This document shows positions 1 through 64,000 of a stretch of 64,000 nucleotides of DNA, in pieces. The translations under genes were made by a program, and so were the position numbers. Numbering within the stretch: position 1 is the first letter of the stretch; the number at the start of each line of letters is the position of its first letter. The DNA is taken from the NCBI GenBank assembly GCA_964541605.1, contig CAZIQY010000001.1, positions 41,533 to 105,532 of the forward strand. Direction: 5' to 3'. The DNA comes from an uncultured Syntrophaceae bacterium (GTDB lineage Bacteria > Desulfobacterota > Syntrophia > Syntrophales > UBA2185). The notes beneath the pieces are model-generated. The model had not been told where the DNA came from. It saw only the letters and a list, made by a program, of their open reading frames with translations, and searched no databases.

Positions 1-936
1 GAGAAATTTCTCAAACCCCTTCTTAAGGGTGATCTCGTTTCCGCAGAGGCGCTGACGGAACCGAGGGGAGGATCGGATTTCTTCGGCGCCGGCACCCGGG
101 CGGAAATCAAGGATGATCATTTTATCGTCAAAGGACAGAAACGGTTTGTCGTGGCGGCGGACGGGGCCGATTTTTTCATCGTATACTGCAACACCAATCC
201 TCAGGGTAAACCCCACGAGCGGATCAGCCTCATTCTGATCGAAAAGGACCGTCCCGGCGTGGAGGTCAAGTACCTTTACAAACTCATGGGCACAAGGGGC
301 GGAGGTACGGGACGCCTGATCTTCCGCGATGTACGGGTGCCTGCATCCAATCTGATCGGCGCGATCAACAGAGGCGCGGAAATATTCAATACCATGATGG
401 TGCCGGAGAGACTGACTTCGGCGGGCGGTTCCCTCGGCATGGCCCGCGCCGCTTTAGAGGTTGCGGTGCGGTACAGCGATCGAAGAAAAGCATTCGGGCA
501 GAAAATCCGCAACTTTCAGGGAGTCAGCTTCAAGGTGGCGGACGCCGTCACCCGGCTCGACGCAGCACGGGCGCTGACCCTTGCCGCCGGCAGAAGCGAC
601 GATGCGGGCCTTCCCTCTGCAAGACGCCTGGTGAGTGAAGCGAAAAAATTCGCGACGGATGCGGCATGGGATATCTGCAATCTTGCCATGCAGATCGTCG
701 GCGGCATCGGTTATACGAATGTCTACCCGCTGGAGCGGATGATCCGGGATACCCGACTGATTCAGATATGGACGGGCACCAATGACATCATGAATCTCCT
801 GATCCAGCATGAGTACTACCGGGAAGTTCTCAAAGACCCGAACCCCGGACGCATGATCGAGGGAGACGCCGAAGAGGCCGGACAGGACGACGAAAAGATC
901 TACGAGGATGAGGAGATGTGGACAAAGGGCTGGTAA
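1..936 (+). CDS. acyl-CoA dehydrogenase, C-terminal ~310 codons (5' end outside window)
   Basis: Frame 1 is open from base 1 ([30 protein letters not shown]...) and continues into the listed 151..936 ORF. ACAD motifs are present ([27 protein letters not shown]). The C-terminal tail is acidic ([21 protein letters not shown]). Confidence 0.9.
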
Positions 937-1943
937 ACCTGTCCGGCCTCGTCCACGATACGTTCGATGAGTTCCGCAACTGTCGGTTCATCGTGAATCA
1001 GGCCCGTCACCTGCCCGACGGGAAGGAGTCCCTTATCGTTATCTCCATCTTCCGTGGCGATGCGAAACGCCTTGAAGCCGTTGGCCATACGGGCCAGTTG
1101 CCAAGCATTTTGCCAGCCGGAGGCCAAGATTCCGAGAAACAGCTTTAAAAAGGGAAGTCGCAACTGCCGGGCGATATCCCGTGCATTCCTGAATGCTTCT
1201 ATCAGATCAAGCTGTTGTCTCAACGCTCTTTCAGCCGCGTCGGTCTTCATGACCCGGCAGTAAATGCCGTCGAAACGGGTCGAGTAGAGAGTGTCGTAAA
1301 CGTCTTTTTCCAGGGACAGTTTCTTGAATGTCGCATGCAGGGGGCTTTCCTTTGTCGTCATGAAGCGGGTGCCCATGGCAATCCCATGGGCGCCCAGGGC
1401 CAGCGCTGCGGCCAGCCCCCTTCCATCGGCAAATCCCCCCGCTGCAATGACGGGAATTTTCAGGACATCTGCAAGAGACGGGATCAGAACCATTGATGTT
1501 ACCGCTTCTCCGTGGGCGGCCGCTTCGTGCCCTGTGGCAATGACGGCATCCGCCCCATAATCTTCCGCCCGCTTTGCATGGCGGGCATTGGTGACCGTGG
1601 CAATGACCTTTCCGCCGTATTGATGGGCTTCCCGGACGAGCCAGTCTCCCTTCCCCAGAGCAAAATTGATGACCGGCACCTTCTCTTCGAGGAGAACTTT
1701 AGCATTCTCGGCAGCTCCGGGCATGAGAAGGGTCGCATTGGCGCCAAAAGGCCTGTCCGTCCGAGCCCTGATCTCCTGAATGGCCTGTCTCGTCTGATCG
1801 ACATCAAGAGGCCCTGTGGCCAGAATGCCCAGGCCTCCTGCGTTGGAAACGGCCGCCACCATCTGAGGGACACTGATCCAGCTCATGCCGGAAAGGACAA
1901 TGGGGTGCCTGATGCCGAAAAGTTCTGTGACACGGGTCTTCAA
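900..1943 (-). CDS. nitronate monooxygenase / FabK-like enoyl reductase family flavoprotein (NMO/NPD family)
   Basis: 347 aa. N-terminus [36 protein letters not shown] and the later [30 protein letters not shown] are typical of the TIM-barrel FMN NMO/FabK family. Its 3' end overlaps the convergent ACAD by 37 nt. Confidence 0.8.
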
Positions 1944-1996
1944 GAATGTCTCCTGTAAAAGGAAAAGGCGTTCTCAACGGCAAAACTCTTTACCCA

Positions 1997-3139
1997 TTAT
2001 CGGGACTGCAGGATCCTTCCGATCGTCATGATCTCGGCCTCTTTGGTTCCCTCGTACAGTTCAAGGATTTTCGCATCCCGGTACCACTTCTGTACGTTGT
2101 ATTCATCGATATAGCCGTAGCCGCCGTGCAGCTCCACGGCATAATTGGCACAGAATACCGCCGTCTGACCCCCGAAATATTTGGCCATGGCAGCCAGGGT
2201 ATAATCGGGCCGGCCCTGATCCGCCAGCCAGGCCGATCTGTAAACGAGGCCTCGCAGGGCTTCGACTTTAATTGCCATCTCCGTGAGTTTCATCTGGGTC
2301 AGCTGGTATGCGCCCAGGGGGGCGCCGAAGGCCGTCCTCTCCTTGACATATCTGATACTGGTTTCCAGGCAGGCTTCGGCCAGCCCGAGGGCCTGGGCAG
2401 AGACCATGATTCTCGTGACGTCAAAGAAGTGCATCAATTGACGAAAGCCGTTACCCTCTTTCCCGATGAGGTTGGATTGAGGGACCCGCACGTCCTCGAA
2501 AGCGATCTCCGCCGTGTCGCTGGACCGGATACCCAGTTTTCCGTGAATCTTGTTCCGGGTAATCCCTTTTGCATCAGCGGGAACCACGATGAGACTGAAG
2601 CTGTTGTGTTTCTTTTCTTCCGGGTTGGTGATGCACTGGACAACCATGAAATCGCAGACCGTTCCGTTGGTGATGAACATCTTGCTGCCGTTGATGACAT
2701 AGTCATTCCCGTCTTTCACCGCCCTTGTTTTATAACCGGCAACATCGGTGCCTGCATTGGGTTCCGTGAAGGCGCCGGCGCTCACCTGCTCGCCACGGCA
2801 GACAGGGGGCAGATACTTCTTTTTCTGTTCCTCCGTCCCGTATTGGAATATCGACTCACAACCAAAGGAGGCGGCAACGACGTTCAAACCGATTCCCATA
2901 TCGATTTTGGACAGTTCCTCCGTAATGATGACATTCCCCAGAAAACCCGCGCCGGAGCCGCCATATTCCTCCGGCACCCAGGCGGCGACAAGACCGTTCT
3001 CAGCCGCTTTTATGCGGACCTCCGGTGTGTATTTCTCCTGTTCATCGCATTCATGCGATAATTTGGAAAACTCCACCTGGGCAAATTTGTATGCCATGTC
3101 CTTCAGCATTTTCAGTTCATCCGTCAGGTCAAAATCCAT
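1997..3139 (-). CDS. acyl-CoA dehydrogenase (short/medium-chain, butyryl-CoA dehydrogenase-like)
   Basis: 380 aa, full-length ACAD architecture. Motifs include AFTEPNAGTD, YVINGSKMFITNG, and the C-terminal LHGGYGY..EY.V.K.YRDAKI.E.YEGT. Confidence 0.92.
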   Translation of the reverse strand: MDFDLTDELKMLKDMAYKFAQVEFSKLSHECDEQEKYTPEVRIKAAENGLVAAWVPEEYGGSGAGFLGNVIITEELSKIDMGIGLNVVAASFGCESIFQYGTEEQKKKYLPPVCRGEQVSAGAFTEPNAGTDVAGYKTRAVKDGNDYVINGSKMFITNGTVCDFMVVQCITNPEEKKHNSFSLIVVPADAKGITRNKIHGKLGIRSSDTAEIAFEDVRVPQSNLIGKEGNGFRQLMHFFDVTRIMVSAQALGLAEACLETSIRYVKERTAFGAPLGAYQLTQMKLTEMAIKVEALRGLVYRSAWLADQGRPDYTLAAMAKYFGGQTAVFCANYAVELHGGYGYIDEYNVQKWYRDAKILELYEGTKEAEIMTIGRILQSR

Positions 3140-3150
3140 CTCACACCCCC

Positions 3151-4794
3151 CTAAATGTAGAGCTTCCTCAATTGAATCTTGTTGATTTTTCCCACACTGG
3201 TCTTGGGAATCGCGTCCACAAGCTGATAACGGTCGGGTACACCGTATTTAGGAATCTTACCCTCTTTGGCAAATTTTTCCATAAACTTCCGCAGATCTTC
3301 CTCGCTGACCTTGTCCCGGTATTCAGGCCTCAGCACAACAATCAGCAACGGTCTCTCTCCCCATTTGTTGTCGGGAACGCCGATCGCCGCCGCTTCCGAC
3401 ACGGCTTCGTGCTGGCTGATGAGATTCTCAAGTTCGAGGGAGGATATCCATTCCCCGCCTGTCTTGATGACATCTTTGGTTCTGTCCGTAATCTGAATGT
3501 AGCCTGCCGGGTCTATGCAGGCCACATCCCCTGTATGAAGCCATCCATCCTTCCAGAGGTCTTTGGTTCTTTCCGGATCCTTAAAATAGTCCTCCGTGAG
3601 CCACGGCGCCCTCAGAACAAGCTCACCTGTGGATTCGCCGTTACGCGGCAACTCCTTGCCCGAAGAATCCACGACTTTCGCATATACAAGGGGCACCGGA
3701 AGCCCCGTCATAATCTGTTTGTCGATCTGTTTGTCCTGGTTCCAATCGAGCATATAGGGCTTCAGGTTCGCAAGTGAAATGATCGGGCAGGTCTCCGACA
3801 TCCCGTAGCCGGCATAGATCTGAATCCCCAAATCCGTTGCGGCCTTGGCCAGCCCCTTGGGAAGCCTTGATCCGCCTATGACGACCTTCCATTTGGTTAA
3901 ATCAAGCTTCTTCACCACAGGACTGCTGACCAGCATATGGATAATCGTCGGCACACAGTGTGAAAAAGTCACCTTCTCTGTTAAAATCAGTTTGAGGAGC
4001 ATTTCTGGCTCGTATTTTCCGGGATAGACTTGTTTTACACCCAGCAGGGTCGCGGCATAGGGAATTCCCCAGGCATGGACATGGAACATGGGGGTAATCG
4101 GCATATACACGTCATTTGAACGAAACCGGCCCGGCGATTCATAGGTGCTTATCCCGATGAGCCCGCTGATGGTGTGCAGGACAAGCTGTCTATGCGAGAA
4201 GGAAACGCCCTTGGGAAGCCCCGTCGTCCCCGTTGTGTAAAATGTCGTCGCTCTCGTGTTTTCATCCAGGTCAGGGAAATCATAGGAAGGAGCGGCGCCC
4301 TTCAGCATCTCCTCATATTCCATATCAATGTTTATTTTTGTTTCGGGTTTTTTCCCCTCATCTGTGATCAGGATGATCTTCTTGACAGTTGTCAGTTTAT
4401 TCTGAATGGCTTCCAGAAGCGGCAGAAAATCCTCATGTATCAGAACGACATCATCTTCAGCATGGTTCATGATATAAAGAATCTGCTCCGGAGATAACCG
4501 CCAGTTCTGGGTATGAAGCACCGCCCCTATCATGGGAACGGCAAAAAAACATTCCAGATAGCGATGGCTGTCATAATCAAAAACGCAGACCGTATTCCCC
4601 TTTTTTACCCCGAGCAATTTGAGAGCATTGGCCAATCTGTGGACCCGTTCGTTGAATGCCCGGTACGTCAGACGGACTTTATCCCTGTATACAATCTGCT
4701 GATCAGGAGCAAAAAACAGCGGCGTCTCAAGGATGTGTTTGATAAGAAGTTGATACTGATAAGCTTCTCCCGGCCGATAAACCTTTTTTGCCAT
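3151..4794 (-). CDS. AMP-dependent acyl-CoA synthetase (fatty-acid--CoA ligase family)
   Basis: 547 aa. AMP-binding signature YTTGTTGLPKGV, plus GYGMSE, TGD and the C-terminal K.GKI motifs of the ANL superfamily. Confidence 0.9.
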   Translation of the reverse strand: MAKKVYRPGEAYQYQLLIKHILETPLFFAPDQQIVYRDKVRLTYRAFNERVHRLANALKLLGVKKGNTVCVFDYDSHRYLECFFAVPMIGAVLHTQNWRLSPEQILYIMNHAEDDVVLIHEDFLPLLEAIQNKLTTVKKIILITDEGKKPETKINIDMEYEEMLKGAAPSYDFPDLDENTRATTFYTTGTTGLPKGVSFSHRQLVLHTISGLIGISTYESPGRFRSNDVYMPITPMFHVHAWGIPYAATLLGVKQVYPGKYEPEMLLKLILTEKVTFSHCVPTIIHMLVSSPVVKKLDLTKWKVVIGGSRLPKGLAKAATDLGIQIYAGYGMSETCPIISLANLKPYMLDWNQDKQIDKQIMTGLPVPLVYAKVVDSSGKELPRNGESTGELVLRAPWLTEDYFKDPERTKDLWKDGWLHTGDVACIDPAGYIQITDRTKDVIKTGGEWISSLELENLISQHEAVSEAAAIGVPDNKWGERPLLIVVLRPEYRDKVSEEDLRKFMEKFAKEGKIPKYGVPDRYQLVDAIPKTSVGKINKIQLRKLYI

Positions 4795-4812
4795 ATCGAT
4801 CCTCCTTATGTT

Positions 4813-5682
4813 CTATACGGATATTTGCTTTTTCGTGTAATCATAAACCCCTTTGCCGCTTTTTCTTCCATAACGCCCTGCCCTGACCATTTGTTTCAAA
4901 AGAGGTGCAGGCCGGTATTTGTCTCCCAGTTCCCCGTGAAGCCCCTCCATGACGTGAAGCAGCGTTTCATTCCCCACCAGGTCGGAAAGCGCCAACGGAC
5001 CAATGGGATGATTACAACCCAGAACCATTCCCTTGTCGATGTCCTCTGCATCGGCAATACCTTCACCCAGGACATAAAAGGCCTCATTAAGCATGGTGCA
5101 AAGGATCCTGTTCACAGCGAAAGCGGGCGCTTCCTTCACCACAATGACTTCTTTTCCGATCCTCTTCCCCCAGGCTACGGCTGCCTCAAGGGTGTCATCG
5201 GATGTTTCCAAGCCTCTGATAATTTCCAGAAGACGCATGACAGGAACGGGATTGAAAAAATGGGTGCCGATAAAACGGTCCGGCCGTTTCGTGATGGATG
5301 CCATCTCGGTAATACTGAGACCTGAGGTGTTGGTAAAATAAAGACAGTGAGGCGTTACAATTTTCTCCAGTTCCATATATACTTGTTTTTTAACGTCCAT
5401 CACCTCAATAACCGCCTCAACAACGATATCGGCGCCTTCGGCGGCTTCTTTGAGATCAAGGGTCGGTTTGATCTTTTCCAGAACAGCAGCCGCTTCTTCA
5501 CGGGTTTTTTTCGACTTTTCCACATCCCGGCTGAGGTTTTTCCGGATTGTGTTCATCCCCCCATCAGCGAATCTCTGCTCAATATCTCTCAGGGAAACGT
5601 CAAAGCCTGCCTGGGCGCAAACCTGCGCAATGCCGCTTCCCATCAAACCGGACCCCAGCACACAGACCTTCCGAACCTCCAT
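4813..5682 (-). CDS. hbd: 3-hydroxyacyl/3-hydroxybutyryl-CoA dehydrogenase
   Basis: 289 aa. N-terminal Rossmann motif [14 protein letters not shown], then FFNPV..M.L.E.I and a C-terminal GRK.G.G.Y.Y, as in Hbd/FadB-type dehydrogenases. Confidence 0.9.
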
Positions 5683-5945
5683 CAGTTACCCCCTTTCCGA
5701 TCAGTTTTTCTTATCTTTGTTCACATGAATGCATTGAAGGACATCCTCCCTCGCCGAGGAATAATACGAACCCTGACACCTTTTCGGGACGCAGGCGTCA
5801 GGGGAAGAATGGACGTCGAAAAAATAACAGATACATCATATCAAGGTCAAGTATTAATAAACCGCTTTGAACAAAACATTGAAAAAGGTTTGCCTGAGTC
5901 CGAAATATGTGAGACGATCACGTAAGGTTTTTTGAGGGTTCTTCC

Positions 5946-6485
5946 ATGCGTATCATTATTGACGGGTATAACATGATCAGGCAATCCGACACCTTGCGCC
6001 GCTACGAGAGGTTCAGCCTGGAGGCGGGCCGTAATGCATTGATTCAAAGGATTTCCCTTTATAAAAAACACAAAGGACACCGGGTGATCATCGTCTTTGA
6101 CGGATGGGAGAGCGGGCCGGCAACAGAAGAAAGGGACCGGCAGGAAGGAATAGAGATCATCTATTCGCGCAGGGGTGAAAAAGCGGACGAGGTCATCAAA
6201 CGAATGATGGAAAAAAGAGAAGAGGAAATGGTCGTTGTGACTTCGGATCGGAATATTGCCGATTATGTTCACCATCGAGGGGGAACGGTCGTTTCATCCC
6301 AGGAGTTCGATGCCCTTACGGACAGGCTCATCACGGCCATGCCGGAATCATATTGCCGGATCGAACCTGATTCCAAATATCAGGACAACGACGAAGAAGC
6401 CTTGGAGAACAGGAAAAAGAAAGGGCCTTCCAGACGGCTTTCCCGGAAGAAAAAGGCCGCCATGGCGGCGCTTCGGAAATTATGA
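5946..6485 (+). CDS. NYN-domain (YacP/Rae1-like) predicted RNA-binding/ribonuclease protein
   Basis: 179 aa. MRIIIDGYNMIR...V.IVFDG...VVTSD layout of the YacP-like NYN family, with a basic C-terminal tail. Confidence 0.7.
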   Translation: MRIIIDGYNMIRQSDTLRRYERFSLEAGRNALIQRISLYKKHKGHRVIIVFDGWESGPATEERDRQEGIEIIYSRRGEKADEVIKRMMEKREEEMVVVTSDRNIADYVHHRGGTVVSSQEFDALTDRLITAMPESYCRIEPDSKYQDNDEEALENRKKKGPSRRLSRKKKAAMAALRKL

Positions 6486-6489
6486 TGCA

Positions 6490-7920
6490 TTACGAACAGA
6501 CTTTGATGACAAAACGCTCCAGCAAGAACATGGGGTTCCCTGCCGTTGATTTCATCGCCAGGTCCATATTGACGAGATCTTCCAGATATCCAACAAGGTC
6601 ATCCTGAGAAAACCGGCATGAGTTTTTCAGGGCATTATAGATGACATATGGGTTCTGCCTGATCAACTCCCATCCCCCCTCTCTCCTGCCTGCACCGTTC
6701 GTCCATGCCCGGATGAAGGGATAAACTTTTTTATGGAACAGGGCATAATCCATTTTCGGATCAAAGACATCAAGCTTTCCCGATCTGATCAGTATCCCGG
6801 CATGGAGGAGAAGACGGATTTCTCTTACTATCATGGACAGGATCAACAGCTCGTGGACTCCCTGATCGGAGAGATCTTTCAAAGCGACAAGGGCGGGGTT
6901 CAGGTTCTTCTCGGAAAGGGCATTGGTCAGATCAAAGATCGTTCCCTCTCTTGTTTTACCGACAACCGCCTCCACATCTTTTTCCTCAATCTTCGCTTGA
7001 TCACCCGTATAGGTAATCAGTTTTTCGATGGCTTCCACGGAACTGCCGGCAGCAAAACCGGTCTTTTTACCGACCGCCACCCAGGCGCCGGAAGTCAGGG
7101 TTTTTCCCGCTTTGGTGAGGATTTCCCTCGTCGTTTCCATCAAGGCGTGTCTTTTTCTGTTCTCAACATTGGTCTTAGGAAAGTGGAGAACTCTGCCTTT
7201 TTCAGAGATGATCTTGAAAATCTTTTTTCTTTTATCCACGGCGCCGGCAGAGAGAATCAGGTGGTTCCCTTCCGGAAGGCCGCTTTTCATAATATCCAGG
7301 AGCCGTTCATCGCTTTCACCGGCCGGTCTTTCCTTTATACCAAGGTTTATACATATTTCGATCATTCCGGGTAACCAGGCTTCGCGATCACGCCCGACAT
7401 CTCCCCCCGCCACCTTCTGCCAGTCATTTTCACGAATACTTTTCCAGCCGCCGTTTTTCAGATCTTCAAGACTCCACCCCGTCAGCCGCAGGACATGCAT
7501 GAAATCCCTTGCGGCCCTGTCAGGATCACTTTCTTTAAGGTCTCGAATTTTTTTGATCAGTTCCGCTGAGATGTTCCCGGATTGAAAAATACGGGTATTT
7601 CTGAGAACGACGATTTTTTTGCCGGGAATGAGGGGAGGCATTAGAAGGGACTGGCAGAGACCTGCCATATCAACCTGATCCCCGTCCATGTAAAAAAGAT
7701 TCAGGTCCCTGTCACCGGCAGGGAGAATGAGATCAACAATTTTAGCAAGGGTATCGGCAATGAGAAACTCCTCCTCTCCGTACAAGAGATAACAGGAGGA
7801 AGTTTTTCCCTTTTTCAAATCAGAGAACACTTCCTTCAGGGAATTCCCCTTGTCCGTCTCGCCTGCCCCGTAGTCCACCGCCCTGCCTCCTGATGGGGGA
7901 CGAAAAATTCCCTTCGGCAT
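6490..7920 (-). CDS. holA: DNA polymerase III delta subunit, long form
   Basis: 476 aa. YLLYGEEEFLI...LF...L...PL.PGKK.VV and C-terminal delta-subunit helical domains. It carries an N-terminal extension and an internal insertion compared with ~330-aa HolA, so the true start may be an internal Met. Confidence 0.75.
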   Translation of the reverse strand: MPKGIFRPPSGGRAVDYGAGETDKGNSLKEVFSDLKKGKTSSCYLLYGEEEFLIADTLAKIVDLILPAGDRDLNLFYMDGDQVDMAGLCQSLLMPPLIPGKKIVVLRNTRIFQSGNISAELIKKIRDLKESDPDRAARDFMHVLRLTGWSLEDLKNGGWKSIRENDWQKVAGGDVGRDREAWLPGMIEICINLGIKERPAGESDERLLDIMKSGLPEGNHLILSAGAVDKRKKIFKIISEKGRVLHFPKTNVENRKRHALMETTREILTKAGKTLTSGAWVAVGKKTGFAAGSSVEAIEKLITYTGDQAKIEEKDVEAVVGKTREGTIFDLTNALSEKNLNPALVALKDLSDQGVHELLILSMIVREIRLLLHAGILIRSGKLDVFDPKMDYALFHKKVYPFIRAWTNGAGRREGGWELIRQNPYVIYNALKNSCRFSQDDLVGYLEDLVNMDLAMKSTAGNPMFLLERFVIKVCS

Positions 7921-8573
7921 TACACGATGACAAACTTTTTAATATGCCGAACAGCTTCATCGGGATCATCGATGATCTGGATGATATCGAGGTCGCCCGC
8001 TTCGATCTTATCATGCCGGAACATGGTGTCCTTTATCCAGTCGATGAGACCCTTCCAGTATTCACTTCCCACCAGGATCACGGGAAAGGGTTTTATCCTT
8101 TTTGTCTGGATCAGGGTTAAGGCCTCAAAGAGTTCATCCATTGTCCCGAATCCTCCGGGAAGGATCACGTAGGCCACGGCATATTTGACAAACATCACTT
8201 TACGGACAAAGAAATATTTGTATTCTATCACGATATTGGCATACGGATTGGGTTTCTGTTCATAAGGAAGGCGAATGTTCATTCCCACGGACTGGCCGCC
8301 GGCTTCCGCTGCCCCTTTATTGGCCGCTTCCATGATTCCGGGACCGCCGCCCGTAATCACGCTGAAACCGTTTTCAACCAGCCTCCTGGCAAGAAGCTCC
8401 GTTTTATTGTAGTATATGTCACCGGGACGAACCCTCGCGGATCCGAAGATGGTCACGGCCTGTTTCAATTTGGAAAGGGCTTCGATACCTTCCACAAACT
8501 CGGCCATGATGCGAAAGATCCGCCAGGATTCCTCTATAGATAACGCATCAACCAGGTATTGCTTTTCTTCCAT
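7920..8573 (-). CDS. LOG family protein (TIGR00730-type lysine-decarboxylase-like / nucleotide phosphoribohydrolase)
   Basis: 217 aa. GGGPGIMEAANKGA and PGGFGTMDELFE motifs. Its stop overlaps the holA start by 1 nt. Confidence 0.88.
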   Translation of the reverse strand: MEEKQYLVDALSIEESWRIFRIMAEFVEGIEALSKLKQAVTIFGSARVRPGDIYYNKTELLARRLVENGFSVITGGGPGIMEAANKGAAEAGGQSVGMNIRLPYEQKPNPYANIVIEYKYFFVRKVMFVKYAVAYVILPGGFGTMDELFEALTLIQTKRIKPFPVILVGSEYWKGLIDWIKDTMFRHDKIEAGDLDIIQIIDDPDEAVRHIKKFVIV

Positions 8574-8619
8574 TGGCTAAATCCCAGATGATTTACCTAT
8601 ACATCAGATTGTCATTTCA

Positions 8620-8814
8620 TTATGCGTTGCTTCTGCGACGCTGGACCTTGGCATACCTTCTGCGGGCTTCGATGGCCTTTCGCTTCTTCCTTACCGAGGG
8701 TTTTTCATAGGCCCTGCGTAATTTCAGCTCCTTGAACAACCCGCTTTTAGACAGTTTGTTCTTGAGAATTTTCAAGGCTTTCTCTACGTCGTTGTCAAAT
8801 ACTTTTACCTCCAA
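8620..8814 (-). CDS. rpsU: 30S ribosomal protein S21
   Basis: The C-terminal 64 aa (LEVKVFDNDVEKALKILKNKLSKSGLFKELKLRRAYEKPSVRKKRKAIEARRR...) are classic S21. The listed ORF (to 8889) has a non-homologous extension. A TTG at 8814 is preceded by GGAAGGAA, so I place the start there. Confidence 0.85.
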   Translation of the reverse strand: MEVKVFDNDVEKALKILKNKLSKSGLFKELKLRRAYEKPSVRKKRKAIEARRRYAKVQRRRSNA

Positions 8815-9025
8815 AACAATTCCTTCCTTTCTATATTTTTTATTCAATTCATATCGGCGCAAAAAAAGGGCAGTACGGCGAAACGTCACAATCTTTGCCG
8901 TAAGCTACCCTTCCTGTAAACGATATATTAAACCACGCTCCTTACTTAACGCCTGACGCATTCTGCGATGCTCATATTATATGTTATCTTCACCAGGATC
9001 GCAACAAAAAAATACAGGCCTTTTT

Positions 9026-12000
9026 TTACCCGGTATGGGATGAACCACGAATCCCCTTATGATAATTCTGCAGAGACTTCGCCCTTCCGTGCCCCCTTCT
9101 GAAAGCGGCGATCCCCTTTGCTGCCGCCGTAGCTGCCGCTATCGTTGTAATATAAGGGATCTTGTATTTGATGGCAGCCTTGCGGATGTACGAATCATCG
9201 TGTTTGCTCAGCCTGCCGCTCGGTGTATTGATGATGAGATGAATCTCCCTGTTCTTAATGCCGTCAGCAATATTGGGGCGCCCCTCATGCATCTTATAAA
9301 TAGGCTCCGTCTCAATGCCATGAGTTGCTAGAAATCTGCAGGTCCCTTCGGTTGCCTTGATCCGGAACCCGAGCTTCATAAACTCCCGGGCAACCTCCAG
9401 GGCGCCGGGTTTATCTCTATCCGTCGCCGTAATCAAGACAGTGCCCTCTCCCGGAAGCAACTGATTGGCAGCCTCCTGGGCCTTGTAAAAGGCAAGACCG
9501 AATGAATCTGCAAGCCCCAGAACCTCTCCCGTGGAACGCATTTCCGGTCCCAGAACCGGATCAACCTCCTGAAACATGTTGAAGGGAAAGACAGCCTCTT
9601 TCACTCCGAAATGGGAAAATGGTCTTGATATCAGGCCAATATCCGCGAGTTTCCTGCCCAACATGATCTGGGTTGCAGCACGCGCCATGGATATATTGCA
9701 AACCTTTGATACCAGAGGCACAGTACGGGAAGCACGGGGATTGGCCTCAAGAATATAGACCACATCTCCTGCGATGGCATACTGGATATTCATCAAGCCG
9801 ATCACTTTAAATTCCACAGCGATCCGGCGGGTGTATTCGCAAATGGTATCGATATGTCGGGGTGATATGTTGATGGGGGGAATGACGCAGGCGGAATCCC
9901 CGGAGTGAACGCCTGCAAGCTCGATATGTTCCATCACCGTGGGAACAAAAACATCCCTTCCGTCGGAAATGGCGTCTGCTTCCACCTCGATGGCGTTCTC
10001 CAGAAACTTGTCAATGAGGATGGGGCGTTCAGGCGTCACGCCTACGGCCGCAGCGACATACCGTTTCAGCATCTCCTCATCATACACCACCTCCATGCCC
10101 CTTCCGCCAAGAACATAGGACGGTCTCACCATCAGAGGATAGCCGATCTTTTCCGCAATCTGAATCGCTTCCCCAAGGGTACTTGCCATGCCTGACTCGG
10201 GCATGGGAATACCCAGTTTCTTCATCTTTTGACGAAAACGATCACGATCCTCCGCCAGGTCAATGGTTTCGGGAGATGTTCCAAGGATTTTGACGCCTGC
10301 CCGGGCGAGTTCATTGGCAATATTGAGGGGCGTCTGCCCCCCGAACTGGACGATGACCCCTTCAGGTTTTTCCTTTTCATAAATACTCAGCACATCCTCC
10401 ACCGTGAGCGGTTCAAAATAGAGTTTGTCGGATGTATCATAATCTGTGGAAACGGTCTCAGGGTTACAGTTGATCATGATGGACTCAAACCCTTCATCGC
10501 GAATGGCGAATGCGGCGTGCACACAGCAGTAGTCAAACTCAATCCCCTGTCCGATCCGATTCGGACCCCCGCCCAGGACCATGACCTTTTTTCTGTCACT
10601 GACGCTTACACGATCCGGAGCATTATACGTGGAAAAATAGTACGCTGCATTCTCCACACCACTGACGGGTACAGAATCCCAGGTCTGTCCCATACCCAGA
10701 ATCAGGCGATGTTTTCGAATGGCCTCCTCCGGAACGCCGAGGATATGAGAAAGATACCGGTCGGAAAATCCATCCTTCTTCGCTGCTGACAGGAGATCGT
10801 CCGGCAATGTCCGGCCTTTAAATGCCAGTATTTTTTCCTCCAGCGCCACGAGTTCCTTCATCTGCCCGATAAACCAGTGCTTGATATAGGTCTTTCTGAA
10901 GAGGGCATCAATGGAGGCGCCTTTTCTCAAGGCCTCATACATGACAAACTGTCGCTCACTGGATGGTTCCGCCAGAAGATCCATCAATTCATCGAGAGTC
11001 CGGTCGTGGAAATCCCTGGCAAAGCCAAGCCCGTAATGTCCTTTTTCAAGAGAACGAATCGATTTTTGAAAAGCTTCCTTGTACGTTTTTCCGATACTCA
11101 TCACCTCGCCGACGGCGCGCATCTGAGTCCCCAGTTTGTCTTCCACTCCGGGAAATTTTTCAAAATCCCAGCGGGCGAACTTGACGACCACATAATCCCC
11201 CGACGGCGTGTATTTATCAAGGGTCCCCTCACGCCAGTAAGGGATTTCATCCAGTGTCATGCCGGCAGCCAGCATGGAGGAAATCATGGCAATCGGAAAA
11301 CCTGTCGCCTTCGACGCGAGGGCGGAAGAACGGGATGTCCTGGGATTGATTTCGATGACCACGACCCTCCCGTCTTCCGGGTTATGGGCGAACTGGATGT
11401 TTGTTCCGCCGATGACCTGAATGGCCTCTACAATATCATAGGAATACTTTTGAAGCCGTCGTTGCAGTTCCGGATCAATGGTCAGCATGGGAGCGGTGCA
11501 GTAAGAGTCCCCTGTGTGAACCCCCATGGTGTCCACATTTTCAATAAAACACACCGTGATCATCCGGTTTTTTGCATCTCTTACAACCTCAAGCTCCAAC
11601 TCTTCCCAACCCAGAACGGATTCCTCAACAAGGATCTGGCCTACGAGACTGGCCGATATGCCGCGACTGGCAACTGTTTTCAGATCTTCCAGATTATAAA
11701 CGAGACCGCCGCCTGTGCCTCCCATGGTGTAAGCGGGGCGAATCACAACGGGATAACCGAGTTGCGCCGCAATTCCCTGGGCTTCTTCAACGGTGAAAGC
11801 GGGCTCACTTTTGGGCATATCGATCCCAAGCCGGTTCATGGTTTCTTTGAAGGCGATCCTGTCTTCTCCCCTCTCAATGGCATCCACCTGAACGCCGATG
11901 ACTTTTACGCCGTATTTATCGAGAATCCCCGCCCGGGCAAGTTCGGAAGTGAGATTGAGCCCCGTCTGCCCTCCAAGATTCGGAAGAATGGCATCCGGCC

Positions 12001-12244
12001 GCTCGTTCTCGATGATCTCAACCATGGCCTGCAGATTGAGGGGTTCAATATAGGTGACATCGGCCATACCGGGATCCGTCATAATGGTGGCCGGGTTGGA
12101 ATTCACAAGCACAATTTCATAACCCAGTTTTCTGAGCGCCTTACAGGCCTGGGTTCCCGAATAATCAAACTCACACGCCTGACCGATTACGATCGGGCCG
12201 GAGCCGATAATCATCACCTTCTTGATATCATCTCGCCTTGGCAT
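9026..12244 (-). CDS. carB: carbamoyl-phosphate synthase large subunit
   Basis: 1072 aa. Duplicated ATP-grasp halves (IIGSGPIVIGQACEFDYSG / VLGGGPNRIGQGIEFDYC) and a C-terminal MGS-like domain. No carA is adjacent. Confidence 0.98.
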   Translation of the reverse strand: MPRRDDIKKVMIIGSGPIVIGQACEFDYSGTQACKALRKLGYEIVLVNSNPATIMTDPGMADVTYIEPLNLQAMVEIIENERPDAILPNLGGQTGLNLTSELARAGILDKYGVKVIGVQVDAIERGEDRIAFKETMNRLGIDMPKSEPAFTVEEAQGIAAQLGYPVVIRPAYTMGGTGGGLVYNLEDLKTVASRGISASLVGQILVEESVLGWEELELEVVRDAKNRMITVCFIENVDTMGVHTGDSYCTAPMLTIDPELQRRLQKYSYDIVEAIQVIGGTNIQFAHNPEDGRVVVIEINPRTSRSSALASKATGFPIAMISSMLAAGMTLDEIPYWREGTLDKYTPSGDYVVVKFARWDFEKFPGVEDKLGTQMRAVGEVMSIGKTYKEAFQKSIRSLEKGHYGLGFARDFHDRTLDELMDLLAEPSSERQFVMYEALRKGASIDALFRKTYIKHWFIGQMKELVALEEKILAFKGRTLPDDLLSAAKKDGFSDRYLSHILGVPEEAIRKHRLILGMGQTWDSVPVSGVENAAYYFSTYNAPDRVSVSDRKKVMVLGGGPNRIGQGIEFDYCCVHAAFAIRDEGFESIMINCNPETVSTDYDTSDKLYFEPLTVEDVLSIYEKEKPEGVIVQFGGQTPLNIANELARAGVKILGTSPETIDLAEDRDRFRQKMKKLGIPMPESGMASTLGEAIQIAEKIGYPLMVRPSYVLGGRGMEVVYDEEMLKRYVAAAVGVTPERPILIDKFLENAIEVEADAISDGRDVFVPTVMEHIELAGVHSGDSACVIPPINISPRHIDTICEYTRRIAVEFKVIGLMNIQYAIAGDVVYILEANPRASRTVPLVSKVCNISMARAATQIMLGRKLADIGLISRPFSHFGVKEAVFPFNMFQEVDPVLGPEMRSTGEVLGLADSFGLAFYKAQEAANQLLPGEGTVLITATDRDKPGALEVAREFMKLGFRIKATEGTCRFLATHGIETEPIYKMHEGRPNIADGIKNREIHLIINTPSGRLSKHDDSYIRKAAIKYKIPYITTIAAATAAAKGIAAFRRGHGRAKSLQNYHKGIRGSSHTG

Positions 12245-12280
12245 CGTTAAAAATGTGTCCTCTCTGAAGAAGTTTATTCA

Positions 12281-13384
12281 TCATGACCGGATCCCCTCAA
12301 TTACACTCCTCAACGCTTGCAAAAATTCCCCATTTTCTTCCCGGCTCCCGACGGTCACCCTCATACAGTTTTTTAAAACTCCGGGGCCGTTGAGGTTTTT
12401 AATCAACACCCCCCTGGCAATGAGGTCTTCATGTATGCGATCCGCATCTAAATCGCAACGTAAAAAGATGAAATTCGCATCCGTCGGACAGGGATGAATC
12501 CCTCCTATCTTCCTCAACGCCTCGAAGAGTTCATTTCGTCTTTTGACGACCTCCGCTGCCTGATTCAAAAAAAACGTCAGATGGTCCATATAGAAGCCTG
12601 CCGCGACCTGGGAAAGGGCATTGATGTTATAGGGAAGCCTCACCTTATCAAGCTCACGAACAAAAGAGGCCCGGCCTATAAGAAAACCGAGCCTCATGGC
12701 AGCCAGACCCACCTTGGAGAGGGTTTTTAAAATCATCAGGTTATCGTATTTCGAAAACAGCGGTAACAGCGTCTTCCCCGAGAAGTATCCGTAGGCTTCA
12801 TCAACGACCACGATTCCCGACGATTTTGCGATGATGGCCTCGATCTTTGTCTCGTCGAAGCAATTGCCCGTCGGGCTGTTCGGGTAACTGATAAACACCA
12901 GTGCGGGATTTCTTCTTTCAATTTGATCCAGCGTGGCATTCAGGTCCAGATCAAATGTCGTCGCTTCAAGAGGCGTCTCAATAACCACCCGGCCTGCATT
13001 CATGGCAATGATCCGGTACATCACAAAAGTGGGAACGGGTGCCATGACGGCCGCGCTCTTATCTGACAGGGCCGTACACAGGATATGGATCAGTTCATCA
13101 GAGCCGTTACCAACCATCAGCATATCCTGTTTTACTCCGTAATGCTGAGCAAACCTTTCCCGAATCAGGGGAGACCCCGGATCAGGATACCGGTTCAGAT
13201 GAACCTTTTTCATCTCTTCGAACAGGGCATCCTTCAGGGACGGCGAAAGGGTGAAGGGGCTCTCATTCGCATCCAGCTTGATCCTGCAGGAAACAACGCC
13301 TGCATGATATCCACCCTGCCGGCGTATCTCTTCTCTTATGAGAGTCATTATATCCATGCCCTGCAACCGCCTTCCATATTCCAT
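12281..13384 (-). CDS. hisC: histidinol-phosphate aminotransferase
   Basis: 367 aa class-II aminotransferase (LDANESP, NRYPDP, NPNSPTG-like YPNSPTGN, PLP-lysine region TLSKVGLAAMRLG). The true start may be the internal MTLIREE Met near 13348, which would remove the 37-nt overlap with the upstream gene. Confidence 0.9.
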   Translation of the reverse strand: MEYGRRLQGMDIMTLIREEIRRQGGYHAGVVSCRIKLDANESPFTLSPSLKDALFEEMKKVHLNRYPDPGSPLIRERFAQHYGVKQDMLMVGNGSDELIHILCTALSDKSAAVMAPVPTFVMYRIIAMNAGRVVIETPLEATTFDLDLNATLDQIERRNPALVFISYPNSPTGNCFDETKIEAIIAKSSGIVVVDEAYGYFSGKTLLPLFSKYDNLMILKTLSKVGLAAMRLGFLIGRASFVRELDKVRLPYNINALSQVAAGFYMDHLTFFLNQAAEVVKRRNELFEALRKIGGIHPCPTDANFIFLRCDLDADRIHEDLIARGVLIKNLNGPGVLKNCMRVTVGSREENGEFLQALRSVIEGIRS

Positions 13385-14181
13385 CGTTCATTCATGTACT
13401 TATGCGTCATCAAAACCGCCTTGATTTCTTCTTCTTCAGGGCTCAGCTCTCCCTTGACCAATTCGATACCCAGGGTCTTCTCAAAACCCGTCATTAACGC
13501 ACGGCAGACCATACCTACATCCACCGCCCGATCCGTATGCTCACTGACCGACGTCACCGATTGTTTCATCCGGAGAATTTGACGTTCGTAATCTCCGGAA
13601 CGGGGCAGCATGACATCACAGGTCTTGAAAGGATTGAACTCCATCAGGATGGAGCCATGCTGAAGGAAAATACCGTGGGATCTTACCTGGGCGCTCCCGC
13701 ATATTTTCCGGTTTTTAACCAGGAGCTCATACCGGGAAGGCGATGAAAAGCATGAGGCCTTCAGAGAATCGCCATTCGGCGCCCGGCTGTTACCTTCCAT
13801 TTCCGCTTCGATACCAAGAAGAGCCAGGCCACCGGCGATGCAACGACTGATGACCCGGTATGTTCCAAGTATATCCGCCGGGAACAGGGGGTTTGAATCC
13901 CTACCGACAACGGCATAGGTCACATCTCCCTCATGCAGGACCGCTTTTCCCCCTGTCGGACGTCGAACAACAGGGATGTTCTTACGTCGACACGCCTCTA
14001 TATCGACTTCTTTTTCTACATCCTGAAAGTACCCCAGTGATACCGTGGGGAATTTCCAGCCATAAAACCTGAGGGTCGGCGGCATGTCTTCGTGCTGATG
14101 GAACCGGAAAATGGCTTCATCAATGGCCATATTCTCGAAGGCACCCAGTCGTTCGAAAGGAAGAAATCTCCATTGCATCAA
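13348..14181 (-). CDS. lipoate-protein ligase A / octanoyltransferase (BPL_LplA_LipB) family protein, catalytic domain only
   Basis: 277 aa. ENMAIDEA, TLRFYGW..PTVSLGYFQ, VVRR.TGG.AV.H and K.CGSAQ.R....LQHGS motifs of the LplA/LipM family. There is no LplA C-terminal accessory domain. Confidence 0.8.
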   Translation of the reverse strand: MMQWRFLPFERLGAFENMAIDEAIFRFHQHEDMPPTLRFYGWKFPTVSLGYFQDVEKEVDIEACRRKNIPVVRRPTGGKAVLHEGDVTYAVVGRDSNPLFPADILGTYRVISRCIAGGLALLGIEAEMEGNSRAPNGDSLKASCFSSPSRYELLVKNRKICGSAQVRSHGIFLQHGSILMEFNPFKTCDVMLPRSGDYERQILRMKQSVTSVSEHTDRAVDVGMVCRALMTGFEKTLGIELVKGELSPEEEEIKAVLMTHKYMNERWNMEGGCRAWI

Positions 14182-14187
14182 AGAAAG

Positions 14188-14586
14188 TTAACCATCCCCC
14201 GCTTCCCTGAGCACGAAATCATGATATTCCCCGGAATCCAGAAGATCATCAAGCTCCTCCGGATCATTCATCTCCACAACAATCATCCACCCTGTGTCAT
14301 GGGGATCGCTGTTGATGATACCAATATCATCCGTGATATCATCGTTGACGCTGATCACCTCACCGCTGACCGGGGAAATGAGTTCAAAAACACCCTTTGC
14401 GGATTCAATCGCTCCAAAGGGCTCATCCCGTTCCACAGAGTCATCTGTCTCGGGAAGTTCAAGGGAAAGGACCTCTCCCAATTTCTCCTGAGCATAATCC
14501 GTAATGCCGATGGTCGCCAGATCACCTTCAACTCTGACCCATGTGTGTTCCCGATTGTAAAGCAGATCATCCGGAAAAACCTTCAT
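14188..14586 (-). CDS. gcvH: glycine cleavage system H protein / lipoyl carrier
   Basis: 132 aa. Y...HTWV......ATIGITDYAQ..LG and the lipoyl-lysine motif ESAKGVFELISPVSGEV. No gcvT or gcvP lies nearby. Confidence 0.92.
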   Translation of the reverse strand: MKVFPDDLLYNREHTWVRVEGDLATIGITDYAQEKLGEVLSLELPETDDSVERDEPFGAIESAKGVFELISPVSGEVISVNDDITDDIGIINSDPHDTGWMIVVEMNDPEELDDLLDSGEYHDFVLREAGDG

Positions 14587-14639
14587 ATTTAAACATCCTG
14601 CTGCTATTTTGATGGTTTCGTAAAAAGTCCATTTTGGCC

Positions 14640-14745
14640 CGTTTTTGTCATTCCGGCGAATCCCGGATCGGAGTCCGGGACAGGCGCGGGAATCCAGTAT
14701 TTTCAGCCATTACCTGGATTCTGGGTCAAGTCCGGAATGACAGAA
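14640..14745. repeat. nested-palindrome intergenic element (MITE/REP-like)
   Basis: Outer inverted repeat TGTCATTCCGG (14646-14656) / CCGGAATGACA (14732-14742). Inner hairpin TCCCGGA...TCCGGGA (14661-14680), plus GGAATCCAG / CTGGATTCT. A conceptual translation gives the VIPA...AGIQ / VRNDRKG-type pseudo-peptides that I recognise from repeat-derived hypothetical proteins in anaerobe genomes. Confidence 0.55.
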
Positions 14746-14765
14746 AAGGGAATTTTTCAAAGGTC

Positions 14766-15872
14766 TTAATTCAATACGGTGAAGCCCTTGGGCATTTTCG
14801 TCAGGACTTCACACCCATCTTCCTTCACCAGAACCATGTCCTCAATCCGTATCCCCCAGAGGTTCGGTATATAGACACCCGGCTCTATGGTCACAACCAT
14901 TCCCTTCTTCAATACATGCTCGGATTGGATCGAGATTCTCGGCGCCTCGTGGACATCCAGACCTACCCCATGCCCTGTACCGTGGGAAAAATATTCCCCG
15001 AGGGTTTTGCTCTCTATAAATGATCTCGCCACGCGGTCAATCTCTCTGCACGGCACACCCGGCCTCACTGCTTCCAGCGCCCGGTCATGCGCCTCCTTGA
15101 CCACGGCATATACTTCTTTCTGCCTGTTTTCTCCGTTTCCGATCGCAACCGTCCAGGTTTCATCAGAATGATACCCCTGATACACAGAACCGCAATCAAT
15201 CATCACGACATCCCCTCTCTCGATTCTGCGCGATCCGGGTTTTGCATGGGGCAACGAAGAATTGGCGCCGGACGCCACAATGGTCGGGAAAGCAATCTGG
15301 TCGGCGCCACATCTTCCCATTCTGAATTCCAGCTCCAGAGCGATGTTTTTCTCTCTTACCCCCGGCTTGATCAGCTCACGAACATCCGTCAAGGCACGGG
15401 AAGAGATTTCTGCTGCCTTTCTCATGCGGGCGATTTCCGTTTCATCCTTGACGGTTCTGATCGCAGAGATTTCATCGGATATCGGCTTGAGGGCCACCCT
15501 TTTCATCTTGCTTTTCAGTTTTAAATACGAATGGACATTCATGGCCGCTGCTTCAAAACCGACGGTTTTTATGCCGCTGTCCATCAGAGCGGATTCGATG
15601 CCGTCAGCCTTTTCCCGATACTCAACAACCGCAACATCTCCCACTTCTCCCTGCGCCTGACGCGTATAGCGGCCGTCGACCAGCAGGGTTTTTTGATCCT
15701 TTCCGATCAGCAAGGCCCCGTCACTGCCCGTAAAGCCTGTCAGGTAGCGGATATTCTTCATGTCCAGAAAGAGGATCGCGTCCACACGTAAATCGGGAAG
15801 CCCCGACCGGATCCGCGAGATTCTTTCAGAGGGAACCGGCGCGTCAGGAAGCATAATGGCGTATCCTGTCAA
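14766..15872 (-). CDS. M24 family Xaa-Pro aminopeptidase
   Basis: 368 aa. Creatinase/prolidase N-domain followed by a pita-bread fold with metal ligands (D.G..Y.GY.SD, HG.GHG.G..VHE, EPG.Y, G.RIED). Confidence 0.88.
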   Translation of the reverse strand: MTGYAIMLPDAPVPSERISRIRSGLPDLRVDAILFLDMKNIRYLTGFTGSDGALLIGKDQKTLLVDGRYTRQAQGEVGDVAVVEYREKADGIESALMDSGIKTVGFEAAAMNVHSYLKLKSKMKRVALKPISDEISAIRTVKDETEIARMRKAAEISSRALTDVRELIKPGVREKNIALELEFRMGRCGADQIAFPTIVASGANSSLPHAKPGSRRIERGDVVMIDCGSVYQGYHSDETWTVAIGNGENRQKEVYAVVKEAHDRALEAVRPGVPCREIDRVARSFIESKTLGEYFSHGTGHGVGLDVHEAPRISIQSEHVLKKGMVVTIEPGVYIPNLWGIRIEDMVLVKEDGCEVLTKMPKGFTVLN

Positions 15873-16515
15873 TATTTTTAAGCCAGCGGGTCAGTTCCTG
15901 AACCACCCCCTCTTTATGCTTTTTGTCCCTCAGAATCATGTTGACTTCACCGAGTTTATCCATGGCTGCATGATTTTCCGGATCGTTCTTGAGAATCTCA
16001 TTGAGGACATCCGCCGCCATCTGGAGATAGCCCTGCCTGATGTAAAGTTCCGCAAGGGTTACCGTATAGAAATCAGGCGCAACATGGCTGATGTGGTCAT
16101 CCTGTTCTGCTTCCATTCCATCTGCCGAATCATCCAGGGTAGCTGCAAGTGTACGGAGTTTATCGGATAATTTTTCCGCATCCGTCGTTTCGGGATTGAT
16201 GGATATGAATTTCCGGTAAAACCTGATCGCTTCGCGGGTCAGACCGCCTTCCAGACAGATATCTCCCATGAAAGCGTAGATTCGGGACAACTGGAGGATC
16301 GTATTCTCCACTCCTTCAAGAACTTCCTCGATCCTGTCCAGCTTTCCCGTTTTCATCAGGGCATGACAATACACAATGTTCGCGTCGGTATCCACGGGAT
16401 ACCGCTTGAGCCACGACTCGGCGTAATCGAGAGCTTCTTTATACAAACTCTGATCCAGATACGCCTGGGCCGTTGAAAGAAATGCCGCTTTTTCCTTCAA
16501 GTCATTGTCATGCAT
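15844..16515 (-). CDS. tetratricopeptide-repeat protein
   Basis: TPR-like A/L/Y-periodic helices (YKEALDYAESWLKRYP, AIRFYRKFISINP, LAELYIRQGYLQMAADVLNEILKNDPEN). The start is placed at the MHDND Met (16515). The upstream 40 codons of the listed ORF are Cys-rich and look non-coding. Confidence 0.6.
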   Translation of the reverse strand: MHDNDLKEKAAFLSTAQAYLDQSLYKEALDYAESWLKRYPVDTDANIVYCHALMKTGKLDRIEEVLEGVENTILQLSRIYAFMGDICLEGGLTREAIRFYRKFISINPETTDAEKLSDKLRTLAATLDDSADGMEAEQDDHISHVAPDFYTVTLAELYIRQGYLQMAADVLNEILKNDPENHAAMDKLGEVNMILRDKKHKEGVVQELTRWLKNIDRIRHYAS

Positions 16516-16863
16516 ATCATCTTGTGTTTTAAAGGGTTTTGGCAAGTCTGCAAATAAAATTATCGAGCCGCTGAAAGCTGTAACACAGCACCTATAGTGT
16601 GTCAAGCAAGAAATCCTGCACGTGACACTCTCCATTCAAAGAGCAGAACTTCGCAGATATGGGCTTCCCCATACTACTATGAAGAACTAAGCAGCAATAT
16701 GAGCATTCTGTGAATTTTGCCGAATAACCGGTGAAAATGACAGATTATCAACAGGGAAGCGGATGATGGCCATATCATTCAATCGATGTAGCAGCATGGC
16801 TAATTGGCGGGGATCAAACGTTATCTGTCCATGATTCTCATCTGATGGATGACATCGTATATG

Positions 16864-16880
16864 CTGGCATATTAGTTGCT
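16864..16880 (+). promoter_or_regulatory. candidate sigma-54 (-24/-12) promoter for the minor-pilin operon
   Basis: CTGGCATATTAGTTGCT. The GG (16866-67) and GC (16878-79) have exactly the spacing of the TGGCAC-N5-TTGCW consensus. The element is on the plus strand, ~207 nt upstream of the first pilin-like gene, in a 570-bp AT-rich divergent intergenic region. Confidence 0.45.
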
Positions 16881-17086
16881 GTTTTAAATTGGGTTATTCA
16901 TGCTTGATTTTAACCTTCAGATGTATATAATGGGAAAAACATTGAGAAGTTGTGATGCAGGTCACAACGTAGAATGAAAAAAAGGATATAATGGCTGCAA
17001 CCAATCAAAAAAATCTCTTGCCGAGCGGATAGAGCATGCACTGAAATTGAAACCGGGTACTTTGCAATTCATTTAGGAGAATAGGT

Positions 17087-17560
17087 TTGAGGCGGCGAAA
17101 CGGGTTTTCATTGATAGAATTGATCATTGCCATGGCCATTCTGGCCGTGATGTCAACCATTGCCGTCTTTTCCTGGAACCGCTATGTGACAAACTCCAAT
17201 CTGAGAACGGCGACCCGGGAACTGGAAGCGGATATCTTTCTGATCAAGGAAAGGGCCGTAGCGGAGAGAATCCATTATCGCATTACCCTGAACGTGGGCG
17301 CCAATAATTACACGATTGACCAGGGGGGGGCCGCAACGGGGGATCCGTATAATACCCTTCAGACGAAAAGCCCGGCGACACTTGGATCCGGCAACATCCT
17401 GCTCGACACCACGTTTGCGGGGACGCAGATCATCTTCCAGCCCAGAGGCACCCTGGCAATGGGAACAGGAAATGTGAGACTCCGAAACAATCGAAACTCC
17501 ATCGCGACGATCACCGTGAATATTACAGGAAGAACCCATGTTCAATTTGCGATGCAATAA
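17087..17560 (+). CDS. GspH/FimT-family type IV minor pilin (pseudopilin)
   Basis: 157 aa. Prepilin N-terminal cleavage/methylation motif NG/FSLIELIIAMAILAV. TTG start preceded by AGGAGA. GspH-like body. Confidence 0.8.
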   Translation: MRRRNGFSLIELIIAMAILAVMSTIAVFSWNRYVTNSNLRTATRELEADIFLIKERAVAERIHYRITLNVGANNYTIDQGGAATGDPYNTLQTKSPATLGSGNILLDTTFAGTQIIFQPRGTLAMGTGNVRLRNNRNSIATITVNITGRTHVQFAMQ

Positions 17561-17969
17561 TAAAGGTATCAGCCTTGTCGAAGTGGTCATTGCCATCTTT
17601 CTCACCACCATCGGCGTCCTTGCCGTTCTCTCCCTGCAGCCGTCCGCCTGGCGGACCGCCACCCGTTCGGATTACATGGGCAGGGCCGCGGGGATCCTGC
17701 AGAAAGAACTGGAGACTCGGGAGGTTTTTATCATGAATTGCTGCAACGCCGTCGCTGCGGGCGCCACAATAACCAACGTTCTTGCCAGCGGCGAAGCGGC
17801 GGCGCAGCCGGGCGATGCGACCTTCACGGTGACAACGACGATCACCGAGATCGTCATAAACAGCGCCTGGCGCGTCGACGTCCGGGTTGCCTGGGCCGGC
17901 CATACGGGCATCATAGAAAGCATCGTGGTCACCCGGCAGCAGAGATTTCAGGGAGCGTGCACATGTTGA
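17538..17969 (+). CDS. pilV: type IV pilus minor pilin PilV-like
   Basis: 143 aa. N-terminal KG/ISLVEVVIAIFLTTIGVLAVL prepilin motif. Second gene of the minor-pilin operon, overlapping its neighbours. Confidence 0.75.
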   Translation: MFNLRCNNKGISLVEVVIAIFLTTIGVLAVLSLQPSAWRTATRSDYMGRAAGILQKELETREVFIMNCCNAVAAGATITNVLASGEAAAQPGDATFTVTTTITEIVINSAWRVDVRVAWAGHTGIIESIVVTRQQRFQGACTC

Positions 17970-18697
17970 CGGAGAACAACAAAGGGCTCACCCTGGTCGA
18001 AGTCGTGGTGACGGCCGCCGTTTCCATGATCCTGATGGGCGCCATCTACATGGCCATCAACTCCGCCCAGCGGTCCTCCATGGGCATCGAGCGCAAGGTC
18101 ACGGCGCAGCAGGATGTGCGTCCCGCCCTGGAGCTGATGGGGATGGAAGTCCGGATGGCATCCTACAATCCGACGTTTACGGACACTATCTGGCTTGATC
18201 CGGGAAACTGTTTCAGCGTCTCCCCAAACTTAACTTATCGGGGCATTCAGGATGCGACGCCGACATCTATCATCATTGAAATGGATATCGATTCGACCGG
18301 GGTCGTGGGCGATAACACAAATGAGATTATCAGATATAATTATGATATAGCAAACCAACGCATCACCAGACAGACAAGAACCCCGACCAGTTGCAGCACT
18401 GCGCCAAGCCAGCCTTTCCTGGGCGATGCTATCGGAAGTCTGAATCCGAGAACAGTCCTTGTAGTAAACGATGTCAACGGCGACGGTGCTTATACCGAGG
18501 GCACGGATATTCCTGTGTTCCGTTATTACGATGGATCCGGCGCCCTTATCCCGGAGGCAAGCCTCCCGGCAGCCATTCCGAATATCCGGAGAATCGAAAT
18601 CACCCTGGCCGTCCAGACGGAAGATGTTGATCCCAATACGAACCAGCGGAGATCGCTCATCTATTCAACGAGCGTCATTCCGAGGAATCATAATTGA
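17963..18697 (+). CDS. pilW: type IV pilus minor pilin PilW-like
   Basis: The start is taken at ATG 17963 (MLTENNKG/LTLVEVVVTAAVSMILMGAIY, prepilin motif). The listed ORF start at 17738 adds 75 Arg/His-rich codons overlapping pilV that look spurious. Confidence 0.75.
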   Translation: MLTENNKGLTLVEVVVTAAVSMILMGAIYMAINSAQRSSMGIERKVTAQQDVRPALELMGMEVRMASYNPTFTDTIWLDPGNCFSVSPNLTYRGIQDATPTSIIIEMDIDSTGVVGDNTNEIIRYNYDIANQRITRQTRTPTSCSTAPSQPFLGDAIGSLNPRTVLVVNDVNGDGAYTEGTDIPVFRYYDGSGALIPEASLPAAIPNIRRIEITLAVQTEDVDPNTNQRRSLIYSTSVIPRNHN

Positions 18698-19224
18698 TGC
18701 TGTCCCGAGGAACCATGCTTAACAAGAGAACATATGCCATATTAAGACGCCGCCACCTGAATTCCGAAAAGGGTTTCGCCCTCGTGGCCGCGGTGCTGGC
18801 CTGCCTGATCCTCCTGGCGCTCGCCATGCTGGTGATCCATCTCTCCACGCAGGACCTCCGCATCAGCGCCAAAACCGTCGGCGAGAAAAAAGCCCTTTCC
18901 GCCGCAGAGACGGGCATCCATCAACTGATGCGCACTTTCGATCCTCAGGCCACGGGAGGGCTTGGATCGTTCGCGGCAACTGACGTCGTCGTGGACACTG
19001 TAAACGCTCCGGGAGACGTCTATTCCATCGGCACCCCAACAATACCCACCCAAGGCCCTGCCTTCCTGCCCATTGCGGGATACTCCATCGGCGGCGGGCA
19101 GTCCTGGGGACAGAGGCGCTATGATGTGGACATCACCGGGCGGAACACCAGCTACGCCACACGGATTGTCATCGGCGTCGGCGTCGGTTTCGGTCCTATT
19201 GAAATTTCCACCATGTCAAGATAG
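18694..19224 (+). CDS. pilX: type IV pilus minor pilin PilX-like
   Basis: 176 aa. EKG/FALVAAVLACLILLALAMLVIH followed by SAKTVGEKKALSAAETGI (PilX N-terminal domain pattern). The start may be the internal Met at 18715. Confidence 0.7.
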   Translation: MMLSRGTMLNKRTYAILRRRHLNSEKGFALVAAVLACLILLALAMLVIHLSTQDLRISAKTVGEKKALSAAETGIHQLMRTFDPQATGGLGSFAATDVVVDTVNAPGDVYSIGTPTIPTQGPAFLPIAGYSIGGGQSWGQRRYDVDITGRNTSYATRIVIGVGVGFGPIEISTMSR

Positions 19225-19233
19225 GGAGGTCCT

Positions 19234-22200
19234 ATGAAGACAAAATGCATTTATCTCTTCATGATAGGCATCATCATGTTTCTGTTTTCCGGCATCGTTC
19301 AGGCGGACACACCCGCTCCCGGCGAGGAGGCTCTCTTCACAACATCCACCGCCCCCGACGCCCTGATCCTTCTGGATCTGTCGGGGAGCATGGACTGGAA
19401 CCCTGCCGGCGATGATAAACCCTACGGCCACAGTCTGTCCTGCACGGCGGATACGACATACTGTACGGGCTCCGGCTGCACCGGCGGATTCTGCGGCAGT
19501 TCCAAGACGGGTTGCAGCATCAACTGCAGTCGTCTCGCCATCGCCAAACGAGCTATCTTCAGCATCCTTGACGACAACAATGACGGTACGATCAACGCCT
19601 CCGACGAAGGCAGCCTGGGGGTGAGAATCGGTTACATGAGATACTACAATTGCAGCAGCGACGATACGGGCGGCAGTTACACCAGCGGCTGTATTCAAAT
19701 ACCGGGCTCAAGTTCAAGCAGGCGGTACATCGGTTCCAAATACAGTCAGATTTACTGCGCCAACAGCACAAGCTGCACCATGACCAGCGGATCGAGCTCT
19801 TCCTACTGTGTGAACGGCGAAAGCGCCAGCGGCGGCACCCCCCTGGCGTCGGCACAGAATGAAGCGAAGATCTATCTGGACGCCCACAAGGCAGCGGACA
19901 GCGCCAAAGCCTGCCGTCAGAAATTCGTCATCTTTGTCACTGACGGTTCGGATACTTACGCATGCAGCGGCAGCGGAGCTGAATGCCAGTCGCACCAGTA
20001 TAAGCGAAGGAGAGCATCCGTAGAAAAAGCCATGGCGCTTGCCGATGCCGGCTACAGGGTCTTTGTAATTGGTTTCGGCTCCACCATGCCTCCCTATCTC
20101 CAGAACACGCTCAACTGGATGGCCTATTACGGCGGGACGGACAATCCTGGCGCCACGAACTCCGCCATCACCACCGCTTATGACCCTTCCACAGTGACGA
20201 GTTGCGGTGCGGACAGCGCCGCCGTGGCGGATGCCTGTTATGATTCTTCCTACCCATACCCGGGTCCCGGCACTTCAACTGCCAGCTTTCGGGCCAGTTC
20301 CAATGACCCCGGCTACATGACTCTTTCCGGATACGCCTTTCTTGCGGAAAATGCCGATCAATTGGCCGCCGCCATGAAAACAGCCATTACCATCATTCGG
20401 GAGGCCACCTATTCCTTTTCCCAGGCCTCCGTCCAGTCCTCCCGAACCCAGGATGAAAATTTCCTCTATGAAGGCTCCTTCCAGCCCGTCCCCAACGATA
20501 CCTTCTGGCTCGGTCATCTGAAGAAGTTCAGGATCAAGACAACTGCCGGGGAGGCCTGCGGCGTCGGCGGCATTTGCGGCGTCGGTGCAGACGCACATGA
20601 ATGCGTCATCGGCGACGTTTGCGGCATCTCCGACACCTGGGGTGCGGATGGGGACGCGGGAACGGTTCTTCAAGCGACGCCCCATTCATCACGGACAATG
20701 TATACCTGTATCGGCACTTGCAGTGCTTCGGGAACACTCTCTGTCTTTTCAGACAGCATCGACAAGAGTTACTTTGCCGTAAGTACGGATGCGGAGCGAG
20801 ACGCCGTTGTGGGATATTTCCAGGGAAATCCGGCATACAATCCGGACAACTGGAAACTGGGGGATGTCTTCCGGTCCACACCGATTACCGTGGGAACGCC
20901 CTCGGCATTTTTCGACGACGTCCGGGACGCCAACAACGCCTTTGCCACTCACCGGACCACTTACACCCGGTCATCATTGAACGGTAAACGTCTCATTGTG
21001 GCCGGGGCCAACGACGGTCAGTTTCACGCCTTCAAGACGAGCAACGGATCGGAAGCCTGGAGCTTCTTCCCTCCCAATCTGCTGCCAAAGTTGAAAAATA
21101 TCTATCACACCGGCCATCCTACCTCCCTGACGCATCAGTACTTCGTAGACGGTCCGGTGACGGTCGCCGATGTCTGGCTGGGCAGCGGCAGCGGCACCGG
21201 CAAATCCGCATCTGAATGGAAGACCATCCTCGTTTTCGGGGAGGGTCGGGGCAGCACGGACCGTCTATGGAGCACCTCCGCCTCCTGTGATACCGGACTG
21301 GTAGGCCTTTACGATGCAAGCCACACCAATTACTGCGGCTACTATGCCCTGGATATCACGGAATCCCTGAGCCCGAAATACCTGTGGAAAACATCAGGGG
21401 TGTCCATCAATACCTTTAACGCCACCACCCAGGCGCCTTACATGGGAGAGTCCTGGAGCAGAATGATGACAGGCAAGGTAAGATATAGCAGCGGCGGCAC
21501 AGTGACTGAAGAAAAATGGGTCGGGTTCATCGGCGGCGGCTACAATGGCGGAAACTGCACAACGCTGCCGTGCGACACCCGGGGGAAGGGTTTCTTCGTC
21601 ATCAACCTTGAGAACGGGTCCGTCCTCTGGAGCTATACACTGGCCGATAACACATCCATGGTTTACAGCATGCCGGGGCAACCGGCCATCGTGGATACGG
21701 ATAACGACGGTTTCATCGATACAGCCTATCTCGGAGACATAGGCGGCAACGTGTGGCGCCTTACCTTCTGCAGGGATCAGGATACCACATGCAGCAAAGA
21801 CAACTGGGGCGGCAGCAAGTTTTTTAATCCCCCTTCCACCCGGCCGATTTATACCGGCCCCTCCACAACAAAAGACACGTCCGGAAATCTGTGGGTTTAC
21901 TGGGGCACCGGAGACAAAACCGACCCCACGGGCACCGGCACACAGGATTATTTCTATGCGGTCAAAGATCTTGACCGTGTCAACCGCACCAGCACTTACA
22001 GTTCCGTCGACACTCTTACCGGAAGCCAGGCCTATGATCCCCAATCAATAAATCCAGGGTTCCGCATACAGCTTGGCACCTCTGAAAAGGTCCTGTCGGA
22101 TTCGACGGTTTTTGGCGGGGTCGCCTATTTTACGACATTCACTCCTTCCAGCAGCACCGATCCCTGTGATCAGGGCGGGACTGCAATTCTTTACGGCATC

Positions 22201-22440
22201 AAGTACACAACGGGTGGCGGCGCCCTTCCCGGCAATGCAAAGAGCAAGAGCATCGGCGCCGGTATTGCGTCGGCGCCGGTATTGTCTTTAAAACCGGGAA
22301 GCGGGGGAACGGCGGATCTCTATGTCACGGTGAGCGGCGGCGGCGGAGTGGGAGCCAGCACTTCCCGCATCAACATGAATCCGCCGGGAGTCTCGAATCG
22401 GACCAATATGCTCTACTGGCTGGACAGACGGCTTCAATAG
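19234..22440 (+). CDS. pilY1: PilY1-like pilus tip adhesin with N-terminal vWA domain and C-terminal beta-propeller
   Basis: 1068 aa. Signal peptide, vWA MIDAS motif DLSGSMD (19375-19395), and a PilY1-type Ca-binding loop DTDNDGFID (21694-21720) followed by YLGDIGGNVWR. Confidence 0.88.
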   Translation: MKTKCIYLFMIGIIMFLFSGIVQADTPAPGEEALFTTSTAPDALILLDLSGSMDWNPAGDDKPYGHSLSCTADTTYCTGSGCTGGFCGSSKTGCSINCSRLAIAKRAIFSILDDNNDGTINASDEGSLGVRIGYMRYYNCSSDDTGGSYTSGCIQIPGSSSSRRYIGSKYSQIYCANSTSCTMTSGSSSSYCVNGESASGGTPLASAQNEAKIYLDAHKAADSAKACRQKFVIFVTDGSDTYACSGSGAECQSHQYKRRRASVEKAMALADAGYRVFVIGFGSTMPPYLQNTLNWMAYYGGTDNPGATNSAITTAYDPSTVTSCGADSAAVADACYDSSYPYPGPGTSTASFRASSNDPGYMTLSGYAFLAENADQLAAAMKTAITIIREATYSFSQASVQSSRTQDENFLYEGSFQPVPNDTFWLGHLKKFRIKTTAGEACGVGGICGVGADAHECVIGDVCGISDTWGADGDAGTVLQATPHSSRTMYTCIGTCSASGTLSVFSDSIDKSYFAVSTDAERDAVVGYFQGNPAYNPDNWKLGDVFRSTPITVGTPSAFFDDVRDANNAFATHRTTYTRSSLNGKRLIVAGANDGQFHAFKTSNGSEAWSFFPPNLLPKLKNIYHTGHPTSLTHQYFVDGPVTVADVWLGSGSGTGKSASEWKTILVFGEGRGSTDRLWSTSASCDTGLVGLYDASHTNYCGYYALDITESLSPKYLWKTSGVSINTFNATTQAPYMGESWSRMMTGKVRYSSGGTVTEEKWVGFIGGGYNGGNCTTLPCDTRGKGFFVINLENGSVLWSYTLADNTSMVYSMPGQPAIVDTDNDGFIDTAYLGDIGGNVWRLTFCRDQDTTCSKDNWGGSKFFNPPSTRPIYTGPSTTKDTSGNLWVYWGTGDKTDPTGTGTQDYFYAVKDLDRVNRTSTYSSVDTLTGSQAYDPQSINPGFRIQLGTSEKVLSDSTVFGGVAYFTTFTPSSSTDPCDQGGTAILYGIKYTTGGGALPGNAKSKSIGAGIASAPVLSLKPGSGGTADLYVTVSGGGGVGASTSRINMNPPGVSNRTNMLYWLDRRLQ

Positions 22441-22471
22441 GAGAATTCAGGAGTCAGAATACAGAAGACAA

Positions 22472-22503
22472 GATTCAGAACAGCTCATGAGCTGTTCTGA
22501 ATC
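22472..22503. terminator. perfect 32-nt palindrome, candidate bidirectional terminator between convergent pilus operons
   Basis: GATTCAGAACAGCTCATGAGCTGTTCTGAATC is its own reverse complement (verified base by base). It lies 32 nt after the pilY1 stop and 30 nt after the stop of the convergent TPR lipoprotein gene. There is no strong U-tract on the plus strand. Confidence 0.5.
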
Positions 22504-22532
22504 TCATGCCTTGTCGCACCGCGCAGGTTCAT

Positions 22533-23312
22533 TTATGGGGGATTTACGGCACCGATTGAATTGAGGCTTTTTCTGGCCTCACCGGCAATTCCCGATTCCG
22601 GAGCGGCCTTGATGATGGATTGGAATTCCCGCCTTGCCCGATCCCGGTAATGCAGTTTAACATAGCAATGCGCCAGCCAGTAGCGGGACTCCAAAAATGC
22701 GGGGGCCTGCTCAAGGGCTATGAGAAAATACCGGGAGGCCTGATAATAATCACCTTGGGCATAACTGGCCATGCCCATGTGATGATCGAGAAGAGGTAAG
22801 GGAACCGTATTGGGCTTCTTGTTCTTCGCCTCGGCATACAACTTCAGGGCTGTCCGGTAATCCTCCTTGCCGTAATAGGCCCTCCCCATATTAAAGACGG
22901 CCTTGTCGGGGGTCTCGTATACGATATTGGCAAGGGCCTCTTTGAAAGCATGGATGGCCTTGTCCCACTGCCCCATTCCGAGATAAATATTCCCCAGAAA
23001 GTTGTGGGCCTCCGAATAATCCTCCTTCAAGGACACGGCCCTGTCCAATGCATGAACCGCCTTGTCCGTCAAGCCCTTTTCGTAATAGGCAATTCCCATA
23101 TAATAATGCACCCGGGGCTCTCTCGGTGTCAACTCCTCCGCCAGCATGAACTCCTTCAGGGCGTCATTGAAACGCTCCGAACCCAGATAGGCGATCCCGA
23201 TATTGATGTGGCTGTCCGCCTGTTCCTTTTTCCAGGGACTGGCGGCACATGCCGCAAGGGCAGCGAGCAGCGACAAACTGATGGCGATTTTTTTAATGCA
23301 GGATATTCTCAT
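22533..23312 (-). CDS. TPR lipoprotein, PilF/PilW/Tgl-type secretin pilotin candidate
   Basis: The start is taken at MRISCIKKIAISLSLLAALAAC (lipobox LAAC). The body is built of TPR repeats and the gene lies immediately downstream of pilQ. Confidence 0.7.
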   Translation of the reverse strand: MRISCIKKIAISLSLLAALAACAASPWKKEQADSHINIGIAYLGSERFNDALKEFMLAEELTPREPRVHYYMGIAYYEKGLTDKAVHALDRAVSLKEDYSEAHNFLGNIYLGMGQWDKAIHAFKEALANIVYETPDKAVFNMGRAYYGKEDYRTALKLYAEAKNKKPNTVPLPLLDHHMGMASYAQGDYYQASRYFLIALEQAPAFLESRYWLAHCYVKLHYRDRARREFQSIIKAAPESGIAGEARKSLNSIGAVNPP

Positions 23313-23412
23313 GATGCACATCCGGATGGCCGGAACAGCGCCTGGAACCATCTGCCTGACCCCGGGAAATAACTCCTGTGCCCGAATGGTTCACTCGCTG
23401 TGGATGAAATGA

Positions 23413-25134
23413 TTATCCCTTGGGCAGTTCGGGTGTATCCCCCACGACATCCGGTTTCATGATCTTGGGGGTGACAAAGATCATGAGCTGTCTTCGTTTT
23501 TTCGTAATCGATTCCGCTTTGAACAGCCAGCCCAATACGGGGATTTTCGAAAGCCAGGGAACGCCGCTCGTATCTTTATAATCTTCCGTTTTCTGGATTC
23601 CCCCGATGGCAATGGTGTCTCCATCATGAACGACTATTTTCGACTCCACCTCACTCTTGTTGATGGGCGGGTTTCCTCCGAGCTTCTCGCCCTGGGCATA
23701 GTCCGCGGCGTCATTCGTCGCCTTGATCTCCATGGAGATTTTGCCTTCCGGGGTGATCTTCGGCTTCACATCCAGCTTCAGAACGGCTTCCTTGAAGGTG
23801 ATGCTCCTGTTTCCGTCCTTGTCGATCGTGATATACGGAATCTCCTGGCCCTGCTTGATTGTCGCCTTGACGTTGTCCATCGTCGTAATCTTCGGCGACG
23901 AGATGACCTTTCCCTGATTGGTTGTTTCCAGGGCCTGAAGCTGCGCTTCCAGGACAGCGGAGGCCCCTCCGATGACCAGACCGAGGGTCGGCGCGGCAAG
24001 GGTTGAGGGATAATTCACGGCCATGGACTGGATGGTCGTTCCGGATGTCGTCCGGTAGCGGACTTCATCGGGATACCCCCAGGTTATCGCCCGGGTGGAG
24101 ACCGTATTCGATCCGCCGATCAGAGCCCAGCCGGTGCTGGCGCCACCTCCACCGCCGAAGGTTCCGTATGAGGCGCCCCCCCATCGGACTCCGAGATTCC
24201 GGACAAAGTCGTCGCTCGCCTCCACGATCTTGGCCTCGATGGAAATCTGCTGGAGTTTTCCTCTCTCCTCCAGACGTTCCTGCTCCGCCTTCTTGGCGGT
24301 CAGCTCGGCCTTGACGCGGTCTTCTTCACCCTGTTTCCGGTCCGCCTCGTCCTTTTTCATCTTGTCGAGCGACATGACGCTGATGACATCGCCCATCCGC
24401 TTCTTGGCAAGACCGCTGATGTCCAGAATCGTATCCAGCGCCTGATCCCAGGGGACTTTTCTCATGTGGACGGTCACATTTCCCTTCACGTCATCGCCGG
24501 AGACAATGGTCACGCCCCCCTCTTCGGCCAGCAACCGGAGAACCGCCTTGATGTTTGCATCCTGGAAATCGAGGGATATTTTTCGACCGGCATACTGCTT
24601 TGCCGTTCCTTCATCCGCCGGCTTCCCGACGGGTTTTTGAGGCGTCTCGGGCACGGGCGGCGCCTCTTTCAGGGCGACGCTTTTGCTTTCCAGGGTAGAC
24701 ACATTAAAATCGATAACGACATTCTGCCCCTGCTGGCTGATACTGTACGGAACCTGCTCTTTCAGTTCGACGGCGATCATCGCCCATTTTGCGCCGTTGC
24801 CAGTCTTCTGGGCGGGCACAGCACGGATAATGTTCCCAAGCTTTCCTTCACCCAGAGGTCGTCGGAGTTCTTCCGGAACGAACATGTTTTCCACTTTCAC
24901 CATAATCCCGTTACCCGTCATGCTGTCAATATTGACGACGGACGGCCTGGAAACGACCACGGTAATCCGCTCCTTGTTTTTCAGCTTTTCAAAGGTGATA
25001 TTTTCCAGGTACCCGATGGATGCTCCTGAATCTGTTACGCCTGGCGGCGCGCTCTTTGCGTACGGGACGTTTCCGAAAAAAATCACAAAACAAGCTAACA
25101 TTGCAATCCATGTCCACCGCACGTTTTTTCTCAT
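23413..25134 (-). CDS. pilQ: type IV pilus secretin PilQ
   Basis: 573 aa. Signal peptide, AMIN-like N-domain, secretin N-domains (ISLDFQDANIKAVLRLLAE) and a C-terminal secretin domain ending GVPWLSKIPVLGWLF......R.L.IFVTPKI. Confidence 0.95.
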   Translation of the reverse strand: MRKNVRWTWIAMLACFVIFFGNVPYAKSAPPGVTDSGASIGYLENITFEKLKNKERITVVVSRPSVVNIDSMTGNGIMVKVENMFVPEELRRPLGEGKLGNIIRAVPAQKTGNGAKWAMIAVELKEQVPYSISQQGQNVVIDFNVSTLESKSVALKEAPPVPETPQKPVGKPADEGTAKQYAGRKISLDFQDANIKAVLRLLAEEGGVTIVSGDDVKGNVTVHMRKVPWDQALDTILDISGLAKKRMGDVISVMSLDKMKKDEADRKQGEEDRVKAELTAKKAEQERLEERGKLQQISIEAKIVEASDDFVRNLGVRWGGASYGTFGGGGGASTGWALIGGSNTVSTRAITWGYPDEVRYRTTSGTTIQSMAVNYPSTLAAPTLGLVIGGASAVLEAQLQALETTNQGKVISSPKITTMDNVKATIKQGQEIPYITIDKDGNRSITFKEAVLKLDVKPKITPEGKISMEIKATNDAADYAQGEKLGGNPPINKSEVESKIVVHDGDTIAIGGIQKTEDYKDTSGVPWLSKIPVLGWLFKAESITKKRRQLMIFVTPKIMKPDVVGDTPELPKG

Positions 25135-25652
25135 GGTCTTTCCCCACCTTCCGTTCGCAGCTTCATCATAATTCTATTTGCCTTCGTCTTCCCGGCACGG
25201 GCTTTGAGCTTTTCTTCAACGATAACGCGATCAGCAAGTATCTCTGCCACCCTGCCATTGTTAAGACCGATATATGTTCCTATAAAGAGAGGATATATTT
25301 TCCCCCGCGCATCCTGAACAATCGCCTTTCTGACCTTTTCATCCCCGGAAATCCCCACAAGCCTGAATTGATCAATGCCTGCCCTCTGCAGAGGCGAGAG
25401 GGCGAGGGGCTTCGCTTTCGCCAGTTTTTGCTTGGCGGCCAGTTCCTGCTCGATGAACGGCTTGAACGGATCCGGCTTCCCCGCGGGATTATACTTGTAT
25501 GGGGGAGAGGGTTGAGGGTCCGTAAGCTTGGCGCCCACTGGTTTCGGATCGGCACCGATCGCCCCGGAGGTCAAACTCCAGGCAATCGCAAAAACAATCA
25601 GTACGGCGGCATAAATAACAGTGCTATTTCTTTTCATCTGTTTTCTTCTCAC
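25131..25652 (-). CDS. pilP: pilus assembly protein PilP
   Basis: 173 aa. N-terminal hydrophobic anchor, a Y.P.GKPDPF.PF motif, and a beta-sandwich region L.L.GI......A.V.D..G..Y....G..IG...G.V..I. Confidence 0.85.
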   Translation of the reverse strand: MRRKQMKRNSTVIYAAVLIVFAIAWSLTSGAIGADPKPVGAKLTDPQPSPPYKYNPAGKPDPFKPFIEQELAAKQKLAKAKPLALSPLQRAGIDQFRLVGISGDEKVRKAIVQDARGKIYPLFIGTYIGLNNGRVAEILADRVIVEEKLKARAGKTKANRIMMKLRTEGGERP

Positions 25653-26352
25653 CCAGTTTTTCCAGGAACATGTACGTTTTTATAATACAGGACGTGCTGA
25701 TGTAACGGCCCCGTCCCTTCACGTCTTTCCCTTCCGACATGGCTATCTCTTCAATATTTATGATGCGAGGCAATCTGGCAACTTTCTCGAAAAAGAGGGC
25801 CGTACTTTGGAAACTGCCGGTAACCGTCACCTTTACGGGAATTTCCTCGTAAAACTTCTCATCGGCCGCAGCTTTAACGGCAGTTCCTTTACTATCTGGT
25901 TTCTTCTCTCCCGGTTTTGCATCCGGAGGTTTTTTATCCGCGGGTTTTTTGTCTTTTTCCGGCGGCGGCTTCTTTTCAACCGGTTTGGGTTCAAAAAGGA
26001 TAAAATCGATTCCGGAGTCCCTTCCCGCTTGGGCAACCGCATATAAAAGACCGGGAATCTCCCGCTCATCGGGAAGTTTTGTCAGCGCCGTTCTCAACGA
26101 TTCCTCCCGTTCTCTCAGTTCACGGATATACTTGTTTTTCTGGGCCGCAAGGCGCTCCTTTTCCGTCACCTGTTCCTGAAGTCCTGTCAGCTTGGTCTGA
26201 AGGGAACCTTTTTGCTCGAAGGATGACTGAAGAACCAGAAAGTAGTATGCCACCGCCAATACAAGATAGAACCCGCCGACAATCAAAAGCTTACGCTTGA
26301 GGGGCATCTTTTTAATGACATCCATATTGATATTGAGATTAAACGGCGCCAT
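25624..26352 (-). CDS. pilO: pilus assembly protein PilO (with Lys/Pro-rich insertion)
   Basis: 242 aa. TM helix, coiled coil, and the P.E.EIP.LL......A...G core. Located between pilN and pilP. Confidence 0.85.
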   Translation of the reverse strand: MAPFNLNINMDVIKKMPLKRKLLIVGGFYLVLAVAYYFLVLQSSFEQKGSLQTKLTGLQEQVTEKERLAAQKNKYIRELREREESLRTALTKLPDEREIPGLLYAVAQAGRDSGIDFILFEPKPVEKKPPPEKDKKPADKKPPDAKPGEKKPDSKGTAVKAAADEKFYEEIPVKVTVTGSFQSTALFFEKVARLPRIINIEEIAMSEGKDVKGRGRYISTSCIIKTYMFLEKLGEKKTDEKK

Positions 26353-26355
26353 ATG

Positions 26356-26904
26356 TCATAATCCCTTCTTCAACACGCAAGATACGACAAATTGCTGCAA
26401 TTTGATGCCCGATATTTCCTTCTCCTTGGTGGACGTCAGGTCAACCGATTTGATAAAGCTGGAACCCACCAGGTTTTTCATAAAGAGAGCCACGGCGATG
26501 TTATTTCTGGCAACGCCCTCAATGGTAAGACCCGATCCTTTTTCTGTCAGCTTCTCAAGCCAGATATCCTTTACGGGAACCAGCCCGCTCAATTCATCCA
26601 GCATGCGAACGGGGGCCAGACGGTTTTGCTCCAGCGAATCGATGACGGCCAGTTTCCTGTCCAAAATTGCCTTGTCTCTCTTATATCTTTCAATATCACC
26701 GATAATCTTTGTCAGTTCGGCAAGCCGATCTTCCTGCTGTTTCACATCCTTTTCAAGTCCGCCGATTGTCAGACTCACATAGAGCTGAACGCCGCCGACG
26801 ATGAGGATTAAAGCGATGAAGGAAATGACAATCAGGGCGATCTGACGTGTCAAATCCTCCGCTTTTGCCTTTTCCCGATAGGGAAGAAGATTGATCTTGA
26901 TCAT
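26356..26904 (-). CDS. pilN: pilus assembly protein PilN
   Basis: 182 aa. N-terminal INLLPYRE motif, TM helix and coiled coil. Confidence 0.9.
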   Translation of the reverse strand: MIKINLLPYREKAKAEDLTRQIALIVISFIALILIVGGVQLYVSLTIGGLEKDVKQQEDRLAELTKIIGDIERYKRDKAILDRKLAVIDSLEQNRLAPVRMLDELSGLVPVKDIWLEKLTEKGSGLTIEGVARNNIAVALFMKNLVGSSFIKSVDLTSTKEKEISGIKLQQFVVSCVLKKGL

Positions 26905-28028
26905 CTGTCACCCACTTTTCTCAAGGCCAGGCCTATCCCCACTGCGGCAATGGGACCGATTCTCTCAATGGTTTCGGGATCCAAGGCTTTTTGATTATAG
27001 TCGATTTTTCTGAAAGGATTCGCGATCTCCGCTTCAATGCCGAGCCTCTGGGACAGATCACCGACAATACCGGGAATCAGTGCACTGCCACCTGAAAGAA
27101 GAACATGCTTGATATATTCTCCTCCATAGGTTGATCGGAAATAATCAACAGACCTTTCAATTTCCGTACAAATGGGATCGGCGTAAGCAAGAAGATTGCT
27201 GTTAAACTCCTGCCGTTCCGACTCCTTTCCGCCCATTCCTTCGATTTTCAGTCTCTCTGCTTCGTCAAAATCAATTCCTAATTTTTTCTGAACAGCTTCC
27301 GTGATAGAATTGCCGGCCAGAGTAAAATCCCTCGTAAAAACAGACGTCCCGCCTCGTAACACATTGATGTTGGTGATGCTGGCTCCTATATTGACAAGCA
27401 CAACCATGTCGCTCTCTTCAAATTCATAATTCTCTTCATACATGGTTTCAAGGGCAAAGGAATCCACATCCATGATGATGGCATCAAACCCCGCCTCTTT
27501 AATGGCATCCGTATATGCTGCTACAATGTCATTTTTTGCGGCAACGAGAATTACGTCCATCTGGCTGGGATTAAAGTCGTTTTCGCCCAGGATCTGAAAA
27601 TCGAAGCTCACTTCTTCCGTATTTTCAAAAGGCAGATACTTGCCGACCTCGTCCTTGATCAGATCACGCAACTCGTTTTCTTCCATGGCGGGAAAAGTTA
27701 CCTTCTTCACGATAACGGAATGCCCCGACAAGGATGTGACAATACCTTTTTTCTTACATTTTGCCTGTTTGAAGACTTCTTTGATTTTCTGGGACAATTC
27801 CTGCTGTTCTACGGGCACGCCATCCACTACGACTCCCTTCACGAGAGGAATCCGTGAAAACCGATTCATAACATAACCTTTTTTCGGCGTTTCTATGATT
27901 TCCACAAGTTTCAGTGAGTGGGACCCGATATCAAGCCCGATCAGTTCCTTGCTGGCTGGAAACAGGCTCTTGAAGATGTCCAGGTTGATGGCTGGCATAC
28001 CGGAAAATATTTTTTTAATGTCGACCAT
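26901..28028 (-). CDS. pilM: pilus assembly ATPase-like protein PilM
   Basis: 375 aa. Actin/FtsA-like fold (GLDIGSHSLKLVE, VNIGASITNI, LSGGSALIPG). Confidence 0.93.
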   Translation of the reverse strand: MVDIKKIFSGMPAINLDIFKSLFPASKELIGLDIGSHSLKLVEIIETPKKGYVMNRFSRIPLVKGVVVDGVPVEQQELSQKIKEVFKQAKCKKKGIVTSLSGHSVIVKKVTFPAMEENELRDLIKDEVGKYLPFENTEEVSFDFQILGENDFNPSQMDVILVAAKNDIVAAYTDAIKEAGFDAIIMDVDSFALETMYEENYEFEESDMVVLVNIGASITNINVLRGGTSVFTRDFTLAGNSITEAVQKKLGIDFDEAERLKIEGMGGKESERQEFNSNLLAYADPICTEIERSVDYFRSTYGGEYIKHVLLSGGSALIPGIVGDLSQRLGIEAEIANPFRKIDYNQKALDPETIERIGPIAAVGIGLALRKVGDR

Positions 28029-28116
28029 AGGGTTTCACCGTGACTGATTCAAATTATCATCCTGCCCATATTTGGGATCCCAGGGACACGCATACGATCT
28101 TCTGTTCTCGGAGCAC

Positions 28117-28479
28117 CTATTGTGCGTATCGATAAACCAAATCCCCTTTTCTGACCATCCCCAGTTCGTTTCGCGCCACCTTTTCTATAAAGACCAAATC
28201 GCTTCTCAGCAAAACAATGTTCCTTTTTAAATCCCGGTTTTCGAGGGCTATATCCTGATTTGTTTTCCCAAGCGCCGCCAGCTTCTCCTTCATCACATAA
28301 TTATCAACAAGTCCTCTGTTTCCGAATGTGATGAGCAGTCCCATAAAAATAATGAAAACAATCAGATATTTGCCCAATTTTATTGCTGTTAACAGGTATT
28401 TTATGGTCGCAAAAAAAGAAGAAAAAAATGCACCATTCGCTGGGTTAAATATCCGTATCGGAGATAAAAACTTCTTCAT
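28117..28479 (-). CDS. ftsB: septum formation initiator family protein (FtsB/DivIC)
   Basis: 120 aa. TM segment, leucine-zipper region, and a conserved C-terminal IEKVARNELGMVRKGDLVYRY. The start is uncertain because the ORF overlaps the upstream gene. Confidence 0.75.
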   Translation of the reverse strand: MKKFLSPIRIFNPANGAFFSSFFATIKYLLTAIKLGKYLIVFIIFMGLLITFGNRGLVDNYVMKEKLAALGKTNQDIALENRDLKRNIVLLRSDLVFIEKVARNELGMVRKGDLVYRYAQ

Positions 28480-28645
28480 ATTTCTTCTGCAACGCTTTCG
28501 CGACCTTCAGTTCCGAGTTCTTTCTCGTCGGCAAACCCTTTTCCATCTTTGTGATGGTTTGAGGAGCCAGTCCTGCTCTTCGTGAGAGCTCGGCGATGCT
28601 TAACGGAATGGCTTCACGAAACTGTCTGACTTTATTTTTATTCAT
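28445..28645 (-). CDS. XRE-family helix-turn-helix transcriptional regulator (small)
   Basis: MNKNKVRQFREAIPLSIAELSRRAGLAPQTITKMEKG is a canonical Cro/C1 HTH. The start is placed at MNKNK because a TG-extended -10 box sits inside the longer listed ORF. Confidence 0.75.
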   Translation of the reverse strand: MNKNKVRQFREAIPLSIAELSRRAGLAPQTITKMEKGLPTRKNSELKVAKALQKKYEEVFISDTDI

Positions 28646-28688
28646 TTTCTCAATATTCTCAAAAATAGTTACCCATTTTTGCATATTC

Positions 28689-28714
28689 ATTATACAAAAA
28701 ATAATGAATGTCAA
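28689..28714 (-). promoter_or_regulatory. candidate sigma-70 promoter of the XRE-ftsB unit
   Basis: The minus strand reads TTGACA (28714-28709), a 14-nt spacer, then TG-TATAAT (-10 at 28694-28689). The spacer is shorter than optimal, but the extended -10 is a perfect match. Confidence 0.35.
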
Positions 28715-28777
28715 GTAAAAAATATCATGAATAGGTAATTTTTATTAACATTCATTAATGTTAGTTGAAAAATGGCC

Positions 28778-29953
28778 CTACAGGCCGACAGATGGAAGGG
28801 GCTGCTGAGGTTCGCCCAAGAGGAAATCACCCCTTTCAATCCATTCCTTGAGAATGAGAGAAATTTCGCGGGCCTTGAAATAACTCGATAAAGGCGCTGT
28901 CACAACCCTGGTCCCGTTAATCGTGATCTCGCCGCTTCGAAGGGATTTATAGTTCACTTCACCGAGACTTTTTGCAACACCCTTCGGATAATCCATACTG
29001 TAGTCATAGATCTGGGTATAAATATCTTCATCTTTCACAGCGGTATAACGCGCCATTTCTTCATTCAGTATGGGAACGGGAATCCCGATACCGACATACA
29101 GGGAAACGCCATACCCCAGCATACTGGCGCCAACAAGCCAGCCTGGCGTCATTTCCTTGAGGTTGCCAATGACCGCAATCGTTCCCGCGCCCTCTTTCGG
29201 GACACCGTTTTTACCCCTTTTGACATTCGGGTTGTGTTGGGTTCCCGGCCAGGCCACATAACCCTGTGCTCCTCCAAGGAAGATTCTTGTTCCGATGCCG
29301 ATCGTCTTGTAATAGGGATCGTTAAAGAGGGGACTTAACTGCCCCGATGTCGCATAATTGGCGTTGGCCATGCGGGGCCTGAGAACGCCCATATACGTAT
29401 AAATCGTCTTGTCCGACATGTTGACGGCGCAACTGTAATTCTGATAGGCATTTCTCGGATTGAAAAGAATAGCATCGCGCAAATCGTTGATGGTGATATT
29501 CTTCTCATATTTCCGTGCCGGATAGCAGTCCGTGCCATACCCTTCAACACGCAATCTGATCACATTGCCTGCAAGAAGGTCTTCAATGACATGCCCGCCC
29601 CCATAATGAAATTCTCCCGGATAAACGCTGTTGAGAGGGTCTCCCTCTGCAACCTCGGTTGCCCCGATATAGCAATCCACTGCAGCAACGCCGGCATAAG
29701 CAATCACATCGTTGAGCCATACTCTGGACGCTTTTATCCGTGGCGAGGTATGACCGAAATTCAGAAAGGCGCCCGATGAACACATGGGGCTGAATGTCCC
29801 CGTTGTAACCACATCGATCTTTCTGGCAGCGTCAACATGGCCGTTTTTCTCTACAATATCGATCATCTCTTCAGCCGTCACGACCACAGCTTTCCCCTGT
29901 TTAATCTTTTCATTGATCTCTTGATACGTCTTGATGATCTTATGTCTTTTCAT
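28778..29953 (-). CDS. DUF39 / COG1900-type homocysteine biosynthesis protein
   Basis: 391 aa. I recognise the N-terminal K.I.TY.EIN.KI..G.AVV.TA.E and the overall pattern of the DUF39 family, which is implicated in aspartate-semialdehyde-dependent homocysteine synthesis in methanogens and some anaerobic bacteria. Confidence 0.7.
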   Translation of the reverse strand: MKRHKIIKTYQEINEKIKQGKAVVVTAEEMIDIVEKNGHVDAARKIDVVTTGTFSPMCSSGAFLNFGHTSPRIKASRVWLNDVIAYAGVAAVDCYIGATEVAEGDPLNSVYPGEFHYGGGHVIEDLLAGNVIRLRVEGYGTDCYPARKYEKNITINDLRDAILFNPRNAYQNYSCAVNMSDKTIYTYMGVLRPRMANANYATSGQLSPLFNDPYYKTIGIGTRIFLGGAQGYVAWPGTQHNPNVKRGKNGVPKEGAGTIAVIGNLKEMTPGWLVGASMLGYGVSLYVGIGIPVPILNEEMARYTAVKDEDIYTQIYDYSMDYPKGVAKSLGEVNYKSLRSGEITINGTRVVTAPLSSYFKAREISLILKEWIERGDFLLGEPQQPLPSVGL

Positions 29954-29998
29954 GAAAGGCCTACCCTCCCAAATATTTTCTTCCCGTCAAGCGGGACT

Positions 29999-30451
29999 TC
30001 AAGAATCCGTATGACCAAACCCTCCGTCACCTCTTCCCGTTGGTTTGAGCTGCTCTCTGACTGTCCACTTGACCCTGCAAACCCGGTGTACTACCATCTG
30101 TGCGACACGGTCCCCTCGCCTGACGATAAACGGTGCATTCCCATGATTTATCATGACGATACCGATCTCACCGCGATAGTCCGCATCAATCGTGCCCGGA
30201 GCATTTACAAGGGTCACTCCATATTTTAGTGCGAGACCGCTTCGGGGTCTGATTTCCGCTTCATAACCAATGGGAATTTCGATCATAAGACCCGTTGGAA
30301 TCATCCTTCTTTCCCCGGGAAGGATCGTTTCCTCGGCCTCCACAGCAGCAAAGATATCCATTCCCGCTGCATGTTCCGTCATATATTTTGGGAGGGGAAT
30401 ATCATCATTCCCCTGAATTTTCAGGATGGCAATTATCGTATCTTCGATCAT
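29999..30451 (-). CDS. dut: dUTP diphosphatase
   Basis: 150 aa. Motifs [23 protein letters not shown] and a C-terminal R...GFG.T. Confidence 0.95.
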
Positions 30452-30464
30452 CTTAAATCCCGCC

Positions 30465-31727
30465 TTACCGGCCGAAGGCTATGTCCTTCTCCGATACCCT
30501 TCCCGTGGCTACAATTGAAAGAATGCGGGGATCGAACAACTCACAGGCCAGTTCTCTTACATGCTCACTTTCAACAGCCTCGATACGGTGAATCACGTCT
30601 TCCGGGGGAACATATTTTCCAAAACAGAGTTCGTTTTTCGCCAGCCTCATCATTCTGTTATCCGTGCTCTCCATACTCAGCAGAAAATTGCCTTTGATTA
30701 ATTCCTTGGCGGCATGCATTTCCTTTTCCGTAAGTCTTTCATCGCACAGCCGTTTTAACGCGTCTGCAACAAGATCAACAACAACCCGTATCCGATCTTC
30801 ACCGGTTCCCGCATAGATTCCCAAAAGTCCCGTATCCGCGTAGGGCGCAAGGTAGGAGTGGATCGCATAAGCCAATCCTCTTTTTTCCCTGATTTCCTGA
30901 AACAGCCTCGAACTCATACTGCCTCCCAAAACGGCATTCAACAAAAAACCGGGGTACCGTTTAGGGCTCGTTGCAGAAGGAGCAAGCGTACCGATTACCA
31001 CATGGACCTGCTCCAGATCTTTTTCGAGGACAGCCATTTTTGATGAAACCTCAGGCTGCCCGATTATTGTATCGGCGGTCCCTTTTCTCATGGATCCGAA
31101 AGCCTCTTTGACCATTTCAACAAGAATATCATGCTTCAAATGACCCGCCGCACTCAGCACCATGTTGTCCCCCCTGTATCGGGCATTGAAGAAAGAAACG
31201 AGACTTCCCCGATTCATACGCATAATCTGATCTTTCGTCCCCAGGATCGGGCGACCCAATGGGTGTCCATCCCAGAAAACAGCCTCAAAAAAATCATGAA
31301 TATAGTCATCGGGTGAATCTTCGAGCATGCTGATTTCCTGCAGGACCACCGATTGTTCCTTGCCGATTTCCTCCTCCTGAAAACGAGATTTCAGGAGAAT
31401 ATCCGCAAGAAGATCAATGGCCAGGGAGAGATGATAATCGGGTATCTTGATATAAAAAGAAGTCAATTCCTTGCCGGTAAAGGCATTCATGACGCCGCCG
31501 ACAGAATCGATTTCCGACGCGATATCGAAGGCGGATCTCCGATCCGTCCCCTTGAAAAGCATGTGCTCGATAAAATGGGCCGTTCCGCTCGTGCCGTGAC
31601 CCTCGTAACATGAACCACTCTGCACCCAGATTCCTATAGATACTGACCTGACATGATTGATCTCTTCAGAAACGACCCTGATACCGTTATCGAGAACGGT
31701 TTTATGGTATATTTGCCCCAAGTGCAT
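30465..31727 (-). CDS. M16 family zinc peptidase (insulinase-like)
   Basis: 420 aa. Inverted zinc motif [11 protein letters not shown] (HxxEH) near the N-terminus. Commonly follows pnp. Confidence 0.9.
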
Positions 31728-33822
31728 CTTTTCTGCTCAGACGGATCTTCCCCTGCTTGTCAATCTCAAGAACCTTGACCAGAACTTCTTCGCCTTCATT
31801 AAGGACGTCGGTCACCCGATTAACTCTCTCTTTGGCAAGCTGCGAAATGTGCACCAACCCCTCCGTGCCCGGAAGGATTTCTACGAAGGCGCCGAAGTCG
31901 ACCACTTTTTTGACAATACCGCGATATATCTTCCCGACTTCCGCATCTTCCGTCAACCATTTGACCATGGCCACTGCCCTGGCTGCCGCTTCCGAATCAC
32001 TGGAGGCAATGGTTACAGTTCCGTCATCTTCCACATCAATGGTCACACCTGTCTCGTTGATGATCTGCCTGATGTTCTTCCCGCCGCTGCCGATCACATC
32101 TCTCACTTTTTCCGGTCTGACCTTGACGGTCGTAATGCGCGGGGCATATTGGGAAATATCCTCTCTCGGATTAGCGATGGTCTCTTTCATCTTCTCAATA
32201 ATAAAACATCTACCATCCCTTGCCTGGTAGAGGGCTTTCCTCAATATATCTTCCGTTACACCGTCAATCTTGATATCCATCTGCATGGCCGTAATGCCGC
32301 TTTTCGTCCCGCAGACCTTGAAATCCATATCGCCTGCATGGTCCTCGTCGCCAAGAATATCCGAAAGGATGACCACATCGTCCTTTTCTTTCAATAACCC
32401 CATGGCAATCCCGGCAACAATGTCCTTCACAGGGACGCCGGCATCCATCAAAGACAGGGTTCCCCCGCATACGGTGGCCATCGAAGATGATCCGTTGGAT
32501 GACATAATCTCGGAAACAATCCTGATGGTGTAGGGAAACTGCTCTTCCGAAGGAAGGATGGGCAGCAGAGATTTTCTGGCCAGTGCCCCGTGACCGATCT
32601 CCCGTCTGCCCGGACTTCTTAAAGGCCTTGCCTCTCCGACGCAATAGGGGGGGAAATTATAGTGAAGAAGAAATGTCCTCATTTCTTCGCCGCTGATGTA
32701 ATCCAATCTTTGTTCGTCCGATGATGTGCCGAGTGTCAAGGCCACAAGAGCCTGGGTCTCACCTCTGGAAAAAAGAGCCGACCCGTGAACCCTCGGCAGA
32801 ATACCGACTTCGGAACTGATCGGTCTGATATCCACACTTGATCTGCCGTCAATTCTTTTTCTTTCCTTCAGGATCATGTCTCTGAGGATTTGACGTTCCA
32901 TGTTTTCAAAAATGGTCCCAACAAGGGAGCAGCGGCGGGCGTCATCGCCGCCCACTTCCCGGATCACTTTTTCTCTGATCTGGTTAATCTGCTTGTGTCT
33001 TTCAAGTTTCATCGGAATGATGTAGGCCTCTTTCAAATTGCCTTCAGCGTTCTCTTTCACCTTTGTTGATAGGGTTTCATCCACGGGTTCTATTTCGAAA
33101 GCCCGCTTTTCTTTACCGATGGCCTGACGCATGTGATCCTGAAGCTCAATGATGGATCTCATCGCCTCCAGTCCGAAATTAATGGCATCAACAACGACAT
33201 CCTCCTGAACCTCACGTGCCTCACCCTCAAGCATGACCAGATTCATATCAAATGCCCGATCACCCGAACCGGGAAGAACCTTTCGTCCAACCAGAAAAAG
33301 ATTGAGGTCGCTTTTCCCCTGCATCTCCAGAGACAGATTGCAGACAAACTGACCATCTACGCGGCCAACTCGGATCCCGGCAATTGGACCATCAAACGGA
33401 ATGTCCGATATGGAAAGGGCGGCAGATGCACCCAACATGGCCGTCACATCAGGATCATTCTCATTATCCATCGAGAGCACTGTCGCCACAAGTTGTGTTT
33501 CATAGCAGTAGCCCTCTGGAAACAGCGGCCGTATGGATCTGTCGATAATCCTTGATGTGAGGGTTTCCCGCTCATTCGGACGGCCCTCCCGCTTAAAAAA
33601 TCCGCCGGGGATCTTTCCCGCTGCAAATGTCAGTTCCTGATAATCAACGGTCAGAGGCAGAAAATCAATGCCTTCCCGCTTTTTTTTGAGCGATACAGCG
33701 GTTACAATGACCACCGTATCACCGTAGGTTACGAGAATCGCACCATCGGCCTGACCCGCCATATAATTCGTTTTGAGAGAAATGTTTCTTCCCGCAAACT
33801 CTGTACTAAATACATCACCCAT
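31702..33822 (-). CDS. pnp: polyribonucleotide nucleotidyltransferase (PNPase)
   Basis: Two RNase PH domains, a KH domain ([11 protein letters not shown]) and an S1 domain ([32 protein letters not shown]). The start is taken at Met 33822 (MGDVFSTEF). The listed ORF adds 25 upstream codons. Confidence 0.97.
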
Positions 33823-33939
33823 GAGTCTGTTTTCCCTTCTTTGTTTATGGTTAACCGTTTGATATACAAACTCCAAGGACATGATAAACGGATGCAACCT
33901 GTCTGTCCTTCGCCATCACTCAATCGCAGTTGATCCACG

Positions 33940-34206
33940 TTATTTTCGGAGCCCCAGACGTTGAATGACGCTTCTATACCTTTCCACATCTTTTTTCTTG
34001 AGATAATCCAGAAGCCGTCTCCTCTGTCCGACAAGTTTTAAAAGACCTCTGCGAGAGTGGTGGTCCTTTTTATGGGACTTGAAATGTGCCGTCAAATACT
34101 CGATTCTCGCACTGAGGAGAGCAATTTGGACTTCTGGAGATCCCGTATCCAATAGATGTAGTTGGTAATTGCTGATGATTTCCTTTCTTTTCTCAAAATC
34201 TAACAC
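33940..34206 (-). CDS. rpsO: 30S ribosomal protein S15
   Basis: 88 aa. [39 protein letters not shown]. Confidence 0.97.
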
Positions 34207-34278
34207 CGCTTTATGTCCTCCCTAAAGTTAGTAATCAATGGCCTGTGACCAGAAAAAAACGAGTCTGTATGATTTTCG

Positions 34279-35193
34279 TTATGACCCGCATTGAAACACC
34301 CTCAAGATTTTCATAACCTGTTTCTTTCCATCCAAGGTCGAAAACTGATCAGATGAATAAAGCATTTTGGCAATCGCAACAAGGCAACGTCTCTTATCTG
34401 TGAACATTACCACATCTCCGGCGTCGATAAAAGGTATATGAAATAATCCGACCGTTTCAGCCACCGGTTGATACCCCTCCCTCAATTTTCCGGCAAAAGC
34501 ATGGTCCACAGGGATGAAGGGGAAATCAGGAAGGGCATCGACCATGGAAATAACATTGTTCACATCGACCTTTTCAAGGGATACCGCTGCCCCTTCAACA
34601 AATCTGCCGCTTCTCATTCTCCGTAATGCGGCAAGGCATGCCCCGCAACCCAGAACGTCTCCAACATCGGAGCACAGGGATCGGATATAGGTACCCTTGG
34701 AACAGGATACATTGAAAGTCACATACGGCATTTTTACTTCGAGAATCTCAATATTTGAGATTTCAACCCTTCTCGGATGCAGTTCGACGGAAACACCCTT
34801 TCTTGCCCATTTGTAAAGGGATTTCCCGCGGAATTTAACCGCTGAATACCGGGGCGGGATCTGTTCGATTTTCCCGACAAAACCATTCAAGACATGTACA
34901 ATTTCACCTGAACCGGCCTGCGGTTCAGCGGACGCGGTCACCTTGCCTTCAATATCCTGAGTATCCGTTTTAACACCCAATAACATGGTCACGCGGTATT
35001 CTTTCGTATCCAGGGAAAAAAAGGGTGCAAGTTTTGTTGCCTCGTTGATACACACAGGAAGAACTCCTGTTGCCAGAGGGTCCAGAGTGCCCGTATGACC
35101 TGCCTTTCTTACGCCAAGCGCTTTCTTGACATCCTTTACCACATCATGTGACGTCTTTCCCGCCGGTTTATCAATGACAACAACGCCGTTCAT
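34279..35193 (-). CDS. truB: tRNA pseudouridine(55) synthase
   Basis: 304 aa. NGVVVIDKP.G.TSHDVV and the catalytic-Asp motif GHTGTLDPLATGVLPV. Confidence 0.95.
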   Translation of the reverse strand: MNGVVVIDKPAGKTSHDVVKDVKKALGVRKAGHTGTLDPLATGVLPVCINEATKLAPFFSLDTKEYRVTMLLGVKTDTQDIEGKVTASAEPQAGSGEIVHVLNGFVGKIEQIPPRYSAVKFRGKSLYKWARKGVSVELHPRRVEISNIEILEVKMPYVTFNVSCSKGTYIRSLCSDVGDVLGCGACLAALRRMRSGRFVEGAAVSLEKVDVNNVISMVDALPDFPFIPVDHAFAGKLREGYQPVAETVGLFHIPFIDAGDVVMFTDKRRCLVAIAKMLYSSDQFSTLDGKKQVMKILRVFQCGS

Positions 35194-36179
35194 GATTCTA
35201 CAACAGCCCCTATCACATCCAGAACCCTCTGTCTGACCGTCTCCAGGTCACCTTCTATATGACAGGCGGCAGCGTTGATGTGACCGCCCCCTCCAAATGT
35301 TCTGGCTACACGTTCAACATTCACCTTCCCTTTTGACCGCAGACTCAGTTTAAAATGGCGATCCGATACCTCGCTGAACAGGACAGAAACTTCAACACCC
35401 TGAACGGAACGGGGAATATCAACGAAACCCTCCGTGTGTTCCATTAAAGCCCCTGCCTCTTCAAGAGCACTGCGCAAAACAACCATATAGCCGACCTTTT
35501 TGGTCCAATCAAAGGCCATAGTATCCAGAGCCATGGTTAGAAGTCTGATCTTGGAAGGAGGATTGTTTTCATAGATATTCTCCGATATCCACTGAGGATC
35601 AGCGCCTTTTTCAATCAGGTGACCCGAGGCGACCAATGTTTCTTTTTTGGTGTTCCTGTAACGAAAACCTCCCGTATCCGTCAGAATGGCTGCAAACAGA
35701 TTTGTGGCTATATCTTTCGTAAAGCCAACGTTCATGGCCCTTATCAACCGATAAAGCAACTCTCCTGTAGAGCTTGCCTGGTGATCAAGATACGACAAAG
35801 CACCAAAATTTCCATTGGAGACATGGTGATCAATATTGATGATTCGTTTTATGGCGCCTATACGGGAAGCCTCATTCCCGATCCTTTCCAAATCACTGCA
35901 ATCGAGAATAAAGGCCACTTCATATCTGTCAAGATCGGGAAGATGGTGGACAATCTTATCACTGCCCGGAAGAAACCGGTAATTCCCCGGAGTTTCATCC
36001 TGATTATATACAATGGCATCCTTCCCCATAAGTATAAGCATTTGGTACATGGCCAGTTCCGAACCAAGAGCATCGCCATCAAGTCTCACATGAGACGTCA
36101 CAAGAAAAGACCGGCAGGTGTTTATGATGTCGATAATCTTATTCAACTTTCTTTTCCTCTTCCCTTCGTATCTCTGCAA
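35190..36179 (-). CDS. nrnA: DHH/DHHA1 phosphoesterase (NrnA-type oligoribonuclease/pAp phosphatase)
   Basis: 329 aa. Motifs H.R.DGDALGS, DHH (NIDHHVSN) and DHHA1 GGGGH. In the conserved position between rbfA and truB. Confidence 0.85.
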   Translation of the reverse strand: MQRYEGKRKRKLNKIIDIINTCRSFLVTSHVRLDGDALGSELAMYQMLILMGKDAIVYNQDETPGNYRFLPGSDKIVHHLPDLDRYEVAFILDCSDLERIGNEASRIGAIKRIINIDHHVSNGNFGALSYLDHQASSTGELLYRLIRAMNVGFTKDIATNLFAAILTDTGGFRYRNTKKETLVASGHLIEKGADPQWISENIYENNPPSKIRLLTMALDTMAFDWTKKVGYMVVLRSALEEAGALMEHTEGFVDIPRSVQGVEVSVLFSEVSDRHFKLSLRSKGKVNVERVARTFGGGGHINAAACHIEGDLETVRQRVLDVIGAVVES

Positions 36180-36519
36180 GGAGTCTGTCTATTCGACTGC
36201 CGTATTCGAAAGATTCATCCACCATAAACATGAGATCCGGCACATACCGCAATTGTAAACGCTTCCCGAGTTCCCTTTTAAAAAAACCCGTGGCGCTCTC
36301 GAGACCTGTTTTCGCCTGAGGGTTACTCGTCTCCTTGCCCATTTCAACAAAAAAAACCTTTGCCAGACGGAGGTCATCCGTCAACTTCACCCGGGTGATC
36401 GTAACCAGTTGCACCCTGGGGTCTCTGACCTGTTTTAACAGAATATCGGAAACTTCCGCCATGATGAGATCAGCCACACGATTTGCCCTTTTAACACCCA
36501 TCGTATTTTCCCTCTTCAT
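36139..36519 (-). CDS. rbfA: ribosome-binding factor A
   Basis: 126 aa. RANRVADLIMAEVSDIL...DPR......IT.V.LT.DL..AKV.F. The start may be the MGVKR Met at 36501. Confidence 0.92.
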   Translation of the reverse strand: MKRENTMGVKRANRVADLIMAEVSDILLKQVRDPRVQLVTITRVKLTDDLRLAKVFFVEMGKETSNPQAKTGLESATGFFKRELGKRLQLRYVPDLMFMVDESFEYGSRIDRLLAEIRREEEKKVE

Positions 36520-36829
36520 AGTGGCGGGAATCCATCAGATCGGAAACATGAATCATTTCAATCTTTGTATTCACAATCTCGGCAAGTGTCAGGCCGTCAA
36601 TAAATCTCAGGATATGGTCGATTTTGCCATTGATATAGCGGCTATCGTTTCCGACAACGGCAAATCCGATTTTTGCCCTTTTCCATTGATCATTTTCGCC
36701 GATTTCCGCAATGGAAATATTAAATTCGTTTTGCGTCCGTTTTAATATCCGACTCAAGACCCCTCTTTTTTCCTTCAGAGACCTGCTTTCAACAATCAAC
36801 AGCTCTATGATGCCTGACCCGATAACCAT
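36491..36829 (-). CDS. DUF503 (YlxP-like) protein
   Basis: 112 aa. The pattern SLKEKR.V...I..R....FN.S.AE....D.W.....G...V.ND of DUF503. In the canonical infB-ylxP-rbfA position. Confidence 0.8.
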   Translation of the reverse strand: MVIGSGIIELLIVESRSLKEKRGVLSRILKRTQNEFNISIAEIGENDQWKRAKIGFAVVGNDSRYINGKIDHILRFIDGLTLAEIVNTKIEMIHVSDLMDSRHYEEGKYDGC

Positions 36830-36918
36830 ATTCCGAATAAATACTTACATTGCAATGGATTAACTTACACTGCCGAGCCCTTTGGAAAATGGGTTCTGCA
36901 AAGCGAATCGAAGATTTT

Positions 36919-39627
36919 TCATGACAATTTTCTTTCGACCTTTTCCTGAATATAAGATTCGATGGTATCTCCTACCCTGACATCATTGAATCCCTCGATT
37001 CCGATACCGCACTCATACCCTGACGCCACTTCCCTGACATCATCTTTAAACCGCCTGAGAGAAAGGAATTTCCCGTCGTAGACCAACACACCGTCTCTAA
37101 CCAGTTTGAGATTCGAATTCCTGGTAATCTTGCCGTCCGTCACATAGCTTCCTGCAATAGTCCCCACTTTGGGCACCTTGAACAACTCCCGAACTTCGGC
37201 ACGGCCCTGAACAACTTCCCTGTAAACAGGTTCAAGGAGACCCTCAATAGCAGCTCTCATATCACCAATGACATCATAGATGACATCGTACAGCTTGATT
37301 TCAACACCCTCCTGTTCGGCAACATCGGCTACCCTGCCGTTCGGTCTCACATTGAAGCCTATGACGACGGCATTGGACGCTGATGCCAGCATGACGTCCG
37401 TCTCTGTTATCGTTCCTGTTGAGCTGTGTATGATCTTTAATCTGATATCCGTCGTGCTCAGCTTGTTCAAGGCCTCCGTCAAGGCTTCAATAGAACCCTG
37501 AACATCTCCCTTGACAATAACGTTGAGTTCCTTAATCCCCTCTTTAATTTTTTGATACAATTGCTCGAGAGTAATTTTTGTGGATATGGAAAGCTCCCGT
37601 TCCCGCTCTTTTCTGATCCAGTATTCTCCGATACTGCGGGCTTTTTTCTCATCATTGACAGTCACAAATTCTGCGCTTACCTGTGGAACCCGTGAAAATC
37701 CGATGACCTCAACCGGCATAGAGGGTTTGGCTTCCTTGACCCTTCGCCCCTGGTCGTCGATCATGGCCCTGACCTTGCCGAATTCCGTCTTGGAGACAAA
37801 GGCATCCCCTTCTCTTAATGTTCCTTCCTGAATCAACACGGTTGCAACAGGTCCCCGCCCCCGATCAAGTTTGGCTTCAATGATCACTCCGCGGGCCAGC
37901 CGGTCCTTATCAGCCTTGAGATCCATCATATCGGCCTGAAGGAGTATCAACTCCAGGAGTTCTTCCATGCCCTCCTTCTTTTTCGCAGATACTTCACAAT
38001 ATATGGTATTACCACCCCATTCTTCCGGCACAAGATCATAATCTGCAAGAACCTGTCTGATCCTTCCGGGATCGGCGCCGGGTTTATCCATTTTATTGAT
38101 TGCCACAATAATGGGAACAGCGGCCACCCTGGCATGGTTGATAGCCTCAATGGTCTGATCTCTGACGCCGTCATCGGCGGCCACGACCAGAACTACGATA
38201 TCCGTCACATGGGCTCCTCTGGCCCTCATAGCTGTAAACGCTTCGTGGCCCGGTGTATCTAAAAATACGACATCCCTGTCTTTAATATGTACATGATAGG
38301 CCCCGATTGCCTGAGTAATACCACCCGCTTCGCCACCCATTACATTGGTCTGCCTGATGGCATCCAGAAGGGATGTTTTCCCGTGGTCGACATGTCCCAT
38401 AATGGTGACGACAGGCACCCTCGATTCAAGGTTTTCGGAAGGCGGTTGCGTCTTTTGTAAAGACTCATCATACTCCGCTTCGACGGACTCCACCTGATAT
38501 CCGAATTCGGTGGCAATCAGGGTCGCCGCATCGCAATCGATGGACTGGTTTATGGTTACCATGAGGCCGAGTCCAATCAGTTTATTGATGACTTCACTTG
38601 CCTTGACCCCCATCTTTTTGGCAAGATCACCAACAGTCACAGCCTCTCCAACCCTGATCCTTCTTTTGATTGCTTTCGGAATGGTCACAACGGTCTTCTT
38701 CATCTTGACCGGCGCTTGTTTTTTTACCTCTCTCCACCGCGGCGACCTGTCTTTTCTATCTTTGTCCTCCCGTTTGTCCTTTTTATCAACCAGTTTCTTT
38801 ATAAAAGCCTTTTTCCTTGCCGGTGGTTCCTCCATCACCACTTCGATCGGTTTCTTTCCCTTTATTTTTTGCTTTTCAACTTCCAGCTTCAGTGGTTTTT
38901 CCACTTTAGGGGGAGCCATCTCCTTGATGACTTTCAGTTCAGGCTTTGGAGGGAACTCTTTCTTAATCTCAATGACCGCTTCTTTCGGCAGTTGGGGGGA
39001 CAATGCCACTTCCTTCTCCTTCCTTTCAGGTACTCCTCCCTCTCCCACTGTCACCGGAGGAGGTAAAATGGTGGGCAGAGGTTCTTTTTCGATGGGTTTA
39101 ATCTTTTTCTCAGGCTTTTTCGAAACAACAAAAGCTTCCCCGGCAGCCTTCTTTGCCGTTTCCTCCTTTATTTCAACAATAGTTTCTTCCGGTTGGGTTA
39201 CTTCAACCCGGGCGATTTCTTCAGGAACGATCTTCGGAGGAACAGTCTCGACAGGGGGTGGAACCTGTGGTAGCGGCGCCTGGGATGGGGGAGTGATTTT
39301 TGTTTCCGGAACGTCCTTCGGAACAGGAACTTCCGTTGGTTTTTTCTCAGGCGTAACAGGAGCAATCTCTTCAACAATTTCGATTTTGACATCTTCAACC
39401 GGTTGGCGAACAGCCCTTCTTCTGATAATGGTAGATTTAATTCTCTGCTCAACCATCTCACGGGGTTCACCCGATAACAATTCCTGCTGTATCTTCTGTA
39501 TGTCGCTTTCCTCGAGGGTGCTCGAGTGGGACTTGACAGCAATACCAAGTTTCTCTAAACGAGAGATAAGTTCCTTGTTGTCAAGGCCCAGTTCTCTGGC
39601 CAGCTCATAAACTCTTTTTTTAGACAT
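36919..39627 (-). CDS. infB: translation initiation factor IF-2
   Basis: The start is taken at [14 protein letters not shown] (39627). P/E/K-rich linker, then a G-domain with [20 protein letters not shown] and NKMD, followed by C-terminal beta-barrels. Confidence 0.97.
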
Positions 39628-39683
39628 TCCTGACCCCCCGCTTGCATGATTCGCACTGATAACGCCACTGACTGAAAATAAAT

Positions 39684-40946
39684 TCAGGCACTTTTTGCTT
39701 CCCCGGTTTCCTGCTCGATAATCTGTCCCGCAGCCTCGATCCACTGGGACGCACTCTTTTCACCCACGCCCTGAACAGAGGAAAGCATGTCAGGATCTGC
39801 AGCAGCAATCATGGCAATGCTCTTAAAACCTTCACTAAAGAGACGCTCCGCCGTTGCTTCTCCGACACCCGGGATCTTCATAAGAGATTTATATCCCTCT
39901 TCCTCCTGTACTGCAGCCATGGATTCACTTTTTACGTCAATTCTCCACCCTGTCAATTTAACGGCCAATCTGACATTTTGTCCATTTTTACCGATGGCCA
40001 GCGACAATTGATCATCGGGAACGATGACCTCCATGGAACGGTTTTCTTCGTCCATAAAAACCCGGTTAACCTTGGCGGGTGAGAGGGCGCTGCAAACATA
40101 GGTTACGGCATCCGCGGCATACGGCACAATATCGATTTTTTCGCCTCTCAGTTCCTGAACCACACTCTGCACCCGGGAACCTCTCATACCCACACACGCG
40201 CCCACCGGATCGATATCCTTATCCTTCGTTCTGACGGATATCTTGGCCCGCTTTCCCGGTTCTCTCGATACATTCACGATTTCGATCAGCCCTTCAGAAA
40301 TTTCCGGAACTTCCACTTCAAAAAGCGACTTGAGAAATCCGGGATGCGTCCTTGAGAGAATGATCTGAGGCCCTTTTGATATTTTCTTTACGTCACAGAC
40401 ATAGGCCCGAATTCTTTCCCCCCTCTTATAGGTCTCCCTGTAAATCTGCTCCGATGTGGGAATGACACCTTCCGTGCGACCGAGGTTAACGATGATGCTT
40501 CCTCCTTCAAATCTCTGGACGAAACCATTCACCAGTTCTCCCTTTCTGTCTTTATATTCTTCATAGATATTATCCCGTTCCGCATCCTTAACCTTCTGAA
40601 TGATGATTTGCTTTGCCGTCTGGACAGCAATTCTGCCGAAAGTGCTCGTTTCTATTTTAATGCCGAGGCTGTCTCCCCGCTGTGCATCTTCGTCGAGGTT
40701 TCGCCTGGCCTCTTCAAGAGACACCTGAACATCCGGATCCAGCACCTTCTCCATAACAGTTTTAAACTGGAAGACTTCTATTTCACCGGCGTCTTCATTA
40801 TAGTGAGCCTCAATATCCACATGAGCCCCGAGCTTCTTCCTCGCGGCCGTCAACATAGCGGTTTCCAGTGCCTCTATAATGACGTTTTTGTCTATACCTC
40901 TGTCCTTACCCATCTGCTCTATCAGACGTTTAAGTTCCGGAAACAT
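39684..40946 (-). CDS. nusA: transcription termination/antitermination factor NusA
   Basis: 420 aa. N-terminal domain, S1, two KH domains ([35 protein letters not shown]) and a C-terminal HhH region. Confidence 0.97.
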
Positions 40947-40971
40947 TTAAAAATTCCTCCAAATTTAATCG

Positions 40972-41451
40972 TCAGAACTCATATTCAAGATGTGCCTTCG
41001 CCACCAGATCTCTCGGTATACGATACGTCCTTCCCGCAACATCCACTATCAGAATCTTTCTTCCATTTTCATCCAGATAATCAACCAGTTTCCCCTGAAA
41101 ATTTCTGATCCCTTCTATTTTCCGGTCAGCCTTGACGCGAACGTTACACCCCCGGTATTTCATGAAATCTTTATCCCTCGCAAGAGGCCGATCAAGACCG
41201 GGAGACGAAACTTCCAGGGTGTAGGGACCGGGAGGAATATCATGGACATCAAGGATATCACCCACCTGATGGCTTATTTCAGTACAATCATCAAGCGTAA
41301 CCCCATCTTCCCTATCCATGAAGATTCTCACTATCCAGCGGGTCTTCATTCTCAGGCACTCAACATCGACCAGTTCCATATCCTCATCTGCAAGAACCGG
41401 CTCTATCAATTCCCTGATTTTTTCCTTATATGTTCGATCCGCCTCTCTCAT
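40972..41451 (-). CDS. rimP: ribosome maturation factor RimP
   Basis: The start is taken at MREADRT (41451). LEVSSPGLDRPL motif. First gene of the rimP-nusA-infB operon. Confidence 0.9.
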   Translation of the reverse strand: MREADRTYKEKIRELIEPVLADEDMELVDVECLRMKTRWIVRIFMDREDGVTLDDCTEISHQVGDILDVHDIPPGPYTLEVSSPGLDRPLARDKDFMKYRGCNVRVKADRKIEGIRNFQGKLVDYLDENGRKILIVDVAGRTYRIPRDLVAKAHLEYEF

Positions 41452-41616
41452 CTCTTGCCCCGGCAACCAATTTTCCCCAGGCAGAATGAAGTTCCTGGAA
41501 AAAAAAAGTGGGCACAGGCCCACTCATCAAGAACACACGATGATTTTCCTGATTTTTTTAACACACAATATTTGTCTTTGCAAGAGAAATTTAAGACTTA
41601 CAAGAGAAGGGGCTTA

Positions 41617-41647
41617 ATAAAAGATTGGAGCGGGCGATGGGAGTCGA
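41617..41647. repeat. attL-like direct repeat: orphan copy of the tRNA-Gly 3' end plus 9 nt
   Basis: ATAAAAGATTGGAGCGGGCGATGGGAGTCGA is identical over 31 nt to 56751-56781. The flanks diverge on both sides. Confidence 0.85.
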
Positions 41648-41806
41648 TATTCCTCAAGAGGCGGGGTAGCTGGGATTACCTTAGGGGAGTGACAAGAGGT
41701 AATCCGTTGTCATGAAAAGCTCTTGACAGCAATGACCATCAACTGTTATTTAACAGCCACTACAAAGAATCCTGTTTTCCCATTTGTCGATTGCTCAGAG
41801 AGGAGT

Positions 41807-42019
41807 ATGTCTATGAATGACTCGCCGGGTAATGTCCTGACCATAGAAGAACTGGCCATTTACCTGAAGATTTCAAAATCCACCCTTTACAAGCTTGTCC
41901 GTGAAGGCAAAATCCCTTCCCAGAAAGTAGGGCGTCACTGGCGGTTTCGTAAAAAATCCATTGATCGGTGGCTGGAAGAAAACGGCCCTGCGTCCGACTC
42001 CTTACGAGAGAATGATTGA
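41807..42019 (+). CDS. excisionase-family (MerR-like) helix-turn-helix DNA-binding protein
   Basis: 70 aa starting at ATG 41807, preceded by AGAGAGGAG. LTIEELAIYLKISKSTLYKLVREGKIPSQKVGRHWRFRK..ID.WL is the excisionase-type HTH pattern. Its stop overlaps the brxF ATG (TGATG). Confidence 0.75.
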   Translation: MSMNDSPGNVLTIEELAIYLKISKSTLYKLVREGKIPSQKVGRHWRFRKKSIDRWLEENGPASDSLREND

Positions 42020-42492
42020 TGGCAGAATCCCTTGCAGAACAGATTCTTGGTAAGATCGGCAATATCTCTGAGCTTTATCATCGCCTTATGATTGTCGCTG
42101 CCCCGACCGGCGCCGGAAAAACAAGGACACTCCAGGAGGTTCACAAGCAGATAAGTGCACCGCTCATCAATGTGAACCTGGAGTTATCGCGGCGCATGCT
42201 CGATCTCACCGAACGTCAAAGGGCGCTGCAACTTCCCCGTCTCATAGGAGAGATGCTCGATGAGATCAAAGAAAACACGATTCTACTCGACAACATCGAG
42301 ATTATTTTTGATGTTGCTTTAAAACAGGACCCCCTAAGGCTTCTTCAGGGGCTTTCAAGAAACAAAACAATTGTCGTGAGTTGGAACGGTTCGCTTGAAA
42401 ATGATTTTCTTACTTACGCTGTGCCAGGTCACCCGGAATACAGACGTTATCCGACGCGGGGAGGGGACTTGCTGATCGTAGGGCCGGCATGA
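42019..42492 (+). CDS. brxF: BREX type 3 P-loop protein BrxF-like
   Basis: ~157 aa small ATPase with Walker A AAPTGAGKT. Size, motif and position immediately upstream of a BrxC/PglY-type gene match BrxF. Confidence 0.65.
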   Translation: MAESLAEQILGKIGNISELYHRLMIVAAPTGAGKTRTLQEVHKQISAPLINVNLELSRRMLDLTERQRALQLPRLIGEMLDEIKENTILLDNIEIIFDVALKQDPLRLLQGLSRNKTIVVSWNGSLENDFLTYAVPGHPEYRRYPTRGGDLLIVGPA

Positions 42493-42534
42493 ACGGAATA
42501 AATTTTCCCAGAACAGGGGAGGAAGGATGAACCC

Positions 42535-44055
42535 ATGAAATACGGTGATTTAATCCAGTTTGAACCGATCGAATCCGTTGTGCAATTACGGAGCGCTAAT
42601 TCTTCCGCCGCCGCCCGGCAGCTTGTCGAAACCTATGTCATCTCCGTCGAGATGGCTGAAAGGCTAATCGGTCTCGCTATCCCGCAGCTTCAGTTTGACC
42701 AGCCCGCAGACAATAAAGGGATGCTGGTTGTCGGCAATTACGGCACGGGAAAATCCCATCTTCTATCTGTCATCTCCGCCCTGGCGGAGAACGTAGAACT
42801 CGCCTCCCATCTGAGCGACCAATCCGTGGCCAAAGCAGCAAAAAAGATTGCGGGGCGATTCAAGGTTGTCCGGACCGAGATCGGCGCAACGACCATGTCC
42901 CTGCGCGATATTATCATTGCCGAATTGGAAGAGCATTTGGAAGCCATTGGCGTGATTTTTTCCTTCCCACCCACATCCAAAGTATCAGAAAACAAAAGCG
43001 CCTTCGAGGAAATGATGGCGGCGTTCCACCAGAAGTTTCCTGATCTCGGACTGCTCCTGGTCGTGGATGAACTTCTCGATTTCCTCCGGACACGAAAAGA
43101 TCAGGAGCTTATCCTGGATCTCAACTTCCTCAGGGAGATCGGCGAGGTATGCAAGGACCTGCGTTTCCGATTCATCGCCGGTGTTCAGGAAGCGATCTTC
43201 GACAGTCCCCGGTTTTCTTTTGTGTCCGATAGCATCCGCCGGGTAAAGGATCGGTTTGAACAGATTCTGATCGCCCGTAATGATGTCAAATATGTGGTGG
43301 CCGAGCGCCTGCTCAAGAAGACCGGCGACCAGCAGGTTAAAATCCGGGAGTATCTGACGCCCTTCGCCAGGTTCTACGGCCTTATGAATGAGCGTATGGA
43401 CGAGTTTGTCCGCCTGTTTCCCGTGCATCCCGATTATATTGATACGTTCGAGCGGGTCGCGGCGGTGGAAAAACGCGAGGCACTCAAGACCCTGTCCCTC
43501 GCCATGAAGAAACTGCTCAATCAGGACGTCCCGGACGACTGTCCGGGACTTATCGCTTACGATAGCTACTGGATAACCATTAAAGAAAACGCGGCGTTTC
43601 GCGCCATCCCGGAAATCAGGGAGGTCATTGAGTGCAGCGCAAAACTTGAGGGGCTGATCAACAGCAATTACCCGAAAGGCAAAAATAAGGACTTTGCCGG
43701 AAGAATTATCCATGGCCTGAGCCTGCACCGGCTGACCGTCGGCAGCATTGAAACGCCTGTGGGCCTGACATCGGAATCATTGAGGGATTCTCTGTGCCTC
43801 TTTGATCCAAACGTAGCCGATCTTGGCGGAGATCCTGCCGATGATCTGCGTGGAGAAATTGAATCGGCAATACGAGTGATCAGCCAAGCCGTCAATGGTC
43901 AATTCCTGTCGGCAACAGAGACGGACGTCAATGGAAGACTGAGCGGGCAGTTCTATCTCGACGTTCATAAAACCGTGGATTACGCGCACAGGTTCGTAAT
44001 CGCACCGAGAGTCTCGAATCATCGCAGCTTGATCGCTATTATTATGAAGCCCTGA
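42535..44055 (+). CDS. brxC: BrxC/PglY-type (DUF6079-like) large P-loop ATPase, N-terminal fragment (frameshifted gene)
   Basis: 506 aa. N-terminus [18 protein letters not shown] and Walker [10 protein letters not shown]. The last ~22 codons ([23 protein letters not shown]) look out of frame relative to the following ORF. Confidence 0.7.
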
Positions 44056-44063
44056 AGCGGGTC

Positions 44064-46280
44064 ATGGAATGTACTGATTACACCTATGTCACCGGCTACA
44101 AGATCTGGCAGCATGAGATCGAGTGGCTGGAACGGAAGGCCGCACGCCTTGGGTACCTCTTTTTCGGCGCGCCCAATGAGCGATCCACGGCAGTGCCGCC
44201 CCGCGATTTTTATCTTTACTTCCTTCAACCTTTCGAGGCGCCGTCCTTCAAAGATGAGAAGAAGCCGGACGAATTATTCCTTCACCTGAAAAATGACGAT
44301 GAAACATTCCGCACGGCATTACGAGGCTATGCGGCGGCCCTCGATCTCGCCTCTACTGCATCAGGCCATGCCAAAAACACCTATGAATCCAAAGCGACAA
44401 ACTTTCTGAGAGAACTGGTCCAATGGCTCCAGAAGAACATGGCGACGGCCTTCGATGTCACCTGTCAGGGACGGACAAAACCCCTCACCGAATGGGCAAA
44501 GGGAAAGTCGATCCGCGAGCTGTCCGGCATATCGTCCCATGAGCGGATCAATTTTCGCGATATGGTGAACACCGTCGCGGGAATGTGTCTCGACAGCCAT
44601 TTCCGGGATCAGGCACCGGATTACCCCTTCTTTTCGGTGCTCATCACGGGCGCCAACCGCGCCCAGGCGGCACAGGACGCCTTGCGGGCCATTGCCGGCC
44701 AGAACCGCACCAAGCAAGCAACGGCGGTTATGGATGCCTTGGGGCTCCTCGACGGGGAGCGGATTGATCCGTATCAGTCAAAATACGCCCGATATATTCT
44801 CGACAATGCAAAGAAGAAAGGCGCCGGCCAAGTTGTCAATCGGTCTGAACTGTTCCAGGAGGTTCTCGGGGTCGAGTATCTGGCGCCGCAAACGCTGCGA
44901 CTGGAACCGGAATGGGCGGTGGTGGCACTGGCCGCGCTGGTTTATGCCGGAGAGATTGTATTGGCCATTCCCGGCAAGAAGTTCGACGCCACTATCTTAC
45001 CACAAATGGCCGGTACCGGCGTGGAAGAGCTGGCCCAATTCAAACACGTCGAACGCCCTAAAGACTGGAATATCCCGGCGCTCAAAGCACTTTTTGAACT
45101 GTTGGGACTCCCTCCAGGAATGGTTCAACAGATTACCCAAGCGGATGAGATACCGGTTCAGCAAATGCAGAAGACTGTCTCGGAAACGGTCAACCGGTTT
45201 GTCGTCGCCCAGCAGAATTTACATAATGGCCTGTTCTTCTGGGGGCGAAGTCTCCTGTCCGAGGATGAAGTTCAGAAGTTGAAAGCCCGACTGGAAGAAA
45301 CCAAGACATTTCTCGAATCGCTTCAGGCGTACACCACGCCGGGGAAACTGAAGAATTTCCGTTACGATGCCCAGGAGGTAAAGGGCCATCACGAAGGATT
45401 TCAGTCCCTGAAGGAAATTGAATCCCTGCAGGAACTGGCCAATGAGCTCGGGACGGTCGCGTCGTATCTTTCCACAGCGGAAGCGGTTTTGACTACCGGG
45501 CATGAATGGCTCGACAAGGTGAAGTCCGTGCGCGATGAAGTCCTCGGGCAGATCGGCGACCCGGACAAGCGCGGGGCGGCCGCCTTTCGCCAGCAAACCC
45601 AACGCCGGTTGACGGACCTAAAAAAGGCCTATAGCCAGATCTACCTCGCCCACCACAGCAAGGCACGGCTGGGTGTAAAGGATGACAAGCGCAAGGTCCA
45701 GCTCATGGGCGACGAGCGGCTCAAGGTATTACAAAAACTCTCTACTATCAATCTTATGCCGCTCCAGCACCTGACCGATTTCCAGAACCGGCTTGCAGGC
45801 CTGAAAAGTTGCTTCGCCCTCACCGAACAGGAACTCAACGCAGCACCCGTCTGCCCGCACTGCAACTATAAACCGGGATCGGAACCCCAGACGGCGCCCG
45901 CTGCGAAGATGCTCGATGCTTTGGACGACGAGCTTGATAAACTGGTCGAGAATTGGACACAGACCCTTTTGACAAATCTGGAAGACCCGACCACTAAAGG
46001 AGCCTTAAGCCTGCTCAAACCCGAGCCACGCAATCTGGTAGATGGCTTCATAAAAAAAAGAGCCCTGCCGGACAACCTAAACCAGGACTTCATTTTCGCA
46101 CTCAAAGAAATCCTCTCGGGACTTACGCCTGTGTCCATCAAAATCGCTGACCTACGTTCCGCGCTCCTTGCGGGCGGCTCACCGGTCACCCCGGCGGAAA
46201 TGAGAAAGCGGTTCGAAGACTACCTGGATCATCTCATTAAGGGTAAAGAGCCAGGTAAGGTACGGATTGTATTGGAGTAA
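44064..46280 (+). CDS. brxC: BrxC/PglY-type ATPase, C-terminal fragment (frame open from 43971)
   Basis: 738 aa. Upstream of the listed Met, the same frame reads ...[41 protein letters not shown], which continues naturally from fragment 1. The two fragments together make ~1240 aa, as expected for BrxC/PglY. Confidence 0.7.
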
Positions 46281-46318
46281 TTTCCAAGTATGCATACGAA
46301 TGGACAAGGAACGATGGA

Positions 46319-47935
46319 ATGAAGATCGCAGAACTCAAAAAACTGCTGAAAGCTGGTGAATGGAACGATATCGAGTTCAAGGAAGCTCGCACCGCCGTTT
46401 CCAAATCCGCGTTTGAGACCGTATCCGCCTTCGCCAACACCCACGGCGGCTGGATCGTGTTCGGCGTCTCCCAGCATGGCGAAGAGTTTAAAGCCACCGG
46501 CGTTGAGATGCCGGACAAGGTGTAGGGCGATTTCCTGTCTGTTCTTCATGCCGACGCCAAGGTCAATCATGACGTTCAGGTAACGGAGAAACGGTACGAT
46601 TTTGATGGTGCAACTGTTCTTGCCTTTCACATTGCTGAAAATCCACGCACCCGGAAACCGGTCTATCTGGACGGCGACATCCGGCGGACCTTCCTGCGCA
46701 AGGGCAGCGGGGACTACAAAGCCCAGATGACTGACATCGAGCGCATGTTACGCGACGCCACCGCCGACCGGTGGGATAGCCAGCCGTTTGACCGTGTGCT
46801 GCTCAAAGAGGCGTTTCATCCGAGCAGCCTGCGGTGGTATCGGGACCGGTTCCATCAGGTCAATGCCGGCTTCGATCCTAAACAACCCGATCAGGAGTTT
46901 CTCTATCACTGGGGCTATCTGCTCCGGGATGGAAAACGTTTCATCCCGATCCGTGGCGCCATCATGCTCTTTGGGTCTCCCTTGGCGGTCCATCAGCTCA
47001 TTCCGCGACCGACGCTGGATTTTCAGTTTTTAGGCTATGCCACCGACGAGCCCATGCCCGAGACGCGCTGGATTGACCGGATCGTATGCGAGGAGAACAT
47101 CATCCAGGCCTGGGATCAACTGGTCAGCAAGTACAAGTTCTTCATGCCCAAACCTTTTAAAGATATTGATCCGGTTACCCTGGGCCGCCGAGACGATCCC
47201 CCGGGGTTTCGCGTGTTCCGCGAAGCGGCTGTCAACCTGCTGACCCATCAGGACTATGGCGATCATTCCCGCAAGGCTGTCATAAAATTCTTCCGCGACG
47301 GCATCCAGTTCTGGAATCCCGGCGACGTATTCGGGGACGATTCCCGGCTGCTTGAACCCGGAGAAAAAGAGGTCCGCAACCCGGTCATTGCCACGGCCAT
47401 GCGCCGGATAGCCATGTGCGAGCAGGCGGGCACGGGCATGCGCATGATGCGCGAAGCATGGCAGGCCCTCGGACACCCGGCGCCTGTTTACAAGAACGAC
47501 CGTGCATGGAAAGCATTCGATCTCTTCATCCCGGAACTGGATAAAGAAGTGGATATGGCCTCGGATCTGATGAAGGCCATGTTCGGGAAGACACCGACCC
47601 CTTCAGGCGGCACGGATACCGAACAAGTCGAAGCCCATGAGGAGGCCCAAGTCAAGGCCCAAGAGGCCCAAGTCGAAGCCCAAGTTGAACTCCTTAAGTG
47701 GCAGCATGACATCCTGACATCTTGTTCTTCCGGCGAGAAGACAGGCAAGGAATTCTTGGAAATTGCCGGCTATAGCAGCCGCACTGGGAACTTCAAGAAG
47801 GGTCTGCAAAGACTGCTTGATTATAAGCTTCTTGAATTGACCGTTCCCGACAAACCCAACAGCCGTCTGCAGAAATACCGGCTCACCGACAAGGGCCGTC
47901 GGCTTCTGGTCAAGGCGCGAGGAGACGGCGTTTGA
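46319..47935 (+). pseudogene. AlbA_2 (Schlafen-like) domain / ATPase-like / winged-helix protein interrupted by an in-frame TAG
   Basis: The ORFs 46319-46525 and 46727-47935 are in one frame. The only interruption is TAG at 46523-46525, and the sequence continues ...PDKV*GDFLSVLHADAKVNHDV.... The N-terminus ELKKLL..GE...IEFKE fits the AlbA_2 pattern. The C-terminus has PDKPNSRLQKYRLT, typical of this regulator family. Confidence 0.7.
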
Positions 47936-47999
47936 CCAAGTTTGTGACCAACTACTGCCAACTTGGTTATTGAACAAATCGAAGGAGAAGGAGTATCTA

Positions 48000-50021
48000 A
48001 TGAGACTTACATACCTTCGCATACAAAATTTCCGGGCATGTAAAGACATTACCTTAGAAATTGGCGAGATGCATGCGCTCGTCGGCGCCAATAATGCCGG
48101 CAAATCCGCAATGCTTCGGGCCTTGGATTTCCTATTCAACCCGAGTACAAAGTCCTTGAATGAAGAATCTTTCTGGAACAAAGACACCAGCCTGGAAATC
48201 CGAGTGGAAGCCATTTTTACTGACCTTACAGACAAAGAAAAAGAAGCGTTGGGCGCTTATCTGAAGGCGGATAAGACATTCCACATGGCCCGCTCCGCAA
48301 GAGTGGGCGTTAAGAGCGGCGAATCGGAGACCGATTCAGGACAGGACGAAGAAAAGATTGGAATTGGACAACATTACAAAAAACCCATTCCTGAGCCGGA
48401 ATGGCTCCAGGAATCCAACATCAACGGAAATAACATCAAGGAATGGTGGAAAAACAAAGACCAATTAGCCGTAGGCGGCGTAAGTTTCGCGGATTTTCTC
48501 AATGTAACAATCAAGGCACCGACTGTGGGAGATTGGAAAGAAAAGGCCAAAGAATTTATCACGAATCATGCAGACAAGATTCCGATGCAAGACGCATGGA
48601 CCGATAATCCGAAGGGCTATGCCAATGTCCTAAAGGGGACATTGCCCTTTTTCGTTCTCGTTCCTGCGGTCAGGGATGTGACCGAAGAATCCAAGGGAAC
48701 CAAAAGCAGCCCCTTCGGCAAACTGCTGTACGCAATCCTTGACACGATTACTCAGGAAAAGAGGGTCAAGATCGAAGGCATTCTCGGAGATGTTGCTAAA
48801 CAGATGAACCGCGCCGGCGGGGAAGAGCGTGTTCCGTTGATTGCCGACACGGAGAGGCAACTCAACACGCTGCTGAACGATTTCTTTACCGGATGCGACC
48901 TCGAGATCGAGTTTGAAACCCCGACGCTGGAAGTCCTTCTCAGTGCGCCAAAACTTTTCGTGGACGACGGCTTCAGGAATGCCGTCGAGAACAAGGGGCA
49001 CGGCCTGCAAAGGGCAGTCATCTTCACTATTCTGCGGCGCTATGCGGAACACATGACATCCGCGCCCGATGGGAAGAAGCGCAATCTCATTCTCGCGGTC
49101 GAGGAACCGGAACTCTATATGCATCCGCAAGCACAACGAATTATCCGACAAGTGTTTCGTAAGATCGCCGAGGGAGGAGACCAGGTAATCTTCTCAACCC
49201 ATTCGTCACTACTCGTGGATGTTGCCTATTTTGATGAGATCATTCGGATGGAAATCAGTGTCGAGAAAACAGACGGCAAGAAAACGATGATAAGCAGGGC
49301 ATGGCAGTTGCCCATGTCGAAGATGGTTAAGGACCTTGAGACCAGATTTCCGGCTCTCAAAGGAAAAGCCACACCTGAATCCATGCGTGATCGGTACTCC
49401 CATGCTTACAATCCCCGGCGCAACGAAGGATTTTTCGCTTCAAAAATCATCCTTGCTGAGGGTCTGACCGAGGAATACAGTTTGCCTATTTACGCCGATG
49501 CGCTTCCGGATTGTTCCTTTGACCCTCAAGGCATCAGCGTTGTTGAATGCGGCGGTAAAGGAGCGATGGATCGCCTCTTCAGGATATTCAACGAACTCCA
49601 TATCCCATGTTATATTCTCTTTGATTATGACAACGGTAACCCAGACAAGAACATCATTGAAAAATCCAAAGAACTCCTCTCCCTGGTTGGTGAAATTCAG
49701 GATGCCCCACAATCGCTTTTAGTCACCGATTGTGTAGCCTGCTTCCCAAAGAAATGGGAATCTGATCTGAAAAGCGAAATCCCGGACATTGAAACCTTAA
49801 CAGCCGAAGCCAGAAAGGTACTTGGGCTGAGTGACGACACTGGCAAACCGCTGATTGCCCGTTATATCGCCAGAAAAATCACATCCCGCAGTCCGGCAGT
49901 TGTTCCACCAAGTCTCAAGACAATTATTGAAAAGGCCGTGGCCGTGACATGGAAACAGAGTTGCCTCAAGACCGGGGCATGCCAGCCCATTTCTGAAGTG
50001 CAGGGGAAAAATGATGGATGA
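48000..50021 (+). CDS. OLD-family ATP-dependent nuclease (ABC-type ATPase + Toprim), no partner helicase
   Basis: The start is taken at ATG 48000 (GAAGGAGAAGGAG upstream): MRLTYLRIQNFRA. Walker A GANNAGKS, signature-like GHGLQR, Walker B ILAVEEPELYMHPQ. C-terminal Toprim with ILAEGLTEE ... VVECGGK ... LFDYDNG. Its stop overlaps the pglXI start by 11 nt. Confidence 0.8.
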   Translation: MRLTYLRIQNFRACKDITLEIGEMHALVGANNAGKSAMLRALDFLFNPSTKSLNEESFWNKDTSLEIRVEAIFTDLTDKEKEALGAYLKADKTFHMARSARVGVKSGESETDSGQDEEKIGIGQHYKKPIPEPEWLQESNINGNNIKEWWKNKDQLAVGGVSFADFLNVTIKAPTVGDWKEKAKEFITNHADKIPMQDAWTDNPKGYANVLKGTLPFFVLVPAVRDVTEESKGTKSSPFGKLLYAILDTITQEKRVKIEGILGDVAKQMNRAGGEERVPLIADTERQLNTLLNDFFTGCDLEIEFETPTLEVLLSAPKLFVDDGFRNAVENKGHGLQRAVIFTILRRYAEHMTSAPDGKKRNLILAVEEPELYMHPQAQRIIRQVFRKIAEGGDQVIFSTHSSLLVDVAYFDEIIRMEISVEKTDGKKTMISRAWQLPMSKMVKDLETRFPALKGKATPESMRDRYSHAYNPRRNEGFFASKIILAEGLTEEYSLPIYADALPDCSFDPQGISVVECGGKGAMDRLFRIFNELHIPCYILFDYDNGNPDKNIIEKSKELLSLVGEIQDAPQSLLVTDCVACFPKKWESDLKSEIPDIETLTAEARKVLGLSDDTGKPLIARYIARKITSRSPAVVPPSLKTIIEKAVAVTWKQSCLKTGACQPISEVQGKNDG

Positions 50022-52806
50022 CCTTTTCGGTAGTCCAGAAACAAAAGCCAAATTAGCAAGGCGGATCGAATGTCTCGGCATGACATTCACGAATGACGAG
50101 AAGCGGCGGAAGCACTTCCTGGAGAAACTGAGTGAAAAGCTCAAGTACCCCGATTTTCGCAAGATCGAGGGATTCCCCATCGGCTCGGAAGAGGACATCC
50201 TGGCGCTCTCCGACCCGCCATACTACACAGCCTGCCCGAATCCCTTCATCGCGGATTTCATCAAGCACTATGGCAAGCCCTTCGACCCGAGCATACCTTA
50301 CAGCCGCGAGCCGTTCGCCGCGGATGTGAGCGAGGGTAAGAACGACCCGATCTACAATGCACACTCCTACCATACCAAGGTGCCTCACAAGGCCATCATG
50401 CGGTACATACTCCATTACACCGAGCCGGGTGATGTGGTCTTCGATGGATTTTGTGGGACCGGAATGGCAGGAGTAGCCGCGCAGCTTTGCGGTGACCGAA
50501 GTGCAATTGCATCTCTCGGCTATACACTAACTGAGGATGGAAGCATCATAGATGAGGACAAGCAGACGATCTCTCAATGTGGGGCCCGAGTTCCTATCCT
50601 GAACGACCTCTCGCCCGCTGCAACATTAATAGCCGCTGGTTACAATTTGACAACGGATTCGAAGGGGTTCGCACAATTTGCCAGGAAGCTTCTGGACAAA
50701 TTCAACCGCGAATACGGATGGATGTATGAGACGCGGGATCACAAGACAGGCGCGACTTGTCCGATTGACTTCACCATCTGGTCGGACATCTTTTCCTGTC
50801 CCCATTGCGCCGGAGAATTGGAGTTCTGGGACTTGGCCTATGATGAGGCATCAGGAACGATTGAAGATCAGCCCACTTGTCCACATTGCTCGGCTGAGGT
50901 TTCCAAGCGCGATCTCGTCAGACTCACAACCACCTACTACGACAAGGCGTTAAAAGCGACCCGGACACGTCAGGTCTTGCGTCCGGTAGAGATTCGATAC
51001 CAGCACCAGGGAGCGAAGAAGAGCAAGAAACCCGACAAGGACGATTTCGCCTCCCTTGAGAAAATCGAAAGACTGATCGAGTCCATCGAGTACCCGACAG
51101 AATTGATGATGTTTGTGCCGGAGGGAGAGGAATGGGGTGACCTCTATCGCGGATATCACGAGGGGATCAGCCGAGCACACGATTTTCATCTGCCGCGCCA
51201 GCTCGTCGCGTTTTCTCTGTTGTGGCAAATGGCTGATGACCTGCCCAAGGAGGAGATGAAGCGGCTCTGGCGGTTTACGTTGCAAGGCATTGTTGTGAGC
51301 TTCACGCGCAGGAACCGGTTTCGCGAGAAGGCATACTCTCAAGTAAACACGAACCTCAGTGGCACACTGTATATCGGCTCAAGAGTCAGTGAACCGAGCC
51401 CAACCTATGTATTGACCGGCAAGATCAAGAGATTTGGCAATGCGATTCCAAAGGGTGGCTCTGCGGTAGCTATAACCACGCAGTCTCTCGCCTCCGTGCT
51501 GATCCCGGATAGCTCAGTTGATTACGTGTTCATCGATCCGCCCTTCGGCGACAACTTGCCCTACGCCGAGCTGAATTTCCTGTGGGAGGCTTGGCTCCGC
51601 GTATTCACGAACTCGGGGCAGGATACCGTTGTCAGCGGCAAGCAGCGGAAAGATCTGGCTGTCTACACAAACATGATGACGGATTGCCTGAAACAGGTCT
51701 ATCGCGTCCTCAAGCCAGGCCGGTGGGTTACGGTTGAGTTTCACAATTCCAAGAACGCTGTTTGGACCGCGATACAGGAGGCTATGGGGCGCGCCGGTTT
51801 CATCATCGCTGATGTCAGTGTGCTCGATAAGGGGATGAAGACCAAGAAGCAGATGCATGCCAAGGCAGTCGACAAGGACCTTGTAATCTCCGCCTACAAA
51901 CCGAACGGCGGTCTCGAAAAGCGATTCCAACTCCAGGCTGGAACCGAAGAAGGGGTTTGGGATTTCATTCGAACCCATCTGCATCAGCTTCCGGTTTTCC
52001 TCAAGAAGGATGGGCGTGCTCAGGTCATCGCAGAAAGACAGCAGGTTCTGTTGTTTGACAGGATGGTCGCCTTCCACGTCCAGCGCGGCGTAACCGTTCC
52101 TCTGTCCGCGGCGGAGTTCTATGCCGGACTTGTCCAGCGGTTCTCCGAGCGGGATGGGATGTACTTCCTCCCCGAGCAGGTGGCCGAGTACGACAAGAAG
52201 CGCATGACCGTCCGAGAGGTTCTGCAGATCCTGCTCTTTGTCACTGACGAGTCCTCCGCGATTCAGTGGCTTCGACAGCAGCTCCTGAGAAAGCCCCAAA
52301 CGGCAGGTGAGTTGAAGCCCCAGTTCATGCAGGAAATCGGAGGATGGCAGAAAACCGAGAAGCTGCTCGAACTCGATGAACTGCTTGATCAGAACTTCCT
52401 ACGTTACGATGGCAAGGGCGAAGTGCCGAACCAGATTCACAGCTATCTGTCCACCAACTTCAAGGAGCTGCGCAACCTGCCGAAGGACGACGAAGGTCTC
52501 CGCGGCAAAGGCAAGGACCGATGGTACGTGCCAGACCCGAACAAGGCCGGCGACCTGGAGAAGATGCGCGAGAGGTCGCTGCTCAAAGAGTTCGAGGACT
52601 ATCGGACATCCAGCCAGAAGCGCCTGAAGGTGTTCCGCCTCGAGGCCGTCCGCGCTGGCTTCAAAAAGGCATGGCAGGACAAAACGGAAGAGGGTTACCG
52701 CACTATCATCGAGGTAGCAAAGAAGATCCCGGAAAACGTACTCCAAGAAGACCCAAAACTTCTAATGTGGTACGACCAAGCGCTCACCCGCGCGAGGGAG
52801 GAATGA
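50011..52806 (+). CDS. pglXI: BREX type 3 DNA methyltransferase PglXI-like (N6_N4_Mtase family)
   Basis: 931 aa. DPPY (SDPPYYTACPNPF) followed by the AdoMet motif VFDGFCGTGMAG, a CxxC...CxxC insert, and a second catalytic-type FIDPPFG. It belongs to the ParB-less N6/N4 methylase class used by type 3 BREX rather than the PglX class. Confidence 0.8.
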   Translation: MMDDLFGSPETKAKLARRIECLGMTFTNDEKRRKHFLEKLSEKLKYPDFRKIEGFPIGSEEDILALSDPPYYTACPNPFIADFIKHYGKPFDPSIPYSREPFAADVSEGKNDPIYNAHSYHTKVPHKAIMRYILHYTEPGDVVFDGFCGTGMAGVAAQLCGDRSAIASLGYTLTEDGSIIDEDKQTISQCGARVPILNDLSPAATLIAAGYNLTTDSKGFAQFARKLLDKFNREYGWMYETRDHKTGATCPIDFTIWSDIFSCPHCAGELEFWDLAYDEASGTIEDQPTCPHCSAEVSKRDLVRLTTTYYDKALKATRTRQVLRPVEIRYQHQGAKKSKKPDKDDFASLEKIERLIESIEYPTELMMFVPEGEEWGDLYRGYHEGISRAHDFHLPRQLVAFSLLWQMADDLPKEEMKRLWRFTLQGIVVSFTRRNRFREKAYSQVNTNLSGTLYIGSRVSEPSPTYVLTGKIKRFGNAIPKGGSAVAITTQSLASVLIPDSSVDYVFIDPPFGDNLPYAELNFLWEAWLRVFTNSGQDTVVSGKQRKDLAVYTNMMTDCLKQVYRVLKPGRWVTVEFHNSKNAVWTAIQEAMGRAGFIIADVSVLDKGMKTKKQMHAKAVDKDLVISAYKPNGGLEKRFQLQAGTEEGVWDFIRTHLHQLPVFLKKDGRAQVIAERQQVLLFDRMVAFHVQRGVTVPLSAAEFYAGLVQRFSERDGMYFLPEQVAEYDKKRMTVREVLQILLFVTDESSAIQWLRQQLLRKPQTAGELKPQFMQEIGGWQKTEKLLELDELLDQNFLRYDGKGEVPNQIHSYLSTNFKELRNLPKDDEGLRGKGKDRWYVPDPNKAGDLEKMRERSLLKEFEDYRTSSQKRLKVFRLEAVRAGFKKAWQDKTEEGYRTIIEVAKKIPENVLQEDPKLLMWYDQALTRAREE

Positions 52807-52809
52807 GCG

Positions 52810-53769
52810 ATGCCGAATCGAACCGTGCAGCCTGTCCACTTTGAGGACTTCGATGGCCATCAGTTTGAGCGCCTCGTATTCGCTTATTTGCTCAGAACGG
52901 ACAACTGGCTGTCACTTGAGTGGTATGGGCAGACAGGAAGCGATTCAGGAAGAGACATCTGGGGCATCAGGGAACGGGACGGGCATCCCCAAGGGCAGAA
53001 GGTTTGTATCCAATGTGCCAATCAGAAGTCACTTACGTACATGAAAGTACAGGAAGATTTTGAGAAGATTCTTAGCGGGCCTAACGGGAAGCCGGATACT
53101 TTTATTGTCGTTGCTGGCGGAACGGTGTCGGCAACGCTGAGAGATAAAACCAAGAAACTTTGTGAAAAGAAACAGGTCTATACGAGCGAGATTTGGTCCG
53201 GGAAGGAATTTGAAGAGCGGCTAAGAGCAAAGGCTGAGTCTTTGTTAAAACGGTTCATTGGAGGAGAGGAGTTTCCGGACGTTCCAGCTGACATTCGTGA
53301 CTTCGCGGAAGCGATCACTCCCCAGTCCGATGATGAGATTCTCGCTTTGATGGCCGGGCTCTTTGACAGGCCCGCCTTTTCTACCCCGTTCCATCAAGAG
53401 AGTTCAATTCCAGCTTTCAAAAAAGCGATCACCGACACGATTGAAGCTCTGAACACCGGAATACACCGCCTTAGAGATGGAACAGAAATCCGTCGCATTC
53501 CAAGCAGGCACGCAATCCAATCAGTGGAGACCAAGAGGACATTGTCACATATTGAACGAATGCTCAGTGAACTCCGTGCCAAATACGATGAAAGCATCAA
53601 GACTGGAGAAATCCGCCCGTGTGGCTGCAATGTTCCAGACTGCCCTGTCTTTTTTGTTTCCTCTCGCGCAGCTAACGAAATAGACCGCCTGCGTGAAGAA
53701 ATACTGGGAACTTTTCGCAGGCTATATCCTGCTTTCGATGTAAGGCTTGGTTGGAGGCACTGGTGCTAA
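52810..53769 (+). CDS. uncharacterised protein with N-terminal Mrr-like PD-(D/E)xK nuclease signature
   Basis: 319 aa. FE.LV...L followed by GSDSGRDIWG and VCIQCANQK resembles the Mrr_cat pattern (D.G.D ... Q.K). The C-terminal ~150 aa have no motif I recognise. Only a 3-nt gap separates it from pglXI. Confidence 0.45.
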   Translation: MPNRTVQPVHFEDFDGHQFERLVFAYLLRTDNWLSLEWYGQTGSDSGRDIWGIRERDGHPQGQKVCIQCANQKSLTYMKVQEDFEKILSGPNGKPDTFIVVAGGTVSATLRDKTKKLCEKKQVYTSEIWSGKEFEERLRAKAESLLKRFIGGEEFPDVPADIRDFAEAITPQSDDEILALMAGLFDRPAFSTPFHQESSIPAFKKAITDTIEALNTGIHRLRDGTEIRRIPSRHAIQSVETKRTLSHIERMLSELRAKYDESIKTGEIRPCGCNVPDCPVFFVSSRAANEIDRLREEILGTFRRLYPAFDVRLGWRHWC

Positions 53770-53975
53770 TGGGCGATTGGTACTACAGCCCGGACCACGG
53801 GCAGCTATGTCAGGTCATCGACTCTCAGACTCTCTGGAGTGAGACGACCTGCCGGGTGTGGCTGCCATGGTGCAAACGAAATACCAAGCACCTGAAGGGC
53901 AGCCGCATTGAGGCGGCCTGCCCCGGACTCGAGAATGCTTGGCAGAAGGGCGGCAGCCATGAGCAACTGGCGTGA
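53769..53975 (+). CDS. small hypothetical ORF (68 aa), translationally coupled on both sides
   Basis: The ATG overlaps the upstream stop (TAATG), and the 3' end overlaps the pglZ start by 17 nt. MGDWYYSPDHGQLCQVIDSQTLWSETTCRVWLP looks like a small beta (SH3/Tudor-like) module. The remainder is basic and low-complexity. Confidence 0.35.
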   Translation: MGDWYYSPDHGQLCQVIDSQTLWSETTCRVWLPWCKRNTKHLKGSRIEAACPGLENAWQKGGSHEQLA

Positions 53976-55965
53976 TCAGATTCTCAAGGAATTTGCACCG
54001 CAAGTTTCTCGGCTTACCCTGGTGGCAGACCCGGATGGGCTGCTGTTGGAGGAAGGTATACTGGAGGGCATCCGGGAACGGGGATTCGAGCTCATTCCTT
54101 TTGAAGACCCTGTCGCTTTTCGCTATGCCTACGAATCCGGATTCCGTTCGCGATGGGATTGCGGAGAACAAGAACAGACCGACCTTGTGGTAGTGTTGCG
54201 ATCCCAGACCAGCGACCTTAGCACATTGCCCTTCGATTTGCTTCAGGCGGGTCGCAAGCTGTCTTTCAATCTTGGCGACATCTTTCCCACTCTCAGTTAT
54301 CCCATCATTACTGCCCTGGATCGCGGCGATCTTGACGCCTTGTACAAAGCCCAGAGACGCCATATGCCCGGTCAGCTCGGCGATAACGCCACCAAGGAGT
54401 TCGTCCTTAGGCATGTTTTTGAAATCGCGGTGGAACTCATCAAGGAGCCATCCGATCTGCTGAGGGTACTCCTGCGCCGTCACTACCGCGGACAGTGTAT
54501 ACCCGGGGTTCTCGACGACCGCTTTATCCAGATTCTCCGGCAAACTGACAGCTTCGCCGGGTGGCCTCTGGAGAGAATCGTTCCGGATCGGGAAGCTTTT
54601 TTGTCCTTCCTACAAGAACGCTGGCCATTGTTCCTGAACCGGGGGCATGTTCAGGACACCCAGACCGGTGTAGAAGAATATGCCGGATACATCTTCCAGA
54701 TACCGGGACCGCCGGATCTGCCGTTTGATCACCATGATGTCCGCGTTTACATGGACACCTTCTTTCTTGAAGGTCTTCTGCACCCGGTCACCCACGAACA
54801 GGCGGGAATGATCGCCAAGACCTGGGCCGGTATCGGTGTCCGAACCGACTTTGCCGGAGATCGAACGCGTCGTCTGGAAAAGCTGCTTGCCGGCATCCGC
54901 ACTGCTATTCCGGCTGAGGATGTTCGCTATGGAGAGTGGTTATTATTTGCCCGCGGTTGGGCGGAGTTGATCGTCATTGCCCATGAGGCGCCCGCTGATA
55001 TCAAAACCGAGCAAGGAATCAAAGAAATTCAGACCCACGTTGACCATGCCTTCACTTCCTGGTTGACCCGGAGGTTCGCCGGGCTGATCAACCTGCCTCC
55101 TGCGCCGCCGGTCATGCTCCATCATCTGCCCCGATACCTAGCGCGCCAGGTGATTGAGGACAAAACGTTCAAGGCCGCTCTCTTGGTGATTGACGGGCTG
55201 GCCTTGGACCAGTGGATCGTGGTGCGTAAAATAATTGCGTCCCAGCGGCCCATGATCCGCTTCCGGGAAAACGTTGTATTTGCCTGGGTTCCGACACTCA
55301 CCTCGGTCTCCCGGCAAGCCCTCTTCGCCGGCAAGCCGCCGATTTTCTTTCCGAACAGCATCCTGACGACCGAGAAGGAATCTGCCTTGTGGTCACAGTT
55401 CTGGGCAGATCAAGGACTGACGCCGAACGAGATCGCCTACGCCAAGGGATTTGGTGACGGAAGCTTGGCCCATCTCGAAGAGATGCTTACTCATCCCAGA
55501 ATCAGGGTGGCGGGGCTGGTCATAGACAAGGTTGATAGAATCATGCACGGCATGGAACTGGGCACGGCGGGCATGCACAACCAGGCGCGTCAATGGGCGG
55601 AACAGTCTTACCTGGCCTCTCTTCTTGACCTGCTCCTCGACCGGGGATTCCTGGTTTTTCTGACATCAGATCACGGAAACATTGAAGCAGAAGGTTGTGG
55701 ACGTCCCTCGGAAGGGGCAGTCGCCGACCTGCGCGGCGAACGGGTCCGCATCTATTCCGATCCGCTTCTGAGGAAAAAGGTCGGAGATCGATTTCCGGAC
55801 GCGGTGGAATGGCCGCCCATTGGGTTGCCGAATGATTATCTACCCTTACTGGCACCCTCTCGAAAAGCGTTCGTTCGTGAAAAAGAACGTCTCGTCAGTC
55901 ACGGTGGGATATCCATAGAGGAAGTCATCGTTCCTCTTGTTCAAATAGAGAAGAAGTCCGTATGA
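53959..55965 (+). CDS. pglZ: BREX alkaline-phosphatase-superfamily protein PglZ
   Basis: The start is taken at MSNWRDQILKEF (53959). N-terminus L.LV.DPDGLLLEE.IL..I...GFELI.FEDPVAFRY.YE. PglZ domain with VIDGLALDQW and LTSDHGNIEA. Confidence 0.88.
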   Translation: MSNWRDQILKEFAPQVSRLTLVADPDGLLLEEGILEGIRERGFELIPFEDPVAFRYAYESGFRSRWDCGEQEQTDLVVVLRSQTSDLSTLPFDLLQAGRKLSFNLGDIFPTLSYPIITALDRGDLDALYKAQRRHMPGQLGDNATKEFVLRHVFEIAVELIKEPSDLLRVLLRRHYRGQCIPGVLDDRFIQILRQTDSFAGWPLERIVPDREAFLSFLQERWPLFLNRGHVQDTQTGVEEYAGYIFQIPGPPDLPFDHHDVRVYMDTFFLEGLLHPVTHEQAGMIAKTWAGIGVRTDFAGDRTRRLEKLLAGIRTAIPAEDVRYGEWLLFARGWAELIVIAHEAPADIKTEQGIKEIQTHVDHAFTSWLTRRFAGLINLPPAPPVMLHHLPRYLARQVIEDKTFKAALLVIDGLALDQWIVVRKIIASQRPMIRFRENVVFAWVPTLTSVSRQALFAGKPPIFFPNSILTTEKESALWSQFWADQGLTPNEIAYAKGFGDGSLAHLEEMLTHPRIRVAGLVIDKVDRIMHGMELGTAGMHNQARQWAEQSYLASLLDLLLDRGFLVFLTSDHGNIEAEGCGRPSEGAVADLRGERVRIYSDPLLRKKVGDRFPDAVEWPPIGLPNDYLPLLAPSRKAFVREKERLVSHGGISIEEVIVPLVQIEKKSV

Positions 55966-56720
55966 AACCCAAGAGTCGGATACAGCAGATCGGCATTGAC
56001 AGGATCGTTCGCCTGGAATGGTTGGAACGAACGGCTCAACTTGCTTTGGCCGTCAATCAGCCAAGCACAGTCAAGCAAAGCATGTTGGAAATTTTAGCGA
56101 CCAGTTTTCCAACATCCAACCCATCTGTCCGGGGGTCACTTGCCAAAACGGTAACTATTTTGATGAATGTCTGGTTATCCGGACCAAAGGAAATTGCCGA
56201 TTTGAGGAAAGTCGGATTGGAGTTGCTGCGCATAAAGTCGGGCGGAGATCGTCTGGCGATACATTGGGCTATGCTTATGGCAACTTATCCCTTCTGGGGC
56301 GCTGTAGCAGGCCAGGCAGGACGGCTGCTGAGGCTTCAGGAAACCATCACCGCGGAACAGGTTCAGCGCCGCATCTGCGAACAGTACGGCAAGCGGGAAT
56401 CCGTTTTCAGAAGGGTTCGTTACGTCCTCAGATCTTTTATTGCCTGGGGGGTGCTGCAGGAAACCGAAACAAAAGGCATCTATCGTCGTGGGTTGTCCTT
56501 ATCTATTGACGATCCCCAACTTATCGCATGGGTGATTGAGGCTGCCCTTCATGCGAACCCCAACGGCTCGACAAGATTCACAGACCTTCTGGAGAGCACA
56601 AGCCTATTCCCGTTTCGTCTTGTGACGATTTCCGCGGAACAACTGACCGCAACATCACCCCGCCTGGATCTCTTTCGTCACGGCATGGATGAAGTCCTCG
56701 TAATGTTGCGTAAAAAGTAA
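55962..56720 (+). CDS. BrxA-like (DUF1819-like) terminal BREX protein
   Basis: 252 aa helical protein. Its ATG overlaps the pglZ stop (ATGA). The assignment rests mainly on its position as the last gene of a type 3 locus. I cannot verify the sequence-level similarity. Confidence 0.45.
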   Translation: MKPKSRIQQIGIDRIVRLEWLERTAQLALAVNQPSTVKQSMLEILATSFPTSNPSVRGSLAKTVTILMNVWLSGPKEIADLRKVGLELLRIKSGGDRLAIHWAMLMATYPFWGAVAGQAGRLLRLQETITAEQVQRRICEQYGKRESVFRRVRYVLRSFIAWGVLQETETKGIYRRGLSLSIDDPQLIAWVIEAALHANPNGSTRFTDLLESTSLFPFRLVTISAEQLTATSPRLDLFRHGMDEVLVMLRKK

Positions 56721-56750
56721 AATATTTAAGAATAATCTCTGGGAGAATTG

Positions 56751-56781
56751 ATAAAAGATTGGAGCGGGCGATGGGAGTCGA
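56751..56781. repeat. attR-like direct repeat (tRNA-Gly 3' 22 nt plus 9 nt downstream)
   Basis: Identical 31-mer to 41617-41647. It overlaps the T-arm, acceptor stem and CCA of the intact tRNA. Confidence 0.85.
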
Positions 56782-56834
56782 ACCCACGACGTCCAGCTTG
56801 GGAAGCTGACATTCTACCGCTGAATTACGCCCGC
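56760..56834 (-). tRNA. tRNA-Gly (anticodon CCC)
   Basis: The minus strand reads GCGGGCGTAATTCAGCGGTAGAATGTCAGCTTCCCAAGCTGGACGTCGTGGGTTCGACTCCCATCGCCCGCTCCA. I folded it by hand: 7-bp acceptor stem, D arm ATTC/GAAT, anticodon stem TCAGC/GCTGG with loop TTCCCAA, T arm GTGGG/CCCAT with TTCGACT, and an encoded CCA. Confidence 0.93.
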
Positions 56835-56906
56835 TCATAGAGAACAATCAAGACAATTTGCATGGATACAAATTCGGGAACCATCTTAATCAACAGATAC
56901 TTTTTG

Positions 56907-58208
56907 TCAAGGGTTTTTTCGCCCGAGTCTTATGGCTACCGACTTCCCATGGGCATCCAGACCTTCCATTTCTGCAAACCGCAGCGCATGAAAGCCATAC
57001 CTTCGCAGGGCTTCATCCGAAAAATTAAGCACACTGGTCCGCTTCACGAAGTCGTATACTCCCAGAGGAGAGGAAAATCTTGCCGTTCCTCCTGTGGGAA
57101 GAATATGGTTGGGACCTGCAATATAATCTCCCAACACTTCCGGGGTATTGTGACCGAGGAACACCGCCCCTGCATGTCTGATCTTGTCCAGTATTTCCCA
57201 TGGGTTTTCAACCATCAATTCGAGATGCTCCGGGGCAAACCGGTTGGCTATCTGAACAGCTTCCTCTATATTCCGGGTCAAAACAATGGCCCCAAATGCC
57301 TCCAGAGAAAGCTCGACAATGGATCTCCTGCACAGTGTTTCCATCTGGGCATTCACCTCGGACAACACCTCTCCGGCTAATCCCTCATCCGGTGTCAGCA
57401 GAACGGCGCTGGCCATTTCATCATGCTCCGCCTGGGCGAGGAGATCGGCGGCGACATGATCCGCCGCAGCTGTTTTATCGGCAATCACCACAATCTCGCT
57501 GGGACCGGCAATCATATCGATGGCGACCCGGCCGTAAACCATTTTTTTTGCTGCGGCGACATAGGCATTGCCGGGTCCGACAATCTTCTCCACCCCTGGA
57601 ATCGATTCCGTCCCATAGGCCAGCGCCGCTATCGCCTGGGCGCCGCCGATTTTGAAGATGCGCGTTACACCGCTCAGTTTTGCAGCAGCGATTACAAGAG
57701 GGTTTACCAGCCCATCCCGGGATGGCGGCGTCACCAGAACAATATCTCGCACACCCGCAATCTTCGCAGGAACAGCGGCCATAATCACCGTGGACGGATA
57801 GCTGGCAAGACCGCCGGGAGCATAGATTCCCACGCGCTCCAGCGGCAATATGCGCTGCCCCAGTTTGACGCCTTCTTCATCCGAGAAAATCCCACCCCTG
57901 ATTTCCTGTTTACGGTGAAACATCTCAATCCGTTCCGCGGCCACCTTGAGAACGTTCAGATCCTCGTTTCCGACCCGGCCCAGAGCCTGTCCGGTTTCTT
58001 CGGCAGAAACAGCTACTGTATCAGTGTTCAGGGTGCACCCGTCGAATTTTTCGGTATATTCAAAGAGGGCCTGATCTTTCCTTACGGCGACATCTTCGAC
58101 AATGCCTTTGACAACCGACCAGATTTTTTCATCAAAAACATTGCCGCGCTGTTTGATCCTCCGGAACACTTCTTCAAAAAGCGCATCCGTCGTGCGAATA
58201 ATGTTCAT
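56907..58208 (-). CDS. hisD: histidinol dehydrogenase
   Basis: 433 aa. Motifs YAPGG.A.YPS, IAGPSE and AQAEHD, with C-terminal His/Glu zinc ligands. Confidence 0.96.
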   Translation of the reverse strand: MNIIRTTDALFEEVFRRIKQRGNVFDEKIWSVVKGIVEDVAVRKDQALFEYTEKFDGCTLNTDTVAVSAEETGQALGRVGNEDLNVLKVAAERIEMFHRKQEIRGGIFSDEEGVKLGQRILPLERVGIYAPGGLASYPSTVIMAAVPAKIAGVRDIVLVTPPSRDGLVNPLVIAAAKLSGVTRIFKIGGAQAIAALAYGTESIPGVEKIVGPGNAYVAAAKKMVYGRVAIDMIAGPSEIVVIADKTAAADHVAADLLAQAEHDEMASAVLLTPDEGLAGEVLSEVNAQMETLCRRSIVELSLEAFGAIVLTRNIEEAVQIANRFAPEHLELMVENPWEILDKIRHAGAVFLGHNTPEVLGDYIAGPNHILPTGGTARFSSPLGVYDFVKRTSVLNFSDEALRRYGFHALRFAEMEGLDAHGKSVAIRLGRKNP

Positions 58209-58209
58209 G

Positions 58210-59460
58210 TTATTCAGAAATCCTTTTTATATTGGCGCCGAGTGAGGACAGTTTCTTTTCGATCTTCTGATATCCTCTGTCGATATGATACACCCTGGAC
58301 AGTTCCGTTCTGCCCTCCGCCGCCAGCCCGGCAAGGATCAGGGAAGCCGATGCCCGGAGATCCGTGGCCATCACGGGAGCCCCTCTGAGTTTCGAGACAC
58401 CTTTGACCATGGCGCTGTTCCCCTGAATCACGATATCAGCCCCCATACGCATCAATTCACTCACATGCATAAACCTGTTTTCGAAAACCGTCTCCGTGAT
58501 CACGGAAAGTCCGTTGCCAATGGTCATCATGGCCATGATCTGGGCTTGCAGATCCGTCGGGAAACCGGGGTAGGGAAGAGTTTTTACATCAATGCTTTTG
58601 ATTTTTCTTTTCCCTGCCGCCCTGATACCCCCCTCCACGGGCGTAACGTCCATTCCCGCATCTCTCAGCTTTGCAATCAGGGCGTCCAGGTGTGACGGAT
58701 CGCAGCCCAGTAGTCTGATATCCCCACCCGTAATGCCTGCGGCAATCATGAACGTCCCCGCTTCAATCCGATCCGGCATCACCGCGGCCTCGACGGAATG
58801 CAGACAATCAACGCCGTCTATTCTAATGACATCCGTCCCGGCGCCGGAAATTATTGCACCCATACCGTTCAGCACCTCGGCAAGATTGATGATTTCCGGT
58901 TCTCTGGCCGCATTCTTCAGGACCGTCGTTCCTTCGGCAAGACAGGCAGCCATCATGATATTTTCTGTCCCCGTTACGGTAGAAATGTCAAAATAGATCG
59001 TCGCCCCTTTCAGTTTACTCGCCCTGGCTTCCACATAACCATCTTTTAATTCCACCTCGGCCCCCAAATCCTGGAGGGCCTTGATGTGCAGATTGACGGG
59101 TCTTGCCCCTATGGCACATCCACCCGGAAGAGAAACCCTCGCCATGCCCATCCGCGCGACAAGAGGCCCGAGAACCAGAATGGAGGCTCTCATGGTCTTG
59201 ACCAGGTCATAGGAAGCCTCACAATGGTCTATGGCGTTTGTATTGATTTCTACGGTTGAATCTCCCTCAACCCTGACACCAAAACTTTTCAAAAGCTTCT
59301 TGGTGGTCTTGATATCCACAAGATCAGGAATATTGTGAAAAGTACATGCGCCCGGTGTTAGAAGAGAAGCGACCATGATCGGAAGGGCCGCATTTTTTGC
59401 CCCGCTGATATGAACATCACCGCAAAGCCTCTCACCCCCGGAGATGACAATTTTATCCAT
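58210..59460 (-). CDS. murA: UDP-N-acetylglucosamine 1-carboxyvinyltransferase
   Basis: The start is taken at [24 protein letters not shown] (59460). The active-site loop is [15 protein letters not shown]. Confidence 0.96.
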
Positions 59461-60322
59461 CGATGATCCTTTCCTTCCTTCTCGCTGTAAAGGCCCTCTC
59501 AACACCGGCATAATCGGGAATGAAAGCAATATCATCATAGAGACTCAAGTCTTCCAGTATCTCTACGATCCGGCCTTTGTGCTCTGCCCCCATTTCAAGA
59601 AAAAGCCTGCCTCTTTCCTTTAAATAAAAAACTCCCTGATTCATGATGTCCCGGTGGAATTCCGTTCCTTTCAATCCGGCCACGAGGGCCGATCTGGGTT
59701 CAAACTCTCTGACACCCGGAGGAAGAGATTCGAACTCGTCCTCGGAAATATAGGGTGGATTGGAAACAATAATATCAAATTTTTCAGAAACAGGTTCGAA
59801 AAGTGATCCCCGTCGAAAGGAAATCTGAGGGTCAACACCATTTTCCCGGGCGTTTTTTATCGCAACCAGAAGCGCACCCTGAGAAATATCGGTTGCCACA
59901 ATCCGTGCGTTTTTCAATTCAGATGCCAGCGCCACACTGATGGCGCCGCTGCCCGTACCGATTTCGAGGATCACAAGATGTTTGCAATCCCTGGTTGAAT
60001 ATTCCCTGAGAATCGCTTCAACCAGTATCTCCGTTTCCGGCCTGGGAATAAGAACCTCCCTGCTCACCTCAAAAGAAAGAGACCAGAATTCTTTCTGCCC
60101 GATGATATAGGCGACAGGCTCCCCGGCACGGCGCCTGGCAACCCAGCCGTTAAATTGATGAAGCTCCTCTTCGGTCAGCATCTTTTCCGAATGGGCATAA
60201 AGATTGAGACGATCCGTTTTTAGAAAATGGGATAAAAGAACCTCCGCATCAAGCCTCGGCGTGCCAGAACCATGACGTTTCAGATCCAGTGTCGCGCAGT
60301 TAAGAACGCTCCGGATGTCCAT
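59453..60322 (-). CDS. prmC: peptide chain release factor N5-glutamine methyltransferase
   Basis: 289 aa. AdoMet motif [11 protein letters not shown] and catalytic NPPYI. Located downstream of prfA. Confidence 0.93.
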
Positions 60323-60358
60323 GTAGCTTGCACCATGCCCCTAAAACTCTTTTTCCTG

Positions 60359-61429
60359 CTAACCGGTGGACTGTTTCAGGGCTTCAGCCTGGAAATAGGT
60401 CGAGAGGGCATTGATGGCAACCTGAATGTCTCCATCAAGAAAGTTTTCCAGATTGTATAGCGTCAGTCCGATCCGGTGATCCGTCATCCTTCCCTGGGGG
60501 AAATTGTAGGTTCTGATCCGTTCACTCCTGTCTCCGCTCCCCACCTGGCTCTTCCTCGACTCTGAAATTTCGGCATTCTGCTTCTGAACCATCATATCCA
60601 TGAGCCTGGCCCTGAGAACCTTCATTGCCTTGGCCTTATTCTTGTGCTGCGATTTTTCATCCTGACAGGTAACAACCAGCCCCGTAGGAAAGTGGGTGAT
60701 TCTGACGGCTGAGTCCGTCGTATTGACACTCTGCCCGCCATGACCGCTTGAATGGTAGACATCTATCCTCAATTCATTCGGATCAATCTGGACATCAACC
60801 TCCCTTGCCTCCGGCAGAATGGCAACAGTTACAGCGGACGTATGAATCCGGCCCTGTGCCTCAGTCGCAGGAACACGCTGCACCCGATGGACCCCGCTTT
60901 CGTATTTCAATCGGCTGTATGCCCCCTTGCCTTCAATCAGGGCGATAATTTCCTTGAATCCGCCCATGCCGCCCGCGGGATTGCTGCTCACCACATCGAC
61001 CTTCCAGCGACATCTCTCTGCATATCGGGCATACATTCTGAAAAGATCCCCTGCGAACAACCCAGCCTCATCGCCACCCGTTCCCGCTCTGATCTCAAGG
61101 AATACATTCTTTTCATCATTCGGATCTTTGGGAAGAAGGAGACTCCTTAATGCATTCTCCAGTACAGTCAGACGGTCCTTAAGTTGCGGCATCTCTTCCC
61201 TGACAATCTCTTTCAGCTCTTCATCATTTCCATGCAATAAGGCCTGTCCTTCCTCGATGCCTTTCTGCGTTACTTCATATTCTCTGAAGGTTTCCACAAG
61301 GCCACGGAGATCGGAATGCTCCACGGCATACTTCTGATAGAGCGCTTGCTTGTTGACAACATCAGGATCACTCAACAATTTTTCGAGCTCTGTATACCTC
61401 GTCTCAATGTCCTTCAGTTTCTCGAACAT
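60359..61429 (-). CDS. prfA: peptide chain release factor 1
   Basis: 356 aa. RF1-specific PAT tripeptide (RVPATE) and the GGQ motif (SGHGGQSVN). Confidence 0.97.
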
Positions 61430-61642
61430 GGTATCCTTAATTTTCGCAATATATTACTTTGGGGGGAAACAGGCGCCGGACACATTGTCCTTTGCATTTA
61501 AATAACGATGCAATCTTAAGGAGAAATGGCTCCCTTAATCATCGACAGGCACCGGCGATAAAAAATGTTCTGTCAGACATTCATTGGTGGCGGGACAAGT
61601 TAAATCCTGAGTGATCGGAATCTGCTTATTTACAAGAAACGC

Positions 61643-61849
61643 TTAAGCGGATTTTTCGGCATACTTCCTTTTAAATCGTTCCACCCTCCCTGCTGCATCA
61701 ACGATCTTCTGTTTCCCTGTCAAGAAGGGATGACATTGGGAACAGATTTCTACTTTAATCTCCTTCTTGGTTGACTTTGTCTTAATTACATTTCCACATA
61801 CACAGGTAATCGTTGTTTCTGCGTATTCCGGGTGAATGCCTTCTTTCAT
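61643..61849 (-). CDS. rpmE: 50S ribosomal protein L31 (zinc-binding type)
   Basis: 68 aa. MKEGIHPEY, with C.CG...and CS.CHPF cysteine pairs. Confidence 0.96.
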
Positions 61850-61991
61850 GGTAAGTTTCTATCCTCCTTAAAAAACGATGTCCTCTTTTTTTCGCATCTT
61901 ACCACATATATATCAGGTCATGCGGGGGAGGCATTATATACAACCCGATGATAAATTCAAGCTATTTATTTATAAAACCGCACCTGTATCC

Positions 61992-63239
61992 CTATTGATT
62001 CATGGAATTCAGGAAGGCCTGGTTCGTTTCCGTCTTTCTGATCTTGTCCATGATAAATTCCATGGCATCCATGGGATTCATTTCCTGGAGAAGCCTTCTT
62101 AAAATCCAGATCCTGTTGAGATTGGTCTTTGGTATCAGGAGTTCTTCCTTTCTTGTACCTGAACGGATAAGGTCAAAGGCAGGGAATATTCTTCTGTCCG
62201 CGATCCGGCGATCCAGGTGAAGTTCCATGTTTCCCGTTCCCTTGAACTCTTCAAAAATCACTTCATCCATTCGGCTTCCCGTATCGATGAGAGCCGTGGA
62301 GATAATGGTCAGGCTGCCACCGTTTTCAATGTTCCTTGCGGCGCCAAAAAATCTCTTCGGTTTATGCAAGGCGTTGGAATCAACGCCACCGGACAAAACC
62401 TTGCCGCTCGGCGGAACCACTGTATTATATGCCCTGGCAAGCCTGGTAATGCTGTCAAGGAGAATCACCACATCTCTTTTATGTTCAACAAGGCGTTTTG
62501 CCTTCTCAATCACCATTTCAGCAACCTGGACGTGTCTTGTGGCGGGCTCGTCAAAAGTGGATGATACGACCTCTCCATCCACACTCCTTTGCATGTCCGT
62601 CACTTCTTCGGGACGTTCATCGATCAGGAGAACCATCAGAATGACTTCTTTATGATTTGCCCTGATGCTGTGGGCGATATCTTGAAGGAGAACCGTTTTC
62701 CCCGCTCTCGGAGGCGATACGATCAAACCCCTTTGCCCTTTTCCAATGGGTGTAAAAAGGTCCATGATTCTTGTCGATAAATTTTCGGGATCGGATTCAA
62801 GATTCAGCTTCTCCTGCGGATACAGGGGCGTAAGATTATCAAAGAGGATTTTCTCCCTGGATGCCTCCGGCGTTTCAAAATTAACCATATCCACCTTGAG
62901 AAGGGCAAAATATTTTTCGCCATCCTTGGGGGGTCTCACCTCTCCGGAGACGGTATCACCGGTTCTCAGACTGAATCTCCGGATCTGTGAAGGGGAAATG
63001 TAAATGTCATCGGGGCTCGGAAGATAATTATAATCCACAGCCCGAAGAAAACCGAAGCTGTCCGGCAGAATTTCCAAAACTCCTGAGCCGGAAATGACCT
63101 CATTCTTTTCGGCCTGGGACTGCAGGATCGCAAAGATGAGGTCTTGTCTTCTCATGCCGCTTGCGCCTGCAACACTCAAATCCTTGGCAAGATTTGTCAG
63201 TTCACTGATTGGCAATCTTTTGATCTCTTCGATATTCAT
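61992..63239 (-). CDS. rho: transcription termination factor Rho
   Basis: 415 aa. N-terminal L.EL...A, a cold-shock-like RNA-binding domain ([19 protein letters not shown]), Walker A PPRAGKT, and the Q/R loops. Confidence 0.98.
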
Positions 63240-63519
63240 GATGTGTTCCCTTGAATATTCCTTTCTTTACAAATTCCGAAACCGGAAAAACATTCATGTA
63301 AAATATTTTAATTCCTGATTAAATCGCATTATTTCTTGACGAAGATACGGGGCAGTGGCTCATGCAACGAAATATGAAAGAATACCGTGGATTTATAACA
63401 ATGGGTTGCTCATTTCGAGCTTCAGAAAACGATCCAAAAGGAAGGACTTCTTTTTTACACCTTTCTAAATTTAACTATTCTTTATACCAACCCATGTATC
63501 ATGTCAAGCATTTTTCATC

Positions 63520-64000
63520 TCAGACAGATCTGTTTTCCTTTAACATCATGAAATTGATCTGCCTTCCCGTCTTTCCAGCTTCGCCTCGATGAGAAAAAAA
63601 GATGTCTTTCCGGCAGGATGTGCAGATGTCTGCAGAAAATACATTCTCCGCAGGAATGCCTGCCTGAATCAATTGCCCTCTGTTGGCTGAGGGGAGATCC
63701 AGCATCCATTTTCCCTTTTTTCCGCACGGATTGAACGCGGATTTCCAGCTTCCATCGCCTGCCACCGCACTGAATACGGTCTCATCCACCTCATAGCAGC
63801 AGGGGCCGATTGCCGGACCGATCACGGCGACCATGTCCGCAGAGCGGGAAAAAAATGTTTCCGCAAAGGCTGTCACGGTCTTTGCGGCAATATTCAGAGC
63901 TGTTCCTCTCCAGCCTGCGTGGACAACCCCGATGATCCTTTTCTCCCTGTCTGCCAGAAATACGGGCACACAGTCCGCCGTTTTAATTCCGATGGCCAGG
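63520..64000 (-). CDS. pgeF: YfiH/PgeF (DUF152, laccase-domain) family protein, N-terminus outside window
   Basis: The frame is open to the window edge (…LAIGIKTADCVPVFLADREKRIIGVVHAGWRGT). Also CCYEV, C.SCR..FFSHR. Confidence 0.85.
   Translation of the reverse strand, partial: LAIGIKTADCVPVFLADREKRIIGVVHAGWRGTALNIAAKTVTAFAETFFSRSADMVAVIGPAIGPCCYEVDETVFSAVAGDGSWKSAFNPCGKKGKWMLDLPSANRGQLIQAGIPAENVFSADICTSCRKDIFFSHRGEAGKTGRQINFMMLKENRSV

Follow-up and report, generated by a model that had tools for sequence, protein, structure and literature searches.

A BREX type 3 island without an integrase, probably inserted site-specifically at tRNA-Gly(CCC) in an uncultured Syntrophaceae bacterium

Introduction

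How did a block of defence genes come to lie between two copies of a tRNA 3' end when none of its own genes resembles a recombinase? The first-pass annotation of the window (the whole stretch of 64,000 nucleotides analysed here) had proposed an island integrated at tRNA-Gly(CCC) that had either lost its integrase and become stranded or was mobilised in trans by one encoded elsewhere, two options that are not exclusive of each other. Taken as a whole, the description of the locus as a site-specifically inserted, integrase-less, att-flanked island is probably correct, while the view that the integrase was supplied in trans, rather than encoded by a lost cis copy, is given somewhat less than an even chance. 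L numbers below designate the sampled sequences used for comparison.

Results

The 31-mer ATAAAAGATTGGAGCGGGCGATGGGAGTCGA occurs exactly twice in the window, as had been reported from the sequence alone, and a window scan allowing up to three mismatches returned no further copy (chance expectation 0). The elements that define the site are as follows.

40972-41451, minus strand: rimP (NCBIfam RimP), first gene of the core operon left of the island
41506-41525, minus strand: terminator-like hairpin (terminator scan), natively positioned after tRNA-Gly
41617-41647, no strand assigned: left direct repeat, distal att site (exact match to 56751-56781)
56751-56781, no strand assigned: right direct repeat, tRNA-proximal att site (exact match to 41617-41647)
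56760-56834, minus strand: intact tRNA-Gly(CCC), the integration target (ARAGORN; Rfam RF00005, 64.2 bits)
56907-58208, minus strand: hisD (TIGR00069, 1.2e-159), core gene right of the tRNA

ARAGORN and Rfam each place one intact tRNA-Gly(CCC) here; the right repeat therefore consists of its final 22 nt followed by 9 nt downstream, with the block of identity starting in the T-loop, and the left repeat is indeed an orphan fragment of the same 22+9 nt, located 165 nt upstream of rimP (start taken as 41451). A conserved promoter-like TTGACA-N16-TAAGAT for the tRNA gene is found at 56910-56883. Minus-strand operons lie on either side, rimP-nusA-infB to the left and hisD-murA-prmC-prfA-rho to the right; the exact 159-aa RimP protein is on record in six contigs and the exact HisD protein in nine.

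The insert itself spans 15,134 bp (41648-56781) and corresponds to a single phage-defence operon of BREX type 3 (HTH_17 regulator, brxF, brxC, pglXI, pglZ, brxA) with three accessory genes embedded in it. All genes between the repeats are defence genes on the plus strand, and gene families on both flanks bear out their reported position between minus-strand housekeeping operons.

41648-41711, plus strand: left arm of the island, 64 bp (homology of other module copies begins further right)
41712-41812, plus strand: conserved, putative BREX promoter/leader (left edge of the module, sharply defined in five distinct genomic contexts)
41813-42019, plus strand: HTH_17 (excisionase-family/MerR-like) DNA-binding protein, 68 aa (Pfam HTH_17, 4e-20)
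42019-42492, plus strand: brxF (PADLOC BrxF, 1.4e-70; 157-aa gene call from L001)
42535-46280, plus strand: brxC/pglY pseudogene, two ORFs (PADLOC BrxC profile positions 1-475 and 502-1231)
46319-47935, plus strand: accessory gene 1, Schlafen/AlbA_2 + HATPase_c_4 + Fic-like_C, pseudogene (Pfam; translation)
47970-50021, plus strand: accessory gene 2, OLD-family ATPase/TOPRIM nuclease (Pfam AAA_15, 3.3e-39, and OLD-like_TOPRIM, 2.6e-19; PADLOC Old, 1.2e-83)
50011-52806, plus strand: pglXI, BREX type 3 methyltransferase (PADLOC PglXI, 1325.9 bits, full length)
52810-53769, plus strand: accessory gene 3, Mrr_cat/LmuA-like PD-(D/E)xK nuclease, 319 aa (Pfam, PADLOC)
53908-55965, plus strand: pglZ (PADLOC PglZ, 6.9e-302)
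55962-56720, plus strand: type 3 brxA, last gene of the island (PADLOC BrxA, 1.9e-92)
56721-56750, plus strand: right arm of the island, 30 bp (alignment, junction listing)

The left arm carries an 8-bp inverted repeat, GGATTACC (41673-41680) and GGTAATCC (41698-41705), and has no counterpart in any other copy of this BREX module: at least 20 related BREX contigs become homologous to the window only from 41712 or 41722 onwards. The region that follows would, judging from its motifs, act as the promoter and leader of the operon, with TTGACA at 41723-41728, TATTTA 18 nt downstream and a GAGGAG ribosome-binding site at 41800-41805. The HTH_17 protein, which has 1,724 homologues with a typical length of 68 aa, is likely a BREX regulator; wherever a sampled context extends far enough, the next gene is brxF. 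In the window the start of brxF overlaps the HTH_17 stop codon (TGATG); the two genes are translationally coupled. An island-specific excisionase was also considered for this gene and rejected, as it is the conserved first gene of this BREX subfamily. The true starts of accessory gene 2 and of pglZ likely lie near 48000 and near 53965 (666 aa), respectively. Accessory gene 3 is recognised by Pfam Mrr_cat (0.0019) and by PADLOC PDC-M58A (6e-8) and LmuA (5.5e-6), and its slot is variable, being occupied by YopA in L014 and by OLD+UvrD in L016. From the stop codon of brxA to the right repeat there are 30 bp, of which the first ~25 are conserved with the variant island of L014/L015.

Two genes of the cargo are broken. 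A 1-nt deletion after 43984 (gap placed by alignment) divides brxC into ORFs of 506 and 738 aa, while an intact BrxC of 1248 aa is found in L026, L027, L042 and L043. In accessory gene 1, whose 68-aa fragment received the SLFN_AlbA_2 assignment in L001, an in-frame TAG (46523-46525) stands where L028 has CAG, and L042 has an intact 538-aa version. The frameshift and the nonsense codon indicate that the BREX cargo is decaying.

The empty site predicted by the first-pass annotation, i.e., the rimP upstream region joined to tRNA-Gly through a single 31-mer, exists in metagenome contigs of the same species: L013/L035 (JGI 3300013090) and L037 (JGI 3300025807). These three contigs represent two distinct places, since L013 is a piece of the L035 contig. 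In their flanks they are 99.8-99.9% identical to the window, and the junction has no indel (L013: 3/2430 and 1/1418 mismatches, 0 indels); across >17 kb they agree with it at 99.82-99.87% identity, the one gap being in the left flank at a distance from the junction. The order hisD-tRNA-Gly-rimP, with tRNA-Gly(CCC) immediately upstream of rimP, was found in 7/7 related species examined (L004-L008, L049, L057), and the site is scar-free in every outgroup. Because all seven related species are empty there, the empty site is the ancestral state. The hairpin at 41506-41525 is kept in four of five aligned relatives (L004, L005, L006, L008), the slice of L007 being too short, and the insertion has left it ~15 kb from tRNA-Gly. 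Island-plus and island-minus contigs form two haplotypes ~0.15% apart, so that a single old gain or loss, with no mobility today, would suffice to explain presence and absence. Scans of viral contigs with the 31-mer gave no circular (attP) junction, and the metagenome subset gave the empty site only.

Neither Pfam, PADLOC nor NCBIfam matched a recombinase in the island ORFs, and a tblastn of the island with one tyrosine and one serine recombinase query returned nothing below E=0.3. Moreover, non-coding DNA amounts to 450 of 15,103 bases, with a largest gap of 165 bp, so that no integrase or remnant can fit. Family searches and coding density thus uphold the earlier reading that the island encodes neither type of enzyme, and the possibility of an overlooked integrase pseudogene in it is answered likewise. 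Outside the island, no integrase was detected among the 28 window ORFs scanned (a set without two ~1070-aa ORFs and the pilN-P stretch), and no helper integrase was identified within the visible 64 kb.

Base composition says less about foreign origin. The spot counts of the first-pass annotation (55% vs. 42% GC) overstated the contrast, which is 53.1% for the island vs. 50.3% for the rest of the window, with host 5-kb windows ranging from 46.6 to 56.1%. The tetranucleotide distance of the island (0.184) lies just above the maximum of same-size host chunks (0.130 +/- 0.028; maximum 0.183). The island is therefore at most weakly distinct from its host, and a distinct composition holds in that weak sense, not as a clearly foreign one.

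Island genes are ~90% identical across species of which the core genes are ~80% identical: pglZ-brxA reaches 89.3% with L014 and 92.7% with L016, against 79.9% (L014) and 78.5-81.2% (L016) for the core flanks. This excess of similarity implies recent transfer rather than long residence. In L014, which belongs to a second species, a variant BREX-3 island adjoins tRNA-Gly(CCC) through brxA, with the same ~25-bp island end, and has no integrase at its tRNA-proximal end, the sole end recovered; islands of this family may carry an integrase at the left end. L015 is 99.97% identical to L014, yet differs from it in the upstream flank of the tRNA and by a SNP in the D-loop, and this short metagenome contig could be a chimera formed via the conserved tRNA. 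The BREX module is mosaic, with sharp recombination breakpoints at 41712/41722, ~46280, ~50055, ~52800, ~53777 and 56620. A distant BREX-3 relative (L019) is found ~6 kb from a Phage_integrase gene.

Discussion

We propose that 41648-56781 is a non-autonomous island of the CIME type (cis-mobilizable element) holding one BREX type 3 operon, which would have entered when the 3' end of tRNA-Gly(CCC) recombined site-specifically with a 31-bp core of the element that begins in the T-loop and stops 9 nt beyond the CCA end. Insertion would have regenerated the tRNA and left the displaced 22+9-nt fragment beside rimP, the recombinase having either acted in trans or been lost without trace. Established work describes one class of tyrosine integrases with tRNA targets by an identity block of this kind, beginning in the T-loop (bioRxiv 10.1101/2020.11.02.365908; Islander, PMC4383910). 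Most likely the recombinase was a tyrosine integrase of this class, which makes its crossover in the T-loop, and the crossover would be placed there in this case too.

That the island is a stranded remnant, its own integrase deleted, probably at the left, tRNA-distal end beside the 64-bp arm, with the rest inert and the polymorphism ancestral, is a possibility we entertain tentatively. Such a loss would be in keeping with the visible decay (brxC frameshift and nonsense codon), with the separate haplotypes of island-plus and island-minus contigs, with the integrase gene near the L019 relative and with a 64-bp left arm that, being unrelated to other module copies, could be a deletion leftover. 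Integrase loss is also the commonest proposed origin of att-flanked elements without an integrase (PMC5704250). Against it, no mobility-gene remnant is present, and the deletion would have had to stop no more than 64 bp from the att core. In tRNA islands, the integrase usually lies at the tRNA-proximal end; that this end is integrase-free in two island lineages that are ~10% diverged, belong to different species and have nonetheless moved horizontally also speaks against a loss. An island older than the strains, from which empty sites arose by precise RecA-dependent or slippage deletion between the 31-bp repeats, seems unlikely to us: a perfect direct repeat of this length can occasionally undergo homologous or slipped-strand deletion, which would regenerate the exact sequence of L013 and L037, but the empty ancestral state makes such deletion unnecessary, the first arrival of the island is left unexplained and the greater similarity of island than of core genes between species speaks for recent transfer.

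Spread by homologous recombination of the flanks after DNA uptake, the att repeat being an inherited scar, is feasible between co-occurring strains, in which the flanks are 99.8-100% identical, and the mosaic BREX module with its sharp breakpoints attests to recombination. It accounts neither for the first insertion nor for insertion at the same tRNA in species with flanks only ~80% identical, and as a full explanation we regard it as very unlikely, although it is compatible with the site-specific entry proposed above rather than opposed to it. Hardly credible, finally, is a transposon- or casposon-like insertion, in which staggered cuts would have duplicated a host target site and the island ends would be terminal inverted repeats. 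The part of the junction after the tRNA does match native sequence of the host clade in both island lineages (the window species, L049 and L057 natively have ATCTTTTAT, and L004 has ATTTATT(T/C)ACCCCCTCCAC); however, L015 has the same post-tRNA sequence in another host background, which argues that it travels with the island. The extreme ends of the island match at 9/14 positions in inverted orientation, but this score is not above controls, being reached by 421/500 shuffles. Furthermore, the island has no transposase, Cas1/casposase or polymerase, and a duplication of at least 31 bp that starts exactly in the T-loop is what an integrase classically leaves.

As for known systems, the CIMEs of Streptococcus and other Firmicutes are bounded by attL/attR at the 3' end of a target gene, lack integrase and transfer genes, and are mobilised only by the recombinase of another element (PMC5704250). 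The present island shares their boundaries and the lack of integrase and transfer genes, but CIMEs are described as decayed ICEs/IMEs, usually with gene remnants and often in tandem with a live element, whereas the present island, in a Syntrophaceae-like deltaproteobacterium, has neither remnant nor neighbouring element and carries one defence operon as its entire cargo. Islander tRNA/tmRNA islands (PMC4383910) likewise show an intact tRNA at one end, a displaced and identically oriented 3' fragment at the opposite end, precise insertion and an empty site in relatives, but are defined with an internal integrase gene, which the present island lacks. In Prochlorococcus, tycheposons carry cargo flanked by partial-tRNA repeats, some without a recombinase, and the recombinase-less ones occupy sites where integrase-bearing elements insert (bioRxiv 10.1101/2020.12.28.424599). 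The island resembles both these elements and staphylococcal pseudo-SCC cassettes in having recombinase-free cargo, here between partial-tRNA repeats, but both occur in arrays with live elements, whereas the window shows neither a tandem array nor a second element. In pseudo-SCC cassettes, rlmH-end repeats flank the cargo, and some, located at sites of integrase-bearing elements, have no recombinase. As a BREX type 3 system, the operon has BrxF, BrxC, PglXI, PglZ and BrxA in canonical order with strong profile matches; it differs in its frameshifted brxC and in the absence of the BrxHII helicase, reported in 77% of type 3 systems (PMC12839542), as well as in its three embedded, unrelated nuclease/ATPase genes and in the coupling of HTH_17 to brxF.

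Altogether, this non-autonomous genomic island is real, if of a fairly ordinary kind, and, because both of its att sites are perfect, it may still be excised or mobilised by an integrase of the T-loop class.

A defence island between two copies of a tRNA 3' end

The window contains exactly two copies of the 31-mer ATAAAAGATTGGAGCGGGCGATGGGAGTCGA, at 41617-41647 and at 56751-56781, and no further one is found even at 3 mismatches (by chance, none would be expected). An intact tRNA-Gly(CCC), the sole tRNA gene of the window, lies at 56760-56834 on the minus strand (ARAGORN; Rfam RF00005, 64.2 bits), so that the right repeat consists of the last 22 nt of this tRNA (second T-loop base through CCA) and the 9 nt that follow. 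The left repeat, 165 nt upstream of rimP, is an orphan tRNA fragment in the same orientation as the tRNA. The repeat scan, ARAGORN and Rfam agree with the first-pass annotation on the coordinates and description of the two repeats, the tRNA end and the orphan copy upstream of rimP. Both 31-bp cores are perfect, i.e., attL and attR are retained. Between them, the genes form one block, all on the plus strand, flanked by two core operons.

Features of the island and its flanks (window coordinates)
Left flank, minus strand: core operon rimP-nusA-infB
41813-42019, plus strand: HTH_17 protein, 68 aa
42019-42492, plus strand: brxF, overlapping the HTH_17 stop codon by one base
42535-46280, plus strand: brxC, interrupted by a 1-nt deletion
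46319-47935, plus strand: Schlafen/AlbA_2 + HATPase_c_4 + Fic-like_C gene (accessory)
47970-50021, plus strand: OLD-family nuclease (accessory)
50011-52806, plus strand: pglXI
52810-53769, plus strand: Mrr_cat/LmuA-like nuclease, 319 aa (accessory)
53908-55965, plus strand: pglZ
55962-56720, plus strand: brxA
Right flank, minus strand: core operon hisD-murA-prmC-prfA-rho

The BREX type 3 set (BrxF, BrxC, PglXI, PglZ and BrxA) is present in full (PADLOC E-values 1.4e-70 to 0), and the operon, which is of BREX type 3, lacks the BrxHII helicase and has three accessory genes embedded in it. BrxHII was absent from the island ORFs searched with Pfam and PADLOC, as it was from the recovered parts of the close relatives L014, L016, L027 and L042, L016 having a UvrD-family accessory helicase in the slot. 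In a recent survey BrxHII occurs in 77% of type 3 systems (PMC12839542), which makes its absence a known minority state.

The GC contrast of 55% vs. 42% put forward in the first-pass annotation proved to be a sampling artefact, the measured values being 53.1% for the island and 50.3% for the rest of the window, with host 5-kb windows spanning 46.6-56.1%. The tetranucleotide distance is 0.184 for the island, against 0.130 ± 0.028 for host chunks (maximum 0.183). Both contrasts are weak, so a clearly foreign composition was rejected; such weakness fits exchange among related Syntrophales.

Empty and occupied sites

A scan of metagenome contigs with the 31-mer retrieved one contig, L013 (JGI Ga0163209_1000111, 31 kb; also sampled as L035), in which the upstream region of rimP is followed by a single 31-mer, the rest of tRNA-Gly and hisD. 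Its left flank differs from the window at 3 of 2,430 bp and its right flank at 1 of 1,418 bp, and there is no indel. Looking up the exact HisD protein yielded the same empty-site arrangement in a second sample (L037, JGI 3300025807) and the island-bearing arrangement in L039 and L040, both 100% identical to the window. The empty-site contigs have one common SNP set and are 99.82-99.87% identical to the window; with empty and occupied contigs about 0.15% apart, two strains therefore differ by the presence or absence of exactly 15,134 bp. Moreover, tRNA-Gly(CCC) lies directly upstream of rimP in seven related species (L004-L008, L049-L056 and L057; GenBank titles Syntrophaceae or Deltaproteobacteria), whose RimP is 58-87% identical to that of the window, which indicates that the empty state is ancestral. 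The empty site proposed as a check by the first-pass annotation, with the upstream region of rimP joined straight to tRNA-Gly, is thus found within the species (L013/L035 and L037) as well as in these seven relatives.

Several other metagenome contigs of the same species (L003, L038, L036 and L041) have their end at the tRNA or the 31-bp repeat, or inside either: L003 (1-35) opens with 4 nt of tRNA context and then the repeat, and L038 (5876-5907) ends 1 nt beyond it. These breaks are consistent with branching of the assembly graph in a sample that contains both island-plus and island-minus alleles.

Decay and transcription context

Relative to the intact 1248-aa BrxC of L026, a BREX relative, brxC of the window lacks one A after 43984 (GATTACG-CGCAC), a deletion that splits the gene into ORFs of 506 and 738 aa. 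Because this 1-nt deletion lies outside any homopolymer, the BREX ATPase is probably inactive. The Schlafen-like gene carries a truncating TAG at 46523-46525 (codon 69), where L028 has CAG. The same lesions occur in L001 and L002, but these are 100.000% identical to the window (same population or data) and were rejected as independent confirmation of the pseudogenes. Support for the lesions comes instead from intact relatives: those about 90% identical to the window have an intact 1248-aa brxC, and L042, 90.6% identical over 8.8 kb, has an intact 538-aa version of the Schlafen-like gene together with the same OLD gene. In L028 (1278-1985), the Schlafen-like gene directly follows brxF and brxC is gone altogether, another sign of BREX decay in the group.

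The terminator-like hairpin that natively follows tRNA-Gly (41506-41525, minus strand, conserved) now lies 15 kb from the tRNA. No terminator was found at the right end of the island (56721-56760), and transcripts reading through from the tRNA promoter (56910-56883) would enter brxA in antisense. Downstream of the att site, rimP apparently keeps a conserved promoter-like element (TTGCAA) of its own.

Search for a recombinase and for other mobility genes

In agreement with the first-pass annotation, which had reported an island devoid of integrase, Pfam, PADLOC and NCBIfam give no match to a tyrosine or serine recombinase, a transposase or Cas1 for any ORF of the island. The nine genes leave only 450 of 15,103 bp non-coding, with a largest gap of 165 bp, which excludes a missed integrase pseudogene; a tyrosine recombinase from L019 and a serine recombinase from L033, used as tblastn queries, likewise gave only noise (E at least 0.3). 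Neither integration or transfer genes nor remnants of mobility genes were found in the island. Elsewhere in the window, 28 ORFs were scanned, 8 of them against NCBIfam and 20 against Pfam (the ORFs of about 1070 aa at 9026-12244 and 19234-22440 and the pilN-P stretch being left out); these 28 are housekeeping genes or have no match, and none encodes an integrase.

The small HTH_17 protein, of the excisionase family, was considered as an island-specific excisionase and rejected, brxF following it in every sampled contig that extends as far as the next gene, in five different contexts. It has 1,724 homologues, mostly of 68 aa, and no match among solved structures, while the gene upstream varies by contig (a Metallophos gene, a SIR2 gene, recG or a 284-aa gene).

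Other kinds of elements were rejected as well. For a prophage or phage satellite, the island has no structural, replication or packaging domains; for a phage origin, the 31-mer, the left-arm 30-mer and BrxA have no match in viral contigs, where the 22-nt tRNA end matched only an unrelated Firmicutes-like contig and a jumbo-phage tRNA array. Plasmid matches are weak (about 69%) and at the level of BrxC. A transposon or casposon would require a transposase or casposase, neither of which is present, and the inverted terminal match is 9/14, a local score reached by 421 of 500 shuffles. Finally, Xer/dif-type integration seems unlikely, the core being a tRNA end that, by eye, does not resemble a dif site.

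Horizontal movement of the BREX module

Related BREX contigs are about 90-92% identical to the window at the nucleotide level, with an abrupt onset at 41712 (41722 in the recG context), which coincides with a putative -35 box of the operon. The BREX-3 module begins at one shared base in five unrelated contexts (window 41712-41722; L020, L022, L028, L031, L042), and in the four others neither a tRNA fragment nor a mobility gene is visible upstream of it. The 64 bp between the left repeat and 41712, i.e., the left arm of the island, are unique to the window compared with related BREX contigs and carry an 8-bp inverted repeat (41673-41680 and 41698-41705). A reconstructed attP would be only about 125 bp long (30 bp, the 31-bp core and 64 bp).

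In the Lac Pavin MAG to which both L016 and L004 belong, pglZ-brxA is 92.7% and pglXI 86.6% identical to the window (L016), while its core flanks are only 78.5-81.2% identical and its rimP site is empty (L004). Similarly, in a third species (L014), pglZ-brxA is 89.3% identical and hisD-rho 79.9%. These comparisons show the BREX module to be horizontally mobile. In L014, the brxA end of the BREX island abuts tRNA-Gly(CCC), about 25 bp of the island end are conserved, and no integrase is found at this tRNA-proximal end. The left end of the L014-type island was not recovered through contigs with HTH_17 and RimP relatives. Over the island end and the tRNA, L015 and L014 share 99.97% identity, with one D-loop SNP in the tRNA, but the flank upstream of the tRNA is L008-like in L015 and L004-like in L014 (observed at L015 3661-3836 versus L014 4678-4860). 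Either two host backgrounds contain almost the same island, implying a very recent transfer, or L015 is a short chimera joined through the tRNA.

Inside the operon, two slots with sharp shared boundaries hold unrelated defence genes that are exchanged among relatives.

Content of the operon slots (coordinates of each contig)
Window, slot 1, 46281-50010: Schlafen-like gene + OLD
Window, slot 2, 52807-53777: Mrr-like nuclease
L014, 382-1746: YopA + 52-aa ORF
L016, 4149-7821: OLD+UvrD pair, looking like Gabija
L027, 4765-7019: different Schlafen-like allele

At the nucleotide level, the brxA homology of the window to L016 and L019 ends 100 bp before the stop codon (window 56620-56720; L016 10659-10759), while that to L014 and L015 continues, which marks a recombination breakpoint within brxA, close to the att site.

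Integration and mobilisation

A regenerated tRNA with a displaced 3' fragment is the established mark left when an integrase inserts an element (Islander, PMC4383910). Of the features used by Islander-type approaches, an intact tRNA at one end, a displaced 3' fragment at the other and a precise empty site in relatives are all observed here; the one lacking is an integrase gene inside. One class of tyrosine integrases that target tRNA genes typically gives an identity block starting in the T-loop, as summarised in a preprint (bioRxiv 10.1101/2020.11.02.365908). [quoted passage not shown] Just after the tRNA, ATCTTTTAT is the native sequence in the window species, L049 and L057, while the L014-type island has ATTTATTTACCCCCTCCAC, one mismatch away from the native L004 sequence. 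This suggests that the att arms derive from hosts of the same clade, within which the island family may have cycled.

CIMEs are defined by retained att sites and absent integration genes (PMC5704250). Given that an integrase is absent from both the island and the scanned part of the window and that both cores are perfect, the element fits this definition: like a CIME, it keeps attL and attR and has no integration or transfer genes. The island is therefore a real, integrase-less and att-flanked tRNA island with a known defence system, and the interpretation of the first-pass annotation is upheld overall, the empty site being as predicted and no recombinase having been found.

How the integrase was supplied can be read in two ways. 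The decaying cargo, together with the general prior, leans towards loss of an integrase formerly encoded in cis, while the tight ends and the integrase-free tRNA-proximal end in two diverged lineages lean slightly towards an integrase acting in trans. A more far-reaching version of action in trans, which we regard as rather unlikely, is that the BREX-3 operon belongs to a family of naturally integrase-less defence cassettes that the integrase of another element repeatedly places at the tRNA-Gly(CCC) 3' end of different Syntrophales hosts; the operon would then be a hitch-hiker instead of a decayed autonomous island.

Integrase-less att-flanked islands and mobile BREX loci are already known, and the island reveals no new kind of mechanism. 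What makes the present case valuable is its population-level evidence of presence and absence, together with the hint that a BREX cassette recurs and is possibly mobilised in trans. It is a clean natural case: strains 99.85% identical either carry or lack, at one tRNA site, a complete phage-defence system that has intact att sites at both ends and no mobility gene of its own, and the 31-bp core offers a concrete handle for tracing the responsible integrase. If the cassette moved in trans, defence systems would join the cargo that exploits the integrases of other elements. More generally, the island shows how uncultured anaerobes can gain or lose a defence operon as one discrete unit.

Follow-up and report, generated by a model that had tools for sequence, protein, structure and literature searches.

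The 64,000-nt stretch of DNA analysed here (the window) contains a 15.1-kb integrase-less island at the 3′ end of a tRNA-Gly(CCC) gene, which we consider likely to be one type 3 BREX operon carrying passenger cargo and partly decayed. The island has the following features:

41614..41647, no strand: left 34-nt direct repeat (att-like), 97% identical to 56748-56781, spacing 15134
41807..42019, +: HTH_17 (excisionase/AlpA-type HTH) leader gene, 70 aa; Pfam HTH_17 4e-20
42019..42492, +: brxF, 157 aa, apparently intact; NCBIfam NF033453 BREX_3_BrxF 1.3e-53, score 180.7 (cut-off 50)
42535..46280, +: brxC pseudogene (DUF6079 type); Pfam DUF6079, PADLOC BrxC
46319..47935, +: AlbA_2/Schlafen + HATPase_c_4 + wHTH (Fic-like_C) pseudogene; in-frame stop, Pfam domains split over two ORFs
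48000..50021, +: OLD-family nuclease, 673 aa, ABC ATPase and TOPRIM in one chain, intact; PADLOC Old 1.2e-83
50011..52806, +: pglXI (BrxXI), N6_N4-class methyltransferase, 931 aa, intact; PADLOC PglXI 1325.9 bits, profile 5-918 of 919
52810..53769, +: Mrr/MspJI-like PD-(D/E)xK-fold protein, 319 aa, intact cargo gene; structure and weak profile matches
53769..53975, +: brxHII relic, 68-codon ORF; BrxHII codons ~1-35 followed directly by a degraded 3′ end
53959..55965, +: pglZ (BREX-3 type), 668 aa, intact; NCBIfam NF033449 BREX_PglZ_3 1.5e-252, 839.5 bits (cut-off 250)
55962..56720, +: brxA (type 3 form), 252 aa, intact; PADLOC BrxA PDLC02444 1.9e-92, profile 3-250 of 251
56748..56781, no strand: right 34-nt direct repeat, the 3′ 22 nt of tRNA-Gly(CCC) plus 12 nt downstream
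56760..56834, −: tRNA-Gly(CCC), integration target of the island; ARAGORN

A repeat search delimited a discrete island of 15,134 bp, bounded by the direct repeats and directly adjoining the tRNA 3′ end. The site is empty in a relative genome (L094, ~95% identical), where 41647 is joined to 56748 with a single copy of the repeat, and the GC content of the island is higher than that of the flanking DNA. The island thus resembles tRNA-targeted genomic islands in its repeat that holds the tRNA 3′ end, its position abutting the tRNA, the empty site in a close relative and its atypical base composition, but it differs from them in that no integrase or other mobility gene was found within its 15.1 kb. 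The sole mobility candidate is the Xis/AlpA-fold HTH_17 gene, which is also the usual leader gene of type 3 BREX.

In the 2015 classification of Goldfarb et al., type 3 is said to consist of brxF, brxC/pglY, pglXI, brxHII, pglZ and brxA. Five of these six core genes stand in canonical order in the island and give strong type-3-specific HMM matches, but the locus departs from the type in that brxHII is a 68-codon relic, brxC is frameshifted and both cargo slots are filled. Each of these departures is also seen in other type 3 loci. Profile-HMM searches (Pfam, NCBIfam, PADLOC) bore out the operon with BrxF, PglXI, PglZ and BrxA proposed in the sequence-only reading, together with its leading HTH gene; the junctions are short or overlapping, as had been stated, and we infer that the genes are transcribed as an operon. 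The leader, read with an RBS and ATG, ends in a stop codon that overlaps the brxF start (TGATG), and of 55 type 3 loci, 17 have a homologous leader immediately 5′ of brxF, as do L003, L091 and L096. The brxF product also matches PADLOC BrxF over the full profile length (1.4e-70), and PglZ matches the PADLOC (6.9e-302) and Pfam (3.9e-22) PglZ profiles, its start at 53959 being consistent with the gene calls of L084; the brxA product has no match among the Pfam or NCBIfam profiles. PglXI is 87-89% identical to its counterparts in canonical type 3 loci, and DPPY, FxGxG and DPPF are invariant in the alignment. The 91% identity to L090 and L091 is interrupted within pglXI from 50483 to 51703, marking a variable internal TRD at about these positions; an internal TRD insert of PglXI is described in PMC12839542.

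The expected BrxC of about 1240 aa proved correct in identity (DUF6079/BrxC) but not in integrity. We found two ORFs in different frames (42535-44055 and 44064-46280), one nucleotide having been deleted between 43984 and 43985, with DUF6079 positions 1-479 and 505-1238 spread over them (Pfam). Homologues read through the break without interruption, and brxC of L091 is intact (1248 aa); the site reads TACGAAGCACAG in L091 and L090 versus TACG-CGCACAG in the window, is not a homopolymer and has a substitution adjacent to the deletion. The first half has 506 aa; the other, of 738 aa, begins at an internal Met, and the two could conceivably still associate with each other. The AlbA_2 gene has a single in-frame stop, CAG>TAG at 46523-46525, where L091 and L090 keep CAG; its intact form has 534-538 aa (534 aa in the 90% cluster representative, 538 aa in the homologue that L090 and L091 carry at this place). 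Because of this TAG, the 68-aa ORF at 46319-46525, which holds the sole AlbA_2 domain match, is the N-terminal fragment of the gene. BrxHII had been noted as missing, and no functional gene is present, but the 68-codon relic remains: it overlaps the pglZ start and keeps BrxHII residues ~4-35 (78-88% identity, E 2e-17 to 1e-20 by tblastn). Blastn of this region to L031, L001 and L004 gave matches at the two gene ends only, and the loss corresponds to a ~2.7-kb deletion. The additional 68-aa ORF of the earlier reading is therefore no separate gene, as both candidates of that length are gene fragments, one of AlbA_2 and the other of brxHII.

Since the window comes from a metagenome-assembled contig, and single-base indels and substitutions are classic error types, these lesions might be sequencing or assembly artefacts or population variants, with the real operon intact except for the helicase. 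We hold this to be very unlikely. Two assemblies with different sample accessions, L084 (ENA ERZ27245614) and L085 (JGI 3300010319), match the window at 100% identity, along 12.8 kb in the case of L084 and 8.8 kb in that of L085, and each shows every lesion inside its own span; the exact broken ORFs are recorded on 3-4 contigs. Moreover, the brxC deletion outside a homopolymer, with its neighbouring substitution, and the loss of 2.7 kb of brxHII do not look like base errors, and the related lineage L090 has its own independent nonsense codon in brxC, a GAA>TAA substitution.

Type 2 Pgl/BREX is an established case of phase variation, and the brxC frameshift could be read as a reversible switch comparable to the Streptomyces pglX G-tract, the system being OFF and not decaying. 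The independent hit on brxC in L090 would fit such a switch. We nevertheless regard it as extremely improbable, because the brxC site has no simple-sequence tract, the L090 lesion is a substitution and not a repeat slip, the OFF allele alone occurs in three identical assemblies, and the AlbA_2 stop and the brxHII deletion are irreversible. We read all three changes as damage in a partly decayed operon. Deletion of brxC in the type 1 BREX of E. coli abolishes both protection and modification (PMC6326788), and by this analogy BREX exclusion has most likely, and BREX methylation probably, been lost in this strain.

The loss of BrxHII is common and derived, and is not a replacement by nucleases. 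Of the 54 type 3 loci compared, 18 lack BrxHII, and Rakesh & Krishnan (NAR 2026, PMC12839542) report it in 77% of type 3 systems, which leaves 23% helicase-less. In some loci, namely L036, L041 and L076, the helicase is absent and both slots are free of cargo. We also saw independent in-frame brxHII deletions, with an open in-frame mini-ORF in place of the gene in L007, L016 and L037. Because helicase-less loci are frequent and some have such a mini-ORF, the absence of BrxHII may be tolerated or even selected, rather than being simple decay.

The AlbA_2, OLD and Mrr-like extras previously placed between brxC and pglZ are all present, albeit with the AlbA_2 gene interrupted, and they occupy two places and not one: the brxC-pglXI interval holds AlbA_2 and OLD, whereas the Mrr-like gene follows pglXI, ahead of the brxHII relic. 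The OLD protein, identical copies of which are present in other assemblies, matches Pfam AAA_15 (3.3e-39) and OLD-like_TOPRIM (2.6e-19). It resembles single-chain OLD nucleases (phage P2 Old; 6p74) in having an N-terminal ABC ATPase and a C-terminal TOPRIM in one polypeptide and no adjoining UvrD-type helicase gene. Unlike these, its subfamily is 76-92% conserved across phyla and typically encoded just upstream of an N6_N4 methyltransferase gene, and the similarity to its best solved relative, 6p74 of the OLD family, reaches only about 2e-23. The OLD gene overlaps the pglXI start by 11 nt, and the OLD stop and pglXI start also overlap in L095 (Desulforudis) and L096 (Desulforhabdus), both with intact BrxHII. 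PglXI lies downstream of this subfamily in only 6 of 39 metagenome loci; elsewhere, for example, OLD is upstream of an N6_N4 methyltransferase and ResIII. The repeated position directly upstream of, and overlapping, a methyltransferase gene hints at some functional coupling rather than pure hitch-hiking.

For the Mrr-like protein, one of a family with 925 homologues, sequence signals are weak (Pfam Mrr_cat 0.0019, below the gathering cut-off; PADLOC PDC-M58A 6e-8 and LmuA 5.5e-6). A PD-(D/E)xK fold is supported by its AF2 model (pLDDT 87.7), whose N-terminal domain found its best Foldseek matches in the nuclease domains of MspJI, Cap4, EcoT38I and Avs4. The predicted fold is shared with Mrr/MspJI-type (type IV) restriction nucleases, Cap4 and Avs4, but a recognisable modified-base reader domain is lacking and the canonical (E/Q)xK motif is not conserved, with QCAN in its place and an invariant K79 downstream. 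The C-terminal part is a conserved helical, Cys-rich (CxC) domain, for which Foldseek returned no structural match.

We compared 80 species-level (GTDB species) type 3 BREX loci and found two standard cargo slots, between brxC and pglXI and between pglXI and brxHII/pglZ, which are occupied in most of them. The first is filled in 41 of 59 loci, about 20 of which have an AlbA_2+HATPase_c_4+wHTH gene there; the second holds OLD-type ABC ATPases, DUF3696, GmrSD, PIN, UvrD and other families. The close relatives L001 and L003 carry different cargo in the same slots with BrxHII intact. Cargo families are not confined to BREX: they are also present beside CRISPR-Cas and in loci of the type I RM, type III-like RM and DUF499 kinds. 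A homologue of the AlbA_2 gene has cas3/cse1 as its neighbours, and members of the Mrr-like family were seen within one type I RM and one DUF499/DUF1156 locus. Both slots are hot spots, and the extra genes in them are exchangeable cargo.

These data bear on the earlier proposal of an uncharacterised methylation-plus-cleavage hybrid, taken here as a functional helicase-less type 3 variant whose OLD and Mrr-like nucleases stand in for BrxHII and supply cleavage besides methylation. The frequency of BrxHII loss, the independent in-frame deletions, the overlap of OLD with pglXI in three loci and the commoner AlbA_2 cargo in loci without BrxHII (9 of 16, against 6 of 30 with it; Fisher p=0.02, phylogeny uncorrected) would all suit it. 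However, the same genes occur alongside intact BrxHII, OLD in L095 and L096 and the Mrr-like gene in L031 (85% identity; order pglXI, Mrr-like, brxHII, pglZ), whereas other helicase-less loci are free of cargo. Most OLD subfamily members and other Mrr-like family members lie outside BREX-3, and brxC and AlbA_2 are broken in the window locus itself. We judge the proposal very unlikely and have rejected it in favour of a degenerate type 3 BREX locus with cargo of known families, given the frameshifted brxC, the interchangeable cargo and the embedded nucleases already published.

For this degenerate locus, the ancestral order would have been HTH_17, brxF, brxC, slot 1 (Schlafen/AlbA_2-HisK-wHTH gene and OLD nuclease), pglXI, slot 2 (Mrr/MspJI-like nuclease-fold gene), brxHII, pglZ and brxA, as reconstructed from two relatives, L091 for brxC to pglXI and L031 for pglXI to pglZ. 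By analogy with type 1 BREX, the core would have recognised a motif through the internal TRD of PglXI, methylated host DNA there and excluded unmethylated phage DNA. The slot genes would be passengers, each a self-contained defence gene able to pass from one methyltransferase-based locus to another, and most likely act as independent or back-up effectors: OLD as a putative ATP-driven TOPRIM nuclease, the Schlafen-type protein as a predicted RNase, and the Mrr-like protein as a candidate PD-(D/E)xK nuclease or DNA sensor. In the present state, with brxHII, brxC and AlbA_2 presumably all disabled, OLD and the Mrr-like protein, each an intact module encoded by one gene, may still work, and possibly PglXI as well.

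Nuclease genes carried inside BREX are an already published pattern. The type 3 re-analysis in PMC12839542 describes embedded 'auxiliary/backup nuclease effectors', among them OLD-ABC/TOPRIM, Schlafen + minimal histidine kinase + wHTH, and PD-(D/E)xK REase. Payne et al. (2024, bioRxiv 10.1101/2024.01.29.577857) likewise treat embedded BREX genes, and both works cite BrxU/GmrSD of the pEFER BREX (PMC8565348). The cargo here is likewise on the same strand, nested between core BREX genes and of the classes named in PMC12839542. The locus largely falls within a known subtype, but the exact trio of AlbA_2, OLD and Mrr-like genes was not found in any one of the 80 species-level loci. Beyond the window, AlbA_2 and OLD were seen paired only in close metagenomic relatives (L090-L092, L102), and in L091 the intact brxC and AlbA_2 genes are followed by OLD and pglXI in the same order as in the window.

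The tight gene array on the + strand at 41.8-56.7 kb of the window was assigned gene by gene with profile searches (Pfam, PADLOC and NCBIfam), which bore out the family calls that a sequence-only reading had made by eye.

Features of the BREX island (window coordinates, strand, assignment)
41807-42019, +, HTH_17 leader (Pfam HTH_17 4e-20)
42019-42492, +, BrxF (NCBIfam NF033453 BREX_3_BrxF 1.3e-53, 180.7 bits against a cut-off of 50; PADLOC BrxF 1.4e-70)
42535-44055 and 44064-46280, +, BrxC as two ORFs (Pfam DUF6079 positions 1-479 and 505-1238, 9e-234 and 6e-286; PADLOC BrxC)
46319-46525, +, AlbA_2 N-terminal fragment (SLFN_AlbA_2 6.5e-11)
46727-47935, +, remainder of the AlbA_2 gene (HATPase_c_4 and Fic-like_C wHTH)
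48000-50021, +, OLD nuclease (AAA_15 and OLD-like_TOPRIM; PADLOC Old 1.2e-83)
50011-52806, +, PglXI (PADLOC PglXI 1325.9 bits, full length)
52810-53769, +, Mrr-like protein of 319 aa (weak Mrr_cat signal)
53769-53975, +, brxHII relic ORF of 68 codons (BrxHII N-terminus and decayed 3' end)
53959-55965, +, PglZ (NCBIfam NF033449 BREX_PglZ_3 1.5e-252, 839.5 bits against a cut-off of 250)
55962-56720, +, BrxA, terminal gene (PADLOC BrxA 1.9e-92, whole profile)
56760-56834, -, tRNA-Gly(CCC), 40 nt past brxA

The array belongs to type 3 BREX by its BrxF, a small P-loop/iSTAND protein specific to this type, by a PglXI with an internal TRD and invariant DPPY, FxGxG and DPPF motifs, by a PglZ of the BREX-3 clade and by the terminal BrxA homologue. 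NCBIfam holds no model naming the type 3 BrxC, PglXI or BrxA, and its generic BREX_BrxC model matched weakly, under its cut-off; these three proteins were therefore assigned through Pfam DUF6079 and PADLOC. Two type 3 components are damaged: the DUF6079-type BrxC/PglY is a clear homologue but is split by a 1-nt deletion, and the Swi2/Snf2 helicase BrxHII is reduced to residues ~4-35 and a decayed 3' end. The operon is presumably transcribed as one unit; a scan across it for promoter-like sites (8 observed, 8.7 expected) and terminator-like sites (22 observed, 18.1 expected) was uninformative. The island flanks and the remainder of the 64-kb window carry housekeeping genes (carB, type IV pilus genes, nusA-infB, pnp and hisD), and no second defence system was seen there.

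The array is bounded by 34-nt direct repeats at 41614-41647 and 56748-56781, 15,134 bp apart; the repeat unit combines the 3'-terminal 22 nt of the tRNA with 12 nt downstream. In L094, a relative with ~95% identity in both flanks, hisD, tRNA-Gly and rimP are contiguous with a single repeat copy and no island, giving the exact empty site. The GC content of the island is 0.52-0.56, compared with 0.46-0.50 in the flanks. An integrase domain is absent from all ORFs between the 34-nt repeats. The whole BREX operon is thus a discrete mobile island, integrated at a tRNA gene and without an integrase of its own, and it provides a clean example of an entire BREX operon moving in this way, with the empty site preserved in a relative. 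Immediately beyond the island border, at 41500-41525, the 5' edge of rimP carries a GC-rich hairpin (GAGTGGGCCTGTGCCCACT) with an adjoining A/T run; the hairpin is kept in L094.

We surveyed type 3 loci from 80 species-level genomes, using 59 loci for slot 1 (between brxC and pglXI), 54 loci spanning pglXI to pglZ, and 55 loci for the HTH_17 leader. HTH_17 stands directly before brxF in 17 of these 55 unrelated loci, which favours a role as the customary type 3 leader or regulator over one as the island excisionase, although the latter is possible.

Comparison with L090 and L091, relatives with 91% identical DNA, located the lesions. The brxC gene forms two ORFs in different frames where homologues read through unbroken, and a single base present in L091 and L090 is missing between 43984 and 43985 of the window, turning TACGAAGCACAG into TACG-CGCACAG. 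The AlbA_2 gene is also divided into two ORFs, here in the same frame and parted by a single TAG (46523-46525) that is CAG in relatives, whose intact protein has 534-538 aa. That sequencing or assembly created these lesions is highly improbable: two other assemblies, L084 (ENA ERZ27245614) and L085 (JGI 3300010319), match the window at 100% identity along 12,801 bp and 8,829 bp, respectively, and each bears every lesion inside its span. We therefore rejected assembly error. The exact broken products are in addition recorded on several contigs, one of them a MAG contig of 110 kb with a NusA cluster that bears the label Deltaproteobacteria. We also rejected a reversible or translationally bypassed brxC lesion, as the position has neither a repeat tract nor a slippery site on which phase variation or programmed frameshifting could act; phase variation has, in our estimate, hardly any probability at all.

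Both genes are intact in L091, which dates the brxC and AlbA_2 lesions after the split from this relative, and the window lesions probably differ in age. L090 carries a GAA>TAA nonsense codon in brxC (L090:1450-1610, near window position 44060), ~25 codons downstream of the site of the window frameshift. Because this codon is independent of the frameshift, brxC has undergone at least two inactivations. In the type 1 BREX of E. coli, brxC deletion abolishes both protection and methylation (PMC6326788), and by this analogy the brxC lesion is predicted to have cost the host its BREX methylation and phage exclusion. For the window locus we infer both the loss of function and the enzymatic activities of the encoded proteins.

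The sequence-only reading had reported that BrxHII was missing and had counted a 68-aa ORF as an additional gene. The window indeed has no functional brxHII, but a 68-codon relic of the gene is kept at 53769-53975, and both 68-aa ORFs of the array (46319-46525 and 53769-53975) proved to be gene fragments. The relic starts right at the stop codon of the Mrr-like gene (TAATG overlap). Its codons 1 to ~35 correspond to the BrxHII N-terminus (GDWYYSPDHGQLCQVIDSQTLWSETTCRVWLP; 88% identity to the intact BrxHII of locus L031, tblastn 1e-20), and its end (…KGGSHE) matches the C-terminus of BrxHII, the part of the gene that in normal loci overlaps the start of pglZ. Since the relic holds only the two gene ends, ~2.7 kb of brxHII has been deleted; tblastn found the relic alone and no BrxHII elsewhere in the 64-kb window. 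BrxHII is intact in 36/54 of the surveyed loci spanning pglXI to pglZ, in agreement with its reported presence in 77% of type 3 systems (Rakesh & Krishnan, NAR 2026, PMC12839542). The other 18 include L036, L041 and L076, in which pglXI abuts pglZ with zero cargo.

In-frame excision of brxHII is seen in several lineages (window 53769-53975, L007:15725-15965, L037:6470-6740 and L016:18900-19120). The remnant is a mini-ORF of 50-90 codons, in which the N-terminal Tudor start is fused to the C-terminal tail and which ends over the pglZ start codon. The relics have at least three different junctions, and one of them (WLP|QVRN, with CTGCC microhomology) is common to the window and L007, those of L016 and L037 lying elsewhere. 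Selection for translational coupling into pglZ may have kept these mini-ORFs. The recurrent in-frame loss of brxHII could guide experiments on type 3 BREX, which is still uncharacterised.

The three further genes of the window locus lie on the same strand in the two positions where type 3 loci carry cargo: AlbA_2 and OLD in slot 1, and the Mrr-like gene in slot 2, between pglXI and the brxHII relic and pglZ. Slot 1 is filled in 41 of the 59 surveyed loci. Among its 57 ORFs, 20 encode AlbA_2 with HATPase_c_4 and wHTH domains and 6 are YhcG/DUF1016 PD-(D/E)xK nucleases; the others include HerA, SIR2, AAA_15/21 and further families. Slot 2 contains AAA_15/AAA_21 ABC ATPases (13-17 ORFs), DUF3696 proteins (10 ORFs), and GmrSD, PIN, UvrD, RNA ligase, kinases and other families. 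Homologues of PglXI number in the thousands. Close relatives of the window protein (L001/L002 and L003, 87-88% identity) belong to canonical loci in which the SNF2-type BrxHII is intact and other genes occupy both slots. The order in L091 is HTH, brxF, intact brxC, intact AlbA_2, OLD and pglXI; in L031 it is pglXI, Mrr-like gene (85% identity), intact brxHII and pglZ. The OLD subfamily (81% identity) stands directly upstream of pglXI in L095 (Desulforudis sp. 1088) and L096 (Desulforhabdus sp. TSK), both with an intact BrxHII. All three cargo families are found outside BREX-3 as well, and are thus separable from it.

The window and L090/L091 share 91% identity from the HTH gene to pglXI codon ~158, none across the TRD (50483-51703), and 77% thereafter, a pattern that looks like a recombinational swap of the pglXI TRD and everything downstream. 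The locus illustrates how two fixed type 3 cargo slots are reshuffled from one close relative to the next, together with an apparent exchange of the methyltransferase TRD.

Taken together, these data make it probable that the locus is a type 3 BREX island whose core has decayed in the window strain and whose two usual slots carry passenger defence genes. The sequence-only reading had proposed a non-canonical operon whose integrated nuclease genes make a methylation-plus-cleavage hybrid; its observation held in part and its interpretation in part, for a locus that is a degenerate type 3 BREX. The hybrid itself we consider very unlikely, since the same cargo families occur with an intact BrxHII, helicase-less loci without cargo exist, and brxC is broken in the window. 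Nested "auxiliary and backup nuclease effectors" in BREX loci are reported by Rakesh & Krishnan (NAR 2026, PMC12839542), with PD-(D/E)xK REases as the most prevalent nested class and OLD-ABC/TOPRIM modules in at least 1242 taxa. Payne et al. (2024; 10.1101/2024.01.29.577857) suggested that BREX-embedded genes are triggered by anti-restriction proteins. Both papers cite BrxU of the pEFER BREX (PMC8565348) as the embedded nuclease for which complementation of BREX has been studied by experiment. PglZ, too, is reported as a nuclease in type 1 BREX, in work listed among the references of PMC12839542, so that the premise of a non-cleaving BREX is no longer settled. Both type 3 BREX and nested nuclease genes in BREX have already been described, and the window copy is ordinary and partly dead; it shows a route of island decay through helicase excision, a brxC frameshift and a nonsense mutation in cargo.

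We also considered that type 3 BREX might have a helicase-independent, effector-assisted mode, to which the in-frame excisions and the enrichment of such loci for embedded effectors would point. In this mode, Schlafen/AlbA_2, OLD and Mrr-like effectors would supply the restriction step normally supported by the Swi2/Snf2 helicase, and the window locus would be a recently inactivated member of a helicase-less lineage. We regard this as unlikely. Among the species-level loci L004-L083, the slot 1 AlbA_2/Schlafen-HisK-wHTH gene occurs in 9/16 loci without BrxHII and 6/30 with it, so that AlbA_2 is more frequent in the loci lacking BrxHII (Fisher p=0.02, a value that ignores shared ancestry).

The Mrr-like protein belongs to an unannotated family with 925 homologues, members of which also lie inside a type I RM locus (L086:10001-10957) and a DUF499/DUF1156 locus (L088:10001-10984). 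Its match to Pfam Mrr_cat fell under the gathering score, and its sequence profile gave only noise against the PDB. An AF2 model (pLDDT 87.7) shows a PD-(D/E)xK fold, and Foldseek matched the N-terminal domain to the nuclease domains of MspJI, Cap4, EcoT38I and Avs4 (probability 0.9-1.0). D45 and D49 do not vary in the family, but the canonical (E/Q)xK motif is not kept: Q/L/A-C-A/S/T-N stands in its place, and the helix that follows has an invariant K79. Nuclease activity is plausible. The C-terminal helical, Cys-containing domain (LFDRPAFYTPF…RLRDGTEIRRIPSRH…CGC…C) is strongly conserved and found no structural match with Foldseek. This PD-(D/E)xK and Cys-rich cargo family could guide type 3 BREX experiments.

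The OLD protein is a single chain (AAA_15 at 11-415, with the Walker A sequence GANNAGKS, and OLD-like_TOPRIM at 488-554) with no partner helicase gene, its neighbours being AlbA_2 and pglXI; its closest solved relative is the OLD-family nuclease 6p74. The subfamily shows 76-92% aa identity across several phyla. Of 52 metagenome loci, 39 were informative for the next gene downstream, which is PglXI in just 6 of them; on the upstream side, BrxC is present in 9 of 28. We rejected a BREX-3-specific subfamily, given the 33/39 loci without PglXI directly downstream. Elsewhere it precedes an N6_N4 methyltransferase and ResIII pair, or lies among reverse-transcriptase, SbcCD-like and DUF2130 genes. 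In L095, L096, L107, L125, L126, L144 and L116 the OLD gene immediately precedes a gene for an N6_N4-class methyltransferase, and the two often overlap; this placement is seen in both type 3 BREX (pglXI) and type III-like mod/res loci. Its recurrence upstream of methyltransferase genes could likewise direct work on type 3 BREX.

A homologue of the AlbA_2 protein, from a 90%-cluster relative, is encoded beside cas3/cse1. Within the window gene, three imperfect 21-nt tandem copies (GAGGCCCAAGTCAAGGCCCAA) at 47630-47683 encode an (EAQV/K)n linker that joins the HATPase_c_4 domain to the wHTH domain.

What the first reader, a model, noticed from the sequence alone, without database searches (positions are those of the whole stretch)
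52810..53975. Mrr-like nuclease-domain protein and a 68-aa ORF occupy the slot where BrxHII helicase is expected
No helicase motifs (Walker A/DEAD/SNF2) occur anywhere between pglXI and pglZ. Two ORFs sit there instead.

The first is a 319-aa protein. Its first ~75 residues show FE.LV..YLL, GSDSGRDIWG and VCIQCANQK, a pattern like the D...(E/Q)xK core of Mrr-type restriction endonucleases. Its C-terminal half (including CGCNVPDC) matches nothing I recognise.

The second is a 68-aa ORF. Its first ~33 residues (WYYSPDHGQLCQVIDSQTLWSETTCRVWLP) resemble the small SH3/Tudor-like N-terminal modules seen on defence-island helicases. The rest is basic and low-complexity.

Inference: either the nuclease-like protein functionally replaces the helicase, or the 68-aa ORF is the stump of a deleted brxHII.

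Both ORFs are start/stop-coupled to their neighbours (3-nt gap, TAATG overlap, 17-nt overlap), which argues that they are expressed.
Basis: partly seen in the sequence, partly recalled or inferred. Interest (0 to 1): 0.75.

Follow-up and report, generated by a model that had tools for sequence, protein, structure and literature searches.

The report
Cargo nuclease gene beside helicase deletion scar
In this type 3 BREX phage-defence operon the helicase gene has been deleted, leaving a 68-codon patchwork scar, and the 319-aa nuclease-like gene next to it is a mobile accessory gene that normally sits beside an intact helicase, so it does not replace the helicase.

Summary

**The 68-aa ORF is a recombination scar.**
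- Codons 1-33 are the start of brxHII (local HMM E=5e-16; PADLOC E=9.8e-9).
- Codons ~38-60 are a decayed copy of pglXI codons ~867-890.
- The last codons are the brxHII 3' end, which overlaps the pglZ start.
- The same junction occurs in three related loci that carry different cargo.
- Other type 3 loci show independent helicase deletions.

**The 319-aa protein belongs to an unnamed family with more than 900 members.**
- The N-terminal domain has a restriction-endonuclease fold (AlphaFold pLDDT 89; Foldseek hits to Cap4, MspJI and AspBHI).
- The canonical (E/Q)xK lysine is absent. E20, D45, D49, K79 and D83 are invariant.
- The C-terminal domain has no structural match. Elsewhere it is fused to phosphorylase, CHAT, TPR and histidine-kinase modules.

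**The replacement idea fails.**
- Close homologues sit pglXI→p319→intact brxHII→pglZ in about nine distinct loci.
- None of 80 PglZ-anchored loci carries the gene.

This is an ordinary accessory effector in the variable slot of a BREX operon. Embedded nucleases in BREX operons, and type 3 loci without the helicase, are both already published.

The parts
52810..53769 (+). p319: 319-aa cargo gene, a two-domain protein of an unnamed family with more than 900 members
   Evidence: ORF. 925 homologues with E<=1e-3, nearly all ~320 aa and named 'hypothetical'. AlphaFold2 mean pLDDT 89.1, pTM 0.84.
52810..53259 (+). p319 N-terminal domain (aa 1-150): restriction-endonuclease (PD-(D/E)xK) fold with a non-canonical motif
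   Evidence: Pfam Mrr_cat E=0.0019, 18.7 bits, below the cutoff of 21. PADLOC PDC-M58A 6e-8 and LmuA 5.5e-6. Foldseek PDB hits: Cap4, MspJI, AspBHI, EcoT38I, E about 1e-3 to 5e-2, probability up to 0.99. Viral 'restriction endonuclease', probability 1.0, rmsd 3.6 over 130 columns. E20, D45, D49, K79, D83 invariant; residue 70 never K.
53257..53766 (+). p319 C-terminal domain (aa 150-319): helical domain with nearly invariant H234, C271, C273, C278; a mobile module of unknown fold class
   Evidence: Domain model pLDDT 87. Foldseek PDB gives only generic four-helix bundles, E>=0.2. phmmer against 1.84 billion representatives gives 314 hits. The domain is also found behind PNP_UDP_1, CHAT and TPR domains and in front of HisKA/HATPase_c.
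53769..53975 (+). p68: chimeric scar ORF left by deletion of brxHII
   Evidence: The same junction is present in L001, L003 and L004.
53769..53867 (+). Scar part 1: native brxHII start and codons 1-33 (first half of the Tudor domain)
   Evidence: BrxHII HMM positions 6-40, E=5e-16. 88-89% DNA identity to brxHII in L020 and L013. The upstream junction with p319 is the same as in L083 and L081, where brxHII is intact.
53877..53946 (+). Scar part 2: decayed copy of pglXI codons ~867-890
   Evidence: PglXI C-terminal HMM scores 12.2 bits, against at most 3.9 in 900 shuffles. 44 of 78 nt match window 52609-52686 for the 78-nt stretch 53877-53954, the single best ungapped match among 63,723 positions. 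Up to 51 of 78 to pglXI of L067.
53947..53975 (+). Scar part 3: brxHII 3' end (…GGSHE), overlapping the pglZ ribosome-binding region and start. The native stop is mutated, so the ORF runs 9 nt further.
   Evidence: DNA matches the brxHII 3' end and pglZ start of L020, L013 and L007. Alignment with BrxHII C-termini. Stop comparison with L001 and L003.
50011..52806 (+). pglXI (type 3 BREX methyltransferase), left border of the variable slot
   Evidence: PADLOC PglXI E=0, 1325.9 bits.
53959..55965 (+). pglZ, right neighbour of the scar
   Evidence: PADLOC PglZ 6.3e-302 from model position 1. pN/pS 0.18-0.22 among three loci that share the deletion.
55962..56720 (+). brxA
   Evidence: PADLOC BrxA 1.9e-92.
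42016..46280 (+). brxF (42016-42492) and brxC (42535-46280). brxC is split by a 1-nt deletion near 43994.
   Evidence: PADLOC. DUF6079 halves. Alignment with L001 shows the missing base.
46727..50021 (+). First cargo slot: p402 (HATPase_c_4 plus winged-helix domain) and an OLD-family ATPase-TOPRIM nuclease
   Evidence: Pfam and PADLOC. Both classes are described as BREX-embedded effectors in PMC12839542.

Best explanation
The interval holds two unrelated things that lie in the variable cargo slot of a type 3 BREX operon, between pglXI and brxHII.

**(1) p319 is a mobile accessory defence gene.**
- It travels as a cassette with short pieces of the flanking core genes: about 90 nt of the pglXI 3' end and about 100 nt of the brxHII 5' end.
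- It is translated by coupling to pglXI.
- *Inferred mechanism:* it is a self-contained sensor-effector. The conserved C-terminal helical domain, probably zinc-binding, senses an infection cue or a partner. It then licenses the N-terminal restriction-endonuclease-fold domain to cut nucleic acid. This gives a second, BREX-independent layer of defence.

**(2) p68 is a three-part recombination scar and has no function as a protein.**
- It consists of brxHII codons 1-33, a decayed pglXI 3' fragment, and the last brxHII codons.
- *Inferred history:* an earlier cassette junction (brxHII 5' end joined to a pglXI 3' end, as still seen in L086) was followed by a deletion. That deletion removed everything up to the end of brxHII.
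- *Inferred reason the frame stays open:* ribosomes that start at the native brxHII start site are delivered to the overlapping pglZ start.

**The helicase loss is a separate event.**
- It is older than the divergence of the window, L001 and L003.
- It is not tied to p319.
For: **Shown: the scar.**
- Matches to BrxHII.
- The pglXI-derived middle part.
- The identical junction in L001, L003 and L004, which carry DUF3644, Gabija-like and ABC-ATPase cargo respectively.
- Independent deletions with other junctions in L094/L143 (residues 1-21 joined to 915-949, in frame), L025, L021, L064/L068, L073 and L074.
- A chimeric brxHII-5'/pglXI-3' ORF in L086, and extra brxHII 5' fragments in L038, L060 and L061.
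- In the N-terminal part of the stump pS is 0.25-0.50, against 0.16-0.19 in pglZ, which indicates a mosaic origin.

**Shown: p319 is cargo.**
- It lies pglXI→p319→intact brxHII in L081, L083-85, L096-98, L100, L101, L112 and L119.
- It is absent from L001-L080.
- More distant members sit in type I and type II RM, DISARM-like and MADS-like loci and in other defence islands.
- Its G+C is lower than that of the core genes.

**Shown: fold and domain mobility.**
- Nuclease fold.
- The C-terminal domain is swapped among different output or input modules.

**Shown: pglZ is under purifying selection after the deletion.** pN/pS is about 0.2.

**Published context.** BrxHII is present in 77% of type 3 systems, and embedded PD-(D/E)XK, OLD and Schlafen effectors are common in BREX loci (PMC12839542).
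Against: - **Catalysis unproven.** The (E/Q)xK lysine is missing and Q68 is L in 27% of members. All sequence-model hits are below curated thresholds. Foldseek E-values are only about 1e-3.
- **Sensor role inferred only.** The role of the C-terminal domain rests on its domain combinations. It has no structural or family match.
- **Partner in distant members.** 21 distant members have a conserved ~188-aa partner that is absent here. The family may therefore not always act alone.
- **Selection on the stump not excluded.** The stump ORF is open in all four related loci, and its pN/pS of 0.2-0.4 does not exclude some selection.
- **In-frame bias not significant.** Four of six independent deletions that keep both ends are in frame; my own binomial estimate is p about 0.1.
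- **brxC frameshift.** The brxC frameshift may mean the BREX part of this copy is no longer active, or it may be an assembly error.
Confidence: 0.7

Rival explanations
1. One reading: the nuclease-like protein has taken over the helicase's role, giving a helicase-less BREX variant that uses p319 as a core component.
For: p319 occupies the slot between pglXI and pglZ and is tightly coupled on both sides. A second, independent helicase deletion also lies directly downstream of a p319 gene in L094/L143.
Against: About nine distinct loci have p319 immediately upstream of an intact 930-968-aa BrxHII. Loci with the identical stump carry DUF3644, Gabija-like or ABC-ATPase cargo instead. In 0 of 80 PglZ-anchored loci is p319 present, although 24 of 58 evaluable loci lack an intact helicase. 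About 2 of roughly 14 distinct p319-bearing type 3 loci lack the helicase, which is no more than the published 23% background.
Confidence: 0.05
2. p319 is a restriction-type partner of DNA methyltransferases. It would cut unmodified DNA at or near sites that the upstream methyltransferase (here PglXI) protects, and so would be functionally integrated with BREX methylation.
For: Family members lie directly downstream of several unrelated methyltransferase or specificity genes. These are PglXI with a 3-nt gap, HsdM+HsdS (L130, L160, L162; also the L089 locus), a type II methyltransferase (L163) and an Eco57I-type gene (L091). In all, 10 of 44 non-redundant upstream neighbours are methyltransferase or S subunits.
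Against: 34 of 44 upstream neighbours are something else, such as DUF5677, helicases, PIN, ParE, caspase or STAND proteins. No recognisable DNA-specificity domain is present. RM and BREX operons are known hosts of unrelated embedded defence genes (PMC12839542).
Confidence: 0.12
3. The N-terminal restriction-endonuclease fold is catalytically dead and acts as a nucleic-acid-binding or sensing module, as in the 'inactive REase' domains of conflict systems. On this reading p319 would be a regulator or sensor and would not act as an effector.
For: The canonical lysine is replaced by A, T, V or S in all 67 aligned members, and Q68 is L in 18 of 67. The Mrr_cat score is below threshold. BrxHII itself carries an inactive REase domain according to PMC12839542.
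Against: E20, D45, D49, K79 and D83 are invariant and N71 is nearly so, around the predicted active-site strands and helices. Degenerate REase domains usually lose such residues. In sister architectures the same C-terminal domain is joined to clear effectors (PNP_UDP_1, CHAT), which places the nuclease-fold domain in the effector position. It is established knowledge of the PD-(D/E)xK superfamily that catalytic residues can migrate to neighbouring elements.
Confidence: 0.2
4. p68 is kept as a functional element. Either it is a translational coupler that delivers ribosomes to pglZ, or it is a micro-protein that retains a BrxHII N-terminal interaction surface.
For: The ORF is open in all four related loci, including an in-frame 51-nt deletion in L004. 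pN/pS is 0.2-0.4. It keeps the native brxHII ribosome-binding region and start. Four of six independent deletions that retain both gene ends are in frame.
Against: Only 33 of about 75 Tudor-domain residues remain. The middle of the ORF is a decayed pglXI fragment, 56% nt identical. The stop codon has drifted by 9 nt. pN is 2-3 times that of pglZ. The low pN/pS of the N-terminal part is explained by exchange with intact brxHII 5' ends, since its pS is far above that of pglZ. The in-frame bias is not significant (p about 0.1). Other loci have no stump at all: L030, L069, L072 and L057.
Confidence: 0.15

Closest known systems
Auxiliary or backup nuclease effectors embedded in BREX operons (standalone PD-(D/E)XK REases, BrxU/GmrSD, PARIS- and OLD-type modules), catalogued in PMC12839542
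   Same: p319 is a single nuclease-fold gene placed inside the core operon between two BREX genes. It sits in the same locus as an OLD-TOPRIM gene and a HATPase_c_4/wHTH gene. The slot holds GmrSD, Gabija-like, DUF3644 and ABC-ATPase cargo in related loci.
   Different: The p319 family has no name or Pfam model for its full length. It lacks the canonical (E/Q)xK lysine. It carries an uncharacterised C-terminal domain that occurs with several other effector or signalling modules. No experiment exists for it.
Type 3 BREX (BrxF, BrxC/PglY, PglXI, BrxHII, PglZ, BrxA; Goldfarb et al. 2015 classification, from my own knowledge and as summarised in PMC12839542)
   Same: Five of six core genes are present in canonical order.
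   Different: BrxHII is reduced to 33 N-terminal and about 5 C-terminal codons. brxC carries a frameshift. Absence of the helicase is itself known: 23% of type 3 systems per PMC12839542, and 24 of 58 evaluable loci here.
Mrr / MspJI / AspBHI type IV restriction endonucleases and the Cap4 (CBASS) nuclease domain
   Same: They share the PD-(D/E)xK core fold of the catalytic domain. Foldseek probability is 0.96-0.99. Pfam Mrr_cat aligns over residues 13-108.
   Different: p319 has no SRA-like or other modified-DNA reader and no SAVED/CARF domain. The domain order is reversed relative to MspJI, with the nuclease at the N-terminus. The catalytic lysine is not at the canonical position. Scores are below family thresholds.
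Lamassu LmuA (variable N-terminal effector plus conserved C-terminal region, controlled by the SMC-like LmuB and LmuC)
   Same: A PADLOC LmuA model aligns to residues 10-202, E=5.5e-6. The same logic applies: a conserved C-terminal module combined with exchangeable effector domains.
   Different: No LmuB or LmuC gene is present in the operon. Members occur mostly as single genes or, in a distant subgroup, with an unrelated ~188-aa partner.

Membership tests
Type 3 BREX system | PglZ, BrxC/PglY and a PglXI-type methyltransferase | tested here: met
   PADLOC: PglZ 6.3e-302, BrxC 2.4e-247 and E=0 for the two halves, PglXI E=0. brxC is interrupted by a 1-nt deletion.
Type 3 BREX system | BrxF and BrxA | tested here: met
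   PADLOC BrxF 1.4e-70 and BrxA 1.9e-92.
Type 3 BREX system | BrxHII Swi2/Snf2 helicase (~940 aa) | tested here: not met
   Only BrxHII residues 9-38 are matched in the window. There is no helicase Pfam domain between pglXI and pglZ. The locus is a helicase-deleted derivative.
BrxHII (for the 68-aa ORF) | [quoted passage not shown] | tested here: not met
   The first 33 residues match (E=5e-16; E=9.8e-9). The last ~5 residues match the C-terminus. Everything in between is missing and is replaced by a pglXI-derived fragment. p68 is therefore a remnant of BrxHII and cannot be filed as a member.
PD-(D/E)xK / Mrr_cat (PF04471) | Restriction-endonuclease core fold (alpha-beta-beta-beta-alpha-beta) | tested here: met
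   AlphaFold2 pLDDT 89 with elements H16-30, E33-39, E49-56, E59-70, H77-88, E97-102. Foldseek hits to Cap4, MspJI, AspBHI and EcoT38I, probability up to 0.99. Viral REase hit, probability 1.0.
PD-(D/E)xK / Mrr_cat (PF04471) | Score above Pfam's gathering threshold | tested here: not met
   18.7 bits against a cutoff of 21, E=0.0019. A few homologues carry a precomputed PF04471 hit (P0037, P0057).
PD-(D/E)xK / Mrr_cat (PF04471) | Catalytic D…(D/E/Q)xK motif | tested here: not met
   D49 is invariant. Position 68 is Q in 48 and L in 18 of 67. Position 70 is A, T, V or S, never K.
Type IV (modification-dependent) restriction enzymes of the MspJI/AspBHI type | Modified-base reader domain (SRA-like) joined to the nuclease | tested here: not met
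   The C-terminal domain model finds no SRA-like or any other significant structure (best E=0.2, four-helix bundles). It has no Pfam or NCBIfam match.
Lamassu (LmuA effector) | Adjacent SMC-like LmuB (and LmuC) genes | tested here: not met
   None of the ten operon proteins matches LmuB or LmuC in PADLOC. Neighbours of 78 non-redundant family members show no recurrent SMC partner.
BREX-embedded auxiliary nuclease effectors (as defined in PMC12839542) | A nuclease-fold gene within or immediately adjacent to the core BREX genes, flanked by BREX genes on both sides | tested here: met
   p319 lies between pglXI and the brxHII remnant plus pglZ. It is in the same position in L081, L083, L096, L097, L100, L101 and L119.
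BREX-embedded auxiliary nuclease effectors (as defined in PMC12839542) | Demonstrated nuclease or anti-phage activity | not testable with these tools
   This needs biochemistry and phage assays.

The most novel reading that the evidence does not exclude
The p319 family may be a new, widespread single-gene defence effector. Its C-terminal domain, probably zinc-binding, would be a previously undescribed sensor module. Evolution has plugged this module into nuclease, nucleoside-phosphorylase, CHAT-protease and histidine-kinase outputs. Type 3 BREX operons would exchange such cargo as cassettes carrying 'handles' made of the pglXI 3' end and the brxHII 5' end. These exchanges would leave chimeric mini-ORFs that double as translational couplers for pglZ. 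Helicase-less type 3 BREX would remain functional, since pglZ is under purifying selection after the loss.
Probability: 0.3. Interest if true: 0.5.

Novelty: new member of a known kind. Interest (0 to 1): 0.3.

Why it matters
The finding removes an attractive but wrong idea, that a nuclease substitutes for the BREX helicase. It shows how the idea arose: a cargo gene lies next to a deletion scar.

Three modest points of wider interest remain.

1. It flags an uncharacterised protein family of more than 900 members that recurs inside methylation-based defence operons (BREX, type I and II RM, DISARM-like, MADS-like). Its C-terminal domain is a candidate new sensor module.
2. It gives sequence-level evidence for how cargo is exchanged in type 3 BREX. 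The junction scars are built from the ends of the flanking core genes.
3. It shows that helicase-less type 3 loci persist. Synonymous divergence in pglZ among loci sharing the deletion is about 0.16-0.19, and pglZ remains under purifying selection. This bears on whether BrxHII is essential.

None of these points overturns current views, because embedded nucleases and the absence of BrxHII in a quarter of type 3 systems are already published.

Tried and rejected
- **DNA-level constraint on the brxHII 5' end.** I asked whether it is an unusually conserved DNA element, such as a recombination site or an RNA. Identity of synonymous codons in the first ~30 aligned codons is 0.57, against about 0.48 across 30 helicase genes. 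That is too small a difference to argue for constraint. Rfam finds only a tRNA in 41.5-57.5 kb. The promoter and terminator scans are at shuffle level.
- **Hidden p319 relatives among other cargo.** HMMs of the full length, the N-terminal domain and the C-terminal domain found nothing among the 192 slot ORFs of L001-L080 (best E=0.7).
- **Sequence search of the PDB with the family profile.** Only spurious coiled-coil hits, E>=0.17.
- **Origin of the scar's middle part.** It did not match the helicase in any frame. It turned out to come from pglXI.
- **p319 with its distant subfamily's partner genes.** Neither the ~188-aa nor the ~205-aa partner is encoded in the window.
- **Literature.** No paper in the held library mentions PADLOC's PDC-M58. 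PMC12839542 does not discuss stumps, pseudogenes or hotspots in type 3 loci.
- **Active-site geometry.** I could not inspect the AlphaFold coordinates, so the spatial clustering of E20, D45, D49, K79 and D83 is untested.
Full report
**1. Observation**

- The first runs 52810-53769 (319 aa) and the second 53769-53975 (68 aa).
- There is a 3-nt gap after the pglXI stop and a TAATG stop/start overlap between the two ORFs.
- The second ORF overlaps the pglZ start at 53959 by 17 nt.

PADLOC models identify the surrounding operon as type 3 BREX.
- brxF lies at 42016-42492.
- brxC lies at 42535-46280 and is in two pieces.
- A HATPase_c_4/winged-helix gene lies at 46727-47935.
- An OLD-family ATPase-TOPRIM gene lies at 47970-50021.
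- pglXI lies at 50011-52806, pglZ at 53959-55965 and brxA at 55962-56720.

A full-length BrxHII query matches the window only with its residues 9-38, at 53778-53867. The helicase is therefore truly absent.

**2. The 68-aa ORF**

*Match to BrxHII*
- Its first ~35 residues match the N-terminus of BrxHII. PADLOC's BrxHI|BrxHII model, positions 5-38 of 933, gives E=9.8e-9.
- An HMM I built from 30 intact BrxHII proteins of related loci gives E=5e-16 for positions 6-40. The other two frames give nothing.
- At the DNA level, 53778-53866 is 88-89% identical to the 5' end of brxHII in L020 and L013.
- 53947-53993 matches the brxHII 3' end and pglZ start of the same loci.
- A published analysis assigns BrxHII residues ~1-75 to a Tudor domain (PMC12839542).

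*The middle part comes from pglXI*
- The middle of the ORF (…KHLKGSRIEAACPGLENAWQK…) does not match the helicase.
- It is a diverged copy of pglXI codons ~867-890 (…KRLKVFRLEAVRAGFKKAWQD…).
- An HMM of 70 PglXI C-termini scores the three stump sequences (window, L003, L001) at 12.2, 11.3 and 10.8 bits, against at most 3.9 bits for 900 shuffled versions.
- The stretch 53877-53954 matches 52609-52686 at 44 of 78 positions. This is the single best ungapped match among 63,723 positions of the window.
- The best match to any pglXI sampled is 51 of 78.
- The ORF is therefore a three-part chimera: the brxHII 5' end, an old pglXI 3' fragment, and the last brxHII codons (GGSHE).
- The native stop is mutated, so the frame runs 9 nt further than in L001 and L003.

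**3. History of the scar**

The identical junction (…RVWLP|WCKRNT…) is present in L001, L003 and L004. These are Syntrophales-type MAGs whose PglZ is 92-93% identical to the window's. L004 has a further in-frame 51-nt loss.

The gene upstream of the stump differs in each of these loci:
- a DUF3644 protein in L001;
- a Gabija-like OLD plus UvrD pair in L003;
- an ABC ATPase plus a 168-aa protein in L004.

In the window, the p319/stump junction is the same as the p319/brxHII junction in L083 and L081, where the helicase is intact.

Within the stump, synonymous divergence in the brxHII-derived part (pS 0.25-0.50) far exceeds that in pglZ (0.16-0.19). The 5' part has therefore been exchanged along with the cargo, and this alone can explain its low pN/pS.

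Other loci show the same kind of debris.
- In L086, a 68-aa ORF upstream of a 92%-identical p319 is a fusion of BrxHII residues 4-33 and PglXI residues 902-931.
- L099 has a pglXI 3' fragment after p319.
- L038, L060 and L061 carry extra copies of the brxHII 5' end.

I infer that cargo moves between type 3 loci together with short pieces of the flanking core genes. The window's scar would be such a junction, later extended by a deletion that removed the rest of brxHII.

**4. Helicase loss is common and recurrent**

Of 58 PglZ-anchored loci with enough upstream sequence:
- 31 have a full-length, single-frame BrxHII;
- 3 have a full-length gene split by frameshifts;
- 24 have only fragments or nothing.

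Junctions differ between lineages:
- window clade: the break is after residue 33;
- L094/L143: residues 1-21 joined in frame to 915-949;
- L025: about 38 joined to 897;
- L021: 194 joined to 886;
- L064/L068, L073 and L074: other junctions.

The published figure is BrxHII in 77% of type 3 systems.

pglZ has pN/pS of 0.18-0.22 among three loci that share the deletion. At least pglZ has therefore stayed under selection since the loss.

Four of six independent deletions that keep both gene ends are in frame. My own binomial estimate is p about 0.1. This is compatible with selection for translational coupling into pglZ but does not establish it.

**5. The 319-aa protein**

It has 925 homologues at E<=1e-3. 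Nearly all are ~320 aa and none has an informative name.

*N-terminal domain (residues 1-150)*
- AlphaFold2 with 67 homologues gives pLDDT 89.1 and pTM 0.84.
- The domain has the restriction-endonuclease topology.
- In the PDB it finds the nuclease domains of Cap4, MspJI, AspBHI and EcoT38I. E-values run from 1.4e-3 to about 5e-2, with probability up to 0.99.
- In BFVD it finds 'restriction endonuclease' entries, with probability 1.0 and rmsd 3.6 Å over 130 columns.
- Sequence models agree only weakly. Mrr_cat gives 18.7 bits against a cutoff of 21. PADLOC gives PDC-M58A 6e-8 and LmuA 5.5e-6.
- The motif is atypical. E20, D45 and D49 are invariant. The strand that should carry (E/Q)xK reads (Q/L)-C-(A/T/V/S)-N. 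K79 and D83 on the following helix are invariant.
- I think an active nuclease with a relocated lysine is more likely than a dead domain, roughly 55:45, because five charged residues are invariant. This is an inference.

*C-terminal domain (residues 150-319)*
- It is the best-conserved part of the protein, with nearly invariant H234, C271, C273 and C278.
- Modelled alone it reaches pLDDT 87, and it finds only generic four-helix bundles in the PDB (E>=0.2).
- An exhaustive phmmer search of 1.84 billion representative proteins finds 314 proteins that contain it.
- In some of these it follows a PNP_UDP_1 phosphorylase domain (P0145, P0149, P0245), a CHAT protease domain (P0179) or TPR repeats (P0204).
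- In one (P0256) it precedes a histidine-kinase core.
- One conserved module joined to interchangeable outputs is the usual signature of a sensing or regulatory domain in conflict systems. Hence my proposed sensor-effector mechanism.

**6. Genomic context of the family**

*Close homologues (57-90% identical)*
- They lie pglXI→p319→intact brxHII→pglZ in L081/82, L083-85, L096, L097, L098, L100, L101, L112 and L119.
- They usually show the same 3-nt gap after pglXI and a stop/start overlap with brxHII.
- In L087, Kiwa and SbcCD-like genes lie between p319 and brxHII.
- Only the window and L094/L143 combine p319 with a helicase deletion, and the two junctions are independent.
- That is about 2 of 14 distinct p319-bearing type 3 loci, no more than the general rate of helicase loss.

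*PglZ-anchored loci*
- None of the 80 loci contains a family member, even by HMM.

*More distant members (52-67% identical)*
- They sit in type I RM loci (L089, L130, L160, L162), after a type II methyltransferase (L163), and in DISARM-like (L091) and MADS-like (L092) loci.
- Others have assorted defence-island neighbours.
- 21 are followed by a conserved ~188-aa protein, often with a ~205-aa protein that looks membrane-anchored. Neither is encoded in the window.
- Ten of 44 non-redundant upstream neighbours are methyltransferases or specificity subunits. This keeps a 'restriction partner' reading alive at low probability.

*Composition*
- G+C of p319 and the OLD gene (0.48-0.52) is below that of the core BREX genes (0.54-0.58).

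**7. Comparison with what is known**

PMC12839542 (NAR 2026) describes two things:
- BrxHII is absent from 23% of type 3 systems;
- standalone PD-(D/E)XK REases, OLD-TOPRIM modules, and Schlafen/histidine-kinase/wHTH proteins are embedded in BREX core loci as 'auxiliary and backup effectors'.

The window's locus fits that description gene for gene.

The following appear not to be described there or in the other papers I could search:
- the p319 family itself;
- its mobile C-terminal domain;
- the chimeric junction scars.

**8. Verdict**

- The stump alternative is right. It can be refined to a three-part recombination scar.
- The nuclease fold is supported, with a non-canonical active site.
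- The replacement hypothesis is not supported.
- The feature is a new, uncharacterised member of a known kind, an accessory effector in a BREX cargo slot, lying beside a common type of gene loss.
- Interest is low to moderate.

Noticed in passing
window 43985-44000 (brxC, 42535-46280): brxC is split into 506-aa and 738-aa ORFs by a single missing base (TTACG-CGCAC here, TTACGACGCAC in L001). In all related loci the two halves are in one frame. This is either a real pseudogene, meaning the BREX part is decaying, or an assembly error.
   Followed up: partly
window 46727-50021: A second cargo slot lies between brxC and pglXI. It holds a 402-aa HATPase_c_4 plus Fic-like_C (winged-helix) protein and a 683-aa OLD-family ATPase-TOPRIM nuclease (TTG start, 11-nt overlap with pglXI). 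Homologues of both recur at this position in other type 3 loci, for example L025, L033 and L060.
   Followed up: partly
window 56760-56834 (- strand): A tRNA-Gly(CCC) gene lies 40 nt after brxA. rimP and what looks like nusA lie on the other side of the operon (39684-41523, - strand; assigned by inspection only, not searched). The BREX island seems to be inserted next to a tRNA gene. I saw no integrase.
   Followed up: no
L086 5277-5483; L099 3999-4085; L038 5372-10014; L060 6598-6711; L061 226-276: These are recombination debris made of core-gene ends. L086 has a 68-aa ORF fusing BrxHII residues 4-33 to PglXI residues 902-931 just upstream of p319. L099 has a pglXI 3' fragment after p319. L038, L060 and L061 carry multiple extra copies of the brxHII 5' end. 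This suggests that cargo cassettes move together with flanking 'handles'.
   Followed up: partly
L130-L173 (e.g. L135 6527-7093 and the next gene; L167 1673-2239 and 2217-2861): A distant subgroup of the p319 family (52-57% identity) is followed in 21 loci by a conserved ~188-aa protein with no Pfam or PADLOC match. In 8 of these a ~205-aa protein with a hydrophobic N-terminal stretch also follows. This may be an undescribed two- or three-gene module.
   Followed up: partly
P0145, P0149, P0245, P0179, P0204, P0256 (proteins): The p319 C-terminal domain also occurs fused to PNP_UDP_1 phosphorylase, CHAT protease and TPR domains, and upstream of a HisKA/HATPase_c kinase core. It is a candidate new sensor or regulatory module.
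   Followed up: partly
L036, L041, L042, L081 (brxHII genes): These loci have full-length brxHII genes that are split over two or three reading frames. They are additional candidate pseudogenes or assembly errors in MAGs.
   Followed up: no
window 52500-52530 (PglXI …RWYVPDPNK…) versus 53775-53800 (BrxHII stump …DWYYSPDHGQ…): A short resemblance (WY-x-PD) exists between the PglXI C-terminal region and the BrxHII N-terminus. The PglXI HMM aligned across it. It may be chance, or a microhomology used in the brxHII/pglXI junctions.
   Followed up: no
L094 8957-9125; L143 575-740: A clean in-frame brxHII deletion (residues 1-21 joined to 915-949, 54-aa ORF) lies at a short 'EAQ/AQEE' repeat. This suggests a microhomology-mediated deletion, independent of the one in the window.
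   Followed up: partly
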